From: a virus | Taxonomy: Duplodnaviria > Caudoviricetes | IMG/VR virus record: IMGVR_UViG_3300010338_000575 | Length of the DNA: 64,000 bases | Direction: 5' to 3' (one strand) | In this document: positions 1-64,000 of the stretch, piece by piece | Numbering within the stretch: the first letter of the stretch is position 1 | Layout of the letters: every line of letters begins with the position of its first letter | Notes under the pieces: model-generated | What the model saw: the letters and a program-made list of their open reading frames with translations, nothing else | Databases searched by the model: none | Told to the model about the DNA's origin: nothing | Made by a program: the position numbers and the translations under genes

Positions 1-30
1 ATGCTAATTATATAAATGTTATGGATATGA

Positions 31-60
31 AAAATGGTGCTTGTTTAAGCACCATTTTTT
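31..60 (+). terminator. Rho-independent terminator
   Basis: AAAATGGTGCTT-GTTT-AAGCACCATTTT perfect hairpin followed by T run. Confidence 0.8.
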
Positions 61-136
61 TATTTGAAAAATTCAATATTTTATATAAAAATTCGTATTA
101 ATTATAATAAATAATCGCAAAATTAAATAAAAAAAT

Positions 137-1048
137 ATGAATAATGATAAAACAATAAAACCTGACGATAAATTTGTTATATTTCATACTGAAGGTGGTC
201 ATGGTAAGCAAGTTATGGCAACTGCTGTTTGTCGTGCTATTAAGAAGAAATATCCTGATAGAAAATTAATAGTTGTTACACCTTGGGATGGACCTTTTTT
301 CTATAATCCGAATGTTTGGAGATTTTATACATTTGGTCAAATGCAGTATTTTTTTGATGATTATATTAAAGACGATACAATTATACTAAGACATGAAGTA
401 TATCATACTGAGGATCATATATTACAAAGAAAACATTTGACACAATCGTGGTGTGATATGTATAATATACCTTGGGATGGATATAAACCAGAAATATATT
501 TAAATCCACGAGAATTGGAAATTGCAAAAGATAAGATAAAACCAGATGGTAGACCAATAATGTTACTACAAACACATGGTGGTGCACCCAATTCACAATA
601 TTCAAAAAAATCGTGGTTTAGGGATATGCCAATAGAAACTGCGCAAAAACTTGTAAATTATTTCAGTAAAACGTATAGAATTTTACATATTAAATCACCA
701 GAACAACCAAATTTACAAGGTGTTGAGCCATTAACATTACCTCATAGAGAATTGTATGCTGTATTTCCTTTATCAACTAAAAGATTATTCATAGATAGTT
801 TTTCACAACATGTTGCTGCTGCGTTAGGTTTGCAAAGTACTGTTTTATGGATTGGTAATAAACCAGAAATATTTGGATATCCTGAACATATAAATATATT
901 ACCTAAAGCAAACTATGTTAGAGAATTTAATAAAATAAGTTATTTAGAACAATTTGATATTTCTGGACAAATACAACAATTTCCATTTGATAAATTAAAT
1001 GTATTTGATATTAATGAGATTATTGATGCTGTGAATAAACAGAAGTAA
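137..1048 (+). CDS. GT-B glycosyltransferase, GT9/heptosyltransferase-like
   Basis: N-terminal EGGHGKQVMATAV (cf. GGLGDxxMxT) and FIDSFSQHVAAALG (cf. GxDSGPxHLAAALG). Confidence 0.7.
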   Translation: MNNDKTIKPDDKFVIFHTEGGHGKQVMATAVCRAIKKKYPDRKLIVVTPWDGPFFYNPNVWRFYTFGQMQYFFDDYIKDDTIILRHEVYHTEDHILQRKHLTQSWCDMYNIPWDGYKPEIYLNPRELEIAKDKIKPDGRPIMLLQTHGGAPNSQYSKKSWFRDMPIETAQKLVNYFSKTYRILHIKSPEQPNLQGVEPLTLPHRELYAVFPLSTKRLFIDSFSQHVAAALGLQSTVLWIGNKPEIFGYPEHINILPKANYVREFNKISYLEQFDISGQIQQFPFDKLNVFDINEIIDAVNKQK

Positions 1049-1080
1049 CAAAACAAACCATTAGTTTTCTATTATTTATT

Positions 1081-1110
1081 ACCCGTCCTAATTTATAGGA
1101 TGGGTTTTTT
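1081..1110 (+). terminator. Rho-independent terminator
   Basis: ACCCGTCCTA/TAGGATGGGT stem plus T tract. Confidence 0.75.
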
Positions 1111-1129
1111 AATTATTATTATATTTTTA

Positions 1130-1137
1130 GTATTTAT
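1130..1137 (+). promoter_or_regulatory. Putative phage late promoter GTATTTAT
   Basis: Recurrent motif about 15-35 nt upstream of start codons; here before the fibre gene at 1154. Confidence 0.65.
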
Positions 1138-1153
1138 TAATAAATAAAAGAAT

Positions 1154-4100
1154 ATGTTGAGATTTGATAATAAACCAAATTTAAGTAATAAGCAGTTTGA
1201 ACAAAACATTAATGATTGTTTATTTTTAGGTGGTCATAACTGCATTTGTAGTGGTGGTACAATAAGTTCTGATACTGGGTATGGTATTTCGGGTGTTACT
1301 ATATTTAATACTGGTACACAATTAAATTCATTAGAGATTGGTTGTAACACACTTGCGAATAATGGTTCAATTGCTATTGGTGCAAATGCAATTGCATCTG
1401 GTATTTCAGATATTAGTTTGGGGTATAATACCACTTCAGAAAAAAATGGGAGTATTGCAATTGGTTCACAATCAAATGTTTATTGTGACTATTCAACAAT
1501 AATTGGTTATGATAATAAAATATATAGTAATTATAGTAATATTTTTGGTGGTTGTGGTAATATAATTTGTAGTGGTAGTTCTAATACAACAATTATTGGA
1601 TTAAATGATGTTGTTTTAGAGAATAACACGTATTCAAATTATGTTATTGTGCCTAATTTAGCGATTATAAATCAACCTAATGGTAATGGTGATGTTTTGT
1701 GTTATAATCAAAGTAGTGGTAAAATTGAAAGAACCAATGTGGTTAAGTGGAGTGGAAATACTGTTGGGGGTATTGGTGTTTATGTTAATGATGGGCTGAT
1801 TTACTCACAACCTAAATTAAAATATGATGCAAATGGATTACAGATTACAGGTAAAACATATATAAATGGATTATCGAATAGAACGTCAAATTATACATTA
1901 TACTATGATTCAACTAATAATGAAATTATTTATGGTCAAGTACCATCAGGTGGTGTTTGGTCAAATTTGAATAGCGGTTCAACTGTTGCTGGTTGTGGCA
2001 CAATAACACCATTAAATTATTACAATACTGTTTATGGTGTTTGTGCGTTATCAAATATAACAACTGGTGCGAGAAATGTTGCTATTGGTTATTGCGCTAG
2101 TAGATGGTTAACAACTGGTAGTGATAATATTATTATTGGTTATTGTGCAAATAGTGGTGTAACAACAAATTGTGGTGTAGTTTCGATTGGTAGTAAATCA
2201 ATTGGATTAGGAAATTCATCAATTGCTATTGGTTGTAATTCTAAGGCGACTTCTAATTGTTCAATTGCAATTGGTAATAATACGTTTGCGAATTTAGATA
2301 ATACAATATCAATTGGAACAAATACTGGTATATATAATTCAGGTATTTATCAAATTGCTATTGGTTATTGTGTTGGTAATTCAAATATTGGTCCATATCA
2401 AATTAGTATAGGTAATATTGCTGGATATGAAAATTCGGGTTCGACACAAACTGCAATTGGTTATTGTGCTGGTTATAGAAACTCAGGTTCGATACAAATT
2501 GCAATTGGTCAATATGCGGGTATAAATAATAGGGGGTCGTATCAAAACGTGATTGGTTCTTGTGCGGGTTTTAATAATTTATGTAATTATCAAATTGCGA
2601 TTGGTCATTATGCTGGTTTTCAAAATTCTGGTTCAACACAAATTGCGATTGGTGTACGTTCTGGTTGTAAGAATGTTGGTTTATCGCAAATAGCGATTGG
2701 TTGTGAAAGTGGTGGTAATAATATTGGAATCTATCAACATGCAATTGGTTATCGTGCTGGTTATAGAAATTCTGGTACAATACAAATTGCAATTGGTTCT
2801 AACGCTGGTGGTTGTAATATTGGTGATTACCAGATTGGTATTGGTTCTAATGCTGGATATAAAAATTCGGGATCAACACAAATTGCGATCGGATATGATG
2901 CAGGTTTTTGTAATGCGGGTATTAATGAAATTGCAATTGGTCAATATGCTGGTGTTTGTAATACTGGTAATTATACTGTTTTTATTGGTAAATGTGCTGG
3001 TTATCGGAACACTGAACATGGTAAATTTATTATTAAACAAAGTGATGCAAATAATAATCCATTGATTTGTGGTAATTTCATTAGTGGTGAAGTTACGATA
3101 CCATCATTGACTGGTGCGACATCAAGCGCATTGGGTGTTAATTCAAACGGTACTTTAATTAGAATATCATCAGGGGGTACTGGTGGTGGTGTTAGTTGGG
3201 TTGGAAATGTTGTTGGTGGTATTGGTACATATGTTGATGATACCACAATATGTTCACAACCGAATATTAAATATATATCAAATGAGTTACATATTACTGG
3301 TAAAACATTTATTAATGGATTAACTAATGCACAAACTAATAATGTTGTTTATTATGATATTAATACCAATGAATTAAAACAATCTAATTTAATTAATGGT
3401 AATAATGCTGCAACTTTATTTAACGATAATGGTGTGGTTGGTGTAACTAATTTATATTGGGATGATTCTGTTAGTGGTTTTACATGGGGGACTGGATATA
3501 CACCAACAAATAACGATATTTTTACTATTATAAAAGACCATGATTATCATGATACGGGTTATGATGGTTATATAACTTTTGGAACATGTTCATATGAAAT
3601 GTTAAATGGTACTAATTTAAGTATTGGATATTGTGCTGATTATAATTATGAGTGTATATTAGGGTATAATAAAATTAATTCGGAAATACCGTTATGTATT
3701 AACAGTGATGTTTTATTATTACCGAATTATCGTATAACAACAACAAATTATGCTAATTTTGTTAATAATGGAATAAGATCATCAATAGGTAGTGTTATTA
3801 ATGGTTTTGTATTTAATAATAATTTAGATTCGATAAGTAAGGAATATGTTACAAGATATGAATATATTAAATGTTTGGCAACAAGTGACGCATCACCGAA
3901 TGTTATTTGGAATATGGTATTATCTGGTAATAAATTTGCTAATCTATTGTATAATATTTGTGTAACAGGAATTGGTGCGGTTTCTGGTGATTCGGCAGCG
4001 TTTATACTAAATGGTCTTATTAAATATACTTGTTGTGGTGATTTAATAACCTTTGTTGGTACACCAACAAAAACAACATATAAAGATTCGTCAATGTCCG

Positions 4101-4231
4101 TTGCTGATGTTGATGTTTGTTTATTATCAGGACCTACGTCAAGAAGTGTTGGTTTGTATATTTGTGGTGTTTCGTCGAAAAATATTGTGTGGTCGGCTTT
4201 TGTTGATGCGTTAAAAACGGATTTATGTTAA
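1154..4231 (+). CDS. Tail fibre/adhesin with YadA-like head repeats, Cys-rich
   Basis: 14- and 16-residue xxAIGxxAG beta-roll repeats (NSGSTQIAIGxxAG); internally duplicated W-x-GN-x-VGGIG...SQP...ITGKT module. Confidence 0.75.
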   Translation: MLRFDNKPNLSNKQFEQNINDCLFLGGHNCICSGGTISSDTGYGISGVTIFNTGTQLNSLEIGCNTLANNGSIAIGANAIASGISDISLGYNTTSEKNGSIAIGSQSNVYCDYSTIIGYDNKIYSNYSNIFGGCGNIICSGSSNTTIIGLNDVVLENNTYSNYVIVPNLAIINQPNGNGDVLCYNQSSGKIERTNVVKWSGNTVGGIGVYVNDGLIYSQPKLKYDANGLQITGKTYINGLSNRTSNYTLYYDSTNNEIIYGQVPSGGVWSNLNSGSTVAGCGTITPLNYYNTVYGVCALSNITTGARNVAIGYCASRWLTTGSDNIIIGYCANSGVTTNCGVVSIGSKSIGLGNSSIAIGCNSKATSNCSIAIGNNTFANLDNTISIGTNTGIYNSGIYQIAIGYCVGNSNIGPYQISIGNIAGYENSGSTQTAIGYCAGYRNSGSIQIAIGQYAGINNRGSYQNVIGSCAGFNNLCNYQIAIGHYAGFQNSGSTQIAIGVRSGCKNVGLSQIAIGCESGGNNIGIYQHAIGYRAGYRNSGTIQIAIGSNAGGCNIGDYQIGIGSNAGYKNSGSTQIAIGYDAGFCNAGINEIAIGQYAGVCNTGNYTVFIGKCAGYRNTEHGKFIIKQSDANNNPLICGNFISGEVTIPSLTGATSSALGVNSNGTLIRISSGGTGGGVSWVGNVVGGIGTYVDDTTICSQPNIKYISNELHITGKTFINGLTNAQTNNVVYYDINTNELKQSNLINGNNAATLFNDNGVVGVTNLYWDDSVSGFTWGTGYTPTNNDIFTIIKDHDYHDTGYDGYITFGTCSYEMLNGTNLSIGYCADYNYECILGYNKINSEIPLCINSDVLLLPNYRITTTNYANFVNNGIRSSIGSVINGFVFNNNLDSISKEYVTRYEYIKCLATSDASPNVIWNMVLSGNKFANLLYNICVTGIGAVSGDSAAFILNGLIKYTCCGDLITFVGTPTKTTYKDSSMSVADVDVCLLSGPTSRSVGLYICGVSSKNIVWSAFVDALKTDLC

Positions 4232-4247
4232 TTAATATACTTTATTT

Positions 4248-4832
4248 ATGAGATTATCGATAATAACACCATGTAGTAGACCATATAATTTACCGACAAT
4301 ATATAAATCAATACTTGATTTGAAAACGGATAATGTTGAATGGATTGTTGTTTTTGATGGTGAAAGCGTCGATAAAAGAATATTGATGTATGAACAAAAC
4401 ATACCAATAAAATTATATAATAAAGTTCGTGAAATTGGTGATCCAATGGGTGGTATGCTAAGAAATATTGGTATAGAACACGCAGATGGTGATTATTTAT
4501 ATTATTTAGATGATGATAATATAATTCATCCTAAATTATATGATAGAATTTGTCGGTATATGGACTATAATTACAGTAAATTAATAATATTTAATCAATA
4601 TAGTAGTAAATTTACAAGAAGAATAAATACACTAAATATTAATTGTATTAGAAATGGTTATTTAGATACTGCACAATTTGTAGTGCCAAAAAAATGTAAA
4701 ACAAGATGGATAAAAAATGTAAAAAGATTTGAAGAAATACCTTATATATTAAATATTATTGATGAAATTGGTGTGGATAATGTTATTTGGGTTGATAGAT
4801 TATATACATATAGAAATTATTTAAGAAGATAA
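4248..4832 (+). CDS. Glycosyltransferase family 2 (GT-A)
   Basis: LSIITPCSR start, EWIVVFD, RNIGI, YLDDDN DxD motif. Confidence 0.85.
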   Translation: MRLSIITPCSRPYNLPTIYKSILDLKTDNVEWIVVFDGESVDKRILMYEQNIPIKLYNKVREIGDPMGGMLRNIGIEHADGDYLYYLDDDNIIHPKLYDRICRYMDYNYSKLIIFNQYSSKFTRRINTLNINCIRNGYLDTAQFVVPKKCKTRWIKNVKRFEEIPYILNIIDEIGVDNVIWVDRLYTYRNYLRR

Positions 4833-4864
4833 TTATAATAAATTTAATTATTATAATATTTTTT

Positions 4865-4872
4865 GTATTTAT
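4865..4872 (+). promoter_or_regulatory. Putative phage late promoter GTATTTAT
   Basis: Motif upstream of ATG 4895. Confidence 0.6.
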
Positions 4873-4894
4873 ATTTGAATAAATACGGAATAAT

Positions 4895-5182
4895 ATGGCA
4901 TTACAAATGAATTATAACAATCAATCTCTTGGTATTGTAATATATAACGCATACTGGAGAATTAATCCACGTAGTGGTATTGTCGGTGGTAAGGATGAAA
5001 TAATGTGTCATATTGAGGTATTTAAGGATGTGAATTATGCACATATGAAAAATCCTAATCCAATTGATAGTTTTGTTTTTACATTTAAACCTGATTTATC
5101 AGAAAATGCCGATAATTTTATTGCACAAGCATATAATTATGCAAAAACATTACCAAAATTTGGTGGTTCTGTTGATGTTTAA
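4895..5182 (+). CDS. Small tail-fibre-associated protein
   Basis: Lies between two fibre genes; C-terminal NFIAQAYNYAKTLPKF resembles small phage fibre-assembly proteins. Confidence 0.5.
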   Translation: MALQMNYNNQSLGIVIYNAYWRINPRSGIVGGKDEIMCHIEVFKDVNYAHMKNPNPIDSFVFTFKPDLSENADNFIAQAYNYAKTLPKFGGSVDV

Positions 5183-5218
5183 ATAAATAAAATAAAATAT
5201 AATTCAATATAATATACT

Positions 5219-6628
5219 ATGAGTTTAGATACTAAACCCAATTTAGATAAATCAAAATTTGAACAACTTGAAGGTGATATTCTTAATTTATCGGGTTGTA
5301 CTAATATATATGGTTGTTTAGATGTTAAAAAAAGTGGTGTTATTAATTCCAATAATGGTTATGATATTAGTGGTATAACGCAAATTAGATTAGGGGAAGA
5401 TATTACTGCAATTGCTATAGGTAGTGATGCTTATTCAAAATGTTGTAATTCAATTGCAATCGGTTATTGTAGTAGTGCAACAACACGTTGTGCAATATCA
5501 ATTGGTGCGTTATCACAAGTAATTAGTAGTAATTCAATTGCAATTGGTAATTCATCAATAGTATGTGGTCAACAAAGTGTTGCAATTGGTTCGTATTCGA
5601 AAACGTATAAATTAAGTAGTGTTGCAGTTGGTGATAGTTCGAGGTCAAATACGTTGCATGGTGTTTCTATAGGGGCTAATGCTGGTAGTTGTTACGATAA
5701 TTATTTTCAAACCGTTGTTGGTGGTTATGCTGGTAGAAATTCGATTACTTGTGATATTACTGCATTAGGATATCTTGCTGAATTATCTAGTAGTGGTAGT
5801 ACACATATTGGAATTGGTTCATTTGCAGGAGTAACGAGTTGTGGTTGTAGTACTATAATGATTGGTACTAGTGCTGGTTATAATAGTTGTGGAGATTTAA
5901 ATATATTTATTGGTCATGGTGTTGGGTGTGAAAATACTGATTCTGGTAAATTTATTTTAGGAAATTGTTATTATGAATTGGGATGCTATGTGTTGATTTG
6001 TGGAGATTTTTTTACTGGTAATGTTACAATACCAAAATTATCTGGTCTCACATCAAGTGCAGTTGGTGTTGATTGCAATGGTACACTTATGAGAATATCT
6101 CAGCCAAGTGGTGGTACAATAAGTGGTGATGTAAATATAAGTGGTGTTACTAAATTAGGTGATGTAACACCAGATATAAATCAACAAAATTTTGTTGTTA
6201 TTGATAATAATACAAAAAAAATAGCAAATAGTGGTTTAAAATATCATGTATATGGTAGTGAATTTCATTATGCACAAGATTTGACGACGACAACAACAAC
6301 CTTAGTTTTTCCTGATTTTGATGATAAATTAACATTAGTTACATCAATATTACCAATCGGTACTTATAGAATTATGGTTAGTTATGGTATGAATAAGAAG
6401 ACAAACACATCTGATTTAATAAGTAGAGTGTTAGTTGATGGAAATGTTTTGGGTGATATTCATAATTTCGAATTATCTGACTCAACTACTTGGAGTTATA
6501 GTACTAGAATGATGTTTATTACATTTAGTACTGAAACAACACATACGATAAATTTACAATTTTCACAAGAAAATAAAGGTACTTTATATATAAGAGATGC
6601 ATCATTAGAATTAATAAGAGTATTATAA
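5219..6628 (+). CDS. Second YadA-repeat tail fibre/adhesin (paralogue of 1154)
   Basis: SIAIG repeats; shares N-terminal DxKPNLxxxxFEQ and the LICGxFxxGxVTIPxLxGxTSSAxGVxxNGTLxRIS block with 1154. Confidence 0.75.
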   Translation: MSLDTKPNLDKSKFEQLEGDILNLSGCTNIYGCLDVKKSGVINSNNGYDISGITQIRLGEDITAIAIGSDAYSKCCNSIAIGYCSSATTRCAISIGALSQVISSNSIAIGNSSIVCGQQSVAIGSYSKTYKLSSVAVGDSSRSNTLHGVSIGANAGSCYDNYFQTVVGGYAGRNSITCDITALGYLAELSSSGSTHIGIGSFAGVTSCGCSTIMIGTSAGYNSCGDLNIFIGHGVGCENTDSGKFILGNCYYELGCYVLICGDFFTGNVTIPKLSGLTSSAVGVDCNGTLMRISQPSGGTISGDVNISGVTKLGDVTPDINQQNFVVIDNNTKKIANSGLKYHVYGSEFHYAQDLTTTTTTLVFPDFDDKLTLVTSILPIGTYRIMVSYGMNKKTNTSDLISRVLVDGNVLGDIHNFELSDSTTWSYSTRMMFITFSTETTHTINLQFSQENKGTLYIRDASLELIRVL

Positions 6629-6629
6629 T

Positions 6630-7331
6630 ATGAAAAAATATTTATTGGCATATCAAATCAATAATCAAATTGTTGGTGTTGATATAACATCATGGGATGT
6701 GCAACAATTAAATGGAAATAAACCATTTATTATTGTTTATGATAATAATTTAATACCAAATAATTATGTTGATATCAGTTCTATAATAACATGGGATATG
6801 TTTGGACAAGATGTTTCTAATGATTATTTAGTATATCGAGATTCGATTAAAGAAATTGTATTTGAAAAAACTTGGGAAAATTTAACAGATATTGAAAAAG
6901 ATATTGCAATTAAATACAATGCCATAATTGATTCATCTGACGCAATAACATTTTTAATGAATAGTAAACAATTAACAATTGATCAAGCACAATTATTTTT
7001 AATACAGTCGTGGCATAAGCATCATGGATTTGTTGTTGAATCATGCGTAAAAAGATGGTATTATGTTAAATTAATCGTACCAATGTTTTTATCATTTGAA
7101 GATGCTGAAGATTTATTAAATACAGTAGAACCGTTGGTATTTTCTTTGGTATATATGGGTAGGCAAGGTATTAATTATGGTGATAAAAAAGAAGGTGTAA
7201 TGGATTTTATAGAATCAACAAATTCATTTATGGGTCGTGGTTTAAGAGAGAGTGGATATACATTATTACAAGGTACGTGGGATGATTTTATTATAGAACT
7301 GAAAAAAGTATTAGTTGATGGTATTTATTAA
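6630..7331 (+). CDS. Hypothetical protein (fibre-associated)
   Basis: 233-aa ORF starting 1 nt after the fibre gene stop. Confidence 0.6.
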   Translation: MKKYLLAYQINNQIVGVDITSWDVQQLNGNKPFIIVYDNNLIPNNYVDISSIITWDMFGQDVSNDYLVYRDSIKEIVFEKTWENLTDIEKDIAIKYNAIIDSSDAITFLMNSKQLTIDQAQLFLIQSWHKHHGFVVESCVKRWYYVKLIVPMFLSFEDAEDLLNTVEPLVFSLVYMGRQGINYGDKKEGVMDFIESTNSFMGRGLRESGYTLLQGTWDDFIIELKKVLVDGIY

Positions 7332-7355
7332 AAATAAAATAATGAAGAATATATT

Positions 7356-7613
7356 ATGGCTAAGATAAAAACAAATATTTTTGAGTTATTATTTAAACAA
7401 GTATTAATTGGTCAAAAAATATATATCGATGATAATACTTTAATAACGATTGATGATATTAATTATCAACCGTTAATTCAAGAAGTTTATATTAAAAGTG
7501 GTGATAATGGATATAGAATGTCAGTAAATTCTGAATATGAGTTTGAGTTATTGAATAATTTAGAGAATAAAATAATACCTAATAAAGGTAGAATTATACC
7601 AAAACAAGAATAA
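7356..7613 (+). CDS. Hypothetical protein
   Basis: 85-aa ORF in operon; GTATTTAT at 7321 overlaps the end of the upstream gene. Confidence 0.55.
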   Translation: MAKIKTNIFELLFKQVLIGQKIYIDDNTLITIDDINYQPLIQEVYIKSGDNGYRMSVNSEYEFELLNNLENKIIPNKGRIIPKQE

Positions 7614-7614
7614 T

Positions 7615-8010
7615 ATGGATGGTTTTTTAAAAATTGTGTTTGGTGAATTTACATTACTGGAAATATTAGGTTATTTTTGGTTTTTTATTATCGGTTATTT
7701 GATATATGGATTAACTGAAGTAAGTGGTCGTGATGTAAATAGTCCCAATACACCAAAGAAATTTTCGTGGAAATTTTGGTTTTATGATAATTGGCGAAGA
7801 TATTTAACAACGATATTATGCACTTATGTGTTTTTTAGATTTTATAATGAAATAAGTGGACATCCATTTAGTAATTTTGATGCCGTTATATTAGGTTTAA
7901 TTGGTGATGGTGTTGCTGCAAGGATAAAAGAAAGAGTAAAATTTTTGGGTAAGGAAAATAGAAAACAACTAACACAAAAAATAATGGAAGAGCAAGGAGA
8001 ATTAGGATAA
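7615..8010 (+). CDS. Membrane protein, possible holin
   Basis: 2-3 hydrophobic segments and a charged C-terminal tail. Confidence 0.45.
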   Translation: MDGFLKIVFGEFTLLEILGYFWFFIIGYLIYGLTEVSGRDVNSPNTPKKFSWKFWFYDNWRRYLTTILCTYVFFRFYNEISGHPFSNFDAVILGLIGDGVAARIKERVKFLGKENRKQLTQKIMEEQGELG

Positions 8011-8420
8011 TGGATTATACAACATTTAATACAAAATTTTTTTATATTAAGAAGGATAGTACATATCCTGAATTAAAATATCCACTTACTCAACAATTAA
8101 GAGAATTGTACGGTATTACTGATGAAATGTTTGAAAATGTAGCAGTTACATTTTCGATGATAGATGCTGATAATGGTGTATATCGTATTGCAAACGTTGG
8201 TGCTGATTTAATTATCAATAATGATGTAGATAAATATCCTAATGAAGAAAGATATACGTTAGTATATAGGTTTAAATCAAAAGAAACATCTAAAAGCGGT
8301 AGTTATTACGGTGAATTTAAAATAAATTTCTTAGATAGTGATACTTGTATTACAATACCCAACAATAGATATATTAATATAACAATTCTCGATAGTATCA
8401 CAAAAACAACGGTAATTTAA
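8010..8420 (+). CDS. BppU N-terminal-like (Ig-like) virion protein
   Basis: FYIKKDSTYPxL...YYGEFKINF...IP pattern typical of baseplate-upper-protein-like domains. Confidence 0.5.
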   Translation: MDYTTFNTKFFYIKKDSTYPELKYPLTQQLRELYGITDEMFENVAVTFSMIDADNGVYRIANVGADLIINNDVDKYPNEERYTLVYRFKSKETSKSGSYYGEFKINFLDSDTCITIPNNRYINITILDSITKTTVI

Positions 8421-8451
8421 TTGACAAATAAAAATGTTTTATATATATTTG
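8421..8451 (+). promoter_or_regulatory. Bacteroidota housekeeping-sigma promoter (-33 TTG / -7 TAnnTTTG)
   Basis: TTG at 8421-8423, 20-nt spacer, TATATTTG at 8444-8451, upstream of the helicase. Confidence 0.75.
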
Positions 8452-8470
8452 CGAAATCAAAATATGATTT

Positions 8471-11290
8471 ATGCAAAATTTTGTGTTTGTGGTACGGTGT
8501 GAAAAAATTGGAAAGAAAGATGCTTATAGTGTTACTTTTTCATATAATGAACAATTGATAGAGCGAATAAAAAGTTTACCACAAGATACTCGAAAATGGA
8601 ATAATATTAATAAATGTTGGGAAATTACCACAAAATCATTATTTGAATTAATAAAGGGTTTTAAAGGTTCAAATAGAATATTATTTGATTTTGGTGGTGA
8701 TGCAGGTCGTGATTTATTTATACAAAACGTTAATAAAATAAAAATTAAAGAAGAAGAAAAACTTAAATTAATTTCGGAATTAAACGAAAAGAAAAAATAT
8801 TGGGTTAAATATAAGGAAGAGTTAGAGAATGAGTATGTTAAATACATTGAAAAATGTCATTCTAATTTAAAAGAAGGTGTTAAATTATATCCACATCAAA
8901 TAGTTTCATCGATGTTTATGGATATAACTCGTAATACACTTATTTCACATGAAATGGGATTGGGAAAAGCGGAAAGTCTTGATTCTAAACTACTTACGCC
9001 AAATGGTTGGATTAAAATGGGTGATGTTAAAATTAATGATTTTGTCATTGGTAGTGATGGTAAACCCAAAAAAGTGTTAGGCGTTTATCCACAAGGATTT
9101 AAAGATATGTATGAAGTTTGTTTTAGTGATGGAACATCTGTGGAATGCTGTGATGAACATCTTTGGAATGTAAATACTTATATTCGTAATTGGCGAAAAA
9201 AACCTTTCATGACAAAAACTCTTCGAGAAATAATGAATGAGGGATTACAATTTAAAAATGGTAATAATAAATGGTATATTCCAATTATTCAACCAGTTGA
9301 GTTTAAAGAAAATGATTTAAAAATTAATCCATATATTCTTGGGTGTTTATTGGGTGATGGTACAATTGATTTGAATAGTATTCAATTTACTACTGCAGAT
9401 ACTGAAATTATTGATATTTTATTAAAAAGACTAAATGAAAATATTATAATTTCAAAATTATTGGCGAAATATCAATATTCTTTAAAAAGAATTAACAATA
9501 AAATTCTTAATGTATATGTTAATGAATTAAAACAATTAAATTTATTGGGTACTAATTCATACACTAAATTTATACCTGATAGTTATAAGTTTTCATCAAT
9601 TGAGCAGAGATTAGAATTATTACAAGGTATTTTAGATACTGATGGTCATTCTCGAAAAGACGGTATTGTGGAATTAACATTGGCTTCTAAGCAATTAATT
9701 GAAGATGTGCAATTTATAGTAGAGTCTTTAGGTGGGGTAGGTAGATTACATGAAAAATGGATTAAATATAATGGTGAAAATAGATTATACTATCGTTTAA
9801 ACATTAAATTACCACCACATTTTATTCCATTTAAACTAAAAAGAAAAATTGAGACATTTGTTGCACCAACTAAATATTTACCTAATCGTGCAATTGTTGA
9901 TGTTAAATATGTGGGTAAAAAAGAAGCACAGTGTATTTTGATTGATTCAGAAGACCATTTATATGCTACTGACCATTGTATATTAACTCATAATACATTA
10001 AGTGCCATTACATTTGTTGAAATGAATGAATTTGAAAAAGTATTTGTTATAACACCCAATTCGTTAAAATTTAATTTTTATAATGAGGTTGGAAAATATA
10101 CCAATAGTTTAGCACATATTGTTGGTTGGAATAAGAATACTTGTTCAATAAAAGATGCAAAATATATTATAGTAAATTACGATTTTTTTAATCCAAGTAG
10201 TTATGAGAGATATAAACGGAAATGGGATAAATTAAATATAGATACCATTGATTGTTTAATTTGTGATGAATGTCAAAAATTGAAAAATAGTAGTACTAAT
10301 ATATATAAGAATTTTAAAAAAACGTTTAAGGGCGGGTTATTTAGAAATGGTAATGTTAGTAAAATTTTTTTATCAGGAACACCCGCACCTAATAGAGCAC
10401 ATGAATTATACACAGTATTGCATGAAATATCCCCATTAGATTTTCCAACAAAAAAACATTTTTATGAATATTATTGTGGTATGAAATACGATTTTGCTAA
10501 TGGTTGGGGGTATATTATTGATGAAATGGAACAAAGGTTTGAAGAGTTGTACCATAAAATTGCACCATATACACATAGAAAAAGAAAGATTGATGTATTA
10601 ATAGATTTACCAGATAAAATATACCAAAAAGTTATATTAGAATTAAATAATGATGAGCAGAAAATATATGATGATATTGAAGAAGGTGTTGCAAATGAAT
10701 TTACATCTAAAGAATTATATAATCCATTAACAATAATGCTTAAATTGAGACAATTTACATCATCGTTAAAGATTAAATCGATAGTTGATATTGTTGATGG
10801 TGTTTTAGAGACTGGTGAAAAAATTGTCATTGTTGATATGTTCAAAAATACACTTTATGATTTAAAAAAAATATTTGGCGAGATTGCCGTAATACATACT
10901 GGAGATCAAACGATTGAAGAACGTGCCTTATCTGTTCAAAATTTTCAAGATATAAATTCATCAGTAAAAATATTTCTCGGTTCAATACAAACGTGTAACT
11001 ATGGTTTGACATTAACGGCAGCAAATAAGTTATTTATATTAACACTACCATTTTCGGTTGGTGAATATGATCAGGTTAGCGACCGATTACATAGAATTGG
11101 TCAAAAGAGTGTTGTTAATATATACCCATTAATTTATAAAGATACTATTGATGAATATGTATATGATGTTATTGAATCAAAACGAAAGGAAATAACTAAA
11201 GTTATTGATAACGAAGATTATGAATCAAACATTAGTGAATCTGTCGTTAATGATGTTATTGAAAAGATAAAAAATAAACATAAAAAATAA
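8471..11290 (+). CDS. SNF2/HARP (SMARCAL1-like) helicase containing an intein
   Basis: N-terminal HARP-like domain (FSYNEQLIERIKSL..RKWN...CWEI), HEMGLGK/T Walker A, DECQ, SGTP, QVSDRLHRIGQ motif VI. Confidence 0.9.
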   Translation: MQNFVFVVRCEKIGKKDAYSVTFSYNEQLIERIKSLPQDTRKWNNINKCWEITTKSLFELIKGFKGSNRILFDFGGDAGRDLFIQNVNKIKIKEEEKLKLISELNEKKKYWVKYKEELENEYVKYIEKCHSNLKEGVKLYPHQIVSSMFMDITRNTLISHEMGLGKAESLDSKLLTPNGWIKMGDVKINDFVIGSDGKPKKVLGVYPQGFKDMYEVCFSDGTSVECCDEHLWNVNTYIRNWRKKPFMTKTLREIMNEGLQFKNGNNKWYIPIIQPVEFKENDLKINPYILGCLLGDGTIDLNSIQFTTADTEIIDILLKRLNENIIISKLLAKYQYSLKRINNKILNVYVNELKQLNLLGTNSYTKFIPDSYKFSSIEQRLELLQGILDTDGHSRKDGIVELTLASKQLIEDVQFIVESLGGVGRLHEKWIKYNGENRLYYRLNIKLPPHFIPFKLKRKIETFVAPTKYLPNRAIVDVKYVGKKEAQCILIDSEDHLYATDHCILTHNTLSAITFVEMNEFEKVFVITPNSLKFNFYNEVGKYTNSLAHIVGWNKNTCSIKDAKYIIVNYDFFNPSSYERYKRKWDKLNIDTIDCLICDECQKLKNSSTNIYKNFKKTFKGGLFRNGNVSKIFLSGTPAPNRAHELYTVLHEISPLDFPTKKHFYEYYCGMKYDFANGWGYIIDEMEQRFEELYHKIAPYTHRKRKIDVLIDLPDKIYQKVILELNNDEQKIYDDIEEGVANEFTSKELYNPLTIMLKLRQFTSSLKIKSIVDIVDGVLETGEKIVIVDMFKNTLYDLKKIFGEIAVIHTGDQTIEERALSVQNFQDINSSVKIFLGSIQTCNYGLTLTAANKLFILTLPFSVGEYDQVSDRLHRIGQKSVVNIYPLIYKDTIDEYVYDVIESKRKEITKVIDNEDYESNISESVVNDVIEKIKNKHKK
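8969..9994 (+). mobile_element. Class-3 (WCT) intein with LAGLIDADG homing endonuclease, 342 aa
   Basis: Inserted in Walker A GLGK|T. Starts with Ala (AESLD), ends THN before Thr+1. Block B DEHLW, block F AQC, block G THN. LGCLLGDG and LQGILDTDG motifs. Confidence 0.9.
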
Positions 11291-11300
11291 TACATATTTT

Positions 11301-11660
11301 ATGGGTAGTAAATATATTGCGAGAATTAATCCATTTTCAGATTTTATGTTGGAATCGATTGTTAGTGGTGTTGATATTTCAAAAAAAAAGCATTTTGTTG
11401 ATGTTTATAATGCTTGTGTTCTAATATTAGAAACAATATTAACAAATCCAAATGATATTAAATATCTTGATTTTGAAATTAAGGGGAATAATGGATATAT
11501 AAGATTAGTCGCCAATAATTTAATAACTGCATTATGGTTATCAGGTGTTTTTCCAAACGATGTTGATTTATTGGTAAATCGTAATGTTTTTAAAACGGAA
11601 GAGTATGTTTATCGTTATGATAAAAAAACAAAAAAATTGATTCGTAAAATAAATAAATAA
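11301..11660 (+). CDS. Hypothetical protein
   Basis: 119-aa ORF between helicase and polymerase. Confidence 0.6.
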   Translation: MGSKYIARINPFSDFMLESIVSGVDISKKKHFVDVYNACVLILETILTNPNDIKYLDFEIKGNNGYIRLVANNLITALWLSGVFPNDVDLLVNRNVFKTEEYVYRYDKKTKKLIRKINK

Positions 11661-11664
11661 AAAT

Positions 11665-14600
11665 ATGGATAATAATACAACACTTAAAGAGATTAAACAA
11701 TTTCTTGATGGTCGCAATAATGACTATAAATATATCGTTAATGTTGAAACAAACCCAAATACCAATTATGCTGAATGTGTTGTACATGAGCCTGATAAAG
11801 AACCTAGAATTGAACGAATTCATTATGAGCCATTTTTATACATGAAAGATTTATCAAAGTATAATATTAAATTATATGATGATGTTTCTGATGAATACCA
11901 TGAAAGTAAAAAAATTAAATATGGAATTACTATAACTAAATTAGAAACTGGTAATCAAAAACGTCTCCTTGATGGATTTTGTTATAAAATAACAAGTAGC
12001 AGGTCATTTAATAGTATTATTGAATATTTAAAAGACGGGGGTATTGATCCGTATGAAAAATTATATGATAGTGATGGTAAATTAGTTAGAGATAATAAAA
12101 ATAATATTGCTTATAAAAATAAGCATTTGTTTTATTCAGTAAAAACAACAGAACAATTTTTAATATCAACTGGAATTAGATTATATAAAGGCATTGATGA
12201 TTATAAAAATATACATCGATTAATATTTGATATTGAAACAGAAGGTTTAAGGTATCAGATACATCGTATTTTATCAATTGGTATATATAGTAATAAAGGA
12301 TTTGAAACTATTTTAGATGTTGATAAGTTTGATGATGATGATGCTGAAATAAAATTAATTCAAGATTTTTTTAATCTCATAAATTATTTAAAACCTGCAA
12401 TTATTGCGGGTTTTAACTCTGAAATGTTTGACTTTGAATTTATTTTAGGTCGTGCTAAGTTATTAAGAATGGATTTATCACAAATACCCACATCGCTTAA
12501 ATTCGATATACCATTAAAAAGAGTACCAAATACATCAGTAAAATATGGTAGTACTACAGATAAGTATACGTGGACAAATATGTGGGGATATTCGGTAATT
12601 GATATTTTACATAGTGCAAAAAGAACAGCAGCAATAAATAGAGATATAAAAGAAACTGGCTTGAAGTACTTAGCAAAATTTGAAGGTGTTGCAAAGCCAA
12701 ATAGAACATATATTGATGGTGAAGATAATACGATTGGTAAATATTATAGAGAAAATAAAATTTTTCTTATAAATGATAAGAATGAGTATATACAAATACC
12801 AGACGAGTTTCAAACAATCGCACGTGAATTATATATTTTACAAGTGAACAAATCAAAATTATCTGATATTGAATATAATAAAAAAAAGATAAATATTTTA
12901 AATAAAAATAAAAATTTTGTTTATTGGTATAAGAATGAGGGGTTACCAAAAAATTTGAATAGATTTATTAGTGGTAAAAATTTAGTTAAACAATATCTAT
13001 TAGACGATTTATGGGAAACATATCAAATTGATGAATTGTATAATCAAACATCATTCATGCTTGCTAAAAATGTACCAACCACATATCAGCGTATTTGTAC
13101 TATGGGTACTGCGAGTATTTGGAACATATTATTAACTGCGTGGAGTTATGAAAATGATATTGCAATACCTGAATCAGATGAATATGAATTTTTTAGTGGT
13201 GGTTTATCAAGGTGTTTTAAAAAGGGTTATTCTAAAAGAATTATAAAAATCGATTACGCATCGCTATATCCAATGCTTCAACTTACATGGGATATTTTCC
13301 CTGATTTTGATATTACTGGTGTTATGAAAAAAATGTTGCTGTATTTTATAACAACACGTAATATATATAAACATATTGCAAGTAATAGTAATCTTAGTGA
13401 TGAAGAAGTTGGTTTATTAGAACAAATTGATCATGATTTTTTTGAAAAAATTATTAATAATAACATACAGACAGATGATGTTTTAAAGGCTAAAATAAAA
13501 CAATTACCTATAAAAATTTTGAATAATTCGTTATTCGGTGCATTAGGTTCTAACATTTCATTTAACTGGTCTGATAATAATTGTGCTGCACGAATTACAT
13601 CATGTGGTCGTTTATCATTAAGACATGCAATTAGTTGGTTTAAAAAATATAATTGCCAACCATTATTAGCGGTTACTGATGGTATTAATTTTCAAATACC
13701 AGATACAACAACAATTCGTGTTAGTGATGATAATGTTTATTATAATCAACCTGAAGATTTAATTGAAAATATGTGGCAATATCGTGGATTTACGGGTATT
13801 GATGCATTAATTGAAAAATTTAATGCTGAGGAAATGATACCGCCATATATGAAAGTTGATAATGATGGGTATAGTATATCTTGTTTAAATTTATCTCGTA
13901 TTAACTATGCAACATTAGTGGAAGTTAAAGATAAAAAAACTGGACAATTAAAAGAAAAAATTAAATTAACTGGCAATACTATTAAATCGAATGTGATGCC
14001 CGAATATATCGAAGAATTTATTGACAAGGCTTTGGATTTAATATTACACGGTAAGGGTGAAGAATTTGTTAAATATTATTACGATTATGTTGATGATATT
14101 CGATATATGCAAATACCACTACACAAAATTGCAAGTAAAAGTAGGGTGAAAACAACAATTAAGGGGTATCTAAATAGGGGTATGGATAAGAATGGTAGAG
14201 ATAAAGGTAAACAAGCCCATATGGAATTGATTATTGAACAAAGAAAAATGATTGCCGAAAAATTATTTGAAGAACATATTACTGAATTTGCAGATAATGT
14301 TGTGAATGATAATATTACTATTGAAGAAAAAATGAAATTAGTTTCGAATTATATGCCACCAGAACCAGAATTAGATAGTTATGTTTATTATGTTAATTGT
14401 GGTTATAATAAATCGCATGGGGATTCAAGTATTATTGTTGATAAAAAAACGGGTAAAAAGAGATTTGCTGCAGTTTTAGTTGATTTAAATAATCCTGAAA
14501 ACAACCCCAAAGAATATAATTATGTAAAATACTTGGATGCTTTTAATAAAAGGGTTAAAACATTATTAGTTGGTTTTGAATCAGATGTTGCTGATAGAAT

Positions 14601-15315
14601 TTTAGTTAAAATTAATAGAAATGGTGATTTAATAAAATCAGAATTTAATCCATTAAAAAATGAATTAGAATTGAAATCATTTGATTTAGATGATTTTGAA
14701 GAATCTTTGTATTTGGAAAAATCTGAGGTTGATTTTTGGAATAAAACTGGATATGATCCAAGAAAGGTGTGGAATGGTTTTAAAATGTTTGATGATTATA
14801 AAGTGCATTATGAAATTTATGAAAATGCGTTGAATTATTTAAATGAAAAAATGAAAAAAGCAAACAAGAATTTAATTAAATCTATTAATGATAATTATAA
14901 TATTGGTGATTATGTTTTGGTGAAAAATGGTAAACAATATAATATTGCAAAGTATAATGGGATTTATTTACAAACAATTAGATATGATGTTGAAGTACCT
15001 AAAAGTCAAATTGAAATTGAATTAGATAAAAGATATGAAGAAAATAAAAAACCAATCGATAATTTAAAAGAAAGTGAACTTGATAAAACAGATAGAGAGT
15101 TATTTTTAGAAAAACAATTAAATAAAAGATTGGAATTATTCATGAAATTTAAACAAAAATATGGTATACCATTATCCGCTACAATGGAAACTGTATTTTC
15201 TCAAATAGAAAATTCTGAAATGGCATTCAATGATTTTGTTAATGAAAATAGTAATGATAATGAATTAGATGACGAATATATTGATGTGGATGATTATATT
15301 GATGACACGTATTAA
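11665..15315 (+). CDS. polB: Family B DNA polymerase
   Basis: ExoI FDIETE, ExoII FNSEMFD, ExoIII YLLDD, motif A DYASLYP, motif B KILNNSLFG, variant motif C AVTDG. Confidence 0.92.
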   Translation: MDNNTTLKEIKQFLDGRNNDYKYIVNVETNPNTNYAECVVHEPDKEPRIERIHYEPFLYMKDLSKYNIKLYDDVSDEYHESKKIKYGITITKLETGNQKRLLDGFCYKITSSRSFNSIIEYLKDGGIDPYEKLYDSDGKLVRDNKNNIAYKNKHLFYSVKTTEQFLISTGIRLYKGIDDYKNIHRLIFDIETEGLRYQIHRILSIGIYSNKGFETILDVDKFDDDDAEIKLIQDFFNLINYLKPAIIAGFNSEMFDFEFILGRAKLLRMDLSQIPTSLKFDIPLKRVPNTSVKYGSTTDKYTWTNMWGYSVIDILHSAKRTAAINRDIKETGLKYLAKFEGVAKPNRTYIDGEDNTIGKYYRENKIFLINDKNEYIQIPDEFQTIARELYILQVNKSKLSDIEYNKKKINILNKNKNFVYWYKNEGLPKNLNRFISGKNLVKQYLLDDLWETYQIDELYNQTSFMLAKNVPTTYQRICTMGTASIWNILLTAWSYENDIAIPESDEYEFFSGGLSRCFKKGYSKRIIKIDYASLYPMLQLTWDIFPDFDITGVMKKMLLYFITTRNIYKHIASNSNLSDEEVGLLEQIDHDFFEKIINNNIQTDDVLKAKIKQLPIKILNNSLFGALGSNISFNWSDNNCAARITSCGRLSLRHAISWFKKYNCQPLLAVTDGINFQIPDTTTIRVSDDNVYYNQPEDLIENMWQYRGFTGIDALIEKFNAEEMIPPYMKVDNDGYSISCLNLSRINYATLVEVKDKKTGQLKEKIKLTGNTIKSNVMPEYIEEFIDKALDLILHGKGEEFVKYYYDYVDDIRYMQIPLHKIASKSRVKTTIKGYLNRGMDKNGRDKGKQAHMELIIEQRKMIAEKLFEEHITEFADNVVNDNITIEEKMKLVSNYMPPEPELDSYVYYVNCGYNKSHGDSSIIVDKKTGKKRFAAVLVDLNNPENNPKEYNYVKYLDAFNKRVKTLLVGFESDVADRILVKINRNGDLIKSEFNPLKNELELKSFDLDDFEESLYLEKSEVDFWNKTGYDPRKVWNGFKMFDDYKVHYEIYENALNYLNEKMKKANKNLIKSINDNYNIGDYVLVKNGKQYNIAKYNGIYLQTIRYDVEVPKSQIEIELDKRYEENKKPIDNLKESELDKTDRELFLEKQLNKRLELFMKFKQKYGIPLSATMETVFSQIENSEMAFNDFVNENSNDNELDDEYIDVDDYIDDTY

Positions 15316-15325
15316 TTTTTTATAA

Positions 15326-15333
15326 GTATTTAT
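15326..15333 (+). promoter_or_regulatory. Putative phage late promoter GTATTTAT
   Basis: Upstream of ATG 15350. Confidence 0.65.
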
Positions 15334-15349
15334 ATAAAATCGTAATGTT

Positions 15350-15982
15350 ATGAAAATAAAAAAGAAAGAATTATTCGAAATTATTGATGGTGATGGTGAA
15401 TTAATTGGTGCAGATAAAATACCTCAAAATGGTGTTGATTTGGATACTGCATCAAGTAGAACCACTGATTATAATGCAAATGTTGGTAATCAGCCATATC
15501 GTTATGATATGTTAGGTAGATTTGGTTTTACATTAATGCCTTTCATGGAAGGTAAGGAAGATAATATAGAACAGAAGAATTTATTTAATGATGTTGCTAA
15601 ATTTCTATATGAAAAATATGTTGAAAATTTAAAATTTTATTATAAAAATCCAAATAAACTTAAATCTGATTATAGGAAATTATATAACATAAAATATGAA
15701 TCATTACCTGATGATTTAAAAGAAATACAATATAATAACGCTAAAAATTTGATGAAAATAGTTAATGAACATTTTGAAAAGGCAATTGATTCGATGCAAA
15801 ATGTTGATGAGAGTAGTATTATTGAAGATATTATATTTGAAGATAATTTTGAGGATGAGTTATCAAAAAAAATAGAAGGCAATGATGTTTTGGATAAAAA
15901 AATAAAAAAAATTGCTGATTTAATTAATAGGTTAGATATTGAAAATAGAGAAAAATTAATTAAATTATTAGAGAGAAAATGA
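15350..15982 (+). CDS. Hypothetical protein, candidate head-internal protein
   Basis: Late motif upstream; multiple hydrophobic-x-E sites (LFE, FME, VDE, IIE, IFE). Confidence 0.6.
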   Translation: MKIKKKELFEIIDGDGELIGADKIPQNGVDLDTASSRTTDYNANVGNQPYRYDMLGRFGFTLMPFMEGKEDNIEQKNLFNDVAKFLYEKYVENLKFYYKNPNKLKSDYRKLYNIKYESLPDDLKEIQYNNAKNLMKIVNEHFEKAIDSMQNVDESSIIEDIIFEDNFEDELSKKIEGNDVLDKKIKKIADLINRLDIENREKLIKLLERK

Positions 15983-15983
15983 T

Positions 15984-16766
15984 ATGAATTCAGAACTATA
16001 TAATAATAAATATAAAATACCAGAAAAAATATTAAAACATATTCAATTTACTTTAATAAGTAATCCATCTGGTGAGGGTGTCAAACGTGCTAAATTTATT
16101 TTAAAAAACGGTTATTTAACATATCAAGAATTAAAAAGATTAAAAAATTATTTTGATTACTTTGATAAAAGTAAAGATAATATTATTCAATATAATCTTG
16201 CTGGTGGTGATTTGATGCGTTCTTTTATCGAGAGTACTTTGAATTCAGAAAGAGTTTCAGTTAAAAGAAGTCGTGAAATTAAAAGAGACATAACAACAAA
16301 TGTGAATTCTGAATTAAATCCATATAAAACACCAAGAATAAATCATGTTGAATTAAATGAAAATAAAGAAGAATTGAAAAAAAATGCTGTTGCAATTATT
16401 GTGAACAAGGATAATAAAATATTACTCTTAAAAAGATCGTTAAATCCCAATCAATGGATGCCCGGTAAATGGGCGTTAGTTGGTGGTGGTATTGAAAAGG
16501 GCGAAACACCTGAAGTGGCAATTAAACGTGAAATTGGTGAAGAAATTGGAATAAATGTTAATGATTTAACTTTTGTATTTAGTATACAACGTTTTAATGA
16601 TAGTATTGAATATTTGTTTGGTGGAAAATATGGTGGTGATCCTTTAAATATCACATTAAATGATGAACACACTAATTTTGGGTGGTTTGATATATCGGAA
16701 ATTAATTATTTAGATACAGTTCCACATTTAATTGAATACGTAACAATTGCATTTAAAAAGTATTAG
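15984..16766 (+). CDS. Nudix hydrolase fused to an N-terminal phage domain
   Basis: Nudix box GGGIEKGETPEVAIKREIGEEIG; ELNE linker precedes the Nudix domain. Confidence 0.85.
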   Translation: MNSELYNNKYKIPEKILKHIQFTLISNPSGEGVKRAKFILKNGYLTYQELKRLKNYFDYFDKSKDNIIQYNLAGGDLMRSFIESTLNSERVSVKRSREIKRDITTNVNSELNPYKTPRINHVELNENKEELKKNAVAIIVNKDNKILLLKRSLNPNQWMPGKWALVGGGIEKGETPEVAIKREIGEEIGINVNDLTFVFSIQRFNDSIEYLFGGKYGGDPLNITLNDEHTNFGWFDISEINYLDTVPHLIEYVTIAFKKY

Positions 16767-16773
16767 TATTTAT
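16766..16773 (+). promoter_or_regulatory. Putative phage late promoter GTATTTAT
   Basis: Upstream of ATG 16810. Confidence 0.65.
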
Positions 16774-16809
16774 ATAAAATAACTATAAAATAATAAAAAT
16801 AAAAATATT

Positions 16810-17061
16810 ATGGCAACATATTGTTTATTGGATGATAGTGAAAAATATCGTATTTGTAACTTGAATAGAAACGAATCATTATACACAGAAAATTGTTCGT
16901 ATGGTGACACACATTCACGTGCACTTTCTGATGGTGATTATTATGGTAGGGGATTGTATAATGAAAGTATCGGCACGTCTCTTGATATTGAAAAAAGAAA
17001 TAATTTAATGAATAAAAATGATTTTAATAAGAATTGTGATTACGGTGTTAGTAATTGCTAA
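16810..17061 (+). CDS. Small hypothetical protein
   Basis: 83-aa ORF with late motif upstream. Confidence 0.6.
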   Translation: MATYCLLDDSEKYRICNLNRNESLYTENCSYGDTHSRALSDGDYYGRGLYNESIGTSLDIEKRNNLMNKNDFNKNCDYGVSNC

Positions 17062-17075
17062 TATTTAGAGTTTTA

Positions 17076-18260
17076 ATGGAAGGTAAATTATTTTTTAATT
17101 ATTTAAAAAAATTTAGACATCTGCTTAATGAAGGTGTTGCTGAAAATAGTATTATTGATGCAATTAATAATCATGAGTGGATATATTTATATTATGTTGG
17201 TGATGATAAAATCGCTAGAGGATATAGGGTTGTAAGACCATATGTTCTTGGTACTGATAAAAGAACAGGTAAACGTGTTTTAAGGGCGTGGCAAGATAAT
17301 CCGATGAATAGTTGGCATTTTGATAATAGACCAACACGTAAAGATAGTTTAAAACATGATTATTGGGTTGATAATGAGGGTACAAAACCCGGTTGGAGAT
17401 TATTTCGTGTGGATAGAATTAGTAGAATATATCCAACTGGTAAAAAATTTGTTGATAGTAATGGTTTGGTTATGATACCTGCTGGTTATCATGAGGGTGG
17501 TGATGATGATATGAGTAGTATTGATGTTTATGTGTCGACAAAGAATGAACCCAATTTTGATTATAAATATGATGTTGACTACTATAATGCTACTTCTACA
17601 ACACAACCATCAGATATTGAAAGAGAGAAATGGCAAAGTATTCAAAGGGGTAATAAATATAGAAAACAAATTACAAGTACTGATATATCAACATTAGTAA
17701 ATCTAGCCAACAGATTTTATAAGAAAAAGAAAAGCAATTTTATTGTTGTGATTGATAGTAAGAACAATTATCAATTAGTAACACAAAAACAAATAGATTT
17801 TGCAAAGAAAAAATATGGTATTGATATACCTGATTATGCCATCGTTGGTAATTTATCTGATTTATATAATAAATATATTGAAAGAAATATTAAACAACAA
17901 ATAAGTGAAGAATTGTTACGTGATAATCGTTTTATTGCCAAGAAAAATGTATTTGAATTTTGGGTTGGAAATGATTTGTTTTTTAAGTTAAAATATAATA
18001 TTGAGTCACCAAATGAATTATTCAATGAAAAATACGTTTCAATATACGATTTAGTGGCATTTGAATCATTTGGTTGTGAGGGTTATGCTAGTAAATTGTT
18101 GGATAATATTTTTGATTATGTAAAGAAAAATTTAGGTATTAATATAATAACGTTAATTGTTTATAAAAATAATTATGATGCAATTAGTTTATATTTAAAA
18201 AAGGGATTTATTTTAATATCTGAATTTGATGATAATTATTCAATGGTAAAATTTTTATAA
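17076..18260 (+). CDS. WYL-domain protein with C-terminal GNAT acetyltransferase-like domain
   Basis: WYL: YLYY...RVVRPYVLG...LRAWQ...WRLFRVDRI. GNAT: GCEGYASKLL...LIVYKNNYDAISLYLKKGF. In-frame ATG at 17076 preferred over TTG 17055. Confidence 0.75.
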   Translation: MEGKLFFNYLKKFRHLLNEGVAENSIIDAINNHEWIYLYYVGDDKIARGYRVVRPYVLGTDKRTGKRVLRAWQDNPMNSWHFDNRPTRKDSLKHDYWVDNEGTKPGWRLFRVDRISRIYPTGKKFVDSNGLVMIPAGYHEGGDDDMSSIDVYVSTKNEPNFDYKYDVDYYNATSTTQPSDIEREKWQSIQRGNKYRKQITSTDISTLVNLANRFYKKKKSNFIVVIDSKNNYQLVTQKQIDFAKKKYGIDIPDYAIVGNLSDLYNKYIERNIKQQISEELLRDNRFIAKKNVFEFWVGNDLFFKLKYNIESPNELFNEKYVSIYDLVAFESFGCEGYASKLLDNIFDYVKKNLGINIITLIVYKNNYDAISLYLKKGFILISEFDDNYSMVKFL

Positions 18261-18286
18261 CATAAAGACTTTTTTATTTTTTATCA

Positions 18287-18294
18287 GTATTTAT
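18287..18294 (+). promoter_or_regulatory. Putative phage late promoter GTATTTAT
   Basis: Upstream of ATG 18328. Confidence 0.6.
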
Positions 18295-18327
18295 AATAAA
18301 TAATAAAATTTTATATTTTTTTATACT

Positions 18328-18990
18328 ATGAATAAATTAGATTTAAATAAATTAAAGAGTGAAATTGAAAATAAAAAACAAAAAAAGGGGGATGTGACAA
18401 CACCAAATAGTGCACCTAAATTTGTTTTCCTAAATGGTTTATTAGAATCGTTAAATACTGGTCGTGAAACCCAATCAACCGTTTTGTTAAAACATGTGGA
18501 TAATACTGTATCGAAAAAAAAGGGTGATGAAATTGTATATAAAAATATTCCAGAAGTAGCACCACCACATCTGCAACAGAATAATATTAATAGACCAATT
18601 AATAATATTGATTTGAATGATAGAGATGATAAATTTTATATGGATTTAGATAAGAAACGTCAAGAAACTCTTGCAGATTCAATTGAAAAATACGTGCAAA
18701 ATAATGTTTTTAATAATGGTGGTGCTAATTTATATAATAAACAAACATCTGACTATACAACTTCAAATGGTGTTCAATTAAGTGACAAAATGAAAGAACT
18801 GATAATTGAATTTCTTGGTGATAATTTAGTCCCAATAATTGAAGATACAATAAAAAATGTAATTATTGAAATGTATACAATTGAAAGAATAAAAAAATCA
18901 TTAAATGATAATAAAGAAATAATACAAAAAATTGTTTACGATTATTTAAAAGAAATAAAAGCCAAATCGAAACAAAACGGGGTGAAATAA
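18328..18990 (+). CDS. Hypothetical protein
   Basis: 220-aa ORF between late motif and terminator. Confidence 0.6.
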   Translation: MNKLDLNKLKSEIENKKQKKGDVTTPNSAPKFVFLNGLLESLNTGRETQSTVLLKHVDNTVSKKKGDEIVYKNIPEVAPPHLQQNNINRPINNIDLNDRDDKFYMDLDKKRQETLADSIEKYVQNNVFNNGGANLYNKQTSDYTTSNGVQLSDKMKELIIEFLGDNLVPIIEDTIKNVIIEMYTIERIKKSLNDNKEIIQKIVYDYLKEIKAKSKQNGVK

Positions 18991-19004
18991 AATCACCCCG
19001 TTTT
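18974..19004 (+). terminator. Rho-independent terminator
   Basis: AAAACGGGGTGA/TCACCCCGTTTT inverted repeat. Confidence 0.75.
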
Positions 19005-19015
19005 CACATAAATTA

Positions 19016-19023
19016 GTATTTAT
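19016..19023 (+). promoter_or_regulatory. Putative phage late promoter GTATTTAT
   Basis: Directly after the terminator, upstream of ATG 19058. Confidence 0.7.
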
Positions 19024-19057
19024 TATTAAAATAATAAAAATAAATAATATTAATTTT

Positions 19058-21586
19058 ATGTCTAATTTCGATTTTAATTCATTTTTAGATAAATTTAAAA
19101 AAATATCAACTTTTATTGGTAGAATTAATTTTGCTAATGAACATTTAGAAAAAATCGGTAGTGGTAGTGGTAGAGTTGTTTATAAAATTGATGATTATAG
19201 AGTATTTAAAATAGCAAAAAACAATAAAGGTGTTGCACAAAATGAAGTTGAAATAAGACTTAGTGATGATATATATGCTCCTGATATAATTACTAAAATA
19301 TACGAATATGCAGATGATTATAGTTGGATTATTGCTGAAAGGGCAAAGAAATTATCATTGGGTAGATTTAGAGAATTGACAAATGTTAATGATTTGTATA
19401 AATTAAAAAACTATTTAGAATGTTCAATAAACCCTAATAAATGTTATTATGGTAATGTTGACGAATTGAATAAAATATTTGATGATAATGAATTTGCACA
19501 AGAATTGTTAGATTTGGTAGTAAATTTTAGTATAAGCGTTGGTGATTTTGGTAGATTAAGTAGTTATGGCGAAGTGGTTCGAGATGGTGAATCTCTTGTT
19601 GTTATTACCGATTATGGTCTCAATGATGAGGTGTATGAAAAGCATTATAATCCACAAAGAAAGGGGAATTTAAAACTATATGAAGTATTTCCATTTTTTG
19701 ATGGTAATTACGATATATTATCAAATGTAAGTGGTGATGGTGATATAAGAAAATCAATGTGGGCATTATTACCATATGGTGTTGGTGATGGTATTAATGC
19801 TGTTAATGAAAATTTTGTTAATTTTGTTTTAAAAAACGATAAATATCCATCCAAACCAATAAAGGATATATATAAATTAGAAAATTGTTATGTTGATTGT
19901 GTATCTAATTTAAAAAATATATTAATCAATATCGCAGATATTGATGATAGAAAAAGATTCATTACTAATTTAGTTAAATTACAGGAATATTTAAATAAAC
20001 ATAGTGTATTTGGTTTTGATGAAATATTAACAGAAGATATTGATGATGATGCAATACCTAAAGTTGATAAATATAATAGTCCTTTTGTTGATTTAAATTA
20101 TTGGTATAACATTGCTAATGATTTAAGCGAAATGTTGGGTTTGGGTGGTTTAAAATATATAAAAGGTGGTGGTTTTGGACATGCATATAGAGCGGGGGAT
20201 AAGGTATTAAAATTGACAGTAGACCCATGTGAAATTGATTCTGGGATAAAAATTATGGGTGTTAATAATGCTGTAAAACATTTAGTCCATGTTTATAAAC
20301 TCTATAAAGTTTTTAATACTGAAAAGAATTTATCGTTTTTTATATTGGTTTTGGAATATATTGATACAACACGTAATTCAGAATTTAAACAATACTATGA
20401 TGTTGGTAGTGATATTTTAAAAAAGTGGGATTTATTCGATAGTGTTTTTAATTTTATATCAAAATTAAAGAATAAAAATTATACATTAGAAATGTATAAA
20501 AATGCAATTGATCATATATTAACCGACGATGCTTTAGGCTATGATTACGAAACGAGAAAAAATGCACATAAATTTTGGATGGAATTGTATCTAATAAAAA
20601 ATGAAATAAATGAATTGAATATTAAATCAACTGATTATTTAAATTGGGATAATCTTGGTTATAGGGGTGATGTATTGGTTTTTTTTGATTTAGGTGGTTG
20701 TCGCCCAGATGAAAATGTTGAGAACAAAATTCCTCTTATTAAATTACCAGAAAACGTTGAATACATTAATGAAAATTTAAATTATGATGAAATTGCAAAT
20801 AAAATAGCAAATAAATTAAATATTAAGGTATTTGATAGAATTGGTGCTGGTAATTTTGGTGTTGCATATGACATTGGTAATAATTTGGTTATGAAAATAA
20901 CAAATGATAGTAGTGAAGCGTATGAAAATTTGAAATTAATTGGTAAGCCATTAAAATATATTGCACAACCATATAAGGTATATAATGTAAATAAAAATGA
21001 CAATAGTGTTACAAAAAAATTATATGTTATTATTTTAGAAAAATTAAAAACAAGTTCAGATATTCGACAATCCTTTGAAAGATTAACATATGTTTTTAAG
21101 AATATTTTTAATATTGATTTGCCCGATGCTGTTGAACATTTTTTAGATATTTGGAAAAACGATAAGATTGATGTGAATAAAATAAATGCATATTTTAGAA
21201 AAAATCCACATGATGCAGAATTTTTCAACGGATTATTAAATATTGGAAAAGAATTGATGAAATACGATATTGTAAGTATGGATTATTTAAAATGGGAAAA
21301 TCTTGGTTATAAAAATAATAATATTGCATTTTTTGATGTTGGATTTGGTAATTATTTTAATTCACCAGATGATGCAGAAACAATTGATATTGATGAGGAT
21401 GGTAGTTCATTATATTCAACCACTAATACTATTGGTAATGATGATTATCCCGTTTATAATCAGGATAATATTCCACCAACAATTGATAATAATATTGATG
21501 TGAATACTGCAATATATTCGGAAAATAAAAAATCATTTCTTCCAAATTCAAAAATTGTTACGATTAAAAAAAAAAGTGTAAATTAG
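19058..21586 (+). CDS. N-terminal part of a giant multidomain protein: three protein-kinase-like domains
   Basis: Gly loops GSGSGRVVY, GGGFGHAY, GAGNFGVAY; Lys in FKIAK, LKLT, MKIT; DYG, DLG, DVG. Continues in the -1 frame at the A10 run 21566-21575. Confidence 0.8.
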   Translation: MSNFDFNSFLDKFKKISTFIGRINFANEHLEKIGSGSGRVVYKIDDYRVFKIAKNNKGVAQNEVEIRLSDDIYAPDIITKIYEYADDYSWIIAERAKKLSLGRFRELTNVNDLYKLKNYLECSINPNKCYYGNVDELNKIFDDNEFAQELLDLVVNFSISVGDFGRLSSYGEVVRDGESLVVITDYGLNDEVYEKHYNPQRKGNLKLYEVFPFFDGNYDILSNVSGDGDIRKSMWALLPYGVGDGINAVNENFVNFVLKNDKYPSKPIKDIYKLENCYVDCVSNLKNILINIADIDDRKRFITNLVKLQEYLNKHSVFGFDEILTEDIDDDAIPKVDKYNSPFVDLNYWYNIANDLSEMLGLGGLKYIKGGGFGHAYRAGDKVLKLTVDPCEIDSGIKIMGVNNAVKHLVHVYKLYKVFNTEKNLSFFILVLEYIDTTRNSEFKQYYDVGSDILKKWDLFDSVFNFISKLKNKNYTLEMYKNAIDHILTDDALGYDYETRKNAHKFWMELYLIKNEINELNIKSTDYLNWDNLGYRGDVLVFFDLGGCRPDENVENKIPLIKLPENVEYINENLNYDEIANKIANKLNIKVFDRIGAGNFGVAYDIGNNLVMKITNDSSEAYENLKLIGKPLKYIAQPYKVYNVNKNDNSVTKKLYVIILEKLKTSSDIRQSFERLTYVFKNIFNIDLPDAVEHFLDIWKNDKIDVNKINAYFRKNPHDAEFFNGLLNIGKELMKYDIVSMDYLKWENLGYKNNNIAFFDVGFGNYFNSPDDAETIDIDEDGSSLYSTTNTIGNDDYPVYNQDNIPPTIDNNIDVNTAIYSENKKSFLPNSKIVTIKKKSVN

Positions 21587-24500
21587 GTGGTTTAGGTAAT
21601 GTAAGTGCTGCTTGTAATCAGGGTGATATTAATAATTTATCATTTTCATTTGTTAAAGAAAGTGTTGGTGATAAGTTATTTCAAAATAAATTTCAATACA
21701 AGTCTGATTTTGATGATTTTGAGAAAAAATATAGAAAAGAATTTGCAAATGATTCAGAAAATATTGTATATTCAGAAGATAATGATTTTTTTATTATAAA
21801 AAATCCCAATAATATAAATAATTTAGATTCAGATGTTCGTGCTATTGGTGATGATGATGGTAATTTGTACGTTGAATCATATCCCAAATATACACATTCT
21901 GATATGCATAATATTTTAAGGTATAAAGGAGTATTAACAAAAAGTTATGATGAGAATTGGCATAAATCATACCCTAAAAATTATATCTATTTACAAAGAA
22001 TTGGTGATACCCAAATATTTGTATTAGCAGAATCGTATTTAATTTTAATATATGATGATGATAGATTTCCCGAAAATTATGATTTGCCTTCAAGAGAAGA
22101 AGTATTACCAGTATTTAAATTGTTTTTAGATAAATTAAAACAAAAAAATCCAAATATTGATTTTGTTAATGAATATATTAATTATTATGTGAATGAAAAT
22201 ATTAATGAAAATGATGATATGAATAATAACGGTGAAAAATACTATCGTGCCGTTGATAAATATTTAGGCAAATATGCTAAATTTAAACCAAATGGTTATT
22301 ATGAAGCAATTGATGATAACAATAATCCCATTTTCAAATATGATTCATTTTGGGAAAGTGAAATACCCGAAATTGCTGCTAGTAAACTTATCGGTGGTGC
22401 AATTATGGGTTTATATTCAATGTATTTAGAAAATAAAAAAACACCCAAAACGTTTTATATATATGAAATCAATGAAAAACCAGACATTGATATATCACAT
22501 TGGAATATGGGTGATTTTGCGTATTTGAAAGAGGTTCGATATAGGAGACCTGTTAGTGGTCGTTATGTTGGAAAATTTATATTTGATGATGACACAATAA
22601 AAAGATTTGAAGTGTTTTATGAAATAAACAATATTGATGGTTGGGGAAGTGAGTATGATATTGATGATGAAACGATTGAATTATTTAATAAAACGAATTT
22701 TGGTGAATTGTTACGTGATTTAAAAAATAAATTAAGTGAAAATAATAAAATTAATGAAAATGATTTAATTAAATTACACGAACTACCGTTTAAAGATGAG
22801 ATTAAAAAATTAGGTGGTAAAATATATAGTGTTGGTGGTGCTGTTCGTGATGAATTTCTCGGAAAAAAATCAAAAGATTTGGATTTACTAATTACTGGAA
22901 TCCCAATGAATAAATTGGAAGAAATATTATCAAAATATGGTCGTGTTGATGTTGTTGGTAAGTCTTTCGGTATTTTAAAATTTAAACCAAATGGTTTTGA
23001 AGATGATATTGATATTGCGATTCCTCGTACTGAAAGACCAACTGGTGCTGGTGGGCATAAAGGTTTTGAAGTAATATCAAATCATGAACTTCCAATTGAA
23101 AAGGATTTAGAACGTAGAGATTTTACAATTAATGCAATTGCGAAAGATATTAATGGTAATATAATTGATCCATACGGGGGTGTTGATGATTTAAAAAATA
23201 AAATAATACGTATTGTTAATCCAGATGCGTTTAGTGATGACCCATTAAGAATGCTTCGTGCAGTACAATTTGCAAGTCGTTTTGGTTTTAATATTGAACC
23301 CAAAACATTGAAAATGATTCAGAATAATGCACATAGAATCAATGAAATATCATCTGAGAGAATATTGACAGAATTTGATAAAATTATAAAAAAGGGTGAT
23401 TGTTTTACTGGTGCGTTTTTATTAAAACAAACAGGGTTATTAAAAAATATATTTGGTAAAGATGGTGGTATTTTGATTAATGATGATGTTTGGAATAATG
23501 TTAGGACGATGGGTGAATTTATTTATTTACTTTCACATAATATTGTTGATAACCCTGCTGAGTTTTATAAAAAGAAATTAAAGGGTGATATTGATACATA
23601 TAAAGAAATAAGGGCACTTCAATTAGCATTTGAATATGGTGATGTAAATAATCCAATCGAATCACGTTCAATTGCACATAATATGTATGTTATAAGTCCC
23701 AAAACATTAGATAGTATGATTTTACCTAATAGTATAAAAATTGCTGCAAATGAATTATTATCAGGTAAATATCCGAAAACTATTAATGAACTTAAAATAA
23801 ACGGAAATGATTTAATTTCAATGGGATTGAAGGATAAGGAAATTGGTAAAATGTTAAAACAACTATTATTAAAAATATATGCAGATAAGATAGTTAATGA
23901 TAAAAAAACATTACTTGATTTTGTGAAAAATAGTACACAAAAAATTAATGAGAATGGTGTATCATTATCGCATCTAAATTATAGTTTAAGATATCCTAAT
24001 AAAGACGTATTAGTGTTTGTGCCTGTTGATAAATTATTATCACGACACGAAATAGATGATCCAGATTACGCAATTACTAATAAAAATAATCAAATTGGCA
24101 ATCGTGTTGAAAGAGCAAAAGAATTTTTACAAAATTATGTTGATGATATTTGTTGGATTAATCCACAAACTGGTGTGCGTAATGATAAATATAATGTAAT
24201 TTTTGAACCATCAATTGCATATTTTTATAATAATAAATTAAAATTTAGTGATGGTAGGCATCGAATATTGGCTGCGAAAGAATTGGGTTATGATAAAGTT
24301 GCGCTTGAAATACCACAAGAACAATTAGATTTATTTGTTAACGAATTGGATGCGGAAATTGTTGATAAAAAAATAAATGAGGGAAAATGGTATGTTGATG
24401 GTAAATTGGTTGATATTAATTTTTTTATAAAAAAATTTGATGAATGGAATCAAAAAAACGGTGGTAAGTTTGAAATAACAAGAGAAGTTGTAAAAAATTT

Positions 24501-24618
24501 TTTAATATCAAATTTTAAAAAATTAAGCAACAATAAATGGTTATTTAATGAATTGGTATGGGCGTTAAATGATAGAGATTTGTTAAATGAAAATCTTTCT
24601 AAACGTGATAATAATTAA
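21568..24618 (+). CDS. cca: C-terminal part of giant protein: ART-like, CCA-adding enzyme and ParB/Srx-like domains
   Basis: Frame of ORF 21865 is open back to the A10 run (KKKCKLGGLGNVSAACNQGD...). VGGAVRD..DLD, RRDFTINAIA, DDPLRMLR (class II tRNA nucleotidyltransferase); SDGRHR (ParB). Confidence 0.8.
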   Translation, partial: KKKCKLGGLGNVSAACNQGDINNLSFSFVKESVGDKLFQNKFQYKSDFDDFEKKYRKEFANDSENIVYSEDNDFFIIKNPNNINNLDSDVRAIGDDDGNLYVESYPKYTHSDMHNILRYKGVLTKSYDENWHKSYPKNYIYLQRIGDTQIFVLAESYLILIYDDDRFPENYDLPSREEVLPVFKLFLDKLKQKNPNIDFVNEYINYYVNENINENDDMNNNGEKYYRAVDKYLGKYAKFKPNGYYEAIDDNNNPIFKYDSFWESEIPEIAASKLIGGAIMGLYSMYLENKKTPKTFYIYEINEKPDIDISHWNMGDFAYLKEVRYRRPVSGRYVGKFIFDDDTIKRFEVFYEINNIDGWGSEYDIDDETIELFNKTNFGELLRDLKNKLSENNKINENDLIKLHELPFKDEIKKLGGKIYSVGGAVRDEFLGKKSKDLDLLITGIPMNKLEEILSKYGRVDVVGKSFGILKFKPNGFEDDIDIAIPRTERPTGAGGHKGFEVISNHELPIEKDLERRDFTINAIAKDINGNIIDPYGGVDDLKNKIIRIVNPDAFSDDPLRMLRAVQFASRFGFNIEPKTLKMIQNNAHRINEISSERILTEFDKIIKKGDCFTGAFLLKQTGLLKNIFGKDGGILINDDVWNNVRTMGEFIYLLSHNIVDNPAEFYKKKLKGDIDTYKEIRALQLAFEYGDVNNPIESRSIAHNMYVISPKTLDSMILPNSIKIAANELLSGKYPKTINELKINGNDLISMGLKDKEIGKMLKQLLLKIYADKIVNDKKTLLDFVKNSTQKINENGVSLSHLNYSLRYPNKDVLVFVPVDKLLSRHEIDDPDYAITNKNNQIGNRVERAKEFLQNYVDDICWINPQTGVRNDKYNVIFEPSIAYFYNNKLKFSDGRHRILAAKELGYDKVALEIPQEQLDLFVNELDAEIVDKKINEGKWYVDGKLVDINFFIKKFDEWNQKNGGKFEITREVVKNFLISNFKKLSNNKWLFNELVWALNDRDLLNENLSKRDNN

Positions 24619-24672
24619 ATAATTAATATTATTAATGAAAATAATTAGTTTTATATTCAATATAAATATAAT

Positions 24673-24834
24673 ATGAAAGAAGCAAAAAAAATTAAACCAG
24701 AAGATGTTGCAAAATATCTTGATTTGGAAATTGAATATGATAATGCATTATTATTAGAAGAAATGTTAAAAAAAAATTATGAAATTATAATGTCAGATTA
24801 TTTTGAAAATAATAACATTAACATAAAAAAATAA
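24673..24834 (+). CDS. 53-aa hypothetical protein resembling the C-terminus of the downstream ArdC-like protein
   Basis: Not in ORF track; IKPEDVAKYLDLEIEY vs ITPMDVAKVLGVTDEY in ORF 25095. Confidence 0.5.
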   Translation: MKEAKKIKPEDVAKYLDLEIEYDNALLLEEMLKKNYEIIMSDYFENNNINIKK

Positions 24835-24842
24835 ATTTTATT

Positions 24843-26387
24843 ATGAAAAAAAATATTAATGAAGCCTTTGTTGTTAGTAAAAGGTTTGATAAAAAAGGAA
24901 ATCCAATTGCGTTTATTGATCCAACCAAACCCGAAAATAATAACACATTTAAATATAAAGATATTTTAAAAGATTATGGTGCTAAATGGGATGGTGAAAA
25001 TAAATATTGGTTTTGGTATATTGGAAAAAATAAAGAACAATGGAATAATGTCTATCATAAATTTATCGAACCAGCATAAAAAAAAATACATTCAATGGAA
25101 AATGTTGGTGAGGATGATAGTAAACAATCATTGATTAAATCAATAGAAAATGTATTAGAAGAACTTAATAATACGCCAGTTGGTAGTGATGAAAATGTTA
25201 CTAATAACGATAAGTTTGATGTTAAAAATAGATTGCAAAAATTTAAAGAAATGTTAATTAATATTGATAATGATGAAGATTTTAAAAAAACAATGAGATC
25301 AATATTAGCATTTAAAAACTTATTGGGACACATATATAGTTTTCGTAATACATTGCTCATTTATATACAAAGACCAGATGCTCAAATGGTGAAAAGTGAG
25401 TTGAATTGGAATGCCGTAAATAGAGAAGTTGTTGATAAATCAAAAAGAATACTAATTATAGCACCAGCGAGAAGTGCTTTTAAAAGATACACACCTGATG
25501 AGAAAAAAAGAATTATCATTAATTTTTTAAATTCGTTGGGTAAAAAATCAGAAGATGAATTAACATTAGGTGAAAAAGAAAAATTAAGAGTATTGTTGCG
25601 TGGTAAATTGGTGAAAAATGAATTTGAATTAGCACCTGTTTATGATATTACTGATACTAAACAAATTGAAGGTAAAGAGAATTTGGTAAAAGATGTTGAT
25701 GATTTCATAAATATGAAATGGTATGTTGATGATTATAAAACGAGTGAAATAACACCATTATATAACGCTTTATTAAAATTTGCCGATGAAAATGGAATAT
25801 CTATTAGTTTTGAGGAAAAAGATTCTAAAATATTAAAAGGAGCAAGGGGTGCTAGTATTGGTGGTAAGATTTATGTTTTAAAGAACGATGGTAATGATGT
25901 TGGAATTACAAAAACACTTGCACACGAAATATTTCATGAATTGCTACATCAAAAATATTTAAGTCAAAAAAATTCAAAATATGCAGCATATTTTGTCGGT
26001 AATGAGAATGGTAGGGGATTGGTTGAACAACAAGCAGAATTATCTGCATGGATGTTATTGGCATCGTTTGGTTTTGATTTAAAAACCACATCAATAAATT
26101 ATGTTGCAATTTGGGGTGCTGATAAGGATGCAATGGTTCGTGTGTTTGATACAATTGCAAATGTTGTGAATTTTATGATAGATTATGTAAATGGTGTAAT
26201 CACAACATTTGCATCAACAAATGTGAAATTAAGTGAGGTTGAAAATATTGTAAAAAAAGGAAAACATATCACGCCAATGGATGTTGCAAAGGTGCTTGGA
26301 GTTACCGATGAGTATAAAGAAGTTCTGAGTGATTTAAGAAATAAAATTAATGAACATTTTTATAGATTTGTAAAAAGAAAATTATAA
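24843..26387 (+). pseudogene. DUF5710-like + ArdC-like ssDNA-binding + zincin metallopeptidase protein, interrupted by in-frame TAA at 25077
   Basis: ORFs 24843 and 25095 are in the same frame with one stop between them (PA*KKIHSMEN). KDILKDYGAKWDGENKYW, YSFRNTLLIYIQRP, HEIFHELLH, EQQAE. Confidence 0.65.
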
Positions 26388-26405
26388 AAATTTTGAAATT
26401 TTTTA

Positions 26406-26413
26406 TACCTTTG
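26406..26413 (+). promoter_or_regulatory. Bacteroidota -7 element TACCTTTG
   Basis: TAnnTTTG 20 nt upstream of the 2H gene; canonical -33 spacing not evident. Confidence 0.5.
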
Positions 26414-26432
26414 TAAAAAAAACATAAAAACT

Positions 26433-26810
26433 ATGAATAAAATTCGATATAGTGCAGTTGTATTGGATGAAAAATCACATAATGAAATTGTTAATCGATT
26501 TAAAACAATAATTCCAACTGGTTGGGAAATAATTGCACATCACATGACGATTAATTTGGGTGAACTTGATGAAAAATATAAAAAGTATTTAAATAAATCA
26601 GTAAAATTAATTGCACATGATATTGGTATTGATGATATGGCGGTTGCAGTTGGAGTGTCTGGTTTTTTTAGTAAAAATAAAAAACCACATATCACATTAG
26701 CGGTTAATAGAAAAAATGGTGGTAAACCTGTAATGTCGAATTATATAAATGATTGGATGCCATTAACAAATCCAATCGAATTAATTGGTATTGTTAAAGA
26801 AATTGAATAA
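26433..26810 (+). CDS. 2H phosphoesterase (tRNA-ligase CPDase-like 2',3'-cyclic phosphodiesterase)
   Basis: Two HxT motifs, HHMTI and PHITL; KPVMSN motif. Confidence 0.8.
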   Translation: MNKIRYSAVVLDEKSHNEIVNRFKTIIPTGWEIIAHHMTINLGELDEKYKKYLNKSVKLIAHDIGIDDMAVAVGVSGFFSKNKKPHITLAVNRKNGGKPVMSNYINDWMPLTNPIELIGIVKEIE

Positions 26811-26812
26811 TT

Positions 26813-27370
26813 ATGATAAAAAGATTAGTAGCGTTTGATTTTGATGGTACTTTAATAGATTCACCATTACCTGAATATGGTAAATTAGTTTGGTCTGAAA
26901 AAAAGGGAATTCCATATCCACATTCTGGTTGGTGGAGTAAACCAGAAAGTCTTGATATTGATGTTTTTGACATAAAACCCAATCCCGTTGTATATTCGCA
27001 ATATTTAAAAGAAATATCAACACCAAACACATATGTTATTATATTAACATCGAGACTAAAAAAATTAGAAGAACAAATTAAATTGGTATTAGAACAAAAC
27101 AATATATTTGTTAATGAAATCAATACAAAAAATACAAACGAAACTAAGGGAATTAGAATACTAAAATATTTAGACAAATTTCCTGAAATAAATGAGATTT
27201 CAGTATTTGATGATAGTATTGATGTGATTGAAAATGAATACAATACAATTAAACACTTATTACCAGATAATTTATCGTTTAATATATATTTTGTTAATAA
27301 TAATAAATTAACATTAGTTGAATCAAAAATAATTGATATTATTAGGGATGAATTAATAAAATTAATTTAA
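26813..27370 (+). CDS. HAD phosphatase, Swiss-army-knife RNA-repair type
   Basis: FDFDGTLIDSP...GWWSKPESL, LTSR, TK, FDD motifs. Confidence 0.75.
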   Translation: MIKRLVAFDFDGTLIDSPLPEYGKLVWSEKKGIPYPHSGWWSKPESLDIDVFDIKPNPVVYSQYLKEISTPNTYVIILTSRLKKLEEQIKLVLEQNNIFVNEINTKNTNETKGIRILKYLDKFPEINEISVFDDSIDVIENEYNTIKHLLPDNLSFNIYFVNNNKLTLVESKIIDIIRDELIKLI

Positions 27371-27372
27371 TA

Positions 27373-27380
27373 GTATTTAT
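27373..27380 (+). promoter_or_regulatory. Putative phage late promoter GTATTTAT
   Basis: Upstream of ATG 27402. Confidence 0.65.
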
Positions 27381-27401
27381 TATATAATAAATAAAAATTT
27401 T

Positions 27402-28223
27402 ATGCATAAAAACGGTAGACCATATTATTTACCACAAATAAGTGCGCCATATAATATTGTTTTAGATAAATTGAATGATGATAATATTGGTTATAATATC
27501 ATTAGATTTAAACCCAATGATAATGATAAAATATTACCATCACAAAAGGTTATTTATTCAGATATTATTGAAAAATGTGAAATAAATAATAATAACCCGA
27601 TTTGGTTATCAACTGATAATGATGTATTAACAATTTGTGATGGACATCATCGTTATTTTAAGGCTCTTTATGATAATGTGCCGATATTAGGTATTGTATT
27701 GAATGTCTGTTTTAACGATGCTTGTCGTATTTTAAATAAAATTCAAGATATTTTTGATTATGAAAAATCTAAATCAATTGAAAATGACGTTAATCAAAAT
27801 ATAATTGATTTGAAACAAGATGATGAAAATCAATTTTTAAATGCGCTTGAAGAACATAATGGTTTATTAGGTGGTAATAAAAATAATAAAAAAATAATTG
27901 CATATAGAAAAGGTTCAATTATTGAAAATTCGGTTATTGGTAATTTTTTTTGTTTAAATCCAATTAAGGGTTATGATAAATACGAAATTGAATTTGATAA
28001 TTTATTGGATGTGAAAGACTTGGGTGTAAAATATAGAAAAAACGAAAAACCCGTAGATATTTTGTGTAATATTTGGTTTCCGCATATTAATTTTAACACA
28101 CTCGCAAGTAAATATAACGTATCTTTGGATAATTTAAAATATAAGGCAATTACAGAATTTGCAAAAAAATTGGGTTATGACGGTGTTAAATATGATGATA
28201 ATTTAATACAAGGGTTTAAATAA
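27402..28223 (+). CDS. ParB/Srx-like domain plus possible ART-like C-terminal domain
   Basis: PSQK...PIWLS...ICDGHHRY (ParB); IAYR...GNFF...AKKLGYDGVKY resembles ART-PolyVal-like domains. Confidence 0.6.
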   Translation: MHKNGRPYYLPQISAPYNIVLDKLNDDNIGYNIIRFKPNDNDKILPSQKVIYSDIIEKCEINNNNPIWLSTDNDVLTICDGHHRYFKALYDNVPILGIVLNVCFNDACRILNKIQDIFDYEKSKSIENDVNQNIIDLKQDDENQFLNALEEHNGLLGGNKNNKKIIAYRKGSIIENSVIGNFFCLNPIKGYDKYEIEFDNLLDVKDLGVKYRKNEKPVDILCNIWFPHINFNTLASKYNVSLDNLKYKAITEFAKKLGYDGVKYDDNLIQGFK

Positions 28224-28251
28224 TAACATAATTATAATAATATAATGAAAT

Positions 28252-28629
28252 ATGACTAATTATAAAATATCAAACATTACAGATAAATTGAATAAAAGAG
28301 ATGTCAACTATAATAAAATCATTGATTTTAAATTTGTTGACGGTATGTATGTTAGACACATAAAAATTGAACCGGGTGATTTTGTTGTATTAACAATATC
28401 AAAATTACCAATATCAGTACAAAAATATAAATTAAAAAATTTGATAAACATTGAAATAATTGGTGATGATGTTTTGAAAAATTTAAGAGAGTATAAAAAT
28501 ATGGGTATTGTTAATAACAATAAAAAAGATAATATTGACACAATTGATAAGAATTTTAATAGTAAAAAAAATGCTACAAAAAGGAAAAACGAAAAGAGTG
28601 AAAACGTTTCAACAGATTCTGATAAATAA
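28252..28629 (+). CDS. Hypothetical protein
   Basis: 125-aa ORF with Lys-rich tail. Confidence 0.6.
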   Translation: MTNYKISNITDKLNKRDVNYNKIIDFKFVDGMYVRHIKIEPGDFVVLTISKLPISVQKYKLKNLINIEIIGDDVLKNLREYKNMGIVNNNKKDNIDTIDKNFNSKKNATKRKNEKSENVSTDSDK

Positions 28630-28652
28630 TATTGTGTTATAATAGTTACAAT

Positions 28653-28684
28653 AAAAAACCAGCAAAAAATTTTGCTGGTTTTTT
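28653..28684 (+). terminator. Rho-independent terminator
   Basis: AAAAAACCAGCAAAA/TTTTGCTGGTTTTTT inverted repeat. Confidence 0.75.
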
Positions 28685-28758
28685 ATTTAAATTTCAATAT
28701 TTTGTGCCGATAATCGTATATTATTATTGAATAATAAAATTTAATAAATTTTTATAAT

Positions 28759-30153
28759 ATGGATAATAGAATAAGAGTGTTGTTTTATAATACGGATGGT
28801 GCTGGTGTTAATTATTTTAGAACATTAACACCAGCAATTGAATTGGATAAAAATCATAGTAATGAATTTTATACTGAAATTAATCCACAATTAAATTTTG
28901 ACGATCCTAATATAATTAATTATTTAAAATCATTTGACATAATACATTATCATAGACAATTAGTACCCGATTTAAATAAGATGAAATCAATTGCTGATGA
29001 ATTGAAAAAAAATGGGACTATTTTAGTTTGTGATATTGATGATTATTGGCATTTACACCCCAAACACCCATTATATGGTTTAAATATTGAAAAAAAATTA
29101 TACGTTATTGTTCTTGAAAATTTAAAAATTGCTGATTATATTACGACTACAACCGAATTATTTGCAGATGAAATTCGTAAAGTAACTGGTAAAAATAATG
29201 TTATTGTTTTGGAAAATTCAATTGACCCAACATGGATGAAACAATTCCAAAATAATTGGAAGCCCGATCCTGATGGTTTGGTTAGAATTACATATATGGC
29301 AGGTTCATCACATTATGTTGATTTGGAACAGTTAGAAGGTGTTGTTAATGTATTGTGGAATAATCCAGAATTAAAGGGTAAATTTAAAATTATTGTTGCT
29401 GGTTGGGATACACAAGGTGTTACAACGGAAATTACATTAAATCAGGATTTTTTGAGTGATTTACAAAAACGTGGTTTATGGACACAAGAAATGATTAATG
29501 AAATTAATCGAAGCAAGGGGGATGTTAATAAAATTAAAAATTTACCAAATGATTTGAAAAATAAATATAATAACAATATCTTTCTTATAAAAGAAAGAAA
29601 TATAAAATCGGAAGAAAGTGTATATTATTTTTATGAAAAAATATTAACCGATAATCATAGAATTATTGAAAATGAAGATTATAAAAGATGGTTGTTGAAT
29701 TTTGAAAGAAATGTTAAATATCCCAATGAGGGTAATTATGCTAGAAGATGGACACAAAAAGCCAATATTTATGCACAAGTATTGGATGAAACGGATATTG
29801 TTATTGCACCGCTTGCCGATAATCAATTTAATAGAATGAAATCAAATTTAAAACAGGTTGAATGTTGGTCAAGAAAATTACCTATTGTATGTTCTGATAT
29901 ACCACCATATAATGTTGATGGTCGACATATGGAAAATTGTGTATTAATACCCGCAGAAAAAAATGCACATAAATATTGGCAAAAATATCTAAAGAGGTTA
30001 ATATTAGATGCTGATTTACGTAAAAAATTGGGCGAGCAATTATATGAAGATTTTAAAGAAAAATATCATTTAGCAAATGTTACAAAGAAACGTGCTGATT
30101 TTTATAGTAATATAGTTTTGAAAAGAAAATTGAACAATAATAACAATAATTAA
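28759..30153 (+). CDS. GT-B glycosyltransferase (GT4-like)
   Basis: GVNYFR, CDIDDYW, YMAGSSHYVD, DIVIAPLADNQFNRMKSNLKQVE...PIVCSDIPPY. Confidence 0.85.
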   Translation: MDNRIRVLFYNTDGAGVNYFRTLTPAIELDKNHSNEFYTEINPQLNFDDPNIINYLKSFDIIHYHRQLVPDLNKMKSIADELKKNGTILVCDIDDYWHLHPKHPLYGLNIEKKLYVIVLENLKIADYITTTTELFADEIRKVTGKNNVIVLENSIDPTWMKQFQNNWKPDPDGLVRITYMAGSSHYVDLEQLEGVVNVLWNNPELKGKFKIIVAGWDTQGVTTEITLNQDFLSDLQKRGLWTQEMINEINRSKGDVNKIKNLPNDLKNKYNNNIFLIKERNIKSEESVYYFYEKILTDNHRIIENEDYKRWLLNFERNVKYPNEGNYARRWTQKANIYAQVLDETDIVIAPLADNQFNRMKSNLKQVECWSRKLPIVCSDIPPYNVDGRHMENCVLIPAEKNAHKYWQKYLKRLILDADLRKKLGEQLYEDFKEKYHLANVTKKRADFYSNIVLKRKLNNNNNN

Positions 30154-30165
30154 TATCAATAATGT

Positions 30166-31095
30166 ATGATAAATTTTTTTAAAAAAATCGCATTTTGGGT
30201 ATATGTTAAAATACATGGGATATTAATTAATATAAGTATTGCATTACATAATACTGAAGTCGATATATTAAAAGCCGATCCCAATATTTATGATGAAAAG
30301 GATAAAAAAATACAGAGAAAAAGGCATAGAAATGAAATTCTTGAAAAATTTTATGCTGGTCAAACTGATGAAAAGTATATTCAAGAATATTACGAAATTT
30401 TAAAAAAAGCAGATAATTTTATTAAAAATTCAACATATAGAAAAATTGCGATGACTGCTGATAAACATATTAGATATGATGGTGTTGAAAACTATGATGA
30501 TAGTTCTAATGTTGTTAAAGATAAATATGGTAGACGTGTTGCACATTATGGTTTTTTTGATGAAAAACACAAATATTATGGTAAAACACTTGCTGAAGTG
30601 ATTGAAATTGAAAAAAAGGAAAGACGAACAAATGATGATGATTTTGAATTAATTTATATCTTTAATAATAAGCCATATGAATTAGGTATTGTTGATGTTT
30701 TTGATGTTGTTAATGAACAAAAAAACGATATGATGGTTGATGTTAAAAAAATATCAAAAAAATTTAAATTTCCAATTAAAATTTATCGTGATAATGATAA
30801 TATAATTAATAAAATTGAAGAAATTACTGAATATTTGCACGTAAAAAGAATTGGTTTTGAATTTAGACAATTAGAGTTTTTTATTCCATTGCATTTTAAA
30901 ATAGATGAAGTTGAAAATGATTCTGAAATTTTTAAAGAATTAACAAACATAAAAAGTGTGTTTGTTAACGATGATTATGGTAATCTTATTGGTTTTACCG
31001 TAAATAAATTCGTAAAGAGAATAAATTATAATAACACCCATGAAGTTTGGAAATTTGAAGGTGTTGAAATGGATGTTATAAAAACAAAATTATAA
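30166..31095 (+). CDS. Hypothetical protein
   Basis: 309-aa ORF in operon. Confidence 0.6.
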   Translation: MINFFKKIAFWVYVKIHGILINISIALHNTEVDILKADPNIYDEKDKKIQRKRHRNEILEKFYAGQTDEKYIQEYYEILKKADNFIKNSTYRKIAMTADKHIRYDGVENYDDSSNVVKDKYGRRVAHYGFFDEKHKYYGKTLAEVIEIEKKERRTNDDDFELIYIFNNKPYELGIVDVFDVVNEQKNDMMVDVKKISKKFKFPIKIYRDNDNIINKIEEITEYLHVKRIGFEFRQLEFFIPLHFKIDEVENDSEIFKELTNIKSVFVNDDYGNLIGFTVNKFVKRINYNNTHEVWKFEGVEMDVIKTKL

Positions 31096-31121
31096 TAATA
31101 TTAATAATAATTATAATAATT

Positions 31122-31547
31122 ATGAGTAGAATTGTAAAAGCATCGGATGAATTAATTAATTTGTTTAATTCAGTTAGAAAAAAAACAACAATACCTGTTT
31201 GGGTTCAGTTTGAACTTCTTTCAAATAATAAACAAAAAACATTATATAAAATAATGAAAACAAATAATGTCGTCGAAGTGATGACTAATGGTGTCAATTT
31301 TGCAATCATTTTCAATGAATTAATATTTAATGAATTGCCTGATGATATGAAAGTTATTGCTATTGATGAATGTCTTGCGGGTATTTATGTGAATAATTAT
31401 GATAATATTTATTTAGAAAAACCAAATTTCAATACATATATATCAATATTACAAAAATATGGTCATGATTCAATAATAAGATTACATGAATCAATAAAAA
31501 GTTTATATGATGTGAAGAAACAAAATGATGATAATAATGGCGTGTAA
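31122..31547 (+). CDS. Hypothetical protein (distant putative phage metallopeptidase-like fold)
   Basis: AIIFNELIFNELPDD..VIAIDECLAGI resembles phage metallopeptidase helix but lacks HExxH. Confidence 0.4.
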   Translation: MSRIVKASDELINLFNSVRKKTTIPVWVQFELLSNNKQKTLYKIMKTNNVVEVMTNGVNFAIIFNELIFNELPDDMKVIAIDECLAGIYVNNYDNIYLEKPNFNTYISILQKYGHDSIIRLHESIKSLYDVKKQNDDNNGV

Positions 31548-31566
31548 ATAAAAATTGTGTTTTTTT

Positions 31567-31595
31567 AAAACCCAACATAAATTGTTGGGTTTTTT
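31567..31595 (+). terminator. Rho-independent terminator
   Basis: AAAACCCAACA/TGTTGGGTTTT stem plus T tract. Confidence 0.75.
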
Positions 31596-31603
31596 CTTTA
31601 TTA

Positions 31604-31611
31604 GTATTTAT
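31604..31611 (+). promoter_or_regulatory. Putative phage late promoter GTATTTAT
   Basis: Upstream of the baseplate operon. Confidence 0.7.
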
Positions 31612-31628
31612 AAAAAAAATAAAATGAA

Positions 31629-32033
31629 ATGGGTATTAATTCAATAAACATATCATATCCAATTAATGATGATAATCAAAAAGGTGGTTTTGTTAATACA
31701 ACAAAAACGACAAAAGATGCAATTGTTTCAAATTTATTATTACTTTTATTAACAATAAAAGGTGAAAGGTATTATGATCCCGAATATGGGACTAATTTAA
31801 TTAAATCAATTTTTGACCCTAATGATAGTACAACAGAAGGTGAAATTGAATTGGAAATAAAAAATACTGTTCCAAAATATATTTCTAACATTAGAATAAA
31901 TAGTGTTAGTTTTTTAAGAGATAAAGATAATGAGGGTTATGATATTGATGATAATCAATTAATTGTTAACGTTACTTTTACATATGAAGAAGGTACAATT
32001 AATGAAACTAATAGTATTAATATAACATTTTAA
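31629..32033 (+). CDS. Baseplate wedge subunit, T4 gp25-like
   Basis: NLLLLLLTIKGERYYDPEYGTNL...IFDP signature. Confidence 0.88.
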   Translation: MGINSINISYPINDDNQKGGFVNTTKTTKDAIVSNLLLLLLTIKGERYYDPEYGTNLIKSIFDPNDSTTEGEIELEIKNTVPKYISNIRINSVSFLRDKDNEGYDIDDNQLIVNVTFTYEEGTINETNSINITF

Positions 32034-32044
32034 ATAATAATAAT

Positions 32045-33889
32045 ATGGCAGTAAATGTATTAAATAATATTGTTCGATATAATAGTAGAACATTTGGTGA
32101 AATACGTGATGATTTAATAGCATATATAAAGCAAGCATATCCAGAAGTGTTAAAAGATTTTTCAGATTCAAGTGTTGGTGCTGTATTAATTGACCTAAAT
32201 GCTGGTGTTGCTAATAATTTAGCAATAAATACTGATAGAGTGTTTCAAGAAACACAATTGGAATATGCACAACAAAGAGCGTCGATATTAAATATTGCAA
32301 AAAATTTAGGTTTTAATATACCACCCAAAAGACCATCGGTCACTGTGGTTGATTTTACTGTAACAATACCAGTATTGGGTAATAAACCTGATTCTAGTTA
32401 TTATCCAGTGTTGGATGCAGGTGCACAAATTGTTGGTGGTGGTACTGTGTTTGAGACATTATATAAAGTTGATTGGGGTTCAGAAAATAGTTTGTTTGGA
32501 TATCCAAATCGTAAAATTGTGCCTAATTATGATTCAAATGGTATTGTTATTAATTATTTAGTATCAAAAAGAGAAATTGTTGTAAATGGTGCTACTAAAA
32601 TTTATAAAAGAGTAATTACTAATGATGATATTGTGCCTTTTTTTAGTATAACATTACCAGATAATAATGTGATTGATATTGATGGTGTTATTTTAGTTGA
32701 GGGTGTTGATTATAATGTATTACCAACATATGAAGAGTTTTATGACAATAATAAAAGATACTTTGAGGTTGATTATTTAGCGCAACAAAGAGTTTTTATT
32801 GAAGATACATCGAATGTAAAAACCGATTCATCTGGAATTAAGGCTGGTAAATGGTTTGATGTTACTAAGAAATTTATTAAGGAATACACATCACAGGGTT
32901 ATTGTAAATTAATATTTGGTTCTGGTGATCCTGATTTAAATGCATTTGAAAGTGGGTTATTAAAAGAAGATGTTACAAATAAATATTTTCTTGAAAATTT
33001 TTTAAATAATACAGCATTGGGTGAAAAATTAAAGCCAAATCACACATTATTTGTTAAATATAGAATTGGTGGTGGTATTGATTCTAACATTGGTGCTGGT
33101 GTTTTAACACAAATGGGAACGTATAGATTAAATGTATTGGGTTCTCGTACTGATTATAATCAAATTGTGCAAAGAAGTTTAAAAGTGACAAATCCAATAC
33201 CCGCAATTGGGGGTAATGATGGATTGAATGTTGAACAAATAAGACATTTGATAAAATATAATTTTTCAAGCCAAAATAGATGTGTTACGTTAACTGATTA
33301 CATATTACAGATTTATAAAATGCCGGGTAGGTTTGGTTCACCGTTTAGGGTAAATGCCTATAAAGAAAATAATAAAATCATGATATCAATATTGGGTATT
33401 GGTTCGGATGGTAAGTTATCAAATGTTAGTAATAGTTTATTAAAAGAAAATATTGCAGAATATCTTAGTCAATATAGAATGATTAATGATTATATTGAAA
33501 TTAAAGATGGTAAAATATTTAATTTAGCATTTGATATTGATATATTTGTTGATAATATTTCGGATAATACTATCGCAAATAATGTAATTAATATTGTTAA
33601 AAATTATTTGGATATTAATAAAAGTGAAATGAATGAAGATGTGTATTTAGGTCAATTACAAAATGAAATATTGAAAGTTAATGGTGTTATTAATGTAATC
33701 GATATTGTTGTTTATAATAAAGTTGGTGGTAATTATTCATTAAATATGATTGGTCAAGAAATATCAGATATTGGAACTGGTAAAATTAGAATTATTAATA
33801 ATACAATATATTCTGAACGTGATTCGATGTTTGAAATAAAATATCCAGAGAAAGATATTAGAGTTATTATGAGAAAAAAGATATCATAA
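32045..33889 (+). CDS. Baseplate wedge subunit, T4 gp6-like
   Basis: RTFGEIRDDLI, SILNIAKNLGF, LIFGSG, YRIGGG, GGND, SQNRCVTLTDY. Confidence 0.85.
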   Translation: MAVNVLNNIVRYNSRTFGEIRDDLIAYIKQAYPEVLKDFSDSSVGAVLIDLNAGVANNLAINTDRVFQETQLEYAQQRASILNIAKNLGFNIPPKRPSVTVVDFTVTIPVLGNKPDSSYYPVLDAGAQIVGGGTVFETLYKVDWGSENSLFGYPNRKIVPNYDSNGIVINYLVSKREIVVNGATKIYKRVITNDDIVPFFSITLPDNNVIDIDGVILVEGVDYNVLPTYEEFYDNNKRYFEVDYLAQQRVFIEDTSNVKTDSSGIKAGKWFDVTKKFIKEYTSQGYCKLIFGSGDPDLNAFESGLLKEDVTNKYFLENFLNNTALGEKLKPNHTLFVKYRIGGGIDSNIGAGVLTQMGTYRLNVLGSRTDYNQIVQRSLKVTNPIPAIGGNDGLNVEQIRHLIKYNFSSQNRCVTLTDYILQIYKMPGRFGSPFRVNAYKENNKIMISILGIGSDGKLSNVSNSLLKENIAEYLSQYRMINDYIEIKDGKIFNLAFDIDIFVDNISDNTIANNVINIVKNYLDINKSEMNEDVYLGQLQNEILKVNGVINVIDIVVYNKVGGNYSLNMIGQEISDIGTGKIRIINNTIYSERDSMFEIKYPEKDIRVIMRKKIS

Positions 33890-33892
33890 GAA

Positions 33893-34141
33893 ATGGAAAT
33901 TATTCGCAAAACAATATTGCAAGCGGTTACAACTGGTACAACATCATCAAATGTGGATGGTGGTTTTATTATTGTGCCAGATTTAACTGCTATTTATAAT
34001 ATAAAATTTGGTTTGGTTCAAGATGTAAATGATGTTGGTTTTTTATCGGCATTTGTTGAAAATAAATATCAATATTATTATTATGGTGATGATATTAATG
34101 CAATTGGTATCGGTGAAGAATTATTGGATTTTTTCATATGA
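33893..34141 (+). CDS. Hypothetical virion protein
   Basis: 82-aa ORF in baseplate operon. Confidence 0.55.
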   Translation: MEIIRKTILQAVTTGTTSSNVDGGFIIVPDLTAIYNIKFGLVQDVNDVGFLSAFVENKYQYYYYGDDINAIGIGEELLDFFI

Positions 34142-34160
34142 AAATGTGTTTTAGATTATT

Positions 34161-35057
34161 ATGAAGTATGTTCATTCGCTATGGTCAAAGCCAGCAACCA
34201 CAAATAATTTTGATAATAATTATGATGTTAAATATATCACAAAAAATTTTTATACATATTTATTGAGTTTATTATTGGTGAAACGATTGGGATATTCAAT
34301 GGAATTATATTGTGATGAGTTAACTTTTGAATATTATAATAAATTACCATATGATAAATTTAATATTGTTGATTTTGATAGTGATGGTATTAGTTCTAAA
34401 TTTTGGATTTGGGGTAAAATAAAGACCCATTTAATGATGAATGAACCGTATATACATATTGATGGTGATGTTTTATTGTTTAAAGATGTGATTGGGAATA
34501 AATTTGATAACACATATTCGGTTATTGTGCAATCAGTAGAAGATGATAAAACAATACCAAACTCATTTAATGATTTGTATAGAAACGGTTATAAACCATT
34601 TGAAAACATATATATTAATTATGGAAAATATGATTATGTTGCTTATAATTGTGGTGTTGTTGGATTTAACGATATTAAATTTAAAAACGAATATGCTAAT
34701 AATGTGAAAAATGTATTATATTATTTATCAAATAATTCTGATTTCGATCATAATAGGCAAAAATATAATGGTATGTTTTTAATTGCAGAACAATCATTAT
34801 TATACTATATGACGAAAGAAAAAAATATTAAAGTATTTGAAATAATACCGTATGAATTAATAAAAAATAATAATTATAGTTTTGATTATTGGTATTCTGA
34901 TTTACCAAAACAAATTGGATATTGTCATTTATTAGGATATTCTAAATATAAATTAAGTAACATTAATAAAATTAAATTAATTATAAAAAATAATTTTCCA
35001 GAATATTATAGTATTGTTACCGATTTTGAAAAGAAATATAACGTTAATTTAAATTAA
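34161..35057 (+). CDS. Nucleotide-sugar transferase-like protein (DUF6734-like)
   Basis: HSLWSKP, FWIWGKI, PYIHIDGDV (DxD), YNCGVVG, AEQ, HLLG. Confidence 0.6.
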   Translation: MKYVHSLWSKPATTNNFDNNYDVKYITKNFYTYLLSLLLVKRLGYSMELYCDELTFEYYNKLPYDKFNIVDFDSDGISSKFWIWGKIKTHLMMNEPYIHIDGDVLLFKDVIGNKFDNTYSVIVQSVEDDKTIPNSFNDLYRNGYKPFENIYINYGKYDYVAYNCGVVGFNDIKFKNEYANNVKNVLYYLSNNSDFDHNRQKYNGMFLIAEQSLLYYMTKEKNIKVFEIIPYELIKNNNYSFDYWYSDLPKQIGYCHLLGYSKYKLSNINKIKLIIKNNFPEYYSIVTDFEKKYNVNLN

Positions 35058-35066
35058 TAAAAAACA

Positions 35067-35504
35067 ATGATTAGTGGTACTACGAAAAATAGTAGATTGT
35101 ATGAATTGAAAAAATATGTTGTTACAAATAATTTTATGGAACAATATGTTGGCAATGGTTCATATAATAATAATGGTGTTGATTATAATAATTCAGTTGA
35201 TGACGAATATATAACATATTATATTGATGGTATTAAATATGTTGATGATTTAACTCAAAATATTACAACATTTTATACGTCACCATCAATTACAAGTAGT
35301 CCGAATTTTATTAATACTAATTATTTTAAAGATTTTAATAAAGAAAATATAATAAACAATCCAAAAATACATAATGATGTATTTATTGATAGATATGAAC
35401 AATCTGTATTTATTGATAATTATAGATTAAGATATGTTACTAATTTATCCGATTTAACAACATTTGTTGGTGGAATTTATTTTAATATAATAAATAATAC
35501 ATAA
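35067..35504 (+). CDS. Hypothetical virion protein
   Basis: 145-aa ORF in baseplate cluster. Confidence 0.55.
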   Translation: MISGTTKNSRLYELKKYVVTNNFMEQYVGNGSYNNNGVDYNNSVDDEYITYYIDGIKYVDDLTQNITTFYTSPSITSSPNFINTNYFKDFNKENIINNPKIHNDVFIDRYEQSVFIDNYRLRYVTNLSDLTTFVGGIYFNIINNT

Positions 35505-35505
35505 T

Positions 35506-36408
35506 ATGGCTGTTGGAACATATGGAATTACAAGACCTGCTGATGTAAGTATCGATGATATCGATATTTATTATAATTATACACCAAATAGGGAAACCTT
35601 TAATGATGTTATTTATAAATTAAATGCTAATGAAATTTTATCATATAATATATTACCTGATGAAGATAAAATTGATGGTAGTGATAACATTTTAGAGGGT
35701 TTGTATAATTTAAAACTACCTGCAAGTGTTTTTAATAAATTGGGTATATATACTATTTATATTAAACCCAAACGAATTATTACAACTATTGTTGATTGTG
35801 GTGTGTTATCATCGTTATCAAATGTAAGAGGTATTGTGTTAGATGCGAATCAATTACCAGATGGATTAAAATCAAATAATGCGTTACAAGGATATCGAAT
35901 TGAATATATAGATACGCTGACAAATAAAAAAATTAGAAATCTTTCTAGATTTGTTGTCACATCAAATAAAGTAATTCCTGTTGTTGATAACAGTAATGGT
36001 GCATCAGAAAAATCAACACGATATAAATTTGATGATAGTAGTAACTTATTATTTTTACAATTAACACCAAGTAGTTCATCCGACATTAAATCAAATTTAT
36101 TACCATTTATTGGTACTGCCAATCAAAAAATAATAATATCAAATACGTTTTTTTCACCAGTTGTATTAGAAATTGATTTAGTTGCAAATACGATTGACAC
36201 ATTAACTGATTTAGTTGGTGGTGAAGTGATAAAAGATATTGATAATGGTATTATTACGTATTTTGATTCGAATCGAAATATAACAAGACAATTTAATGTT
36301 TATGAAATTAAAGATGATTTTGGTAATGTATCGTTATTTGAAGTAAAAGAAAGACGTACAAATATTGATGAATCACAAGATTTTGATGTTGTTACAAATG
36401 GTATTTAA
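35506..36408 (+). CDS. Hypothetical virion protein
   Basis: 300-aa beta-rich ORF in baseplate cluster. Confidence 0.6.
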   Translation: MAVGTYGITRPADVSIDDIDIYYNYTPNRETFNDVIYKLNANEILSYNILPDEDKIDGSDNILEGLYNLKLPASVFNKLGIYTIYIKPKRIITTIVDCGVLSSLSNVRGIVLDANQLPDGLKSNNALQGYRIEYIDTLTNKKIRNLSRFVVTSNKVIPVVDNSNGASEKSTRYKFDDSSNLLFLQLTPSSSSDIKSNLLPFIGTANQKIIISNTFFSPVVLEIDLVANTIDTLTDLVGGEVIKDIDNGIITYFDSNRNITRQFNVYEIKDDFGNVSLFEVKERRTNIDESQDFDVVTNGI

Positions 36409-36430
36409 TAATTAATTTTTTATAAAAAAT

Positions 36431-36463
36431 AAAAATCCCAATACAATAAATTGGGATTTTTTT
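36431..36463 (+). terminator. Rho-independent terminator
   Basis: AAAAATCCCAAT/ATTGGGATTTTT stem plus T tract. Confidence 0.75.
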
Positions 36464-36471
36464 ATATTATC

Positions 36472-36479
36472 GTATTTAT
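36472..36479 (+). promoter_or_regulatory. Putative phage late promoter GTATTTAT
   Basis: Upstream of GTG 36497. Confidence 0.7.
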
Positions 36480-36496
36480 AATAAATTGAATATAAA

Positions 36497-39400
36497 GTGG
36501 CAAAAATAAAAGTAATTAATAATAAACTTGATGGTAATTTAAATGGTGGTGATTTTACCGATAATCCATCAAATATAATATTTTCATTTGGTAGTTTTTT
36601 TGTTACTAGTAATTTTGAAGGTAAGAAAAATATCACATATCAAAACACATTAAATAATTTTGTCAGACCAGTAACACTTGAAACATTGAATCTTACTGAT
36701 ATTCAATCTAATATTATCGAAACAAAATCAAAATCATTTGTATTAAATTTTGATAATAAAGATTTAAATACATTTGTTAGATTTGGTTCGGCTTATGATT
36801 TTCTCAGAATTTCAATTGAAAATATAATTCTTAAATATCCAAGTAGTCTTTTTGCTAATTCATTAAGATTAGGTAATAATCCAATACCAACATTTAGTGG
36901 TTGTAATTATAATGATGTTACCAATATATCTACATTTTATGTATTGGTTGATTGTATTGAAAATAGATTTGGAATGGTATTTAATAAGGATAATGAAACC
37001 ATTCCTGATAATGATGTTTTAAAAAATTTAAACTTATCGTATAATGATTTTGTAATTAGTACTGCATCAAATTATGATAAATCATATCCGATAATCGGAT
37101 ATACTGGTAATACAATTAATAGTACCAATCCAACGTTACGAAATTTTATTAAATTTAAAGTGATTGGTAATCCATTTTCAGACGTGATGACTGGTAATAC
37201 AAATGGTATTGGTTTTATAAATTTTCACATAAAACCAAATAACATTAAATTTGAAGAATTTAGGGCACAATTAAAACCATATGAAAGATATATCATGTCT
37301 GAAAGAGTTGGTGTTGATGGATTTAAATTTGTTTTAAAAAATCCAACATTGGATGATAATGGCGAAATTATATATGTTGATAAAACATTAATATGGACAA
37401 CCACAGATGGTTATAATATTGATTTTGATAATAATGCATATAGAAATTTTTTGAATGCGGTATTAGCAATAGGTGATAAATATGATAAAATTAAAACAAA
37501 TTTAATTATTAGAATGTTAGTGCCGTCATCTGTTATAACATATGATTTAACTGAAAATCGTAAAATTAGTAAACTATTAAAAATATATGGTTGGGAATTT
37601 GACCAAATTAGAGGGTTTATTGATTCATTAATGTATATTAATAAAATTACATATGATAAAATTAATAACACACCAGATATTATAATAAAAAATATTGCGA
37701 GAACATTTGGTTGGGACTATTTTAATTTATTGAACGAAAATGAATTAGTTGATAGTATTTTAACCATAGATGAACAAGAAAGAAATTTACATAAAGATTT
37801 ATTACCAGCAGAAATTGACATTGAGTTATGGAGAAGAATTTTATTAAATACTAATTATTTTTGGAAATCTAAAGGAACTCGTGATGCGATTAAATCAATA
37901 TTTTTACTAATTGGAATTCCAGAACCTTTTATTAATATTACTGAATATGTATATACCGTTGATGGTAAAATTAATCCACAAAATGTAAAATTAAATATAC
38001 GTGATTTTCCAACACAATCGTTGCCATATGATAATAGTGGCTATCCAATTGCACCACTTGAATCAAATTCATTTTATTTTCAAGTATCAGGTGATACTGA
38101 TGGTGGTCAAACATATCTTAATGTTTTTCGTAAAGCGGGTTTTATATTGAACGAAACCGTTGATAATAAAAAATCTTGGGTACAATCGGGTGCAACGTAT
38201 AGAAAACACCATACAACACCACAGTATTATCAAGAAGATAGTAGGTTGATTATTAATACGAAAGAAGTTGATATTGCTTTAGATGTTGCAAGAGGTATTG
38301 AATATGATGTGTATAAATATATAAAAGATTATGATTTTCCAGTCAACAATAGTGGATATACATTACCATATTCATATGTTAACATATCGTTAAATTATAC
38401 AGGAACTCAAAATACATTCACATTACCATTTGAATATGACAATACACAAGGTGATTTGGAAGTTAGATTTAATGGTATATTATTAAATGCCCCTAAAACA
38501 GGTGTTACTAATAATGTGTTGACAAATGCTGATTACGTTGTGACAGGTAATACTTTTACAATATTAAATGATAATTATGCAAAAAATTATGGAAATCATA
38601 GAGATGTGATACAAGCAACCTTTATATATTCATCGGATGAACCGATATCGGGTATTACAGTCAATTATATTGTTACTCGAATTAAAGCCAATTTAACTGG
38701 TACTATTATACCATTACCAACAACACCACGTGGTGATGTTCAAGTGACTATTAATGGCATTGCTTTATCAAAAGGAACTCCCCAATATACTGCAGATTAT
38801 AATATTAATTATAATACCAATGAAATTATCATATTAAATCAAGATGTGATTTCATATTTGGTTGATAATCCTGAGGTACAAGTATCTTATGTTGAAGTTA
38901 TTAATAATAATGATATTTCATTGAAAAATGAAACCGTTAGAATCGATAGTTTTAGTAATAGTAAAATATATTATAGTGCTAATGCTAATAAATACGTATA
39001 CAAACTAAATTATAAAGTAAATGATGCTAAGGATATTAAATTTTTAGTGGATGGAATTGCATTAGAGCCAATTAAAGATTATAGTATTAATACATTAAAC
39101 CCATATGAAGTGTTTTTACCAAAAGGATTGAGATATGGTAGTGTTCTCAGTGTTTATTATTTGGTTGGTGGAAATACTGTATATAAACCAGTAGTATCAG
39201 ATTCATTTAGTATTGGTGATATTAGCAAATTATCATTTCTTGAATTTCTTGAATTAATTCAAAGAAAAATGATTAATGCTAGAAATAGAAAAACAATTAC
39301 CGATTCCAAAGGGGGATGGTATTCAACTGTACTTAAAATATATGAAACGTATTTAAAACGAAGTGAACTTGAAATCAATAATCCGTTACATTCTAATGGT

Positions 39401-40852
39401 TATTCATTCAGCAATTTATATCAGTTTTTAAATAAATATAATGCATTTTTTAATAGATTTGTAGAACAATTACTATCATCAACAATAATTCTAAAAAAGG
39501 GTGGATTGTTAGTTAGGAATAGTATATTTACTAAGCAAAAGTATGTATATAAAAGAGGTGTTAACGTTCACGAAAATGCGATTTTAAATTTTGATAATGT
39601 TAATACAACGATAAAAAATAGGTCAACATTATATCATTTAGGTGATGATGGTAGTGTTTTTACAATACCAGTGGAATATAATACACCTTCACCAATTGAG
39701 TTATATGTTGACACTAAATTAGGATATGCTGGTATTGGTAAATTGGTCGATATTGGTGGTGAAAATATTGTTAATTATGAAAATATCACACAGTACGGTA
39801 TTCAATATAAAGAAACAATTTCAAATAATTGGATACAATATCCATTATTAACACAACCATTAACCACAAATAATTTCACATTAACGATAACTGGGTTGTC
39901 TGAAAACACGTCATATGATTATCGTGCAATTGTATATTTAAATAATATTAGTGCAACTGGCGATACAAAAACATTAACAACACTCGCAACACCACCACTA
40001 CCAGTACCATCTGGTAAAACAAAACTGATGACATCATCAACAACCACATCAATAATCGGAACTGGTGGTTATGATATTCAAAGATACCAAGATGTTGATT
40101 GGTATGGTGTTCAATATGAGCCAATTGGTACGACAATCATCGATTTTAACGTAACACCAACACAATTCACAAATGTGCCTGCAAGTAATACTGGATTAAC
40201 AGTTACAGTATGTGGTGATATATCAAATTGTTATGATGTTAGTACGAATGAATTATGGTTTATATTATCAATACCTAATCCACCAATACCACAAGGTAAT
40301 TCATATAATATTGGTGTTAAGGCAAATACTTCAACATCACCAAGAACAGGTACTATTTGTTTTATACCACAATCTGGTGATACTAAAACGGTATGTGTAA
40401 CACAATTAGGTTCACCAATAGTAACAATACCTGTTAATGTATGTTATTACCCCAACAATGGTGTTGATTATTATACTTGCACAACATGTTCAAGACGTGG
40501 TGGTTATGTCACTAAACCACAAAATGGCGAGTGTTTTAATGTTAAATTAGATTATTCAATATCAAAATGTTCAACACCGCTTATAACAGAATCGTGTGTG
40601 TGGGTTAAATGTAATGGTTCTGAAATATTTTCTTGTGAAATTGTTTCAAAAATAGCAAAAGAAATATGTGGTACTTTTGGTGTTGTTACAGTAACACCAA
40701 ATACATGTTTAGAATTATTTGCATATGCTGAAACAACATCATCAAGAATACCGTCAATTTCAAAAATTTATATTAACGAAGTGAATAATATTTGCGGTAA
40801 TTATTGTTTAGGTGGTTCTAATCAAATTGTTGCTGGTGCTGGTTTAGTTTAA
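36497..40852 (+). CDS. Large baseplate/tail structural protein with FN3-like, BACON-like and Cys-rich C-terminal domains
   Basis: YFWKSKGTRDAI (gp7/tail-protein-I-like motif), ITGLSENTSYDYRA (FN3), ANTSTSPRTGTI...VTQ (BACON-like). Confidence 0.65.
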   Translation: MAKIKVINNKLDGNLNGGDFTDNPSNIIFSFGSFFVTSNFEGKKNITYQNTLNNFVRPVTLETLNLTDIQSNIIETKSKSFVLNFDNKDLNTFVRFGSAYDFLRISIENIILKYPSSLFANSLRLGNNPIPTFSGCNYNDVTNISTFYVLVDCIENRFGMVFNKDNETIPDNDVLKNLNLSYNDFVISTASNYDKSYPIIGYTGNTINSTNPTLRNFIKFKVIGNPFSDVMTGNTNGIGFINFHIKPNNIKFEEFRAQLKPYERYIMSERVGVDGFKFVLKNPTLDDNGEIIYVDKTLIWTTTDGYNIDFDNNAYRNFLNAVLAIGDKYDKIKTNLIIRMLVPSSVITYDLTENRKISKLLKIYGWEFDQIRGFIDSLMYINKITYDKINNTPDIIIKNIARTFGWDYFNLLNENELVDSILTIDEQERNLHKDLLPAEIDIELWRRILLNTNYFWKSKGTRDAIKSIFLLIGIPEPFINITEYVYTVDGKINPQNVKLNIRDFPTQSLPYDNSGYPIAPLESNSFYFQVSGDTDGGQTYLNVFRKAGFILNETVDNKKSWVQSGATYRKHHTTPQYYQEDSRLIINTKEVDIALDVARGIEYDVYKYIKDYDFPVNNSGYTLPYSYVNISLNYTGTQNTFTLPFEYDNTQGDLEVRFNGILLNAPKTGVTNNVLTNADYVVTGNTFTILNDNYAKNYGNHRDVIQATFIYSSDEPISGITVNYIVTRIKANLTGTIIPLPTTPRGDVQVTINGIALSKGTPQYTADYNINYNTNEIIILNQDVISYLVDNPEVQVSYVEVINNNDISLKNETVRIDSFSNSKIYYSANANKYVYKLNYKVNDAKDIKFLVDGIALEPIKDYSINTLNPYEVFLPKGLRYGSVLSVYYLVGGNTVYKPVVSDSFSIGDISKLSFLEFLELIQRKMINARNRKTITDSKGGWYSTVLKIYETYLKRSELEINNPLHSNGYSFSNLYQFLNKYNAFFNRFVEQLLSSTIILKKGGLLVRNSIFTKQKYVYKRGVNVHENAILNFDNVNTTIKNRSTLYHLGDDGSVFTIPVEYNTPSPIELYVDTKLGYAGIGKLVDIGGENIVNYENITQYGIQYKETISNNWIQYPLLTQPLTTNNFTLTITGLSENTSYDYRAIVYLNNISATGDTKTLTTLATPPLPVPSGKTKLMTSSTTTSIIGTGGYDIQRYQDVDWYGVQYEPIGTTIIDFNVTPTQFTNVPASNTGLTVTVCGDISNCYDVSTNELWFILSIPNPPIPQGNSYNIGVKANTSTSPRTGTICFIPQSGDTKTVCVTQLGSPIVTIPVNVCYYPNNGVDYYTCTTCSRRGGYVTKPQNGECFNVKLDYSISKCSTPLITESCVWVKCNGSEIFSCEIVSKIAKEICGTFGVVTVTPNTCLELFAYAETTSSRIPSISKIYINEVNNICGNYCLGGSNQIVAGAGLV

Positions 40853-40885
40853 TAATATAATTATTTAAAATATAATGGTGTAATA

Positions 40886-40945
40886 GTATGACTTGGCAAT
40901 GCACAGAATTAAAACGTATGACTTGGCAATGCACAGAATTAAAAC
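40886..40945 (+). repeat. Perfect 30-bp tandem duplication spanning a start codon
   Basis: GTATGACTTGGCAATGCACAGAATTAAAAC x2, giving MTWQCTELK twice. Confidence 0.95.
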
Positions 40946-41838
40946 AAGGTCCTCTCACTAATAATTCATATACAATAGATATTACTGGATTAACTCCAAG
41001 TACAAAATATCGTTATCGTGCATATTTTGTTGTTGATGGTGTTGAATATTATGGTAATATATTAACAGGCACAACTGCATCAATATCAATAACAACACCA
41101 ACTGTAATAACAGGTGAAGCATATCATGATTTAGATGCCCCATCAACAGCAATAAGGGTTTATAATAATTGTATATCAAATAACGGCAATGCACCTATTC
41201 AAGAATATGGTGTTTTGTATACAAAAAGCATTCAGTTTAGTTGTGATAATTGCCTAATAATTGAAAATTATCCAAATTATGTAATGAAAAAATCATTATA
41301 TGATGATGGGCAAATGAACCCATATTTCATTGATGATTCAGCATATTCAATTTGTAATTTGGAATCTGACACAACCTATTATTATAGGGCATATGCAAAA
41401 AATGCTGCAGGTTATTCTTATGGTAGCGTAAAAAATATAAAAACAGAATCACCCCCATCACCACCAATTAATATTGAAGTAAATATTACGTGGAATGATG
41501 AAAATAATTTTGGTCGTAATGATGGTTTTGGTGGTAGTTTTTCTATAATGTGTTGTGATAATTCGTTAATATCTACACATACAATACCATCATATTCAAA
41601 AAATAGAACTTGTTTGATTTGTTTAAATGCTGGTTGTTATTACATCGATTTAAATAATATCGAAGCAAGAATTGATTATAATTTAATATCATATGATATT
41701 GAATGGTCATTATCATGTAATGGATTTGAAACAATACCAATTATTTGTCCAATAACAAGTTGTTTTAATGGTGATGTGACAATTTCAGTATCATTACCCA
41801 ATTTTGTTGGATATGATGGTCAATTACCACCAATATAA
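40888..41838 (+). CDS. FN3-repeat virion protein
   Basis: ITGLTPSTKYRYRAY and NLESDTTYYYRAYAKN...YG FN3 motifs; Cys-rich C-terminus. Confidence 0.7.
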   Translation: MTWQCTELKRMTWQCTELKQGPLTNNSYTIDITGLTPSTKYRYRAYFVVDGVEYYGNILTGTTASISITTPTVITGEAYHDLDAPSTAIRVYNNCISNNGNAPIQEYGVLYTKSIQFSCDNCLIIENYPNYVMKKSLYDDGQMNPYFIDDSAYSICNLESDTTYYYRAYAKNAAGYSYGSVKNIKTESPPSPPINIEVNITWNDENNFGRNDGFGGSFSIMCCDNSLISTHTIPSYSKNRTCLICLNAGCYYIDLNNIEARIDYNLISYDIEWSLSCNGFETIPIICPITSCFNGDVTISVSLPNFVGYDGQLPPI

Positions 41839-41853
41839 AAAAAATAAATAATT

Positions 41854-41861
41854 GTATTTAT
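41854..41861 (+). promoter_or_regulatory. Putative phage late promoter GTATTTAT
   Basis: Upstream of ATG 41876. Confidence 0.7.
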
Positions 41862-41875
41862 AATAAAAAAACAAA

Positions 41876-43174
41876 ATGGCATTTATAGATAAAAAAAACC
41901 CAGTTGTAATTAATATAAAATTAACATCTAAAGGTAGAGAGTTGTTATCGAAGGGTAAATTAAATTTCACATATTACGCTATTGGTGATAGTGAAATTGA
42001 TTATAATTTTGTTTCAAAAATAGAGAACGATCCGAATGTGACTGATTATTCAGCATTCAATTCAATGATATTAAGACCTGTTGATAAAAATCCAAATATA
42101 ATTTCGTTTATTCCCAAATCATTATCAGGTGATCCTTATAATTATATTAATATAGTACCAACATCATATTATACAGTGCATAATAAAGTTGATAGTGTTG
42201 GATTTTTTAGTAATAGTGGTGAAACTTTTATTACCGATAGTAATCATATAAAGCAACCTGATGTAATGATTCAGGTGAATACTGTTAATGGTGGTCAATC
42301 GTTAACATTAAAAAAAGCACCAACATACGGTACGAGTACATTAGAACCAACTGTCGGTGATTTATTATTTGTGAGATGGACATATACAAATTCAACTACT
42401 GGTTATTCAGTAAATAATACATTTCCAACACCTAATTTATTTTACAAGATAACTGGAATTGTAAGTGGTTCATTATCGACAAACGATTTAAATGTTGTGG
42501 TTGATCGTGAATTACCTAATTTTAGTAATTTAACAATACCATCAAATATACATGCAGGTGCAATGGTATTATATGATTTAATTAATTATACGGGGTCGAC
42601 ATTATTAAACATGTCATCAACTGATTATGTTGATGAAAGTGTTTTATCATTTTTAGAAAATAGTCAATCACCAACAATAATTTATCCATTTTGGAATTTA
42701 TCGATAATATATACTGAAGAAATTGCAGGTGTTGGTGCAAATAATTTAAAATATACCCAATTTAAAAATAAAGCAATGGGTGGTTTTGTATCATATATAC
42801 AAAATCAAGCACCAATTTATAAAAAATTAGGTGTTATACACTATACAAATAATTCACCTGCAAATGTATATGCTGAAGGATTTTTATTAAAAACACCAAC
42901 AATTAGAATACCAACAATAATGTGGCATAAATCTAATAGTGATACATTAGGTGTTACACTAATTGCTAGTGGTGATAGTAAATTATTAACTGGAACAACA
43001 AAATCATTAGATGTTGTATATTATGATTTATGTGATATAAATGGATTTGTTGTGGGTAAGGTGTTTCCCGATTTAAAAATATTTGTTATTGAGGATCAAG
43101 AGTTATTATTTGCCATGTCATATAAATCAAATAGGTCGTGGACGTTACCTAATTATATAATAAGTAGTATTTGA
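41876..43174 (+). CDS. Virion structural protein (tail-collar/fibre N-terminal-like motif)
   Basis: LTSKGRELLSKG..FTYYAIGD resembles the N-terminus of tail-collar fibre proteins. Confidence 0.55.
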   Translation: MAFIDKKNPVVINIKLTSKGRELLSKGKLNFTYYAIGDSEIDYNFVSKIENDPNVTDYSAFNSMILRPVDKNPNIISFIPKSLSGDPYNYINIVPTSYYTVHNKVDSVGFFSNSGETFITDSNHIKQPDVMIQVNTVNGGQSLTLKKAPTYGTSTLEPTVGDLLFVRWTYTNSTTGYSVNNTFPTPNLFYKITGIVSGSLSTNDLNVVVDRELPNFSNLTIPSNIHAGAMVLYDLINYTGSTLLNMSSTDYVDESVLSFLENSQSPTIIYPFWNLSIIYTEEIAGVGANNLKYTQFKNKAMGGFVSYIQNQAPIYKKLGVIHYTNNSPANVYAEGFLLKTPTIRIPTIMWHKSNSDTLGVTLIASGDSKLLTGTTKSLDVVYYDLCDINGFVVGKVFPDLKIFVIEDQELLFAMSYKSNRSWTLPNYIISSI

Positions 43175-43186
43175 TAACATAAAAAT

Positions 43187-43912
43187 ATGAAAACATATAC
43201 AATATTTACAACTTATGTATTAGTACCAACTGGTGGTACTTTTGGTATGCCATATAGTATGGCAATACATTGTAATTATATTAATAAAACACAAATTGAA
43301 ACTGAAAATATTAATATACATGGGTTTAAATTATATTTTCCAAACCCCGATGAATTTAGGTTTTTAAATAACACATTAAATGGTGTTGGTTATACAGCAA
43401 ATAAAATATATATTTTATTTCAAATTGTAGATAATACCAATGCTAATGGTGGTGAAATAATTCCAATATCATCAGAATGGAGATATGTTGACGTTACCAA
43501 TCAAATACAAAATCATGGTCAATATTTATCTGCAAATGATTTAACAAACACCGTTTTTTATATTCAATTTAATAATTATGATAATTATCCAATCTATAAT
43601 TTAAATTATTTATCATATCCACAATATAATCAATCGGATAAATTGTCGTTTGGTGATGAAACGTATTTCTTTGGTGTTGTTGAAACTGAAATAAAAGCAG
43701 ATGTATATACGACAGATATTTCTATTAATTTACCATTAAATGAATTTAACACAAGTACAAATTCAACATGGGATGGTAATTCAAAAGTATACATAAGTGA
43801 AATTGGTATATATGATAGTGATAAAAATTTGGTTGCTATTGGGAAATTGAATAATCCAGTACCTAAAGATTCTACAATATCTAGAACTATTGTTTTTGCA
43901 ATTGATTTTTAA
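43187..43912 (+). CDS. Virion structural protein (tail-collar/fibre motif)
   Basis: ISEIGIYDSDKNLVAIGKLNNPVPK motif. Confidence 0.55.
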   Translation: MKTYTIFTTYVLVPTGGTFGMPYSMAIHCNYINKTQIETENINIHGFKLYFPNPDEFRFLNNTLNGVGYTANKIYILFQIVDNTNANGGEIIPISSEWRYVDVTNQIQNHGQYLSANDLTNTVFYIQFNNYDNYPIYNLNYLSYPQYNQSDKLSFGDETYFFGVVETEIKADVYTTDISINLPLNEFNTSTNSTWDGNSKVYISEIGIYDSDKNLVAIGKLNNPVPKDSTISRTIVFAIDF

Positions 43913-43950
43913 AAAAAATTAATAATTATATAATTTTTTATAAAATCTTA

Positions 43951-43958
43951 GTATTTAT
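43951..43958 (+). promoter_or_regulatory. Putative phage late promoter GTATTTAT
   Basis: Upstream of ATG 43993. Confidence 0.6.
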
Positions 43959-43992
43959 TATAAAATAATTTTTATAATAAAAAAATACAATT

Positions 43993-44190
43993 ATGTCAAA
44001 TATTGAAAAAAAATTTAAATCGATAATTATTAATGGTGAATTACATTATAGATTAAAAATCTATTGTAAGGGAAAAAGTTTAAAAATTGGTGGTGTTATT
44101 GAAGATTTAATTGATTTGTATCTAACAAAGCCTAAAGAATTACAAAAAATGATTGAGGAAAATAATAGTAAAAAAAATGTTGTTATATAG
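43993..44190 (+). CDS. Ribbon-helix-helix-like DNA-binding protein
   Basis: KSIIINGELHYRLKIYC...IGGVIEDLI strand-helix-helix pattern. Confidence 0.55.
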   Translation: MSNIEKKFKSIIINGELHYRLKIYCKGKSLKIGGVIEDLIDLYLTKPKELQKMIEENNSKKNVVI

Positions 44191-44199
44191 TATAGTGTT

Positions 44200-44814
44200 A
44201 TGGAAAATTATGTATGGTCATTAGATATAAGCACAACTAATATTGGTAGTGCTCTTTGGAATTTGGATGGTAAGTTAATTGAATTAAAACATCTCGAATT
44301 AAAAACCCCCAAAAATATCGATGTTGAACATAGGGATATTTATAAGGGTGAAAATTTTAAAAATTATGTTGTTGAGTATAAAGAAAGAGTATTAAATGAA
44401 TTAAATGGTAAGATTGTTCAAATAATTGTTGAAGAACCGCTTGGTGGTAGTAATAATATTAATACCGTGTCGTTATTATATGGTTTTAATGGTATTTGTA
44501 GATATATATTGTATACCGTTTTTGGTGTTTATCCAATAAAAATTAGTGTATATGAATCAAGAAAATTATTTTGCCCCGAATTAGTCAAAACATCATATGA
44601 TAAAAAGGGTGTGAAAAAAGAAACACTTTCATTTCCTAAAGAATATGAAAAAAAGAAAAAATTGTATATTTGGGAAAAAGTTTCTAAATTAGAACCCCAA
44701 ATTAATTGGGTTTATAAGAAAAATAGCAACGAACCAAAGGATATGTGTTTTGATATGTCTGATAGTTATGCTGTTGGTTATGCTGGATTAAAAAAAATGG
44801 GAATTATTAAATGA
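44200..44814 (+). CDS. RuvC-like Holliday junction resolvase
   Basis: SLDISTTNIG, IVEEP, FDMSDSY acidic catalytic set of the RNase H fold. Confidence 0.75.
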   Translation: MENYVWSLDISTTNIGSALWNLDGKLIELKHLELKTPKNIDVEHRDIYKGENFKNYVVEYKERVLNELNGKIVQIIVEEPLGGSNNINTVSLLYGFNGICRYILYTVFGVYPIKISVYESRKLFCPELVKTSYDKKGVKKETLSFPKEYEKKKKLYIWEKVSKLEPQINWVYKKNSNEPKDMCFDMSDSYAVGYAGLKKMGIIK

Positions 44815-45119
44815 AATATGTTTATTTGATACAATCGTTAGAAAACGGCTATTATAAAATAGGTGTTTCAACACAACCACAAAAAAGATTAAAACAATTA
44901 CAAACAGGTAATTCTTCAACATTAAAATTAATTGATGCGTTTTTATCTGAATATGCAATGAAAATTGAAAAATCGTTGCATAATAGATATTCGTATTTAA
45001 AAAAAGAAGGTGAATGGTTTGATTTATCCATTGAAATTGAAGTTAATTTCATTGATGAATGTAAAAAAATTGAAAATAATATTAAGATATTAAAAGAAAA
45101 TGGGAATGTTTTTATCTAA
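44811..45119 (+). CDS. GIY-YIG/T5orf172-family nuclease
   Basis: YVYLI...YKIGVS..PQKRLKQLQTGN...IEKSLH...GEWF. Confidence 0.85.
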   Translation: MKYVYLIQSLENGYYKIGVSTQPQKRLKQLQTGNSSTLKLIDAFLSEYAMKIEKSLHNRYSYLKKEGEWFDLSIEIEVNFIDECKKIENNIKILKENGNVFI

Positions 45120-45125
45120 AAAAAC

Positions 45126-45156
45126 TTGCAATATTCATAATTTTATTGTATGTTTG
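45126..45156 (+). promoter_or_regulatory. Bacteroidota housekeeping-sigma promoter
   Basis: TTG 45126-45128, 20-nt spacer, TATGTTTG 45149-45156. Confidence 0.7.
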
Positions 45157-45203
45157 ACAAAATTTTTTTAATTATTTTATTTGTCTAATAATATATAAAA
45201 AAA

Positions 45204-46640
45204 ATGACAAGAGAAAGAATTGAAAATGCTGTTAATGTTATTAATTATGCTATTAATAACGGTATTTCGGTAAGTGAAGCATCAATAAAATGTGGGTATG
45301 CAAGAACATACATAAAAAACGTAAAAGCATTAATTTATGAAAAATATGATAATGGTATTTTAGATGATGATTTATTTGAATTATTTAATAATGCTTATCA
45401 AAGATATTTAAACAAATACAATAATTATCGAATCAAACCTGATGATTTGGTTGATACTAATAATTTAAATAAGGTTATTGTTGATGGTGTATCAGTAACA
45501 TCAAATGATAATGAACTTAATATAGAATGGTCTGGTGATGTTAAACACGTAAAAACATTGGAAGATTTGTTAGAGGTGACTAAGGTAAACCTAAATGATT
45601 GGAATGTTGAAAAGTATGTAATTAATAAATGGGATGTAACATCATTTAAAAACAATAAACCAATAGTTGCACAGAATTGGCAAGTAAAAGCACAATTAGT
45701 GAAAAATAAAACAAAAATTCATGAGCATCAATTGGGTGAAATATTTATAAAAATGATTAGTGATTATAAACCACCTGTATTAAATGTTAATTACAAAAAA
45801 AAATTTGATAAAACATCAAACGAAGATAACAATTTATTAGAAATTTCGATATTTGATTTACATTTAGGTAAATTAGCATGGCGTGGAGAAACATATGAAA
45901 ATTATGATATAAAAATTGCACGTGAAAGATTTCTATATTCAATCAATTCTTTAATAAAAAGAGCAAGTGGTTTTTCAATTTCAAGAATTGTTTTTCCAGT
46001 TGGAAGTGATTTTTTTAATAGTGATACTATATTCAATACAACAACACAAGGAACACCACAAGATGAAGATTTGCGTTGGCAAAAAACGTTTGATATTGGG
46101 TGTAGATTAATTATCGATGCTATTAATGTTTTAAAACAAATAGGAGTGCCAATTGATGTTATTATAGTACCCGGTAATCATGATTTTGAAAGAAATTATT
46201 ATTTAGGTAAATTTATTGATGCTTGGTTTAATAATGATTCTCAAGTTATTGTTGACACACATGCGTCGCCAAGAAAGTATTATAGATTTGGTAATTTATT
46301 GTTAGGATTTACTCACGGTGATCAGGAAAATGAAAGTAGTTTACCGATGATAATGGCAACAGATATACCCTCAAAACCATTATGGAGTCAAACAAAATTT
46401 CATGAATGGCATGTTGGTCATATTCATAGAAAAAGAAATGTTAAATATGAATTGAATAAAGTAACTGAATTAAACGAAAATTTAGGGGTGACTATTAGAT
46501 ATTTATCCAGTTTAACAGGCACAGAAGAATGGCATCATAAAAAAGGTTTTATTGGTAATAATAAGGCAGCAGATGCGTTTATTTGGAATTATGAATATGG
46601 TTTGGTTGCACACATAAATACAAATATAATAATTGATTAA
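45204..46640 (+). CDS. Calcineurin-like metallophosphoesterase with N-terminal HTH
   Basis: DLHLG, GSD, PGNHD, THGD, GHIH motifs; N-terminal ISVSEASIKCG HTH. Confidence 0.8.
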   Translation: MTRERIENAVNVINYAINNGISVSEASIKCGYARTYIKNVKALIYEKYDNGILDDDLFELFNNAYQRYLNKYNNYRIKPDDLVDTNNLNKVIVDGVSVTSNDNELNIEWSGDVKHVKTLEDLLEVTKVNLNDWNVEKYVINKWDVTSFKNNKPIVAQNWQVKAQLVKNKTKIHEHQLGEIFIKMISDYKPPVLNVNYKKKFDKTSNEDNNLLEISIFDLHLGKLAWRGETYENYDIKIARERFLYSINSLIKRASGFSISRIVFPVGSDFFNSDTIFNTTTQGTPQDEDLRWQKTFDIGCRLIIDAINVLKQIGVPIDVIIVPGNHDFERNYYLGKFIDAWFNNDSQVIVDTHASPRKYYRFGNLLLGFTHGDQENESSLPMIMATDIPSKPLWSQTKFHEWHVGHIHRKRNVKYELNKVTELNENLGVTIRYLSSLTGTEEWHHKKGFIGNNKAADAFIWNYEYGLVAHINTNIIID

Positions 46641-46643
46641 ATT

Positions 46644-47162
46644 ATGGGTAAAAAAATAATAAAATTAGCAAAAAAAGGTGTTGATGTGACAAATAACAAT
46701 GAAACAAACACCACTAATGGCACAAAATCGGCAAATGTTGATGTGCGTAAAGAAATGGCTAAAGCCAAAGTTGATGAACTATTACAAGATATTGATGTTG
46801 ATGTTAAGATAAAAAAAGATGTGTTGGGTATTGATTTACCAACAAAAGATAAAATTAGTAATAATGATGTTACTTGGTTACAAGAACAATTATCAATATT
46901 AGTTGAAAAATATGAAACGGTATCAAATGATTATTCATTATTGCGTGAAGAGTATGAAAAAATGCAAAATGAATATAATGAACTAAAAAAATTACCACAA
47001 AATGATGAAGTGAAAGATGTTGTGAATAATGTGATTGCAGTATTTAATGAATTACAAACAAATCACATGAAATACGGTCATAATTTTATAATATATCCAA
47101 TTGCCTTTATGAATAGACTGATTATGTTTTTTCCCTTTTTAAGTAAATATAAAAAATATTAA
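46644..47162 (+). CDS. Coiled-coil hypothetical protein
   Basis: 172-aa ORF with heptad pattern. Confidence 0.55.
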   Translation: MGKKIIKLAKKGVDVTNNNETNTTNGTKSANVDVRKEMAKAKVDELLQDIDVDVKIKKDVLGIDLPTKDKISNNDVTWLQEQLSILVEKYETVSNDYSLLREEYEKMQNEYNELKKLPQNDEVKDVVNNVIAVFNELQTNHMKYGHNFIIYPIAFMNRLIMFFPFLSKYKKY

Positions 47163-47246
47163 TTTTTTTTCTAAAAAAAATCACAATATGGTATTATTAT
47201 TGTGATTTTTTTTTATTTTTGTGTGTTAAATAATAAAAAAAATGAA

Positions 47247-48266
47247 ATGAATAATATTCGTGGTATTGAATTTCATTCAATTATACAGAATATATTTGGC
47301 GATGTTAAGGGTATTAACGTATCAGAACAATTACAAGTAAATTGTCCTAAATGTCAAAAACGTGAGGGTTTACTAAAGCCAGATGGTAAATATAATCTTG
47401 AAATCAATACAGCAAAACGAGTATTCAGATGTTGGAAATGTGATGACCCTAAATTTAGTGGGTCTTTAGGTAGTTTAATAAAAATTTTTGGTAATTCATC
47501 AGATTTTGAATTATATAAATCATATGCAAGCATATATCAAGAATATGTAACTGATGATAATATTGAAATCATTAATGTTCAATTACCAAACGAAATGATT
47601 TTGTTTTCAGACATGGATATTAATAATCCAGAACATTTACAAGCATATAATTATTTGGTTTTAGATAGAAAAATTAATAGAGAATTGATTTTAAAATATA
47701 GGCTTGGATTTTGTCTCGAAGGTAAATATTCGCAAAGAATAATCATACCATCATATGATGCTAATGGAATTCTCAACTATTTTGTTGCTAGGAGTTATAA
47801 TCCTAAAATAAAACGCTCTAAATATTTAAATCCTAATGTGGATAAAAATAGTATCATATTTAATGAAGGTTATATTAATTGGGATTCAACAATATTTTTG
47901 GTTGAAGGTGTTTTTGATATGCTTTCAATTCCAGTAAATACAATACCATTGTTAGGTAAAACAATATCAGCATTATTATTTAAAAGATTGTCAGAATATA
48001 AACCTAATGTTGTGATAATATTAGACCCTGATGCATACAAAGATTCAATTAATTTGTTTTACACATTACAATCCATATACATTGATTGTGATGATAAAAT
48101 AAGATTAGTTAAATTACCAACAAATGAAGATATTGATGAATTGAGACGAGAAAAAGGTGTTGAATTTGTAAAAAAATGTGTATATGGTGCAAGAAAATTA
48201 ATAACAGAAGATTACTTTATTAGTAAATTAAATAATTATTATGGAACAAATAATAGACGATATTAA
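47247..48266 (+). CDS. dnaG: DNA primase (Zn finger + TOPRIM)
   Basis: CPKC...CWKC zinc finger, RIIIP, KYLNP, LVEGVFD, LDPD. ATG 47247 follows the -7 element TATTTTTG at 47214. Confidence 0.85.
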   Translation: MNNIRGIEFHSIIQNIFGDVKGINVSEQLQVNCPKCQKREGLLKPDGKYNLEINTAKRVFRCWKCDDPKFSGSLGSLIKIFGNSSDFELYKSYASIYQEYVTDDNIEIINVQLPNEMILFSDMDINNPEHLQAYNYLVLDRKINRELILKYRLGFCLEGKYSQRIIIPSYDANGILNYFVARSYNPKIKRSKYLNPNVDKNSIIFNEGYINWDSTIFLVEGVFDMLSIPVNTIPLLGKTISALLFKRLSEYKPNVVIILDPDAYKDSINLFYTLQSIYIDCDDKIRLVKLPTNEDIDELRREKGVEFVKKCVYGARKLITEDYFISKLNNYYGTNNRRY

Positions 48267-48879
48267 ATTAGTTCGTGATATTATAAACGGTGATAAACAA
48301 TCAGAAAAAATATTTTATAATAAATATTCTAAAATTATAAAAAACTTTTTGATAAAAAAATATACATTTTATAATGATATTGATGATGATGTATCTGAAA
48401 TAATGATAAAAATCTTTTTAAATTTAAAACAATATGATGCCAGTAAATCAAAATTGAATGTATGGATATTTAGTATCGTAAAAAATTATTTGATTGATAA
48501 ATGGAGATGTAATAATAAATCACATAATACTCAATATGTAGATGTCAACTATAGTAAAGTTGAATATAATTATGAAATAAACAATACGTTTTATGATAAG
48601 AAAAAAACTTCCACAATTAATGTTGATTATATTGATAATAAACTTTATAATAGTACAATAAATTATGATGATGTTTATAATAGTTATGAAAATAATGAAT
48701 ATATTAATTATATTACAACATTAATATCACCAAAAGATTATGCCATGTTAAATATGAAATATGTGTATGGTTTTAATTATAATGAAATCGGTAATGAATT
48801 TCAATTAACAAGTACCACTGTTGGAAATAGAGTTAATTACATAAAAACTAAATTAAAAAAGAAATTGATGAATGAATAA
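48241..48879 (+). CDS. Phage RNA polymerase sigma factor (ECF-like, regions 2 and 4)
   Basis: DDVSEIMIKIF...YD..KSKLNVWIFSIVKNYLID; GFNYNEIGNEF..TSTTVGNRV HTH. Confidence 0.85.
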   Translation: MEQIIDDIKLVRDIINGDKQSEKIFYNKYSKIIKNFLIKKYTFYNDIDDDVSEIMIKIFLNLKQYDASKSKLNVWIFSIVKNYLIDKWRCNNKSHNTQYVDVNYSKVEYNYEINNTFYDKKKTSTINVDYIDNKLYNSTINYDDVYNSYENNEYINYITTLISPKDYAMLNMKYVYGFNYNEIGNEFQLTSTTVGNRVNYIKTKLKKKLMNE

Positions 48880-48882
48880 TAT

Positions 48883-48910
48883 AAAAGGGGGAAAAATTTC
48901 CCCCCTTTTT
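48883..48910. terminator. Bidirectional terminator between convergent sigma and hsp20 genes
   Basis: AAAAGGGGGAAA/TTTCCCCCCTTTT. Confidence 0.8.
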
Positions 48911-48911
48911 A

Positions 48912-49325
48912 TTATTTTACTTTTATTATTCTTTTTTTATTAATAGAATCAATATTTTTGGGTATTTTTATTGACAATATACCATTACTTAATTCAGATT
49001 CAATTTTATCAACATCAACATCATCTGGTAGTGTAAATGATTTTTCGAATAAACCAAAATAAGTACCTTTGTAATTATACTTATCCTTTTCGTTTATTTT
49101 TCGTTCTGCACTAACTGTCATTATTTTTTTATCAACTTCAATTTTAATATCTTCTTTATTAATACCTGCAAGTATTATTTGTACTTCATAACCATCATCC
49201 GTTTCGAGAATATCAAAAAACGGTTCTTTTCTAATTTTTGTTTCTTTTTTTGATTCTGTTAAAATTTCATCAATAAATTTGTTAATTAAATCTAAATTTG
49301 GTTCACTATAAATTATTTTAAACAT
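48912..49325 (-). CDS. Small heat-shock protein Hsp20
   Basis: DILETDDGY...GINKEDIKI...GLFEKSFTLPDDVD...NGILSIKIPK alpha-crystallin domain. Confidence 0.92.
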   Translation of the reverse strand: MFKIIYSEPNLDLINKFIDEILTESKKETKIRKEPFFDILETDDGYEVQIILAGINKEDIKIEVDKKIMTVSAERKINEKDKYNYKGTYFGLFEKSFTLPDDVDVDKIESELSNGILSIKIPKNIDSINKKRIIKVK

Positions 49326-49372
49326 ATGATTTATGGTTTTTAAATTAAGTTATTTTTTCAAAAATTGAAAAA

Positions 49373-49388
49373 ACAAAATAAATGCCAA
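49373..49388 (-). promoter_or_regulatory. Putative sigma-54-type promoter for hsp20
   Basis: Minus strand TTGGCATTTATTTTGT = GG-N10-GT (consensus GG-N10-GC), with upstream GTCA boxes. Confidence 0.5.
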
Positions 49389-49455
49389 AGACAAAATATG
49401 AATTTTTGACATTTTTAATTAAAAAACATTATGACTTTTTGACTTATAAAAAAAC

Positions 49456-49486
49456 TTGCTTGATTGAAATTTATTTTATAGTTTTG
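49456..49486 (+). promoter_or_regulatory. Bacteroidota housekeeping-sigma promoter
   Basis: TTG 49456-49458, 20-nt spacer, TAGTTTTG 49479-49486. Confidence 0.7.
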
Positions 49487-49491
49487 TAAAA

Positions 49492-49534
49492 AAAATGAGT
49501 TATGATAAAGAAAATGAGTTATGATAAAGAAAAT
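49492..49534 (+). repeat. 19-bp tandem duplication spanning a start codon
   Basis: AAAATGAGTTATGATAAAG x2 plus AAAAT. Confidence 0.9.
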
Positions 49535-52500
49535 TGCACATCTTGCTGATATTCACGTAAGAAAATCTCCATTAAGATATGAAGAATATCAATTAGTATT
49601 CAACAATTTAATTAATTCATTATCTGAGAAAAAACCAGATAGAATTGTTATTATTGGTGATTTGGTTCATGATTATCTTGATTTACAAGGTGAACAATTA
49701 ATATTAGTTAGAGAATTATTAAAATCGTTAAGTAAAATTGCACCAGTTAGAATTGTTAGAGGTAATCATGATTTTTTAAGAAGAAATTCAAAACGAATTG
49801 ATAGCGTTAAGGCAATTGTTAAAACATTGGAAAATATTGACGTAATTTATTATGATAAAACTGGAATGTATCGTGATGACAATATCACTTGGTGTGTTTG
49901 GCATCATGGTGAACAAAAGAATAATCCTTGGATGTTAAAGAAAAGTGCAGAATATATTGAAAATAATAAAGATACAATATTTATTGATTTATTTCATGAT
50001 CCGATTTCGGGTTGTATAACACCAAGTGGATTTGAGAAAAAGAGTAAATTATATTATAATATATCGGATTTTAAGGGTGATTTATCGTTATTTGGTGATA
50101 TACATAAAATGCAATTTTTAAATAAAGAAAAAACAAAAGCATATTGTGGTTCATTAATTGCACAAGATATTTCAGAAGGTGATGATGCGTTTCATGGATA
50201 TTTGTTTTGGGATGTTGATTTAAAATCTGCTGAATTGGTATCGGTATATAATGAATATTCATTTAAAAATGTTAGAATAAGTCAATACACCGATTTTGAT
50301 GATTTGGATTTCGATATATCAAATCCAACAAAATATATGACAGTTAGATTTATTTGGAATACATTACCACAAACAAGAACGTTTGAAAATGAAAGAAAAT
50401 TAAATGATTATGTTAAATCAAAATACAATAACTCAACAATAAAAATATTAAATACGAATGATTTTATCGAATCAGATAATATTGAAATAAAAGAAACAGT
50501 AACATTAAATAACATATCATCAAATGAAGTACAACATGAAATATTTAAAGAATATTTAGCGAAAATTGGTTGTGATGAAAAACAAATTAATGATGTTATT
50601 GCATTAGATAATGAGGTTTTAAAAGAAATTGAAATCGATGATGATTTTGGTGTTGAATGGGATATTATAAAATTTGGCGGTGTAAATTTCATGTCATATG
50701 CTCAATTAGATGTTGATTGGCGAAATATGACTGGTTTATTTCAGATAACTGGTGTTAATACTGCTGGTAAAACAACCATAATGAAATTGATTTCATATAT
50801 ATTATTTAATAAAACATTAGAAACTGAAACAAGAGTTAAGTTTGGTGATATTCGTTATATAAACAATAGAAATGGTGCAGAGTTTTGTGAGGGTTATTTA
50901 GTATTATATGCAAATGGTGAATATTATGGTATTAAAAGAAGAACTGAAATTCAAAAAAATAAATCAGGTGATATTATTGGAGTGCCGACCACATTGAATT
51001 ATTATTTACTTAATGATCCTGATGATGTGTTGAGTGATGATAATAATATTGATAAATTGGATGGTGATAGAAGAGTAAAAACACAAAATAAATTAAATTC
51101 AATTATTGGTAGTTATGATAATTTTATGCGTATCGTTATGACAACATCAGATACGTTAAATAGAATATTATCTAACGATATGGCGGTTTTTGTTGATTCA
51201 TTATTATATGATAGTGGATTGGATATTTTTGATAAAAAACTTGAAGGTTGGAAAATTTTAAATAAAAGATTTAATGAAAAACCTAAAATATCTTGTGATA
51301 TTAGTGCAGTAACACAACAAAATAAACAATTAAATGATGAAATTTTTGATTTAGAAAATAAAATTAATAAAATTGAAACTGAAATATTACCTGATTTGAT
51401 GAATAGAATATCAACAGGTAAGAATTATATTGAGAACTTAACAAAAAAATTATATAAAATTGACGATGAGATTTATAATTTAGATGTGTCTAAATTAAAC
51501 AACGACATTTCTATAAGAAATAAAATTATTAACGATCTAAAAAATCGCCAAACATTATTAATGAAAAATATTTCAGAATTAAAAGAAAGTTATGATGAAA
51601 AAAGATTAAATGATTTGTTGGAAAAAAAAGAAACGCAGAAATCTAATGAATATGCATTGAGACTTAAAATAAAGGAAAGTGAAAGAATTATATCTGATGA
51701 ACAACATTCAATTGAAATCATTAATGGTGATAATTATAGATTAAAAAATGATATCGATAAAATTAATAGTGAGATTGTTAGTTTAAAAAATAGTAAAATT
51801 TGTAAATTATGTGGACAATTAATCAATAAGCCAGAACATATTGAACATATAAATAAAACTGTTGCTGAAAAAAATGAAGAAATTACACAAATCAATAAGA
51901 AAATAAAAGAAAATGAAGAAAAAATTCCAATACATTTAAATAATATTGAAACACAAAGAAATAATATTCAAAACATTAAAAGTGAAATAGAAAAAATGAC
52001 ACTTGATATGGAATCGATTTTAAAAGAAATCGGTATTTTGAATAATGATAAAAATGATGTTGAAAAACGTAAAGAATTACAAAATGAATTGGATAAAATT
52101 CCAATAAAAATACAAAACGAAGAATTAAGCATTAGTATATGTATGCAAAAAATAAATAATTATGAAAACAGTTTGAAACAAATTGAAGAAAATAAAAAAA
52201 TTGAAAATCAAATTAGTCTTGCAAAATCAAGATTGGAAACATTAGAAAATGAGGAAAGAGATGTTAGAGAAAGTATAATATTGTATAAAACTGCGATTGC
52301 TGATAAACATATGAAAATAAAAACAAATAATAATTTGATTGATGAATTCAAAAAACAAGAATATGTTGAGAATATTATGAAATTATATAAAAAATGTGTT
52401 CATCGTGATGGTATACCAAAACAAATGTTATCAAACTATATTCTACCAAAAATAAATCAAACGTTAGGTGATATTTTATCTGTAGCACCTTTTAAAATAT

Positions 52501-52847
52501 GGTTGGATGAAAATGATTTTAAACCTAAATTAATGTATTATAGTAGACCAAATTCAATAATTGATTGTATTTCAGCAAGTGGTAAGGAAAGAACATTTTC
52601 TAGTGTTGTATTAAAATTTGCATTAAATCAAATTAATGTTAAATCAAAACCCACATTATTTTTATTGGATGAAGTTACGGGTAAATTGGATGAAAATAGT
52701 ATTGAAGAATTTGTTGATATGTTGCATCTGATAAAAAATTCAATAAAAAGAATTTTAGTGGTTGAATATAAACACGAAATAAATCCCAAATATGTAATTA
52801 ATGTTGAGTTAGATGATAATGGTATATCATCATTATCAATCGAATAA
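49521..52847 (+). CDS. Fused Mre11/SbcD nuclease and Rad50/SbcC ATPase
   Basis: DIH, GD, GNHD, GDIH; Walker A GVNTAGKTT, zinc hook CKLC, signature SASGKE, Walker B FLLDE. Confidence 0.9.
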   Translation: MIKKIAHLADIHVRKSPLRYEEYQLVFNNLINSLSEKKPDRIVIIGDLVHDYLDLQGEQLILVRELLKSLSKIAPVRIVRGNHDFLRRNSKRIDSVKAIVKTLENIDVIYYDKTGMYRDDNITWCVWHHGEQKNNPWMLKKSAEYIENNKDTIFIDLFHDPISGCITPSGFEKKSKLYYNISDFKGDLSLFGDIHKMQFLNKEKTKAYCGSLIAQDISEGDDAFHGYLFWDVDLKSAELVSVYNEYSFKNVRISQYTDFDDLDFDISNPTKYMTVRFIWNTLPQTRTFENERKLNDYVKSKYNNSTIKILNTNDFIESDNIEIKETVTLNNISSNEVQHEIFKEYLAKIGCDEKQINDVIALDNEVLKEIEIDDDFGVEWDIIKFGGVNFMSYAQLDVDWRNMTGLFQITGVNTAGKTTIMKLISYILFNKTLETETRVKFGDIRYINNRNGAEFCEGYLVLYANGEYYGIKRRTEIQKNKSGDIIGVPTTLNYYLLNDPDDVLSDDNNIDKLDGDRRVKTQNKLNSIIGSYDNFMRIVMTTSDTLNRILSNDMAVFVDSLLYDSGLDIFDKKLEGWKILNKRFNEKPKISCDISAVTQQNKQLNDEIFDLENKINKIETEILPDLMNRISTGKNYIENLTKKLYKIDDEIYNLDVSKLNNDISIRNKIINDLKNRQTLLMKNISELKESYDEKRLNDLLEKKETQKSNEYALRLKIKESERIISDEQHSIEIINGDNYRLKNDIDKINSEIVSLKNSKICKLCGQLINKPEHIEHINKTVAEKNEEITQINKKIKENEEKIPIHLNNIETQRNNIQNIKSEIEKMTLDMESILKEIGILNNDKNDVEKRKELQNELDKIPIKIQNEELSISICMQKINNYENSLKQIEENKKIENQISLAKSRLETLENEERDVRESIILYKTAIADKHMKIKTNNNLIDEFKKQEYVENIMKLYKKCVHRDGIPKQMLSNYILPKINQTLGDILSVAPFKIWLDENDFKPKLMYYSRPNSIIDCISASGKERTFSSVVLKFALNQINVKSKPTLFLLDEVTGKLDENSIEEFVDMLHLIKNSIKRILVVEYKHEINPKYVINVELDDNGISSLSIE

Positions 52848-52882
52848 AAATAAGGTATAATTATTTTAAAATTAGTTAATTT

Positions 52883-53281
52883 ATGTCATTAGATATTACA
52901 TTTCAAAAGAAATTCACGTTTGATGATGTTATAAATAAAACATCAATAACAATTGTTAATAAAAACAATTTTTGGTGGATGCGTAAAAACAATTCAATTG
53001 TTTTAATAAAATATTATATACCACCCAATAATAACGAATTAATAACTAACAATAATAATGATAATAGAATTATTTGGGGTATAACAGCATATGCTTGGAG
53101 TAAATATCATGACGTTTTAGATGAGTTGGTTTTGACATTTCAAACAAAATTTATTACTGATTTAGAAGAAGAAATGTATATAAGAGATAATACATTGGAT
53201 ATTAATAAATTATTTGATGCTGTTACCCAAAATTTTGGTTTTGTTATTGAAGATGGTGTGATTATAAAATCAAACCAGTAA
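52883..53281 (+). CDS. Hypothetical protein
   Basis: 132-aa ORF. Confidence 0.55.
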   Translation: MSLDITFQKKFTFDDVINKTSITIVNKNNFWWMRKNNSIVLIKYYIPPNNNELITNNNNDNRIIWGITAYAWSKYHDVLDELVLTFQTKFITDLEEEMYIRDNTLDINKLFDAVTQNFGFVIEDGVIIKSNQ

Positions 53282-53322
53282 TTGTTAATTAACTATTTAT
53301 TAACATACACATAGTTATTAAT

Positions 53323-54462
53323 ATGGATCAATTAAAATACGAAAAATTAAGGAAAAAAAATAGCAAAAAAGATTTTGAGCAAAGTAATAAATGGTTAGAT
53401 TGGTGGTTATTTAATTTATCATTTGTTGGTAATATATTATCAATATTTTTTGCAGTTTTTTTATTATATCCCAAATTATTAAGTGCAGTTGAAATTAATA
53501 TTAGTGATGGTATTATATCGGAAATAATTGCAATAACGATAACATTATTAATATTAGTAGCAGTTGAAGCGATAAAAAGATATGTGATTAGGAATTTTTC
53601 AAACGAATTTTTGAAAAATAGAATGGTGTTTAAATCAACGGGTTGGTTAATTACATCTGTATCAATACAATTAATTAGTTTTTATATGTCAGTCGTTGGT
53701 TCAAAAAATTTGGGAAATATTGGTCAATATAAAAAAGATGTTATTGATAATCAGTTAATGGCAGAAAAAATAAGAATAACAAATAAATATGATAGTCTTA
53801 TTGCACAAAAAAATAATTATATTTTAGAATTAATTGAAATTAATAAAAAGATTAATGAAAAAATTGATAAAACACCATTAAGTTGGGAGAAAATAAAAAA
53901 TGGATATAGACTTGATATTAAGAATAATGATGCGAAAATTGATGCCACAAAAAATGAAATTAATGTATTATATTCTGAATTAGAAAAAGAATTGTCTAAA
54001 ATCGAACAAAATGTTAATAATAAGAAAAACAACATTGATAGTGAAAACGTTCAAAGTATTTTATTATTTATAATAATAGCAATTATTAATGAATTTTTAG
54101 TGTTTTCTGGAATATATTTTAGAGAATGGTATGAATATAAATTATTTATACTTAATCAACATAAATATGAAAAAAGATATCTAAAAAGAGATAGATTTAG
54201 ATTACTTACAGTATTTTTATATAAAAACGGTCAGTCAAATGTGGGTGATGTTGTTTTAAGTGGTATTAAATTGAAGGAAATCATAAAAGAAAAAACAACA
54301 ATACAGCCCAAAATAGTTGATGAATATTTTAATTATATGGATAGTAATGGTGTATTTAATGTCGTTGGCAAAAGAAGATATTTTGCAAAAACATTTGATG
54401 AAGCAATTGATATTGTTGATAATTTTGATGATATTTCACAAATATTTGACGAAATGAGATAA
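53323..54462 (+). CDS. Multi-pass membrane protein with coiled coil
   Basis: Three N-terminal TM segments, coiled coil, fourth TM segment. Confidence 0.65.
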   Translation: MDQLKYEKLRKKNSKKDFEQSNKWLDWWLFNLSFVGNILSIFFAVFLLYPKLLSAVEINISDGIISEIIAITITLLILVAVEAIKRYVIRNFSNEFLKNRMVFKSTGWLITSVSIQLISFYMSVVGSKNLGNIGQYKKDVIDNQLMAEKIRITNKYDSLIAQKNNYILELIEINKKINEKIDKTPLSWEKIKNGYRLDIKNNDAKIDATKNEINVLYSELEKELSKIEQNVNNKKNNIDSENVQSILLFIIIAIINEFLVFSGIYFREWYEYKLFILNQHKYEKRYLKRDRFRLLTVFLYKNGQSNVGDVVLSGIKLKEIIKEKTTIQPKIVDEYFNYMDSNGVFNVVGKRRYFAKTFDEAIDIVDNFDDISQIFDEMR

Positions 54463-54485
54463 ATTTATTACATAACAAATAAAAT

Positions 54486-54662
54486 ATGGGTAATAATAAA
54501 GAAATTGCAAAAATATTAAAGGAATCATTATCAATTGTTGATGAATTAGGTAACCTTGATGTCGAAGATTTGGATGATTTTGATAATGATATGTTAGAAG
54601 AATTATTATCGATAATTGAAAGAGCAAAAAAATTAAAAAAAAACCATCATTGGAAATTATAG
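54486..54662 (+). CDS. 58-aa acidic hypothetical protein
   Basis: MGNNKEIAKILKESLSIVDEL...HHWKL*, fills the intergenic gap; below ORF-track cutoff. Confidence 0.55.
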   Translation: MGNNKEIAKILKESLSIVDELGNLDVEDLDDFDNDMLEELLSIIERAKKLKKNHHWKL

Positions 54663-54692
54663 TGCATTTTTTTAATTAAAAAACCAATTTTT

Positions 54693-55310
54693 ATGTTACA
54701 AATTGACGATAAAACATATTGGATTAATGATTTTAATCGATATAGAACTCAAATTCCAAAAACACAAATTATTATTGGTTTTAGTTTAAGAAAAGATAGC
54801 AACCATATAATAAGACTTCAACATAAAGAATTTGGTAAAACAAAAAGTTGGAATACGTTTACTGTGTGTAGAAATGGTTTAATATATCAACATTATGATC
54901 CAAAGTATCATACAGATTTTATCGGAGTTAAAGAAGTCGATAAAAAATCAATATCAATTGTGCTTGAAAATATGGGATGTTTATATAAAACACCTGATAA
55001 TAAATATATTAACTGGATTAATGAAATTTGTGATAATGATAGTGTTGTTGAAAAAAATTGGTATGGTTGTAATTATTGGGAACAAATTCCAGAAATACAG
55101 TTTTTAAATACTGCAAAATTGTGTGTTGATTTATGTAATAAATATAACATACCAAAAAAATGTATTGAATTCCAATTATATCATAAGGACACAATTAAAT
55201 ATAATGGAATTGTATTTATTGGTAATTATATTGATAGTAGTAGTAATACAAATCCATTATTTGATAATGATAATTTTAATAAATTAATTAATGAATATGA
55301 AAATGAATAA
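54693..55310 (+). CDS. Amidase_2-fold protein lacking Zn ligands (pseudo-amidase)
   Basis: Aligns with 60424 amidase (KTQIII, GLIYQ, SISIVLEN, YNIP) but His/Asp ligands are missing. Confidence 0.65.
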   Translation: MLQIDDKTYWINDFNRYRTQIPKTQIIIGFSLRKDSNHIIRLQHKEFGKTKSWNTFTVCRNGLIYQHYDPKYHTDFIGVKEVDKKSISIVLENMGCLYKTPDNKYINWINEICDNDSVVEKNWYGCNYWEQIPEIQFLNTAKLCVDLCNKYNIPKKCIEFQLYHKDTIKYNGIVFIGNYIDSSSNTNPLFDNDNFNKLINEYENE

Positions 55311-55909
55311 TATAAAAAAATAATATTAGAAGAAATTTCTCAAATTTCTAGAAAAAAGGATGATGAAATTTTTGATTATAGTAATATCATTGATTTTGAA
55401 TGGGATAAGATTACAAAAGAGGCAATGAATTTTCAAAAAATATATTTTGATTTAGAAAATAATGATAGTACTGGTGAAAAAAAGACTTTTTATATTAAAA
55501 AGAATCTTCGAAAAAATCAGCCATATAAATATGAAATAAATGCTGAACTATTTGAAGCAGGCGGTGATTGGGAGATTCCTGTATTATATTTTAAAATTGA
55601 ATTTACAAAAGGTGCGTCTTTTTTGAAAAAAATAAAAAGAAAATTGAATTTGTTTGGGATATTGAAAGAGAAAATTCATATCAAACATTATATAATAATT
55701 TTTGCTTAATACCACCTAATGATGCTGGAAATAAACTAAAATATGATGAAGAAAAGAATTGTTGGTATGCATGGCATGTTAATGATGTTGATAAAAAAAT
55801 GAAAAAAGAATTAAAAATAAGTGATGATGATAGAAAAAAAGCATGGGCATGGTTAAAAAACACACTTGAAAAATTAATTGATGATAGACACGAAATGTTA
55901 GATGATTAA
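55303..55909 (+). pseudogene. Hypothetical gene broken by two -1 homopolymer frameshifts (or sequencing errors)
   Basis: MNNIKK + IILEEISQ...AMNFQK...GASF + FEKNKKKIEFVW...MLDD*; breaks at A7 55314-55320 and T6/A7 55619-55632. Confidence 0.6.
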
Positions 55910-55913
55910 AATA

Positions 55914-55921
55914 GTATTTAT
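55914..55921 (+). promoter_or_regulatory. Putative phage late promoter GTATTTAT
   Basis: Upstream of ATG 55938. Confidence 0.65.
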
Positions 55922-55937
55922 ATAAAAATAATAAAAT

Positions 55938-56423
55938 ATGTCTGAAAATTTTAATGATAAAAAATCATCAATTCAAATGCGTGAATTGATAAAAAAAGTT
56001 CGTAATGGTAATAATGATAATACAACAACACTTAACACAAAAAAAAACATCACAATTCGTGATTTTTTAAAAATTACTCGTAAATTAAATGAAAATGAAA
56101 AAATAAAATTAAATAGAAAAACCGTTTACGATCAGAAAAGAGAAGAGGTTAATTTTATAAATGCATTAAAGGATTTAAATGTTATTGTTGATTTTAATGA
56201 TTTAAAAATTTATGATGATGAAGTTATTTGGGGTGGTATTATTGATGGTATTATTGAATTCAAATATAAAGTAACAAAGAATGAAAATACTAGTGGTGTT
56301 GAATTTGATTATTTAACTGGTTTTTCACCCGATAATCCTGACAATGAAATAATTGTTGATAGAGTTGAAAAACATTTTGATAGTTTTTATAAATATTGGC
56401 GAGATAATTTAATACAAAAATAA
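55938..56423 (+). CDS. Hypothetical protein, candidate head-internal protein
   Basis: Late motif; KLNE site after a basic N-terminal leader. Confidence 0.6.
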   Translation: MSENFNDKKSSIQMRELIKKVRNGNNDNTTTLNTKKNITIRDFLKITRKLNENEKIKLNRKTVYDQKREEVNFINALKDLNVIVDFNDLKIYDDEVIWGGIIDGIIEFKYKVTKNENTSGVEFDYLTGFSPDNPDNEIIVDRVEKHFDSFYKYWRDNLIQK

Positions 56424-56450
56424 TAATTCAATATATTAATATTTATTCAA

Positions 56451-57239
56451 ATGATTAAAATTAAAAAAAATATCATATTAATCGTATTAGGTATTATAAT
56501 ACTTTTGGGTATTATTATTTATTTTCAATACAACACTATAATAAAATTGAAAAATAATGTACAAGAAACTGAAAATTTATATATTGCACTTTTTGATTCA
56601 ATTAATTATTATAAAAATAAAAATAATGAATTGGTTGCTGAAAAATTAACGATTCAAACTACGTATAATATTTTAAAAAACAATTATGATAATTTAAATA
56701 ACACACAAAAAGAATTATTGGATCGAATTCTTGAATTAGATAAAAAAAATAAAATAATAACAGCAGCATTAATTAAAAGTGAAATTAAAATTGATTCATT
56801 ATTGATTATTATGGGTGCAAATAATATTGCAATTAATATTGATACCATTAACAATAAAATTAATTTTAATAATTTACAAACTAATGATAGTACGTTTATT
56901 TTTGATATTGATGTAAATAATATTTATTCGATGAAAAACAAAAAACCTGAATTGTTGTTCAAATCGATTATAATACCAAATAAACAATTTATTGAATTTC
57001 ATTGGAATAATGATAAAAAAAAGGGTTATCCCGTATCATTTAGCGTTATTAATACCAATAAATATTTTAAAGTATATGATATTGAAAGTTATGCTATACC
57101 ACAACTAGATAAATCTGATTTAAGTCCAAATGGATGGCAAAAATTGGGGCTTTTTATAAAAAAGAATGGTAAATCGATGTTTTTAATTGGATTGGGGGCT
57201 GCTGGTGGAATTGGTGGTTATTATTTATTAACTAAATAA
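56451..57239 (+). CDS. Membrane-anchored coiled-coil protein, possible spanin-like lysis protein
   Basis: N-terminal TM, coiled coil, C-terminal Gly-rich hydrophobic tail. Confidence 0.5.
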   Translation: MIKIKKNIILIVLGIIILLGIIIYFQYNTIIKLKNNVQETENLYIALFDSINYYKNKNNELVAEKLTIQTTYNILKNNYDNLNNTQKELLDRILELDKKNKIITAALIKSEIKIDSLLIIMGANNIAINIDTINNKINFNNLQTNDSTFIFDIDVNNIYSMKNKKPELLFKSIIIPNKQFIEFHWNNDKKKGYPVSFSVINTNKYFKVYDIESYAIPQLDKSDLSPNGWQKLGLFIKKNGKSMFLIGLGAAGGIGGYYLLTK

Positions 57240-57294
57240 AAATAATAATAGTTTAATATATACCCACAGAGATGGGGACATAATTAATAAAACA

Positions 57295-57335
57295 AATAAT
57301 TGGGGTGTATATGTTTATATATGCCCCATTATTTT
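57295..57335 (+). terminator. Probable terminator hairpin
   Basis: TGGGGTGTATAT/ATATATGCCCCA stem followed by T-rich tract. Confidence 0.6.
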
Positions 57336-57357
57336 ATTTTTTTTTTATATTAGTTAA

Positions 57358-57365
57358 GTATTTAT
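57358..57365 (+). promoter_or_regulatory. Putative phage late promoter GTATTTAT
   Basis: After terminator, upstream of 57377/57386. Confidence 0.65.
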
Positions 57366-57376
57366 AAACAATAGGA

Positions 57377-57592
57377 ATGTATTTTATGAATAAAACAGAA
57401 ATTAAAGAAATTGTTAAAGATGAAATAAATAAATTTATTGAAAATTCTTTAGATAAAGAATTAAAAAATCTTTTAAAAAATCCAAACAGTCAATCAAGAA
57501 ACGAATTAATAAAAACAATAAAAGATTCGCTTGAAGCAGTTTATAAAACGCTTTGGAGTAAAAGAGATTTTTGGAAAAATGATATTAAATAA
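57377..57592 (+). CDS. Small helical hypothetical protein
   Basis: EIKEIVKDEI amphipathic motif; start may be ATG 57386. Confidence 0.6.
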   Translation: MYFMNKTEIKEIVKDEINKFIENSLDKELKNLLKNPNSQSRNELIKTIKDSLEAVYKTLWSKRDFWKNDIK

Positions 57593-57616
57593 TTTAATTA
57601 AAAAATTAAATTAAAT

Positions 57617-59926
57617 ATGGATAATTTAAATGAAGATACGATTAAACCAACATTAAATAAACCAATAAACGCACAATCAAATAATTTTGAAAAAAATTTT
57701 AAAAATATTATGAAAAGTAATGCACCTGATGTTCGTATTAATGAAATTGATGCTAATCTAAGTGAAGCAGAACAATCATTAAAGAAGAAGATTTTTAAGT
57801 TGGATAAAGTGGAAGCATTGGTATTTTCTGAACCAAAGTTAACTGCAATTTATAATGAAATGGCAAAAAATGGTGAAGAAAAATATGGTTACCACTATAA
57901 TGAAACCATCATGAATATCATATTTAATGATTATATATTAAATAGTGCCAAATATTTGCAAAAATATAAAATGGCAATACCTAAAAAGAAAAAAAGAAGA
58001 GATAAATCTGGAATTAATCAATTAATGAAAAAATTTAATAAAAAAATGAATGAAAATATTAATGACGAACCAATTAAAGTAATGTTTTTGGTTAACGATT
58101 CTGATGATTCTAATGTTTATGCCTATTTTCCTGATTATGATTATGATGAAAATAAAAAATATAAAGTAGCCTATTCGCATATTGGTCAACATTCTGCAAT
58201 ACATCCCGATTATGTGAAAAATAGTAGACCTGCAACACCTGAAGAATATTCTGAATTAAAATCTGAATTAGAAAACTTGGGATATGATTTGGAAGTTATC
58301 AATCCAACAAATGAAACGACTACTTCAGCATCATCTGGTGCATATTCAGGTCCTGCTGTGTGGGGTGATGGTGATTTAATGAAGGTTAAAGGTAATTCAG
58401 TAATTAAAAGAAAACCAATTTGGAAGGGTGGTACAATTATACAAGAAACAAATTATTTAATCGATTCATCTGGTTTTGAAAAGTTTGTAAATATTATGGA
58501 AGAAACTAAAAATGATTTTAATATGTTAGATGAAAAGGCAAAATCAAAAAAACAACAAAAATTTATGGGTATGGTTCGTGCAATACAAAAGGGCGAATTA
58601 GACCCCAAAAAGGTAAGTCCTGAAATGCGAAAAGTGGCAAAAAATATGAAACCAAGCGATGTTAAAGATTTTGCGAAAACAAAGCATGAAGGACTACCCG
58701 AAAAAGTTGATGAAACAAAAAACGAAAATTCTATTGAATTTAATGTTCCTGCAAAACAAACATCAATTGAACAAAATGATCAACAAATGAATGAAACAGA
58801 ACAATCAATAATTGCAAAACCAACAAATACAATGGCAAATTATCCAATTGCAACTGGTGAATTGGGTAATAATGTTCCAAAAGGAACACAAAATAGTGGT
58901 GGTGTTAGTGAAAGTAATTTAAAAAATGATTTTGATTTATTAAATGAAATAAACAACGAATTAAATGCGTATTCAAAATATCATAATAATTTAAAAAAGA
59001 TTGCTGAAATGAGAAAACCATCTGCATTAGTATTAAGAGACCGCCTTGGTTCAGAAAACGAAAAAAATTTTAAAAAGGATATGAAAAATAGTGACACAGG
59101 TCAAATTATTGATATTCAAAAAGAATTACAATGGAAGGAACAACAAACCGAAATTGATGATCCTCAAAAACTTGGTAATGATATTGAAAAAAATGTTATA
59201 AAGAAAACAAAAGGTGTTGCATTTAAAAATGTCGGTGACAGTACAAATGATAAAGGTGATGAAATACCAAAACGTAATTTAACACAAGATGAACAAGAAG
59301 AAGTTGAAATGTATCGTTTAGGACAAGAAAGTTTAATATATGACAACGAACCAAGTGAACGTTTTATTGAACGTATGAAAAACGATATGGGTGAACGTTT
59401 ATCACAAAAAAGGGAAAAACAAATAAAATTTAGAAAAAACGCACCGATGTATAATAAAGATACACAACCAATTGAAACTGGTACAAAAAAATCACAATTT
59501 GATAAATATGAATCGGAATGGAATGAACGTAAGGGTATTAAAGAATCAATGATTACTGGAAGGTTTGTTGATGCATTGGGTAAAAATAGAATTATTGATT
59601 TTTATATAAATGAAGTGTCTATTGTAGATGATGTTAATAATTTGTTTGAAATAAATTTTGATGGTTTGGGTAATACATATGTTAATCGAACTGTTGATGG
59701 TAATATTGTTCTTAATGAAGATGCAATCAAATTAATTAATACGCATAAATTATATACTGATGGAAAAAAGGTTGTTGCGATTGAAATGAATAGCAATCTA
59801 AATGAAAACTATACCGAAAATAAAAAGATTAACGCTGATTTTGTTAATAAAATTAAACATCTTTCAAACTATGATAGCAGAAAATTTATTGATACTAAAA
59901 ATGTAAAAATAAAAAGAGGTTTTTAA
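57617..59926 (+). CDS. Large modular protein with many hydrophobic-x-E sites and a DUF3008-like module; candidate prohead core/internal protein
   Basis: LNE, INE, LSE, MNE, LDE, VDE, VSE, IKE sites; AKSKKQQKFMG...DFAKTKHEGLPEKV module. Confidence 0.6.
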   Translation: MDNLNEDTIKPTLNKPINAQSNNFEKNFKNIMKSNAPDVRINEIDANLSEAEQSLKKKIFKLDKVEALVFSEPKLTAIYNEMAKNGEEKYGYHYNETIMNIIFNDYILNSAKYLQKYKMAIPKKKKRRDKSGINQLMKKFNKKMNENINDEPIKVMFLVNDSDDSNVYAYFPDYDYDENKKYKVAYSHIGQHSAIHPDYVKNSRPATPEEYSELKSELENLGYDLEVINPTNETTTSASSGAYSGPAVWGDGDLMKVKGNSVIKRKPIWKGGTIIQETNYLIDSSGFEKFVNIMEETKNDFNMLDEKAKSKKQQKFMGMVRAIQKGELDPKKVSPEMRKVAKNMKPSDVKDFAKTKHEGLPEKVDETKNENSIEFNVPAKQTSIEQNDQQMNETEQSIIAKPTNTMANYPIATGELGNNVPKGTQNSGGVSESNLKNDFDLLNEINNELNAYSKYHNNLKKIAEMRKPSALVLRDRLGSENEKNFKKDMKNSDTGQIIDIQKELQWKEQQTEIDDPQKLGNDIEKNVIKKTKGVAFKNVGDSTNDKGDEIPKRNLTQDEQEEVEMYRLGQESLIYDNEPSERFIERMKNDMGERLSQKREKQIKFRKNAPMYNKDTQPIETGTKKSQFDKYESEWNERKGIKESMITGRFVDALGKNRIIDFYINEVSIVDDVNNLFEINFDGLGNTYVNRTVDGNIVLNEDAIKLINTHKLYTDGKKVVAIEMNSNLNENYTENKKINADFVNKIKHLSNYDSRKFIDTKNVKIKRGF

Positions 59927-59937
59927 TATTTTAAATT

Positions 59938-60315
59938 ATGGCTAAAAAAAGAAAGGAAATAACTAAAGAGCAATTAGATGCTGCTATGGCAAAATATCCA
60001 CCAAGTAAATATATTATTTGGGGTTATAAATTTTTTTCAACAGCACCCTTAAATAAAAATTTTAAAGAAAAATCAATATTTTTTTATTTATTATTAGTGT
60101 TTTTCTTTATTGGATTTTTTGGTACTATATTTAATGCATCGCATAAATTAATTGCAACGGTAACAATTGGATATTTTGCATTACTTTTATTATTAACAAT
60201 GTTTTCTTTAAGTGTTTTTATATTAAATGTAATAAGAATAAAAAAAATATGTAATGAATTAAAAATTAGTATTAAAGAGTATGATAAATTAATTGAAAAA
60301 TATTATGAAAATTAA
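59938..60315 (+). CDS. Membrane protein (2 TM)
   Basis: Two hydrophobic segments. Confidence 0.6.
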   Translation: MAKKRKEITKEQLDAAMAKYPPSKYIIWGYKFFSTAPLNKNFKEKSIFFYLLLVFFFIGFFGTIFNASHKLIATVTIGYFALLLLLTMFSLSVFILNVIRIKKICNELKISIKEYDKLIEKYYEN

Positions 60316-60325
60316 TAATATTTAA

Positions 60326-60356
60326 TTGTAAATTTAATATAAATATTTTACCTTTG
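60326..60356 (+). promoter_or_regulatory. Bacteroidota housekeeping-sigma promoter
   Basis: TTG 60326-60328, 20-nt spacer, TACCTTTG 60349-60356. Confidence 0.6.
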
Positions 60357-60385
60357 TAAAGTGTCAAGTGTATCTTGACACTTTA
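60357..60385. repeat. Perfect 12-bp-arm inverted repeat (operator or hairpin)
   Basis: TAAAGTGTCAAG-TGTAT-CTTGACACTTTA. Confidence 0.85.
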
Positions 60386-60401
60386 TATTTTTAATTATAT
60401 T

Positions 60402-60409
60402 GTATTTAT
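60402..60409 (+). promoter_or_regulatory. Putative phage late promoter GTATTTAT
   Basis: Upstream of ATG 60424. Confidence 0.65.
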
Positions 60410-60423
60410 ATAAAAAACTATAT

Positions 60424-61182
60424 ATGTTTAGTTTAAATAAAATATCATTCGGAATTTTATCTGATACTGATAAATATGCTCAATCTAAACTAGATGATGA
60501 GTATAAAGAATATTCCAAATTAAATTTAAATGATATTATTAAAGTTGATTTTCCTGATAATCAATATTATAGGGAACAAACAACAAAAAAACAAATAGTA
60601 TTGCATCACACTGTATCAGGAAAGGGTGTTATGGGCGATATTGAATGGTGGAAAGGCACACCAGAAAGAATTGCAACATCAATTATAATTCAATATGATG
60701 GTAAAATTTATCAATGTTTTTCAAGTTTATATTGGGCACATCATTTAGGTTTAAAAACATCAAATAATGTTATTTTAAATAAAGCATCGATTGGTGTTGA
60801 AATTGATTCGTGGGGACCTTTAATGAAATATCAAAACAAATGGTATCCGATTATATGGAGTAATTCTTTAAAAAAAGAAATACCAAATATTAAACAAAAA
60901 CCTATTGACGATAATAATGTAATTATATATCCTAATGGATTTAATGGTTATTACGCTTTCGAAAAATATACAAATAATCAAATTGATAGTTTAAGAAAAT
61001 TATTAATATATTGGGGTGATAGATATAACATACCACTTGATTATAATGATGATATGTGGTCGGTGAGTGAAAGGGCATTAAGTGGTGTGTCTGGTATTTG
61101 GACTCATGTTAGTTATAGAAGTGATAAATCAGATTGCCATCCACAACCCGAATTAATTGAAATGTTAAAATCATTAAAATAA
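60424..61182 (+). CDS. N-acetylmuramoyl-L-alanine amidase (Amidase_2), probable endolysin
   Basis: IVLHHT, WAHH, SIGVEI, WTH...DKSDCHP. ATG 60424 preferred since TTG 60400 overlaps the promoter motif. Confidence 0.85.
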   Translation: MFSLNKISFGILSDTDKYAQSKLDDEYKEYSKLNLNDIIKVDFPDNQYYREQTTKKQIVLHHTVSGKGVMGDIEWWKGTPERIATSIIIQYDGKIYQCFSSLYWAHHLGLKTSNNVILNKASIGVEIDSWGPLMKYQNKWYPIIWSNSLKKEIPNIKQKPIDDNNVIIYPNGFNGYYAFEKYTNNQIDSLRKLLIYWGDRYNIPLDYNDDMWSVSERALSGVSGIWTHVSYRSDKSDCHPQPELIEMLKSLK

Positions 61183-61183
61183 T

Positions 61184-61615
61184 ATGGAAAAGATATTAAC
61201 ACATGTTATTGTTAAGGAAAGGGTAGAAACTTATAAAGATTTTACTATCAATTTATTATATTATATTTATAATTATTATATTGATAAGGAAAGTCTTGAT
61301 GATGATAATGATATAAGAAATCATTTTAACTGGTGTTATAAATGTGTTTGTGATAATTTTAAGAAAGAAGGGATATTATTTGATAATAATGAAGAATTAA
61401 AAGAATATTTTTATACCTATTATTATACACAATTTTATAAAATAAAAGTTGACCCAATAAAAGATATTGGTTTTAAATTTTATGAAAATTTTTGGAATAG
61501 TATTTTTAACATTGAAAAATATGTAAATAAGGATAAGGTTAAATTATTTATTGAAATTTATTTAATTTTCGATAAAACATTTATAAATGTATATGAAGAT
61601 ACAAAAATTTTATAA
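61184..61615 (+). CDS. Hypothetical protein
   Basis: 143-aa aromatic-rich ORF directly following the amidase. Confidence 0.6.
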   Translation: MEKILTHVIVKERVETYKDFTINLLYYIYNYYIDKESLDDDNDIRNHFNWCYKCVCDNFKKEGILFDNNEELKEYFYTYYYTQFYKIKVDPIKDIGFKFYENFWNSIFNIEKYVNKDKVKLFIEIYLIFDKTFINVYEDTKIL

Positions 61616-61707
61616 ATTTTTTTAAAAAAAACCTTGTATATTTCGTATTAATATTATATTTTTACAAAAATAAAAATAACATTAATTTTAAATAAAAACA
61701 AACAACT

Positions 61708-61983
61708 ATGGCTAATTTGAAATTAGATTTACTAAACAAAGTATCAATTGACAAGATGTATGAAGAAATGGAACTTGTACGATTGGCACAAGAACCTAAC
61801 ATGAATTATCGTGAAAAGGTAGAAACAATGATTGAAAGGTTGAAAAATATTGCTATTTTAAACCAACAAATCACTTTAATCAATCAATATTTTCCTGAAC
61901 AATCACAACAAAATCAGGTACAGCAACCTCAACAACAATATCAGACACAACAACCACATCACGGTCAAACACACGCTGAATAA
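61708..61983 (+). CDS. Hypothetical protein with Gln-rich tail
   Basis: 91 aa; upstream TTG-N20-TATTTTTA promoter variant. Confidence 0.6.
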   Translation: MANLKLDLLNKVSIDKMYEEMELVRLAQEPNMNYREKVETMIERLKNIAILNQQITLINQYFPEQSQQNQVQQPQQQYQTQQPHHGQTHAE

Positions 61984-61991
61984 CAACGAGT

Positions 61992-62186
61992 ATGTTTATT
62001 TTTGATGAAATATATCAAATGTTGTTTATATCTTCCATCGTTTTTATAATATACGTCAGTTTTGATTTATTTATAAAAACGTATGGAAGATTTAAATTAA
62101 ATAGAGAAACTAGGTTTGTTTTAACAAAAACCGAAAAAATAATATTATGGTTATCAATATCAATATTTTTTACATATTTAATTTAA
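61992..62186 (+). CDS. Small membrane protein
   Basis: Two hydrophobic segments in 64 aa. Confidence 0.55.
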   Translation: MFIFDEIYQMLFISSIVFIIYVSFDLFIKTYGRFKLNRETRFVLTKTEKIILWLSISIFFTYLI

Positions 62187-62187
62187 T

Positions 62188-62715
62188 GTGATGAAAGTAG
62201 TTTACGAAAAATTAAAACCTCTTGATGGTTATTTAGTTTCAATTGTTGTAAATACCATAAATGGTTGGTATGAACTTGAAATTGGTTTACCAATTAATTG
62301 GGTATATGATGAAAATTCGGAAGTTGGGTGTAGTGTTATATCAAAAAATGATAATGGTGTTTTATTAAAAATACATCCCAAAAATGAAAATGTCGTAATT
62401 GATGATTTAATTAATTTTGTTAAAATTATAATTGAAACTAATATAAAAATTGAAGAAAAGGAAAAAGAATTTACTGATAAAATGAAAAAAATGAAAGAAC
62501 AACTGGAAGAAGAAGCACGTAAATTTTATGATGAATTGGATGATATGAAAAATAAATCTTTTAAGAATTTTAATGATACTTTTGTTGAAGAAATTAAATC
62601 TGAAAAAAAGAGTAAAAACAGTAAAAAAACAAGTACAAAAACAAAAGAAATTGTTGAAAATTATGATGAAAATGATGATGTCGATATAATAAAAGATATT
62701 TCGAATGATAAATAA
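62188..62715 (+). CDS. Hypothetical protein with C-terminal coiled coil
   Basis: 175-aa ORF. Confidence 0.6.
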   Translation: MMKVVYEKLKPLDGYLVSIVVNTINGWYELEIGLPINWVYDENSEVGCSVISKNDNGVLLKIHPKNENVVIDDLINFVKIIIETNIKIEEKEKEFTDKMKKMKEQLEEEARKFYDELDDMKNKSFKNFNDTFVEEIKSEKKSKNSKKTSTKTKEIVENYDENDDVDIIKDISNDK

Positions 62716-62724
62716 ATCTTTTAT

Positions 62725-63075
62725 ATGGACGAAAAAAATGATTTAATATCTATCGATTATGATGATAATAATGATAATTATGAATCATTTAATAATTTTA
62801 TAACTGGTTATACCGAAACACAAAAAAATCTCTTTATTAATGATGTTGAAATTTATGGTAGTTTATATTTAGATGAAATTGAAAAGAAAAAGAAAATTTA
62901 TAATGAAAAAAAGAAAAAAATGATTCCATATATTTTGAAATCCACTGATAAATATACTGAAAATGAACTAATTAAATATAGTTTAGATGATGTTATTAAT
63001 ATTTATAATGAATGTAAAATAAAAAACAGACCGTTTTTAGTAAAATTATTCCATTTCATTTTCAATTTTGATTAA
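62725..63075 (+). CDS. Hypothetical protein
   Basis: 116-aa ORF. Confidence 0.55.
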   Translation: MDEKNDLISIDYDDNNDNYESFNNFITGYTETQKNLFINDVEIYGSLYLDEIEKKKKIYNEKKKKMIPYILKSTDKYTENELIKYSLDDVINIYNECKIKNRPFLVKLFHFIFNFD

Positions 63076-63125
63076 ATGTTATTATATTTGATGCGCATGT
63101 CGAACCATTAAATTCTAATTAAATT

Positions 63126-63911
63126 ATGGGACAATTTAACACAATTTTTAACAAAGCGAGTATATATGAAATGTTTTTCTTTAATGTTAAGGCTGCGTTA
63201 ATATATCCAACGTTGAATGATTTAACCACAAACGTTGAATTATATAATAATTGGATTAAGTTATCAAAATTTAAATATGGGCTAAATGATAATTCATCGC
63301 AAGATGATTTGAATGCAACATATCTTGAATATGCGCCCAATCATACTGATTATGTAAAGATTATTGCAATAACATACGCAACATTATATTTAGAAGATGG
63401 TAAAATAAAACGCTTTTTTAAAAAAATTATTAATAATGATGAATCTTCTAATATTGAACATTTTTTTGATGTATTAAATCAAATATCATCAGATGGTGTT
63501 GCATCACAACCACAATATTTTCCAACATTATGTGGTTATAATATAATTAATTATGATATACCATTATTATTGAAAAGATTTTTGGTTTATAGAGATAACA
63601 TAAATGAAAATAATAAAAAAATACCATATATTTTAAAAAGATGTTTAGATACAAAACCTTGGGATAGTGATATTATTGATGTGATGAATCTTTTTAAATT
63701 TAATGGTTATGATGGAATGCCATTATCATTGATTATCAATATGTTAAATTTGAAAAAAAAGGATGATTTATTATCGAATGCTGATTTATCAAAATATTAT
63801 TGGGAGAATATTAATGTTGATGTTGATAAAACCCTAGAATTTGTTTCATTACAATCAGCAATACAAACAAATGCTTGTATTCAAATCGTTAATGAGTTAA
63901 GACAATTATAA
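63126..63911 (+). CDS. PolB-type 3'-5' exonuclease-like protein, catalytically degenerate
   Basis: LCGYNIINYDIPLL, KPWD, IDVMNLFKFNG; ExoI DxE replaced by FNVK. Confidence 0.65.
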   Translation: MGQFNTIFNKASIYEMFFFNVKAALIYPTLNDLTTNVELYNNWIKLSKFKYGLNDNSSQDDLNATYLEYAPNHTDYVKIIAITYATLYLEDGKIKRFFKKIINNDESSNIEHFFDVLNQISSDGVASQPQYFPTLCGYNIINYDIPLLLKRFLVYRDNINENNKKIPYILKRCLDTKPWDSDIIDVMNLFKFNGYDGMPLSLIINMLNLKKKDDLLSNADLSKYYWENINVDVDKTLEFVSLQSAIQTNACIQIVNELRQL

Positions 63912-63930
63912 TATCATTTTTTTTATGATG

Positions 63931-63962
63931 AATGGTAATAATTTTTATTACCATTTTTTTTT
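63931..63962 (+). terminator. Rho-independent terminator
   Basis: AATGGTAATA/TATTACCATT stem plus T tract. Confidence 0.7.
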
Positions 63963-63991
63963 ATATAATAATGATAATCATATGTGTTTTT

Positions 63992-63999
63992 GTATTTAT
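63992..63999 (+). promoter_or_regulatory. Putative phage late promoter GTATTTAT (gene beyond window)
   Basis: After terminator at window end. Confidence 0.55.
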
Positions 64000-64000
64000 T

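Follow-up and report, generated by a model that had tools for sequence, protein, structure and literature searches.

Positions 15350–28223 of the window (the whole 64,000-nucleotide stretch of viral DNA analysed here) form a late-gene module that is conserved in a clade of T4-like jumbo phages. Taken together, the comparisons described below tentatively favour, at somewhat less than even probability, a role in which at least part of this block is loaded into the capsid and injected into the next host. The general idea of such injection is already in print as a prediction for "polyvalent proteins" (Iyer, Burroughs, Anand, de Souza, and Aravind, 2017; PMC5512222). Comparison with relatives places the window's phage among uncultured T4-like phages with genomes of 320–365 kb, whose hosts are probably Bacteroidota. 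Eight genomes were compared, namely the window and relatives g1, g2, and G003–G007; the relatives that supply the head-gene evidence share ~60% PolB identity with the window's phage.

PolB lies directly upstream of the block and the baseplate genes start 3.4 kb downstream. All ORFs of the block are on the plus strand, as the original prediction listed. In all eight genomes the genes follow the same order (210-aa protein, Nudix, Cys-rich protein, WYL, 220-aa protein, giant gene, 2H, HAD, ParB-like), and this order and the promoters are kept despite only 35–60% protein identity. The features of the block in the window are as follows.

15326–15333, plus strand: GTATTTAT late-type promoter motif before 15350; orthologous position conserved in 8/8 genomes
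15350–15982, plus strand: 210-aa protein; no Pfam or PHROG match
15984–16766, plus strand: Nudix hydrolase (PF00293, E 3e-19) with a conserved N-terminal domain without family assignment
16766–16773, plus strand: late-type promoter motif before 16810; conserved in 7/8
16810–17061, plus strand: small Cys-rich protein, conserved in relatives
17076–18260, plus strand: WYL-like protein fused to GNAT (GNAT E 1e-6, WYL weak)
18287–18294, plus strand: late-type promoter motif before 18328; conserved in 8/8
18328–18990, plus strand: 220-aa poorly structured protein (Atlas model pLDDT 0.53)
18974–19004, strand not given: G+C-rich hairpin, terminator between 18328 and the giant gene
19016–19023, plus strand: late-type promoter motif before the giant gene; in 7/7 rows aligned there
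19058–24618, plus strand: single polyvalent gene of ~1,857 codons, as two frames meeting at an A10 run
24673–24834, plus strand: 53-aa ORF, conserved in g2
24843–26387, plus strand: DUF5710 and ArdC-N/zincin (H-E-x-x-H) protein, as two in-frame ORFs with a single TAA at 25077–25079
26433–26810, plus strand: 2H phosphoesterase with two H-x-T motifs (G006 orthologue: tRNA_lig_CPD, 33 bits)
26813–27370, plus strand: HAD phosphatase of polynucleotide-kinase-phosphatase type (HAD_SAK_1 weak; polynucleotide-kinase PHROG)
27373–27380, plus strand: late-type promoter motif before 27402; conserved in 8/8
27402–28223, plus strand: 273-aa protein with a ParB/Srx-like D-G-H-H-R motif; no family match

The motif GTATTTAT occurs 27 times in the window, compared with 15.3 ± 3.8 expected, and five copies lie 17–35 nt upstream of start codons of the block (at 15326, 16766, 18287, 19016, and 27373), which bears out the earlier statement that it precedes block genes. 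Elsewhere in the window it also precedes baseplate and amidase genes, and in relatives it precedes a scaffold-like gene and neighbouring genes of the head region; replication genes carry host-type TAnnTTTG boxes instead. Judged from this distribution, GTATTTAT is the late promoter of the clade, the timing of expression being read from the motif. A hairpin like that at 18974–19004 precedes the promoter in the relatives whose giant gene has the kinase start (7 rows).

The ORFs at 19058–21586 and 21571–24618 belong to a single gene whose reading frame is interrupted at an A10 run (21566–21575). In g1 and G004–G007 the gene is one intact ORF, and where it is split, in G003 and g2, the cause is a homing-endonuclease insert. 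The encoded protein (747–2,247 aa in relatives) combines a CCA-adding enzyme with three kinase-like units and a ParB-like motif; it also has a Cys-loop motif that is conserved and a module that varies and can be exchanged. Its class II CCA-adding/poly(A) polymerase is solidly assigned (E 2e-23 in Pfam and 5e-29 with CCA enzymes of the PDB), with a head (PF01743, 83.8 bits) and an RNA-binding neck (PF12627, 54.1 bits). PHROG kinase matches cover the first copy only and the three glycine-loop motifs are read in the sequence; the ParB call has the D-G-(H/R)-H-R motifs as its sole basis, and no family model matched the kinase and ParB-like parts. Among the other domains named in the original prediction, Nudix and GNAT are as firm as CCA, matches to HAD (HAD_SAK_1), zincin/ArdC-N (MPTase-PolyVal, at 16.5 bits with a cut-off of 27.5, plus ArdC-N), WYL, and DUF5710 fall below Pfam cut-offs, as does 2H, and the ART-like call found no family match.

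The giant gene agrees with the description of the polyvalent-protein class, which is defined by at least two disparate activities in one polypeptide and a location near late genes (PMC5512222). Shared features are the many unrelated enzymatic domains per polypeptide, their vocabulary (protein-kinase-like, ART, GNAT, ParB-like, 2H, zincin, and ArdC-N), the adjoining late genes, and satellite cassettes that swap with the main gene. The authors of that class predict injection with the DNA but expect processing by the zincin peptidase, not by a prohead protease (PMC5512222). The present clade differs in that its conserved core is a class II CCA-adding enzyme, together with triple kinase units, whereas the Pol-beta domains of the published class are minimal nucleotidyltransferases from Firmicutes elements (PMC5512222); only one of the polyvalent Pfam models, ART-PolyVal, passes its cut-off, in relatives and not in the window.

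A prohead protease, expected by the original prediction elsewhere in the genome, was found in all five complete relatives; it is of the T4 gp21 family (Peptidase_S77, E down to 2e-19), and the same five encode a gp23-family capsid protein (Gp23, E down to 2e-65). At the N-terminus of the clade's capsid protein an invariant M-I-N-E|S aligns with the position in T4 gp23 after which the mature protein begins, the site at which 65 residues are removed in T4 (PMC9026906). We predict from this alignment that capsid maturation in the clade involves a cut at I-N-E|S that removes an N-terminal propeptide.

A related motif recurs in late proteins. In the complete genome G006, hh-x-[ED]-E-h stands within the first 20 residues in 6 of 49 late genes, compared with 3 of 421 others (Fisher 6e-5), and the six late proteins are not homologous to one another; part of this signal could be 5′ mRNA selection in highly expressed late genes, since the codons concerned are the most A+T-rich. 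One of the six is a stand-alone ADP-ribosyltransferase (ART-PolyVal, 36.1 bits with a cut-off of 31.2), a homologue of which (45% identical) forms a module of the G007 giant protein, where the motif stands 30 residues before the domain (10 in the stand-alone protein), a second copy follows the module, and I-I-K-E is found on either side. A second tagged protein stands alone in G005 and G007 and has embedded copies in the window, G006, and g2. The motif travels with modules between separate genes and the giant protein, inside which I-I-(N/K)-E-E marks module borders. The strict N-terminal motif occurs in no ORF of the window, but the C-terminal helix of the HAD phosphatase (27329–27352), a tail already flagged by the original prediction, corresponds in the window to the clade's I-I-N-E-E-I, with which HAD orthologues also end. 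Independent support for the premise and gist of that prediction comes from the protease, the predicted capsid cut, the promoter, and the I-I-(N/K)-E-E motif of the relatives.

Two small proteins of the block are also suggestive. The 210-aa protein begins with a leader of 7–13 aa (usually 10) that ends in [LIV]-x-E and is followed by I-[IV]-[DN]; the site is kept in 40 of 40 distinct orthologues while its middle residue is free. In the block, only the 220-aa family has an excess of [ILVM]-x-E that is both consistent and specific to Glu (z 1.8–5.5 in eight orthologues, with h-x-K and h-x-D not enriched). Its G006 member is the densest protein of that 321-kb genome at 7.9 sites per 100 aa, a value to be compared with 7.8 in T4 gp22, 5.3 in the clade's scaffold-like protein, and 1.6 in the window outside the block. 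Searches of cultured relatives found no homologues of the 210-aa, 220-aa, or ParB-like proteins. A short terminal leader ending in h-x-E is kept likewise in the WYL protein (8/8, as L-L-(T/N)-E near residue 19; the ATG at 17076 agrees better with orthologues than the TTG at 17055), in the DUF5710 protein (2/2), at the HAD C-terminus (5/8 by the strict form), and, in 5 of 7 only, at the N-terminus of the giant protein; no such leader was found in the Nudix, 220-aa, 2H, and ParB-like proteins.

From the established genes and domains, the unity of the giant gene, the late promoter class, the relatives' protease and capsid families, and the mobile boundary motif, we infer loading, cleavage, and injection along the following lines. 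The block genes would be made late, together with the head proteins, and part of the set, at least, would join the prohead core, the candidates being the giant protein, the HAD phosphatase, the 210-aa protein with its short leader, and the 220-aa protein as a core or adaptor component. The gp21-type protease would trim these candidates at a few exposed hydrophobic-hydrophobic-x-Glu motifs that resemble the capsid I-N-E|S, and the trimmed proteins would enter the next host with the DNA, like T4 Alt and the internal proteins.

Among the closest known parallels are T4 Alt and the internal proteins, whose capsid-targeting (CTS) propeptides are cut by the gp21 prohead protease. The clade shares with T4 the gp21-family protease and gp23-family capsid, short N-terminal leaders ending in hydrophobic-x-Glu, an ADP-ribosyltransferase among its tagged late proteins (the enzyme class of packaged Alt), and the location of the genes away from the head cluster, as for alt and the ip genes. 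T4 terminal propeptides are 7–19 residues long. The leader of the 210-aa protein matches the layout of T4 internal proteins, in which residues 8 and 10 determine processing, and the HAD tail may be compared with T4 Alt, which is trimmed at both ends (PMC9026906). The differences are that the clade's motif, I-I-(N/K)-E-E, is not the T4 decapeptide, stands at a variable distance from the start, and occurs at internal borders as well, and that one candidate, at 1,850–2,250 aa, is far larger than Alt. The giant phages phiKZ, 201phi2-1, and SPN3US, with a gp175-type protease, also cut many head-internal proteins, ejection and inner-body proteins among them, after Glu at short motifs (PMC9026906), but the present clade has the classical gp21/gp23 pair.

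Phage P1 provides a further comparison in its Dar system (DarA, DarB, DdrA, DdrB, Ulx, and Hdf). There, small accessory proteins help to pack large enzymes into the head, the packed proteins act on entry, and a ParB-like domain and a zincin belong to one system, as in the block. No sequence relation was found between the two, the head lineage is another one, and an accessory role for the small proteins here is a guess.

Nearly as likely as capsid loading is that these are late cytoplasmic enzymes of counter-defence and RNA maintenance that work in the producing cell and are never packaged. Repair of tRNA and RNA ends and breakdown of nucleotide signals would then fall to CCA, 2H, HAD, and Nudix, and modification of host targets to the kinases and the GNAT and ParB-like domains; translation would be kept running against defences triggered by late proteins, and h-x-E and I-I-N-E-E would be features of helices or composition. 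The solid CCA domain, the 2H phosphoesterase, and the HAD phosphatase, which matches the "Swiss Army Knife RNA repair" family and a polynucleotide-kinase PHROG, form a coherent RNA-end repair set. In G003 and G006 the 2H domain and the CCA protein form one fusion, Acb1-like/LigT matches occur in the giant-gene orthologues of G004–G006, and relatives also carry tRNA-ligase-type 2H domains. Adjacent or fused HAD, 2H, kinase-like, and CCA-adding domains recall RNA-end repair by T4 Pnkp/Rnl and "Swiss Army Knife" proteins; such sets are common in jumbo phages (PMC7824862), and in XacN1 a CCA transferase and a kinase-phosphatase are read as tRNA processing and repair genes. The enzymes of the block, moreover, lack motif enrichment, and in the window's genome a host-type box lies at −27 of the 2H-HAD pair, although this box is not conserved in relatives. 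The block differs from known repair sets in its late promoter class and its glycine loops, which are of protein-kinase type, not P-loops, and domain searches within it found no RNA ligase. A cytoplasmic role also leaves unexplained the promoter of the giant gene, strictly late and insulated by a terminator in 7 of 7 aligned relatives; the anti-restriction-type ArdC-like protein, which is fused to DUF5710 directly behind a late promoter in g2, belongs to the giant gene's late unit in the window, and is absent from g1 and G003–G007; the mobile boundary motif common to unrelated late N-termini, one of them an ART; and the scaffold-like site density of the 220-aa family.

The original prediction in its strict form, with an amphipathic tag on every enzyme and h-x-E cuts at each domain border that turn polyproteins into separate injected enzymes, is improbable. 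Every cleavage motif it named is present in the sequence, several modules are flanked by such sites, [LIV]-x-E directly follows the Cys-loop motif of the giant protein in all eight genomes, where the sequences begin to diverge, and the G007 ART module has I-I-K-E on both sides. The enrichment at domain borders did not hold up, however. The block contains 86–90 [ILVM]-x-E sites compared with 69–77 expected (z 2.0–2.5), and z reaches 1.0–1.7 in the rest of the window and 2.3 in the primase-helicase alone. At about one site per 47 residues, barely over composition, ~36% of arbitrary boundaries have a site within ±10 residues. Enrichment is z ≈ 0 for the enzyme families across the eight genomes, Nudix included, and along the giant proteins the sites are evenly spread, at a density far short of that in scaffold proteins. 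Of the named sites that can be aligned, four have an h-x-E counterpart in one or more relatives and the remainder in none (the retention rate of any h-x-E site is 52%); no conservation is seen for the sites that precede Nudix, GNAT, and the CCA domain or follow the zincin (K-L-S-E). Conserved N-terminal sites are found in PolB and SbcD too, with a background of 6/33 in other genes, and Nudix, ParB-like, 2H, and ArdC-like proteins have no conserved terminal motif beyond the PolB/SbcD level. N-terminal h-x-E is as common in G006 late genes as in others (41% vs. 38%), and there is no genome-wide excess at a fixed T4-like offset of 8/10. The generic h-x-E pattern is background and not evidence for packaging. 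The narrower motif [IL]-N-E is enriched, with 15 sites compared with ~6 expected, eight of them in the ORF 21571–24618, and this excess in the window matches the predicted capsid site; the motif was chosen post hoc, and the excess is limited to this genome, giant-protein orthologues having two in 1,554 aa and six in 2,247 aa. Two of the four proposed tags lie in the block (17889 and 27329); a third is at 57401 and I-K-K-I-I-L-E-E was not found.

A loose accessory-gene hot spot without a common mechanism, with GTATTTAT serving a broad phage-specific transcription class, would accommodate the gain and loss of GNAT (fused to WYL in this genome only), ArdC-like, and kinase copies as domains or whole genes, the mobile endonuclease genes inserted in the block of relatives, and the GTATTTAT upstream of a few non-structural G006 genes, but the gene order and promoters kept across eight divergent genomes make it very improbable.

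Under the preferred reading of capsid loading, a more specific and rather unlikely proposal concerns the motif itself. The portable I-I-(N/K)-E-E helix, whose core is as in the capsid site, may serve as capsid address and cleavage mark at N-termini, C-termini, and internal borders, with the Cys-loop anchoring the giant protein in the prohead core. An address and cleavage mark at both termini and borders would allow modules such as the ART, the phosphatase, and others to move between stand-alone genes and a protein of 1,850–2,250 aa and yet be loaded, freed, and injected.

The window's G+C content is about 25%, and its + strand carries nearly all genes. The block at 15350-28223 stands among genes of recognizable function:

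8471-11290, primase-helicase, upstream of the block
11665-15315, family B DNA polymerase, upstream of the block
31629 and 32045, baseplate wedge genes, downstream of the block, as is a glycosyltransferase gene

Family searches confirmed the Nudix, GNAT and CCA-adding/polyA-polymerase domains of the original prediction and gave weak matches to its HAD, ArdC-N plus zincin, WYL and DUF5710 domains, and to a 2H phosphoesterase; its ParB call corresponds to D-G-(H/R)-H-R motifs alone, and an ART-like domain placed at 22230-22600 was not borne out by Pfam. An ART-like domain at the C-terminal end of the ParB-like protein (27402-28223) was rejected. PHROG matches to the kinase-like units cover the first copy only, and three glycine-loop motifs can be read in the sequence. 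Further Pfam scans of the kinase, WYL, ParB-like and ArdC-like orthologues yielded nothing more; the 210-aa (15350-15982), 220-aa (18328-18990) and ParB-like proteins returned no homologues from phage databases, the ESM Atlas returned no named relatives, and ORF170 of the jumbo phage XacN1, a homologue of the kinase, is absent from the XacN1 paper's text on virion proteins. The DUF5710 and ArdC-like ORFs are separated by a lone in-frame TAA (25077-25079) followed by an A run, and form a single 519-codon gene in the relative g2. The small Cys-rich protein at 16810-17061 is about 186 aa long in the relatives g1 and G004, and in g1 (L007:15897-16457) it is made up of the unit repeated three times in tandem.

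The polymerase alignment yielded 80 relatives from IMG/VR, five of them complete genomes of 322-365 kb, and block gene order is kept in the seven relatives examined; GNAT occurs in the window only, and the ArdC-like gene in the window and g2 only. ORFs 19058-21586 and 21571-24618 are one giant gene. The kinase ORF, of 842 codons, and the CCA ORF differ in frame and meet at an A10 run (21566-21575), where an additional A or a -1 slip would make them continuous. In relatives a similar run leaves the frame intact, and five of them have the orthologue as one uninterrupted ORF of 747-2,247 codons. The frame change may stem from misassembly, from slippage during transcription or from a true truncation. 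The giant genes of G003 and g2 are split by intervening homing-endonuclease ORFs of the LAGLIDADG and Vsr/DUF559 types:

L113:8182-9003 (G003), homing-endonuclease insert
L015:17917-18768 (g2), homing-endonuclease insert

Outside the CCA domain, the giant protein is best conserved in a Cys-loop motif of about 30 residues (21577-21670; two Cys, G-G and Q-G-D; 65-83% identity over eight genomes), which matches no family. In every case [LIV]-x-E comes next, and after it a variable module. The CCA domain in relatives is followed by Acb1-like/LigT and tRNA-ligase-type 2H domains. In the giant genes of G004-G006 (L114, L115 and L116), the 2H domain after the CCA domain has Acb1-like (anti-CBASS) and LigT matches; a ParB-like segment occupies this place in the window.

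At 13-40 nt upstream of their start codons, baseplate and amidase genes, the scaffold-like gene and others near it in the head region carry the motif GTATTTAT with A/T after it, which is best read as the late promoter. Four block units have it in this position as well, in 8/8 aligned rows for three of them and 7/7 for the giant gene (where a terminator hairpin precedes it), and a fifth has it in 7/8 rows. Boxes of Bacteroidota type go with replication genes; they are seen 27-55 nt ahead of the genes for the primase-helicase, 2H protein, SbcD, SbcC and exonuclease:

8420-8470, TAnnTTTG box
26388-26432, TAnnTTTG box
45120-45203, TAnnTTTG box
49400-49520, TAnnTTTG box
63076-63125, TAnnTTTG box

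These genes lack the late-type motif, a pattern that suggests two classes of promoter and a host among the Bacteroidota. A search with a strict two-box pattern for Bacteroidetes promoters gave no usable signal, and sigma-70-like sites occurred at chance level.

A prohead protease had been presupposed in the original prediction, and all five complete relatives indeed encode proteins of the gp21 protease and gp23 capsid families, with the protease gene of G006 at 103215-103682; the premise of a T4-type protease and capsid thus holds on the head genes of relatives, not of the window's own genome. Both families are absent from the fragmentary relatives G001 and G002, in whose flanks PHROG scans found replication and recombination genes only. 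The clade's invariant M-I-N-E|S aligns just before the mature N-terminus of T4 gp23, a protein that loses 65 residues on maturation (PMC9026906), and the nearest cultured capsid protein, at 32% identity, is that of a Flavobacterium phage. The block also fits the published class of polyvalent proteins, whose authors predict injection with the DNA and note phage examples near late genes (PMC5512222); this match and the T4-type head together make capsid loading of the block products a reasonable mechanism, which we propose tentatively. Almost equally probable is a late role confined to the cytoplasm, in RNA-end repair and in the degradation of signals, which suits the chemistry of the CCA, 2H and HAD domains.

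Capsid loading had been argued originally from hydrophobic-x-Glu sites ([ILVM]-x-E) at domain borders, an argument that the counts do not sustain. The block contains 86-90 sites in ~4,100 residues, against 69-77 expected from composition-preserving shuffles (z 2.0-2.5); z is 1.0-1.7 for the remainder of the window, 2.3 for the primase-helicase alone, and ≈0 over eight genomes for the Nudix, WYL, ArdC-like, 2H and ParB-like proteins, as for the glycosyltransferase control. With sites this frequent, roughly one boundary in three, wherever it is placed, has one nearby. [IL]-N-E, a pattern picked after the data were seen, is enriched in the block (15 vs about 6 expected), with eight sites in ORF 21571-24618 (1.4 expected), and its excess is not seen in orthologues. 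N-terminal sites do not separate block from non-block genes, nor late genes from others (41% and 38% in the complete genome G006), and conserved ones are found in PolB and SbcD too. Across the G006 genome there is no excess of a fixed leader of T4 type, with a hydrophobic residue at position 8 and Glu at 10, and site density along the giant proteins forms no propeptide-like clusters. Two of the four tags first proposed lie inside the block; the other two do not. That every enzyme is tagged and cut at each border, as the strict form of the proposal has it, is improbable.

A narrower motif, hh-x-[ED]-E-h, typically I-I-N-E-E-I, occurs within the first 20 residues in 6/49 late genes of G006 vs 3/421 others (Fisher 6e-5). 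The six late proteins, which have no homology among them, start with I-I-(N/T/K)-E-E at residues 6-15, and these motifs are candidate capsid-targeting leaders:

L127:945-1541, motif-led late gene
L127:13721-14161, motif-led late gene
L129:6692-7576, motif-led late gene
L129:11420-11980, motif-led late gene
L130:2864-3244, motif-led late gene
L135:7808-8425, motif-led late gene

One of the six is an ART-PolyVal ADP-ribosyltransferase that exceeds the Pfam cut-off, and a 45%-identical homologue forms a module of the G007 giant protein, directly after the Cys-loop motif, preceded by the same I-I-K-E-E, differently spaced, and followed by a further I-I-K-E. A second tagged protein stands alone with its leader in G005 and G007, and is embedded in the giant proteins of the window, G006 and g2. 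Orthologues of the HAD protein (26813-27370) carry an I-I-N-E-E-type motif at their C-termini, of which the tag first noticed at 27329 proves to be the window's degenerate copy; no ORF of the window begins with the strict N-terminal motif. A likeness of the g2 HAD extension to the ART protein spanned 20 residues only and was rejected. A 769-aa late protein of the window (57617-59926) has a DUF3008-like unit and six [IL]-N-E sites (1.1 expected), and its G006 orthologue has I-I-N-E-E-V near the C-terminus.

The 220-aa protein is the exception in [ILVM]-x-E counts (z up to 5.5): the excess in its family is Glu-specific, and its G006 orthologue, with 7.9 sites/100 aa, is the densest protein of that genome, compared with 5.3 in the clade's scaffold-like protein, 7.8 in T4 gp22 and 1.6 in the window outside the block. 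In the 210-aa protein, [LIV]-x-E ends a leader of 7-13 residues in 40/40 distinct orthologues, the middle position being free. T4 uses a short propeptide for two ends: it directs a protein into the capsid, and the head protease takes it off. The first 10 residues serve in targeting, and residues 8 and 10 in processing; the short leader of the 210-aa protein echoes this arrangement.

For in vitro tests, which need no phage in culture, these results offer specific candidate tags of short length and a predicted pair of protease and substrate. If loading is false, the block is still a well-conserved late RNA-repair/counter-defence module with an unusual kinase-CCA-2H fusion, and it shows that counting hydrophobic-x-Glu sites is unusable as evidence in A+T-rich phage genomes. 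If loading is true, the clade would have extended the T4 propeptide rule to a whole exchangeable arsenal, the CCA-adding enzyme and protein kinases included, and the prediction made for polyvalent proteins would gain its first link to a defined protease site.

What the first reader, a model, noticed from the sequence alone, without database searches (positions are those of the whole stretch)
19058..24618. ~1850-aa multi-enzyme polyprotein: 3 kinases, ART-like, CCA-adding enzyme, ParB-like
Seen: joining the two ORFs at the A10 run gives kinase 1 (~19140-19650), kinase 2 (~20140-20720), kinase 3 (~20830-21360), a CKLGGLGNVSAACNQGD motif, an unknown domain, an ART-like domain (~22230-22600), a tRNA nucleotidyltransferase (~22770-23930), a ParB/Srx domain (~23980-24360) and a tail. 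Nearly every junction has a hydrophobic-x-E site: LYE, VNE, LTE, LPE/INE, IDE, VKE, VNE-NINE, LSE-NNKINE, KINE, KINE, LLNE. The gene follows a late motif. Inference: a viral-style polyprotein that is packaged whole and cut into separate enzymes that phosphorylate or ADP-ribosylate host targets and repair tRNA ends. It resembles 'polyvalent proteins' but with explicit processing sites; I do not recognise this architecture as described.
Basis: partly seen in the sequence, partly recalled or inferred. Interest (0 to 1): 0.88.

Follow-up and report, generated by a model that had tools for sequence, protein, structure and literature searches.

The report
Frameshift-split effector polyprotein of huge phage
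A large T4-like phage encodes one ~1,850-residue chain of enzymes (three kinase-like domains, a tRNA CCA-adding enzyme and others), broken by a one-base shift in a run of ten A's; its module borders carry the cutting motif of the phage head protease, so it is probably a packaged toolbox protein that is cut into separate enzymes.

Summary
ORF1 (19058-21586) and the frame open from 21568 to 24618 are halves of one ancestral gene. In 125 of 147 homologues from huge-phage contigs the chain runs unbroken through the same K-K-K / CKLGG..ACNQGD site.

The A10 run is real and is seen in several independent assemblies. One near-identical strain has A9, and neither length is in frame (A8 or A11 would be). 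A 42%-identical relative has an independent -1 break at the same run.

- **Three kinases:** confirmed as protein-kinase-like folds.
- **CCA-adding enzyme:** solid.
- **ParB-like:** motif-level support only.
- **ART-like:** weak support.

Hydrophobic-x-Glu is not enriched in the protein overall. It does sit at essentially every module border and is conserved there across more than 100 homologues (65-100% of flanks against 31% of random windows; x-Asp is not enriched).

Complete relatives are T4-like, with a gp23 capsid protein and a gp21-type protease. Their capsid propeptide border reads M-I-N-E. The family N-terminus (MTYxEF..LPE) resembles the T4 capsid-targeting sequence MKTYQEFIAE.

Best reading (about 0.5): a capsid-targeted polyvalent polyprotein cut by the prohead protease, with the full length made by slippage at the A run. 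Cleavage, packaging and slippage have not been shown. It is a new variant of known kinds.

The parts
18976..19023 (+). Terminator-like hairpin of the upstream gene, then the promoter-like motif GTATTTAT (19016-19023), 42 nt before the ATG
   Evidence: Read. The same layout with GTATTTAT occurs in 24 of 26 distinct relatives. The motif occurs 27 times in the window against 15.3 +/- 3.8 expected, mostly just upstream of + strand genes, including structural ones.
19058..19657 (+). Kinase-like domain 1 (aa 1-200), including an N-terminal helix that in relatives reads MTYxEF..LPE (here MSNFDFNSFLDKF)
   Evidence: AF2 model pLDDT 80-92. All Foldseek PDB hits are PK-like folds. Invariant G34/G36/G38, K51, E65, D163 and D185-Y-G187. 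SteC kinase Gly-loop match at E 0.01. N-termini listed.
19658..20089 (+). Conserved low-confidence stretch (aa 201-250, with LYE209 and VNE251) and a helical domain (aa 251-330), then a linker
   Evidence: pLDDT below 50 over aa 201-243. Y208 and E209 are invariant and E251 is at least 90% conserved.
20090..20752 (+). Kinase-like domain 2 (aa 345-565), ending LPE565
   Evidence: G370, G374, K385, D526, N532, D544, G546, P564 and E565 are at least 90% conserved.
20753..20779 (+). Disordered linker with INE572
   Evidence: pLDDT below 50 over aa 566-572. Site coordinates.
20780..21397 (+). Kinase-like domain 3 (aa 575-780), ending IDE780
   Evidence: pLDDT 77-98. The K3 C-flank has Phi-x-E in 91% of 119 distinct homologue flanks.
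21398..21660 (+). Disordered junction segment: the ORF1 tail, the K-run and the conserved CKLGGLGNVSAACNQGDINN motif, ending VKE31 of ORF2
   Evidence: pLDDT about 30 in both models. The motif is 60-90% identical across relatives that are otherwise about 40% identical. The flank after the motif has Phi-x-E in 99% of 137 flanks. One copy per complete relative genome.
21566..21575 (+). A10 run where the frame shifts by -1. The ORF1 stop TAG is at 21584-21586; the ORF2 frame opens at 21568
   Evidence: A9 in the near-identical L103, A10 in L001. An independent -1 break at an A9 run occurs at the same site in L002.
21661..22209 (+). Module of unknown fold (ORF2 aa 32-205) plus a disordered linker with VNE202, VNE210 and INE214
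   Evidence: pLDDT 80-96 for aa 55-200, below 50 for aa 205-221. The module is mobile and tandemly repeated in relatives. No Pfam, PDB or Atlas match.
22210..22758 (+). ART-like module (aa 215-391) and a linker with LSE391 and INE397
   Evidence: 50-60% identical in 7 relatives, with invariant R (YYR), S (AASKS) and E (KEVRY). VIA-align gives Z 3.1-4.1 to about nine or ten ART-fold proteins. Foldseek finds nothing. No match to the ART-PolyVal region by hhalign.
22759..23952 (+). Class II tRNA nucleotidyltransferase (CCA-adding type) module (aa 398-795), ending KINE795
   Evidence: PF01743 at 1.6e-23, PF12627 at 1.6e-14, PF13735 weak. PHROG 2244 at 5e-67. Fused or a separate gene in relatives. 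Flanks have Phi-x-E in 92% and 95%.
23953..24381 (+). ParB/Srx-like module (aa 796-938), ending KINE938
   Evidence: 97 representative relatives, either stand-alone or inside giant proteins. Invariant D-G-R-H-R..A....G. Weak profile match to the ParB/Srx-fold protein SbnI at E 0.05. No Pfam hit.
24382..24618 (+). Conserved C-terminal module (aa 939-1016; W..DG..V.I.FF..F/YDEWN) with LNE1008, then the stop
   Evidence: 36-45% identical in 27 relatives, usually right after the CCA module or as a separate small gene.

Best explanation
**What it is.** One gene for a polyvalent effector polyprotein of a T4-like huge phage.

**Shown:**
- The two ORFs are halves of one ancestral gene.
- The gene encodes three protein-kinase-like domains, a very conserved disordered junction peptide, and a variable train of modules. 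Here the train is an unknown fold, an ART-like module, a CCA-adding enzyme, a ParB-like module and a small C-terminal module.
- Every module border carries a conserved hydrophobic-x-Glu tripeptide.

**Inferred:**
- The precursor is made late and taken into the prohead through its N-terminal T4-CTS-like helix and/or the junction peptide.
- The gp21-type prohead protease cuts it after the border Glu residues into separate enzymes, which are injected with the DNA.
- Once injected they act on host targets at once: phosphorylation, repair of tRNA 3' ends, and in relatives also 2H/Acb1-like, GNAT, NleE-like and ART activities.
- In this lineage the A10 run puts the cargo half out of frame. A fraction of transcripts or ribosomes slips by one base (A11 mRNA, or a -1 shift on A-AAA-AAA). 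The result is mostly a kinase-only product and a minority of full-length chain.
For: **One gene.**
- Homologues are continuous across the site.
- The sequence downstream of the shift still matches the family consensus and stays open for 1013 codons in a 25% GC genome.

**Cutting sites.**
- Phi-x-E lies in 14-aa flanks of eight border types in 65-100% of distinct homologue flanks, against 31% of random windows.
- Phi-x-D and Phi-x-K are not enriched. The logo is P3 M/L/I/V, P1 E.
- Stand-alone CCA genes begin, and terminal CCA modules end, at these sites.
- In the window protein the candidate sites fall in segments with pLDDT below 50.

**Protease.**
- 4 of 4 complete relatives have Peptidase_S77 next to a gp23-type capsid gene.
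- Their capsid propeptide border aligns with T4 L-T-E|A and reads M-I-N-E|S.
- T4 gp21 cuts after L/I-x-E (PMC9026906).

**Targeting.**
- 87 of 111 distinct family N-termini start M[TSK][YF]x[ED][FY], and 94 have a Phi-x-E within 18 residues.
- T4 IPIII begins MKTYQEFIAE|A.

**Timing.** The GTATTTAT motif is shared with structural genes.

**Polyvalent repertoire in relatives.** ART-PolyVal, ParBc, GNAT, 2H/Acb1 and NleE domains.

**Frameshift kept.** A10, A10 and A9 in three strains 99.94-99.96% identical, none in frame, plus an independent -1 break in L002.
Against: - There is no protein-level evidence of packaging or cleavage, and no cultured phage carries the gene.
- The gene sits among replication and nucleotide-metabolism genes, not head genes.
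- The window's own N-terminus is degenerate (MSNFDF..LDK) and lacks the L-x-E. AF2 packs that helix on kinase 1.
- The MTYxEF start is not shared by other genes of the relatives, unlike the T4 CTS.
- Homologous flanks are not independent samples, so the binomial p-values overstate significance. The Glu could be part of conserved module ends.
- The window genome's own protease was not seen.
- Only 2-3 of about 130 lineages are frameshifted, so recoding is not a family trait.
- No stimulatory RNA structure follows the run (z +0.6).
Confidence: 0.5

Rival explanations
1. An unprocessed cytoplasmic multi-enzyme. The fusion only co-expresses RNA-repair and host-takeover activities. The Phi-x-E tripeptides are conserved ends of modules or linkers and are not cut.
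For: The gene lies with PolB, NUDIX, GNAT and PNK-like genes. CCA-adding, 2H and kinase-type activities are typical of cytoplasmic tRNA-repair sets in jumbo phages (PMC7824862). No peptidase domain is found in any of about 147 family members.
Against: The same tripeptide recurs at about twelve non-homologous borders. It is specific for Glu over Asp. It coincides with gene starts and ends in split forms. It matches the capsid propeptide border of the same phage clade.
Confidence: 0.2
2. A true gene fission or recent decay. In this lineage ORF1 (kinases only) is the product. ORF2 is either started on its own further downstream or is a young pseudogene, and slippage plays no role.
For: Neither A9 nor A10 is in frame, in four sampled genomes. 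Short natural forms with only the kinases plus the motif exist (P0009, P0023). Relatives split the train into separate genes. The same window carries a nonsense SNP in the next large gene. No frameshift-stimulating structure was found.
Against: In the ORF2 frame the first start codons (TTG 21865, ATG 21904) lie about 100 codons in, inside the unknown-fold module, so the conserved motif would be lost. The whole 1013-codon frame is intact and consensus-like. A second lineage has the same -1 state at the same run. A runs of 9-10 are known slippage sites for RNA polymerase and for tRNA-Lys (general knowledge; the dnaX and Buchnera cases).
Confidence: 0.2
3. The chain is processed, but by another protease. 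Candidates are the ArdC-like metallopeptidase encoded just downstream (24843-26387) or a host Glu-specific enzyme. Processing would happen after injection or in the cytoplasm rather than in the prohead.
For: Iyer et al. 2017 propose metallopeptidase processing for polyvalent proteins. The neighbouring gene matches metalloprotease and anti-restriction PHROGs, and ArdC-N faintly in L002.
Against: The site type is that of gp21-family proteases and of the clade's own capsid border. The neighbouring gene is broken by a stop in this window.
Confidence: 0.1

Closest known systems
Polyvalent proteins of phages and conjugative elements (Iyer, Burroughs, Anand, de Souza, Aravind 2017; PMC5512222)
   Same: A giant chain of many unrelated effector domains with rapid domain shuffling. 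The repertoire is shared: truncated protein kinases, ART, GNAT, ParB, 2H, Pol-beta NTase. Solo copies of the modules are encoded nearby. Delivery with the DNA is proposed.
   Different: No metallopeptidase domain is present in any member seen. Borders carry Phi-x-E instead. The core is 1-3 tandem PK-like domains plus a unique CKLGG..ACNQGD peptide. A CCA-adding enzyme is the commonest cargo. The hosts are T4-like huge phages.
T4 internal proteins IPI-III and Alt: CTS-targeted, gp21-processed head cargo
   Same: The N-terminus resembles MKTYQEFIAE, and cutting would follow L/I-x-E. The cargo would be anti-defence or host-modifying enzymes injected with the DNA. The phage backbone is T4-like, with gp23 and gp21 homologues.
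   Different: T4 cargo proteins are separate small genes, each with its own CTS and usually one or two cuts. Here one precursor would carry 8-15 cargoes and a dozen sites, and the CTS-like start is unique to this gene in each genome.
Ejection and inner-body proteins of phiKZ, 201phi2-1 and SPN3US, cut at S/A-x-E by a gp21 homologue
   Same: Large head-internal proteins are cut many times after Glu, with redundant sites in the linkers.
   Different: Those are mostly non-enzymatic paralogues or vRNAP subunits. The P3 preference differs (S/A/G there, M/L/I/V here).
Slippage-decoded genes at A runs (dnaX A-AAA-AAG; transcriptional realignment at A9-A11)
   Same: A -1 shift is needed on a lysine-coding A run, with a stop a few codons after the run, giving a short and a long product.
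   Different: There is no stimulatory structure. The state is seen in only 2-3 lineages of the family, and the run length varies (A9/A10) without ever being in frame.

Membership tests
Polyvalent proteins (Iyer et al. 2017) | Many unrelated enzymatic or binding domains in one polypeptide, encoded by a phage or conjugative element | tested here: met
   At least 8 modules here and up to 3198 aa in relatives, on huge-phage contigs.
Polyvalent proteins (Iyer et al. 2017) | Characteristic domain repertoire (ART-PolyVal, ParB, GNAT, 2H, kinase) with mosaic shuffling | tested here: met
   PF18760, PF02195, PF13508/PF00583, PF13563/PF23474 and PF20798 occur in homologues. Modules are moved, duplicated or split.
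Polyvalent proteins (Iyer et al. 2017) | Built-in metallopeptidase (MPTase) for self-processing (frequent, not universal) | tested here: not met
   No peptidase family appears among the precomputed or scanned Pfam hits of about 147 members. An ArdC-like MPTase is a separate neighbouring gene.
Polyvalent proteins (Iyer et al. 2017) | Packaged in the virion and delivered with the DNA | not testable with these tools
   Needs virion proteomics.
T4-type CTS cargo processed by the gp21 prohead protease | The phage encodes a gp21 (Peptidase_S77) protease and a gp23-type capsid | tested here: inconclusive
   Present in 4 of 4 complete relatives. The window itself shows only T4-like baseplate, Mre11/Rad50 and PolB genes. 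This genome's head genes were not readable.
T4-type CTS cargo processed by the gp21 prohead protease | L/I-x-E sites at accessible positions bordering the mature parts | tested here: met
   Conserved Phi-x-E at all borders, in low-pLDDT segments. The clade's capsid border is M-I-N-E.
T4-type CTS cargo processed by the gp21 prohead protease | N-terminal capsid-targeting sequence like MKTYQEFIAE | tested here: inconclusive
   The family consensus MTYxEFKQNFLPE keeps the Y..F spacing and has an L-x-E. The window copy is degenerate, and function is untested.
T4-type CTS cargo processed by the gp21 prohead protease | Actual cleavage and presence in heads | not testable with these tools
   No cultured member.
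Class II tRNA nucleotidyltransferase (CCA-adding / poly(A) polymerase family) | PolyA_pol head domain with GG.VRD...D.D, plus the RNA-binding neck | tested here: met
   PF01743 at 83.9 bits and PF12627 at 53.9 bits, both over cut-off. GGAVRD..DLD, RRD and DDPLR are read. CCA versus A-adding specificity was not tested.
Protein-kinase-like (PKL) fold | Bilobal fold with Gly-rich loop, Lys, Glu, catalytic Asp and a DxG metal site | tested here: met
   All top Foldseek hits are kinases or APH enzymes (probability about 1, E 6e-4 to 6e-3). The conserved residues are listed. No Pfam kinase model matches. Substrate unknown.
ADP-ribosyltransferase superfamily | ART fold with an R-S-E or H-Y-E triad | tested here: inconclusive
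   Invariant R, S and E candidates. About nine or ten ART-fold proteins at Z 3.1-4.1. No Foldseek or Pfam match. No match to the ART-PolyVal region by hhalign.
ParB/Srx superfamily | ParB N-terminal fold with the D/G-G-x-H/R-R..A motif | tested here: inconclusive
   Invariant DGRHR..A....G. SbnI match at E 0.05. A language-model lead to ParB_N. No Pfam hit in 20 members. Not folded.
Programmed -1 frameshift / transcriptional slippage | Slippery run, a conserved out-of-frame state, and a product made from both frames | tested here: inconclusive
   An A-AAA-AAA run is present, and the out-of-frame state holds in 4 genomes and in one distant lineage. No stimulator was found. Most of the family is in frame. 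The product was not observed.

The most novel reading that the evidence does not exclude
T4-like huge phages use a true polyprotein strategy. A single capsid-targeted precursor of 1,500-3,200 residues carries up to about fifteen counter-defence and host-takeover enzymes. The prohead protease cuts it at M/L/I/V-x-E linkers inside the head, so one targeting signal loads a whole, freely reshuffled toolbox that is injected with the DNA. In this lineage a poly-A slippage site sets the ratio of kinase-only to full cargo.
Probability: 0.4. Interest if true: 0.85.

Novelty: new variant of a known kind. Interest (0 to 1): 0.75.

Why it matters
If true, this joins two known ideas, polyvalent proteins and T4 head cargo cut by gp21, into one mechanism with sites that can be read from sequence.

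- It would explain how huge phages load many enzymes with a single targeting signal.
- It would give a rule (Phi-x-E borders) for parsing hundreds of unannotated giant phage proteins into units.
- It would name injected tandem kinases, a tRNA CCA-repair enzyme and Acb1-like modules as first-minute counter-defence.
- The borders would also be ready-made sites for loading foreign cargo into large capsids.

Tried and rejected
- **Overall enrichment of Phi-x-E:** none in the protein (shuffles p 0.30 and 0.04; same density as other window ORFs). Only the placement is special.
- **T4 late promoter TATAAATA:** at chance level.
- **Pfam at E up to 10:** nothing credible on the kinase, unknown, ART-like and ParB-like pieces.
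- **PDB by sequence for the ParB-like part:** nothing.
- **aa 1-400 model:** Foldseek PDB and the ESM Atlas shape search gave no match. The Atlas feature search of the unknown module gave no usable hit.
- **hhalign of the ART-like profile against a homologue with ART-PolyVal:** no relation.
- **RNA folding downstream of the A run:** z +0.6 in the window, so no stimulator.
- **Laid contigs of RNA-labelled runs:** only short pieces. Two stop at about 21589-21600, just after the run, which cannot be interpreted.
- **A shared CTS on other genes:** the MTYxEF start occurs once per relative genome.
- **Cultured carriers:** only stand-alone kinase-1-like ORFs in XacN1, Xoo-sp13 and two Alishewanella phages.
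- **Whole genome of the window:** not held.
- **Sequencing error as the cause of the split:** rejected.


Full report
**Anatomy.** The window is 25% GC with almost all long ORFs on the + strand. It carries T4-type genes:
- family B DNA polymerase
- gp6-like baseplate wedge
- Mre11/Rad50-like pair
- primase
- an SNF2 helicase with an intein

ORF1 runs 19058-21586 (842 aa) and ends IKKKSVN*. A second frame is open from 21568 to 24618 and begins KKKCKLGGLGNVSAACNQGD. The two overlap on an exact A10 run at 21566-21575. Joining them needs a -1 shift, which means A11 or A8.

**Are the halves one gene?** Yes. Two searches returned about 147 relatives of ORF1, 491-3198 aa long, on contigs of up to 366 kb.
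- In them the end of the ORF1 homology (about residue 839) runs directly into the homology to ORF2 residues 1-33.
- Of 39 loci that carry the motif V.VKKKC[RK]LGG.GNTS.ACNQGDINN, 36 are in frame.
- 125 of the 147 proteins hold the motif inside one ORF.

**Is the A10 an error?** No.
- The identical ORF1 is called on 9 contigs.
- The junction is held whole by 8 runs from 7 studies between 2016 and 2024.
- A contig from another run spans 19000-22620 without gaps.
- L001 differs by 5 SNPs and has A10. L103, from an NCBI metagenome-assembled genome, differs by 3 SNPs and has A9.
- Neither length is in frame.
- The window has 40 other A or T runs of 8-10 bases, and none breaks a gene.
- A relative only 42% identical (L002, syntenic) needs the same -1 shift on an A9 run at the same place.
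- No RNA structure stands out downstream.

The split is therefore real, persistent and recurrent at a slippery lysine run, but it is not a trait of the whole family. How, or whether, it is decoded is inferred and not shown.

**Domains.**
- *ORF1.* The AF2 model (mean pLDDT 78.6) gives three compact domains at aa 1-200, 345-565 and 575-778. There is a conserved but low-confidence stretch at 201-250, a helical domain at 251-330, a short linker at 566-572 and a disordered tail at 781-842.
- *Kinase fold.* Every top Foldseek match is a protein-kinase-like fold: JAK tandem kinases, APH(2''), Hanks kinases. Gly-loop, Lys, Glu, catalytic Asp and DxG residues are conserved. A profile finds the SteC kinase Gly-loop at E 0.01. 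No Pfam kinase model matches.
- *CCA module.* In ORF2 it is firm (PF01743, PF12627).
- *ORF2 aa 1-400.* The model shows the junction peptide disordered, a well-folded unknown module at 55-200, a disordered linker at 205-221, and the ART-like module at 223-390 with mixed confidence.
- *ART-like module.* Foldseek and the Atlas find nothing. VIA-align lists about nine or ten ART-fold proteins for the module, but only at Z 3.1-4.1. R, S and E candidates are invariant. hhalign shows no relation to the ART-PolyVal region.
- *ParB-like module.* It has 97 representative relatives, stand-alone or inside giant proteins. It has an invariant DGRHR..A....G and a weak SbnI (ParB/Srx) match, but no Pfam hit.
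- *Other cargo in relatives.* 2H/Acb1-like, GNAT, NleE-like, ART-PolyVal and ParBc domains.

**The Glu sites.** Counted over the whole protein, [LIVMF]-x-E is ordinary: 2.0 and 2.8 per 100 aa against 2.0 in other window ORFs, and within shuffles. Placement is not ordinary.
- *Before the CCA module,* nearly all fused homologues read ..[MLI]-N-E|A.IMSLQDLP. Stand-alone CCA genes start with Met right there.
- *After the CCA module,* fused forms continue KEELLSL + 6-10 residues + [ILV]-x-E. Terminal forms stop just after KEELLSL.
- *Other borders* show the same pattern: the unknown module, the ART-like module, the junction motif and kinase 3.
- *Counts.* In 14-residue flanks, Phi-x-E is present in 92, 95, 65, 71, 94, 100, 99 and 91% of distinct flanks, against 31% of random windows from the same proteins.
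- *Specificity.* Phi-x-D and Phi-x-K are not enriched. The logo is P3 M/L/I/V, P2 N/D/K, P1 E.
- *Accessibility.* In the window protein the sites lie in segments with pLDDT below 50, or at their edges.
- *Caveat.* Homologous flanks are not independent samples. The fairer count is about twelve different border types that all carry the tripeptide.

**Which protease?**
- Four of four complete relatives (299-363 kb) encode Peptidase_S77 (T4 gp21 family) beside a gp23-type capsid gene.
- Aligned with T4 gp23, whose L-T-E|A site is read, their propeptide border reads H-M-I-N-E|S at residue 60. This is the same I-N-E that recurs in this polyprotein.
- gp21 cuts after L/I-x-E, and phiKZ-type enzymes after S/A-x-E (PMC9026906).
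- An earlier unchecked note says this genome's own capsid has MINE near residue 60.

**Targeting and timing.**
- 87 of 111 distinct family N-termini start M[TSK][YF]x[ED][FY], typically MTYDEFKQNFLPEFLN, and 94 have a Phi-x-E within 18 residues.
- T4 IPIII starts MKTYQEFIAE|A. In that sequence residues 4 and 7 direct targeting and residues 8 and 10 direct processing.
- The window copy is degenerate (MSNFDFNSFLDKF).
- This start occurs once per relative genome, as does the junction motif.
- Upstream, a terminator hairpin and the motif GTATTTAT are conserved in 24 of 26 relatives. The motif is over-represented in the window and precedes structural genes too.

**Comparison with what is known.** The family fits the polyvalent proteins of Iyer et al. 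2017, including their truncated kinases. It lacks their metallopeptidase. I found no mention of prohead-protease sites, of a CCA-adding enzyme as cargo, or of this architecture. No cultured phage carries it.

**Verdict.** My estimates:
- about 0.5 that this is a capsid-targeted precursor cut by the prohead protease, with the full length made by slippage
- about 0.2 for an uncut cytoplasmic multi-enzyme
- about 0.2 for a plain gene fission or decay in this lineage
- about 0.1 for cutting by another protease

Noticed in passing
window 24843-26387 (SNP at 25078): The window has A at 25078 where two near-identical strains (L001, L103) have T. This creates a TAA that splits a 514-aa ArdC-like / metalloprotease gene into 78-aa and 430-aa ORFs.
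   Followed up: partly
window 8471-11290: The SNF2-type helicase carries an intein: LAGLIDADG_3 and Hint matches lie inside the ATPase domain.
   Followed up: no
window, 27 sites such as 1130, 15326, 18287, 19016, 27373, 31604, 36472, 41854, 55914: GTATTTAT lies 22-44 nt upstream of many + strand genes (27 sites against 15.3 +/- 3.8 expected). It is a candidate promoter element shared by structural genes and the effector cluster.
   Followed up: partly
L002 8618-10872: In this syntenic relative the CCA-enzyme region is further broken: a LAGLIDADG ORF lies upstream and two overlapping PolyA_pol ORFs of 110 and 405 aa follow. This could be an intron, an intein or decay.
   Followed up: no
L036 8632-10251; L038 9634-10782: The unknown-fold module (EGVGDKYAEK..IIKNPKSL..GNLY..GESN) is repeated two or three times in tandem in some relatives, with each copy preceded by a Glu.
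   Followed up: partly
L084-L089 (relatives G002-G004): The Peptidase_S77 matches lie as two separate stretches inside ORFs of 646-653 aa, much longer than T4 gp21. The protease may be fused to, or have inserted in it, another part.
   Followed up: no
P0069 C-terminus: Another family member loses the frame a few codons later, right after CRLGG. This suggests the whole K-run / GG region is prone to frame loss.
   Followed up: no
window 15350-15982 and 24843-25079: Neighbouring small ORFs start MKIKKKELFE|I and MKKNINE|A, that is, with a very early Phi-x-E, reminiscent of short cleavable N-terminal tags.
   Followed up: no
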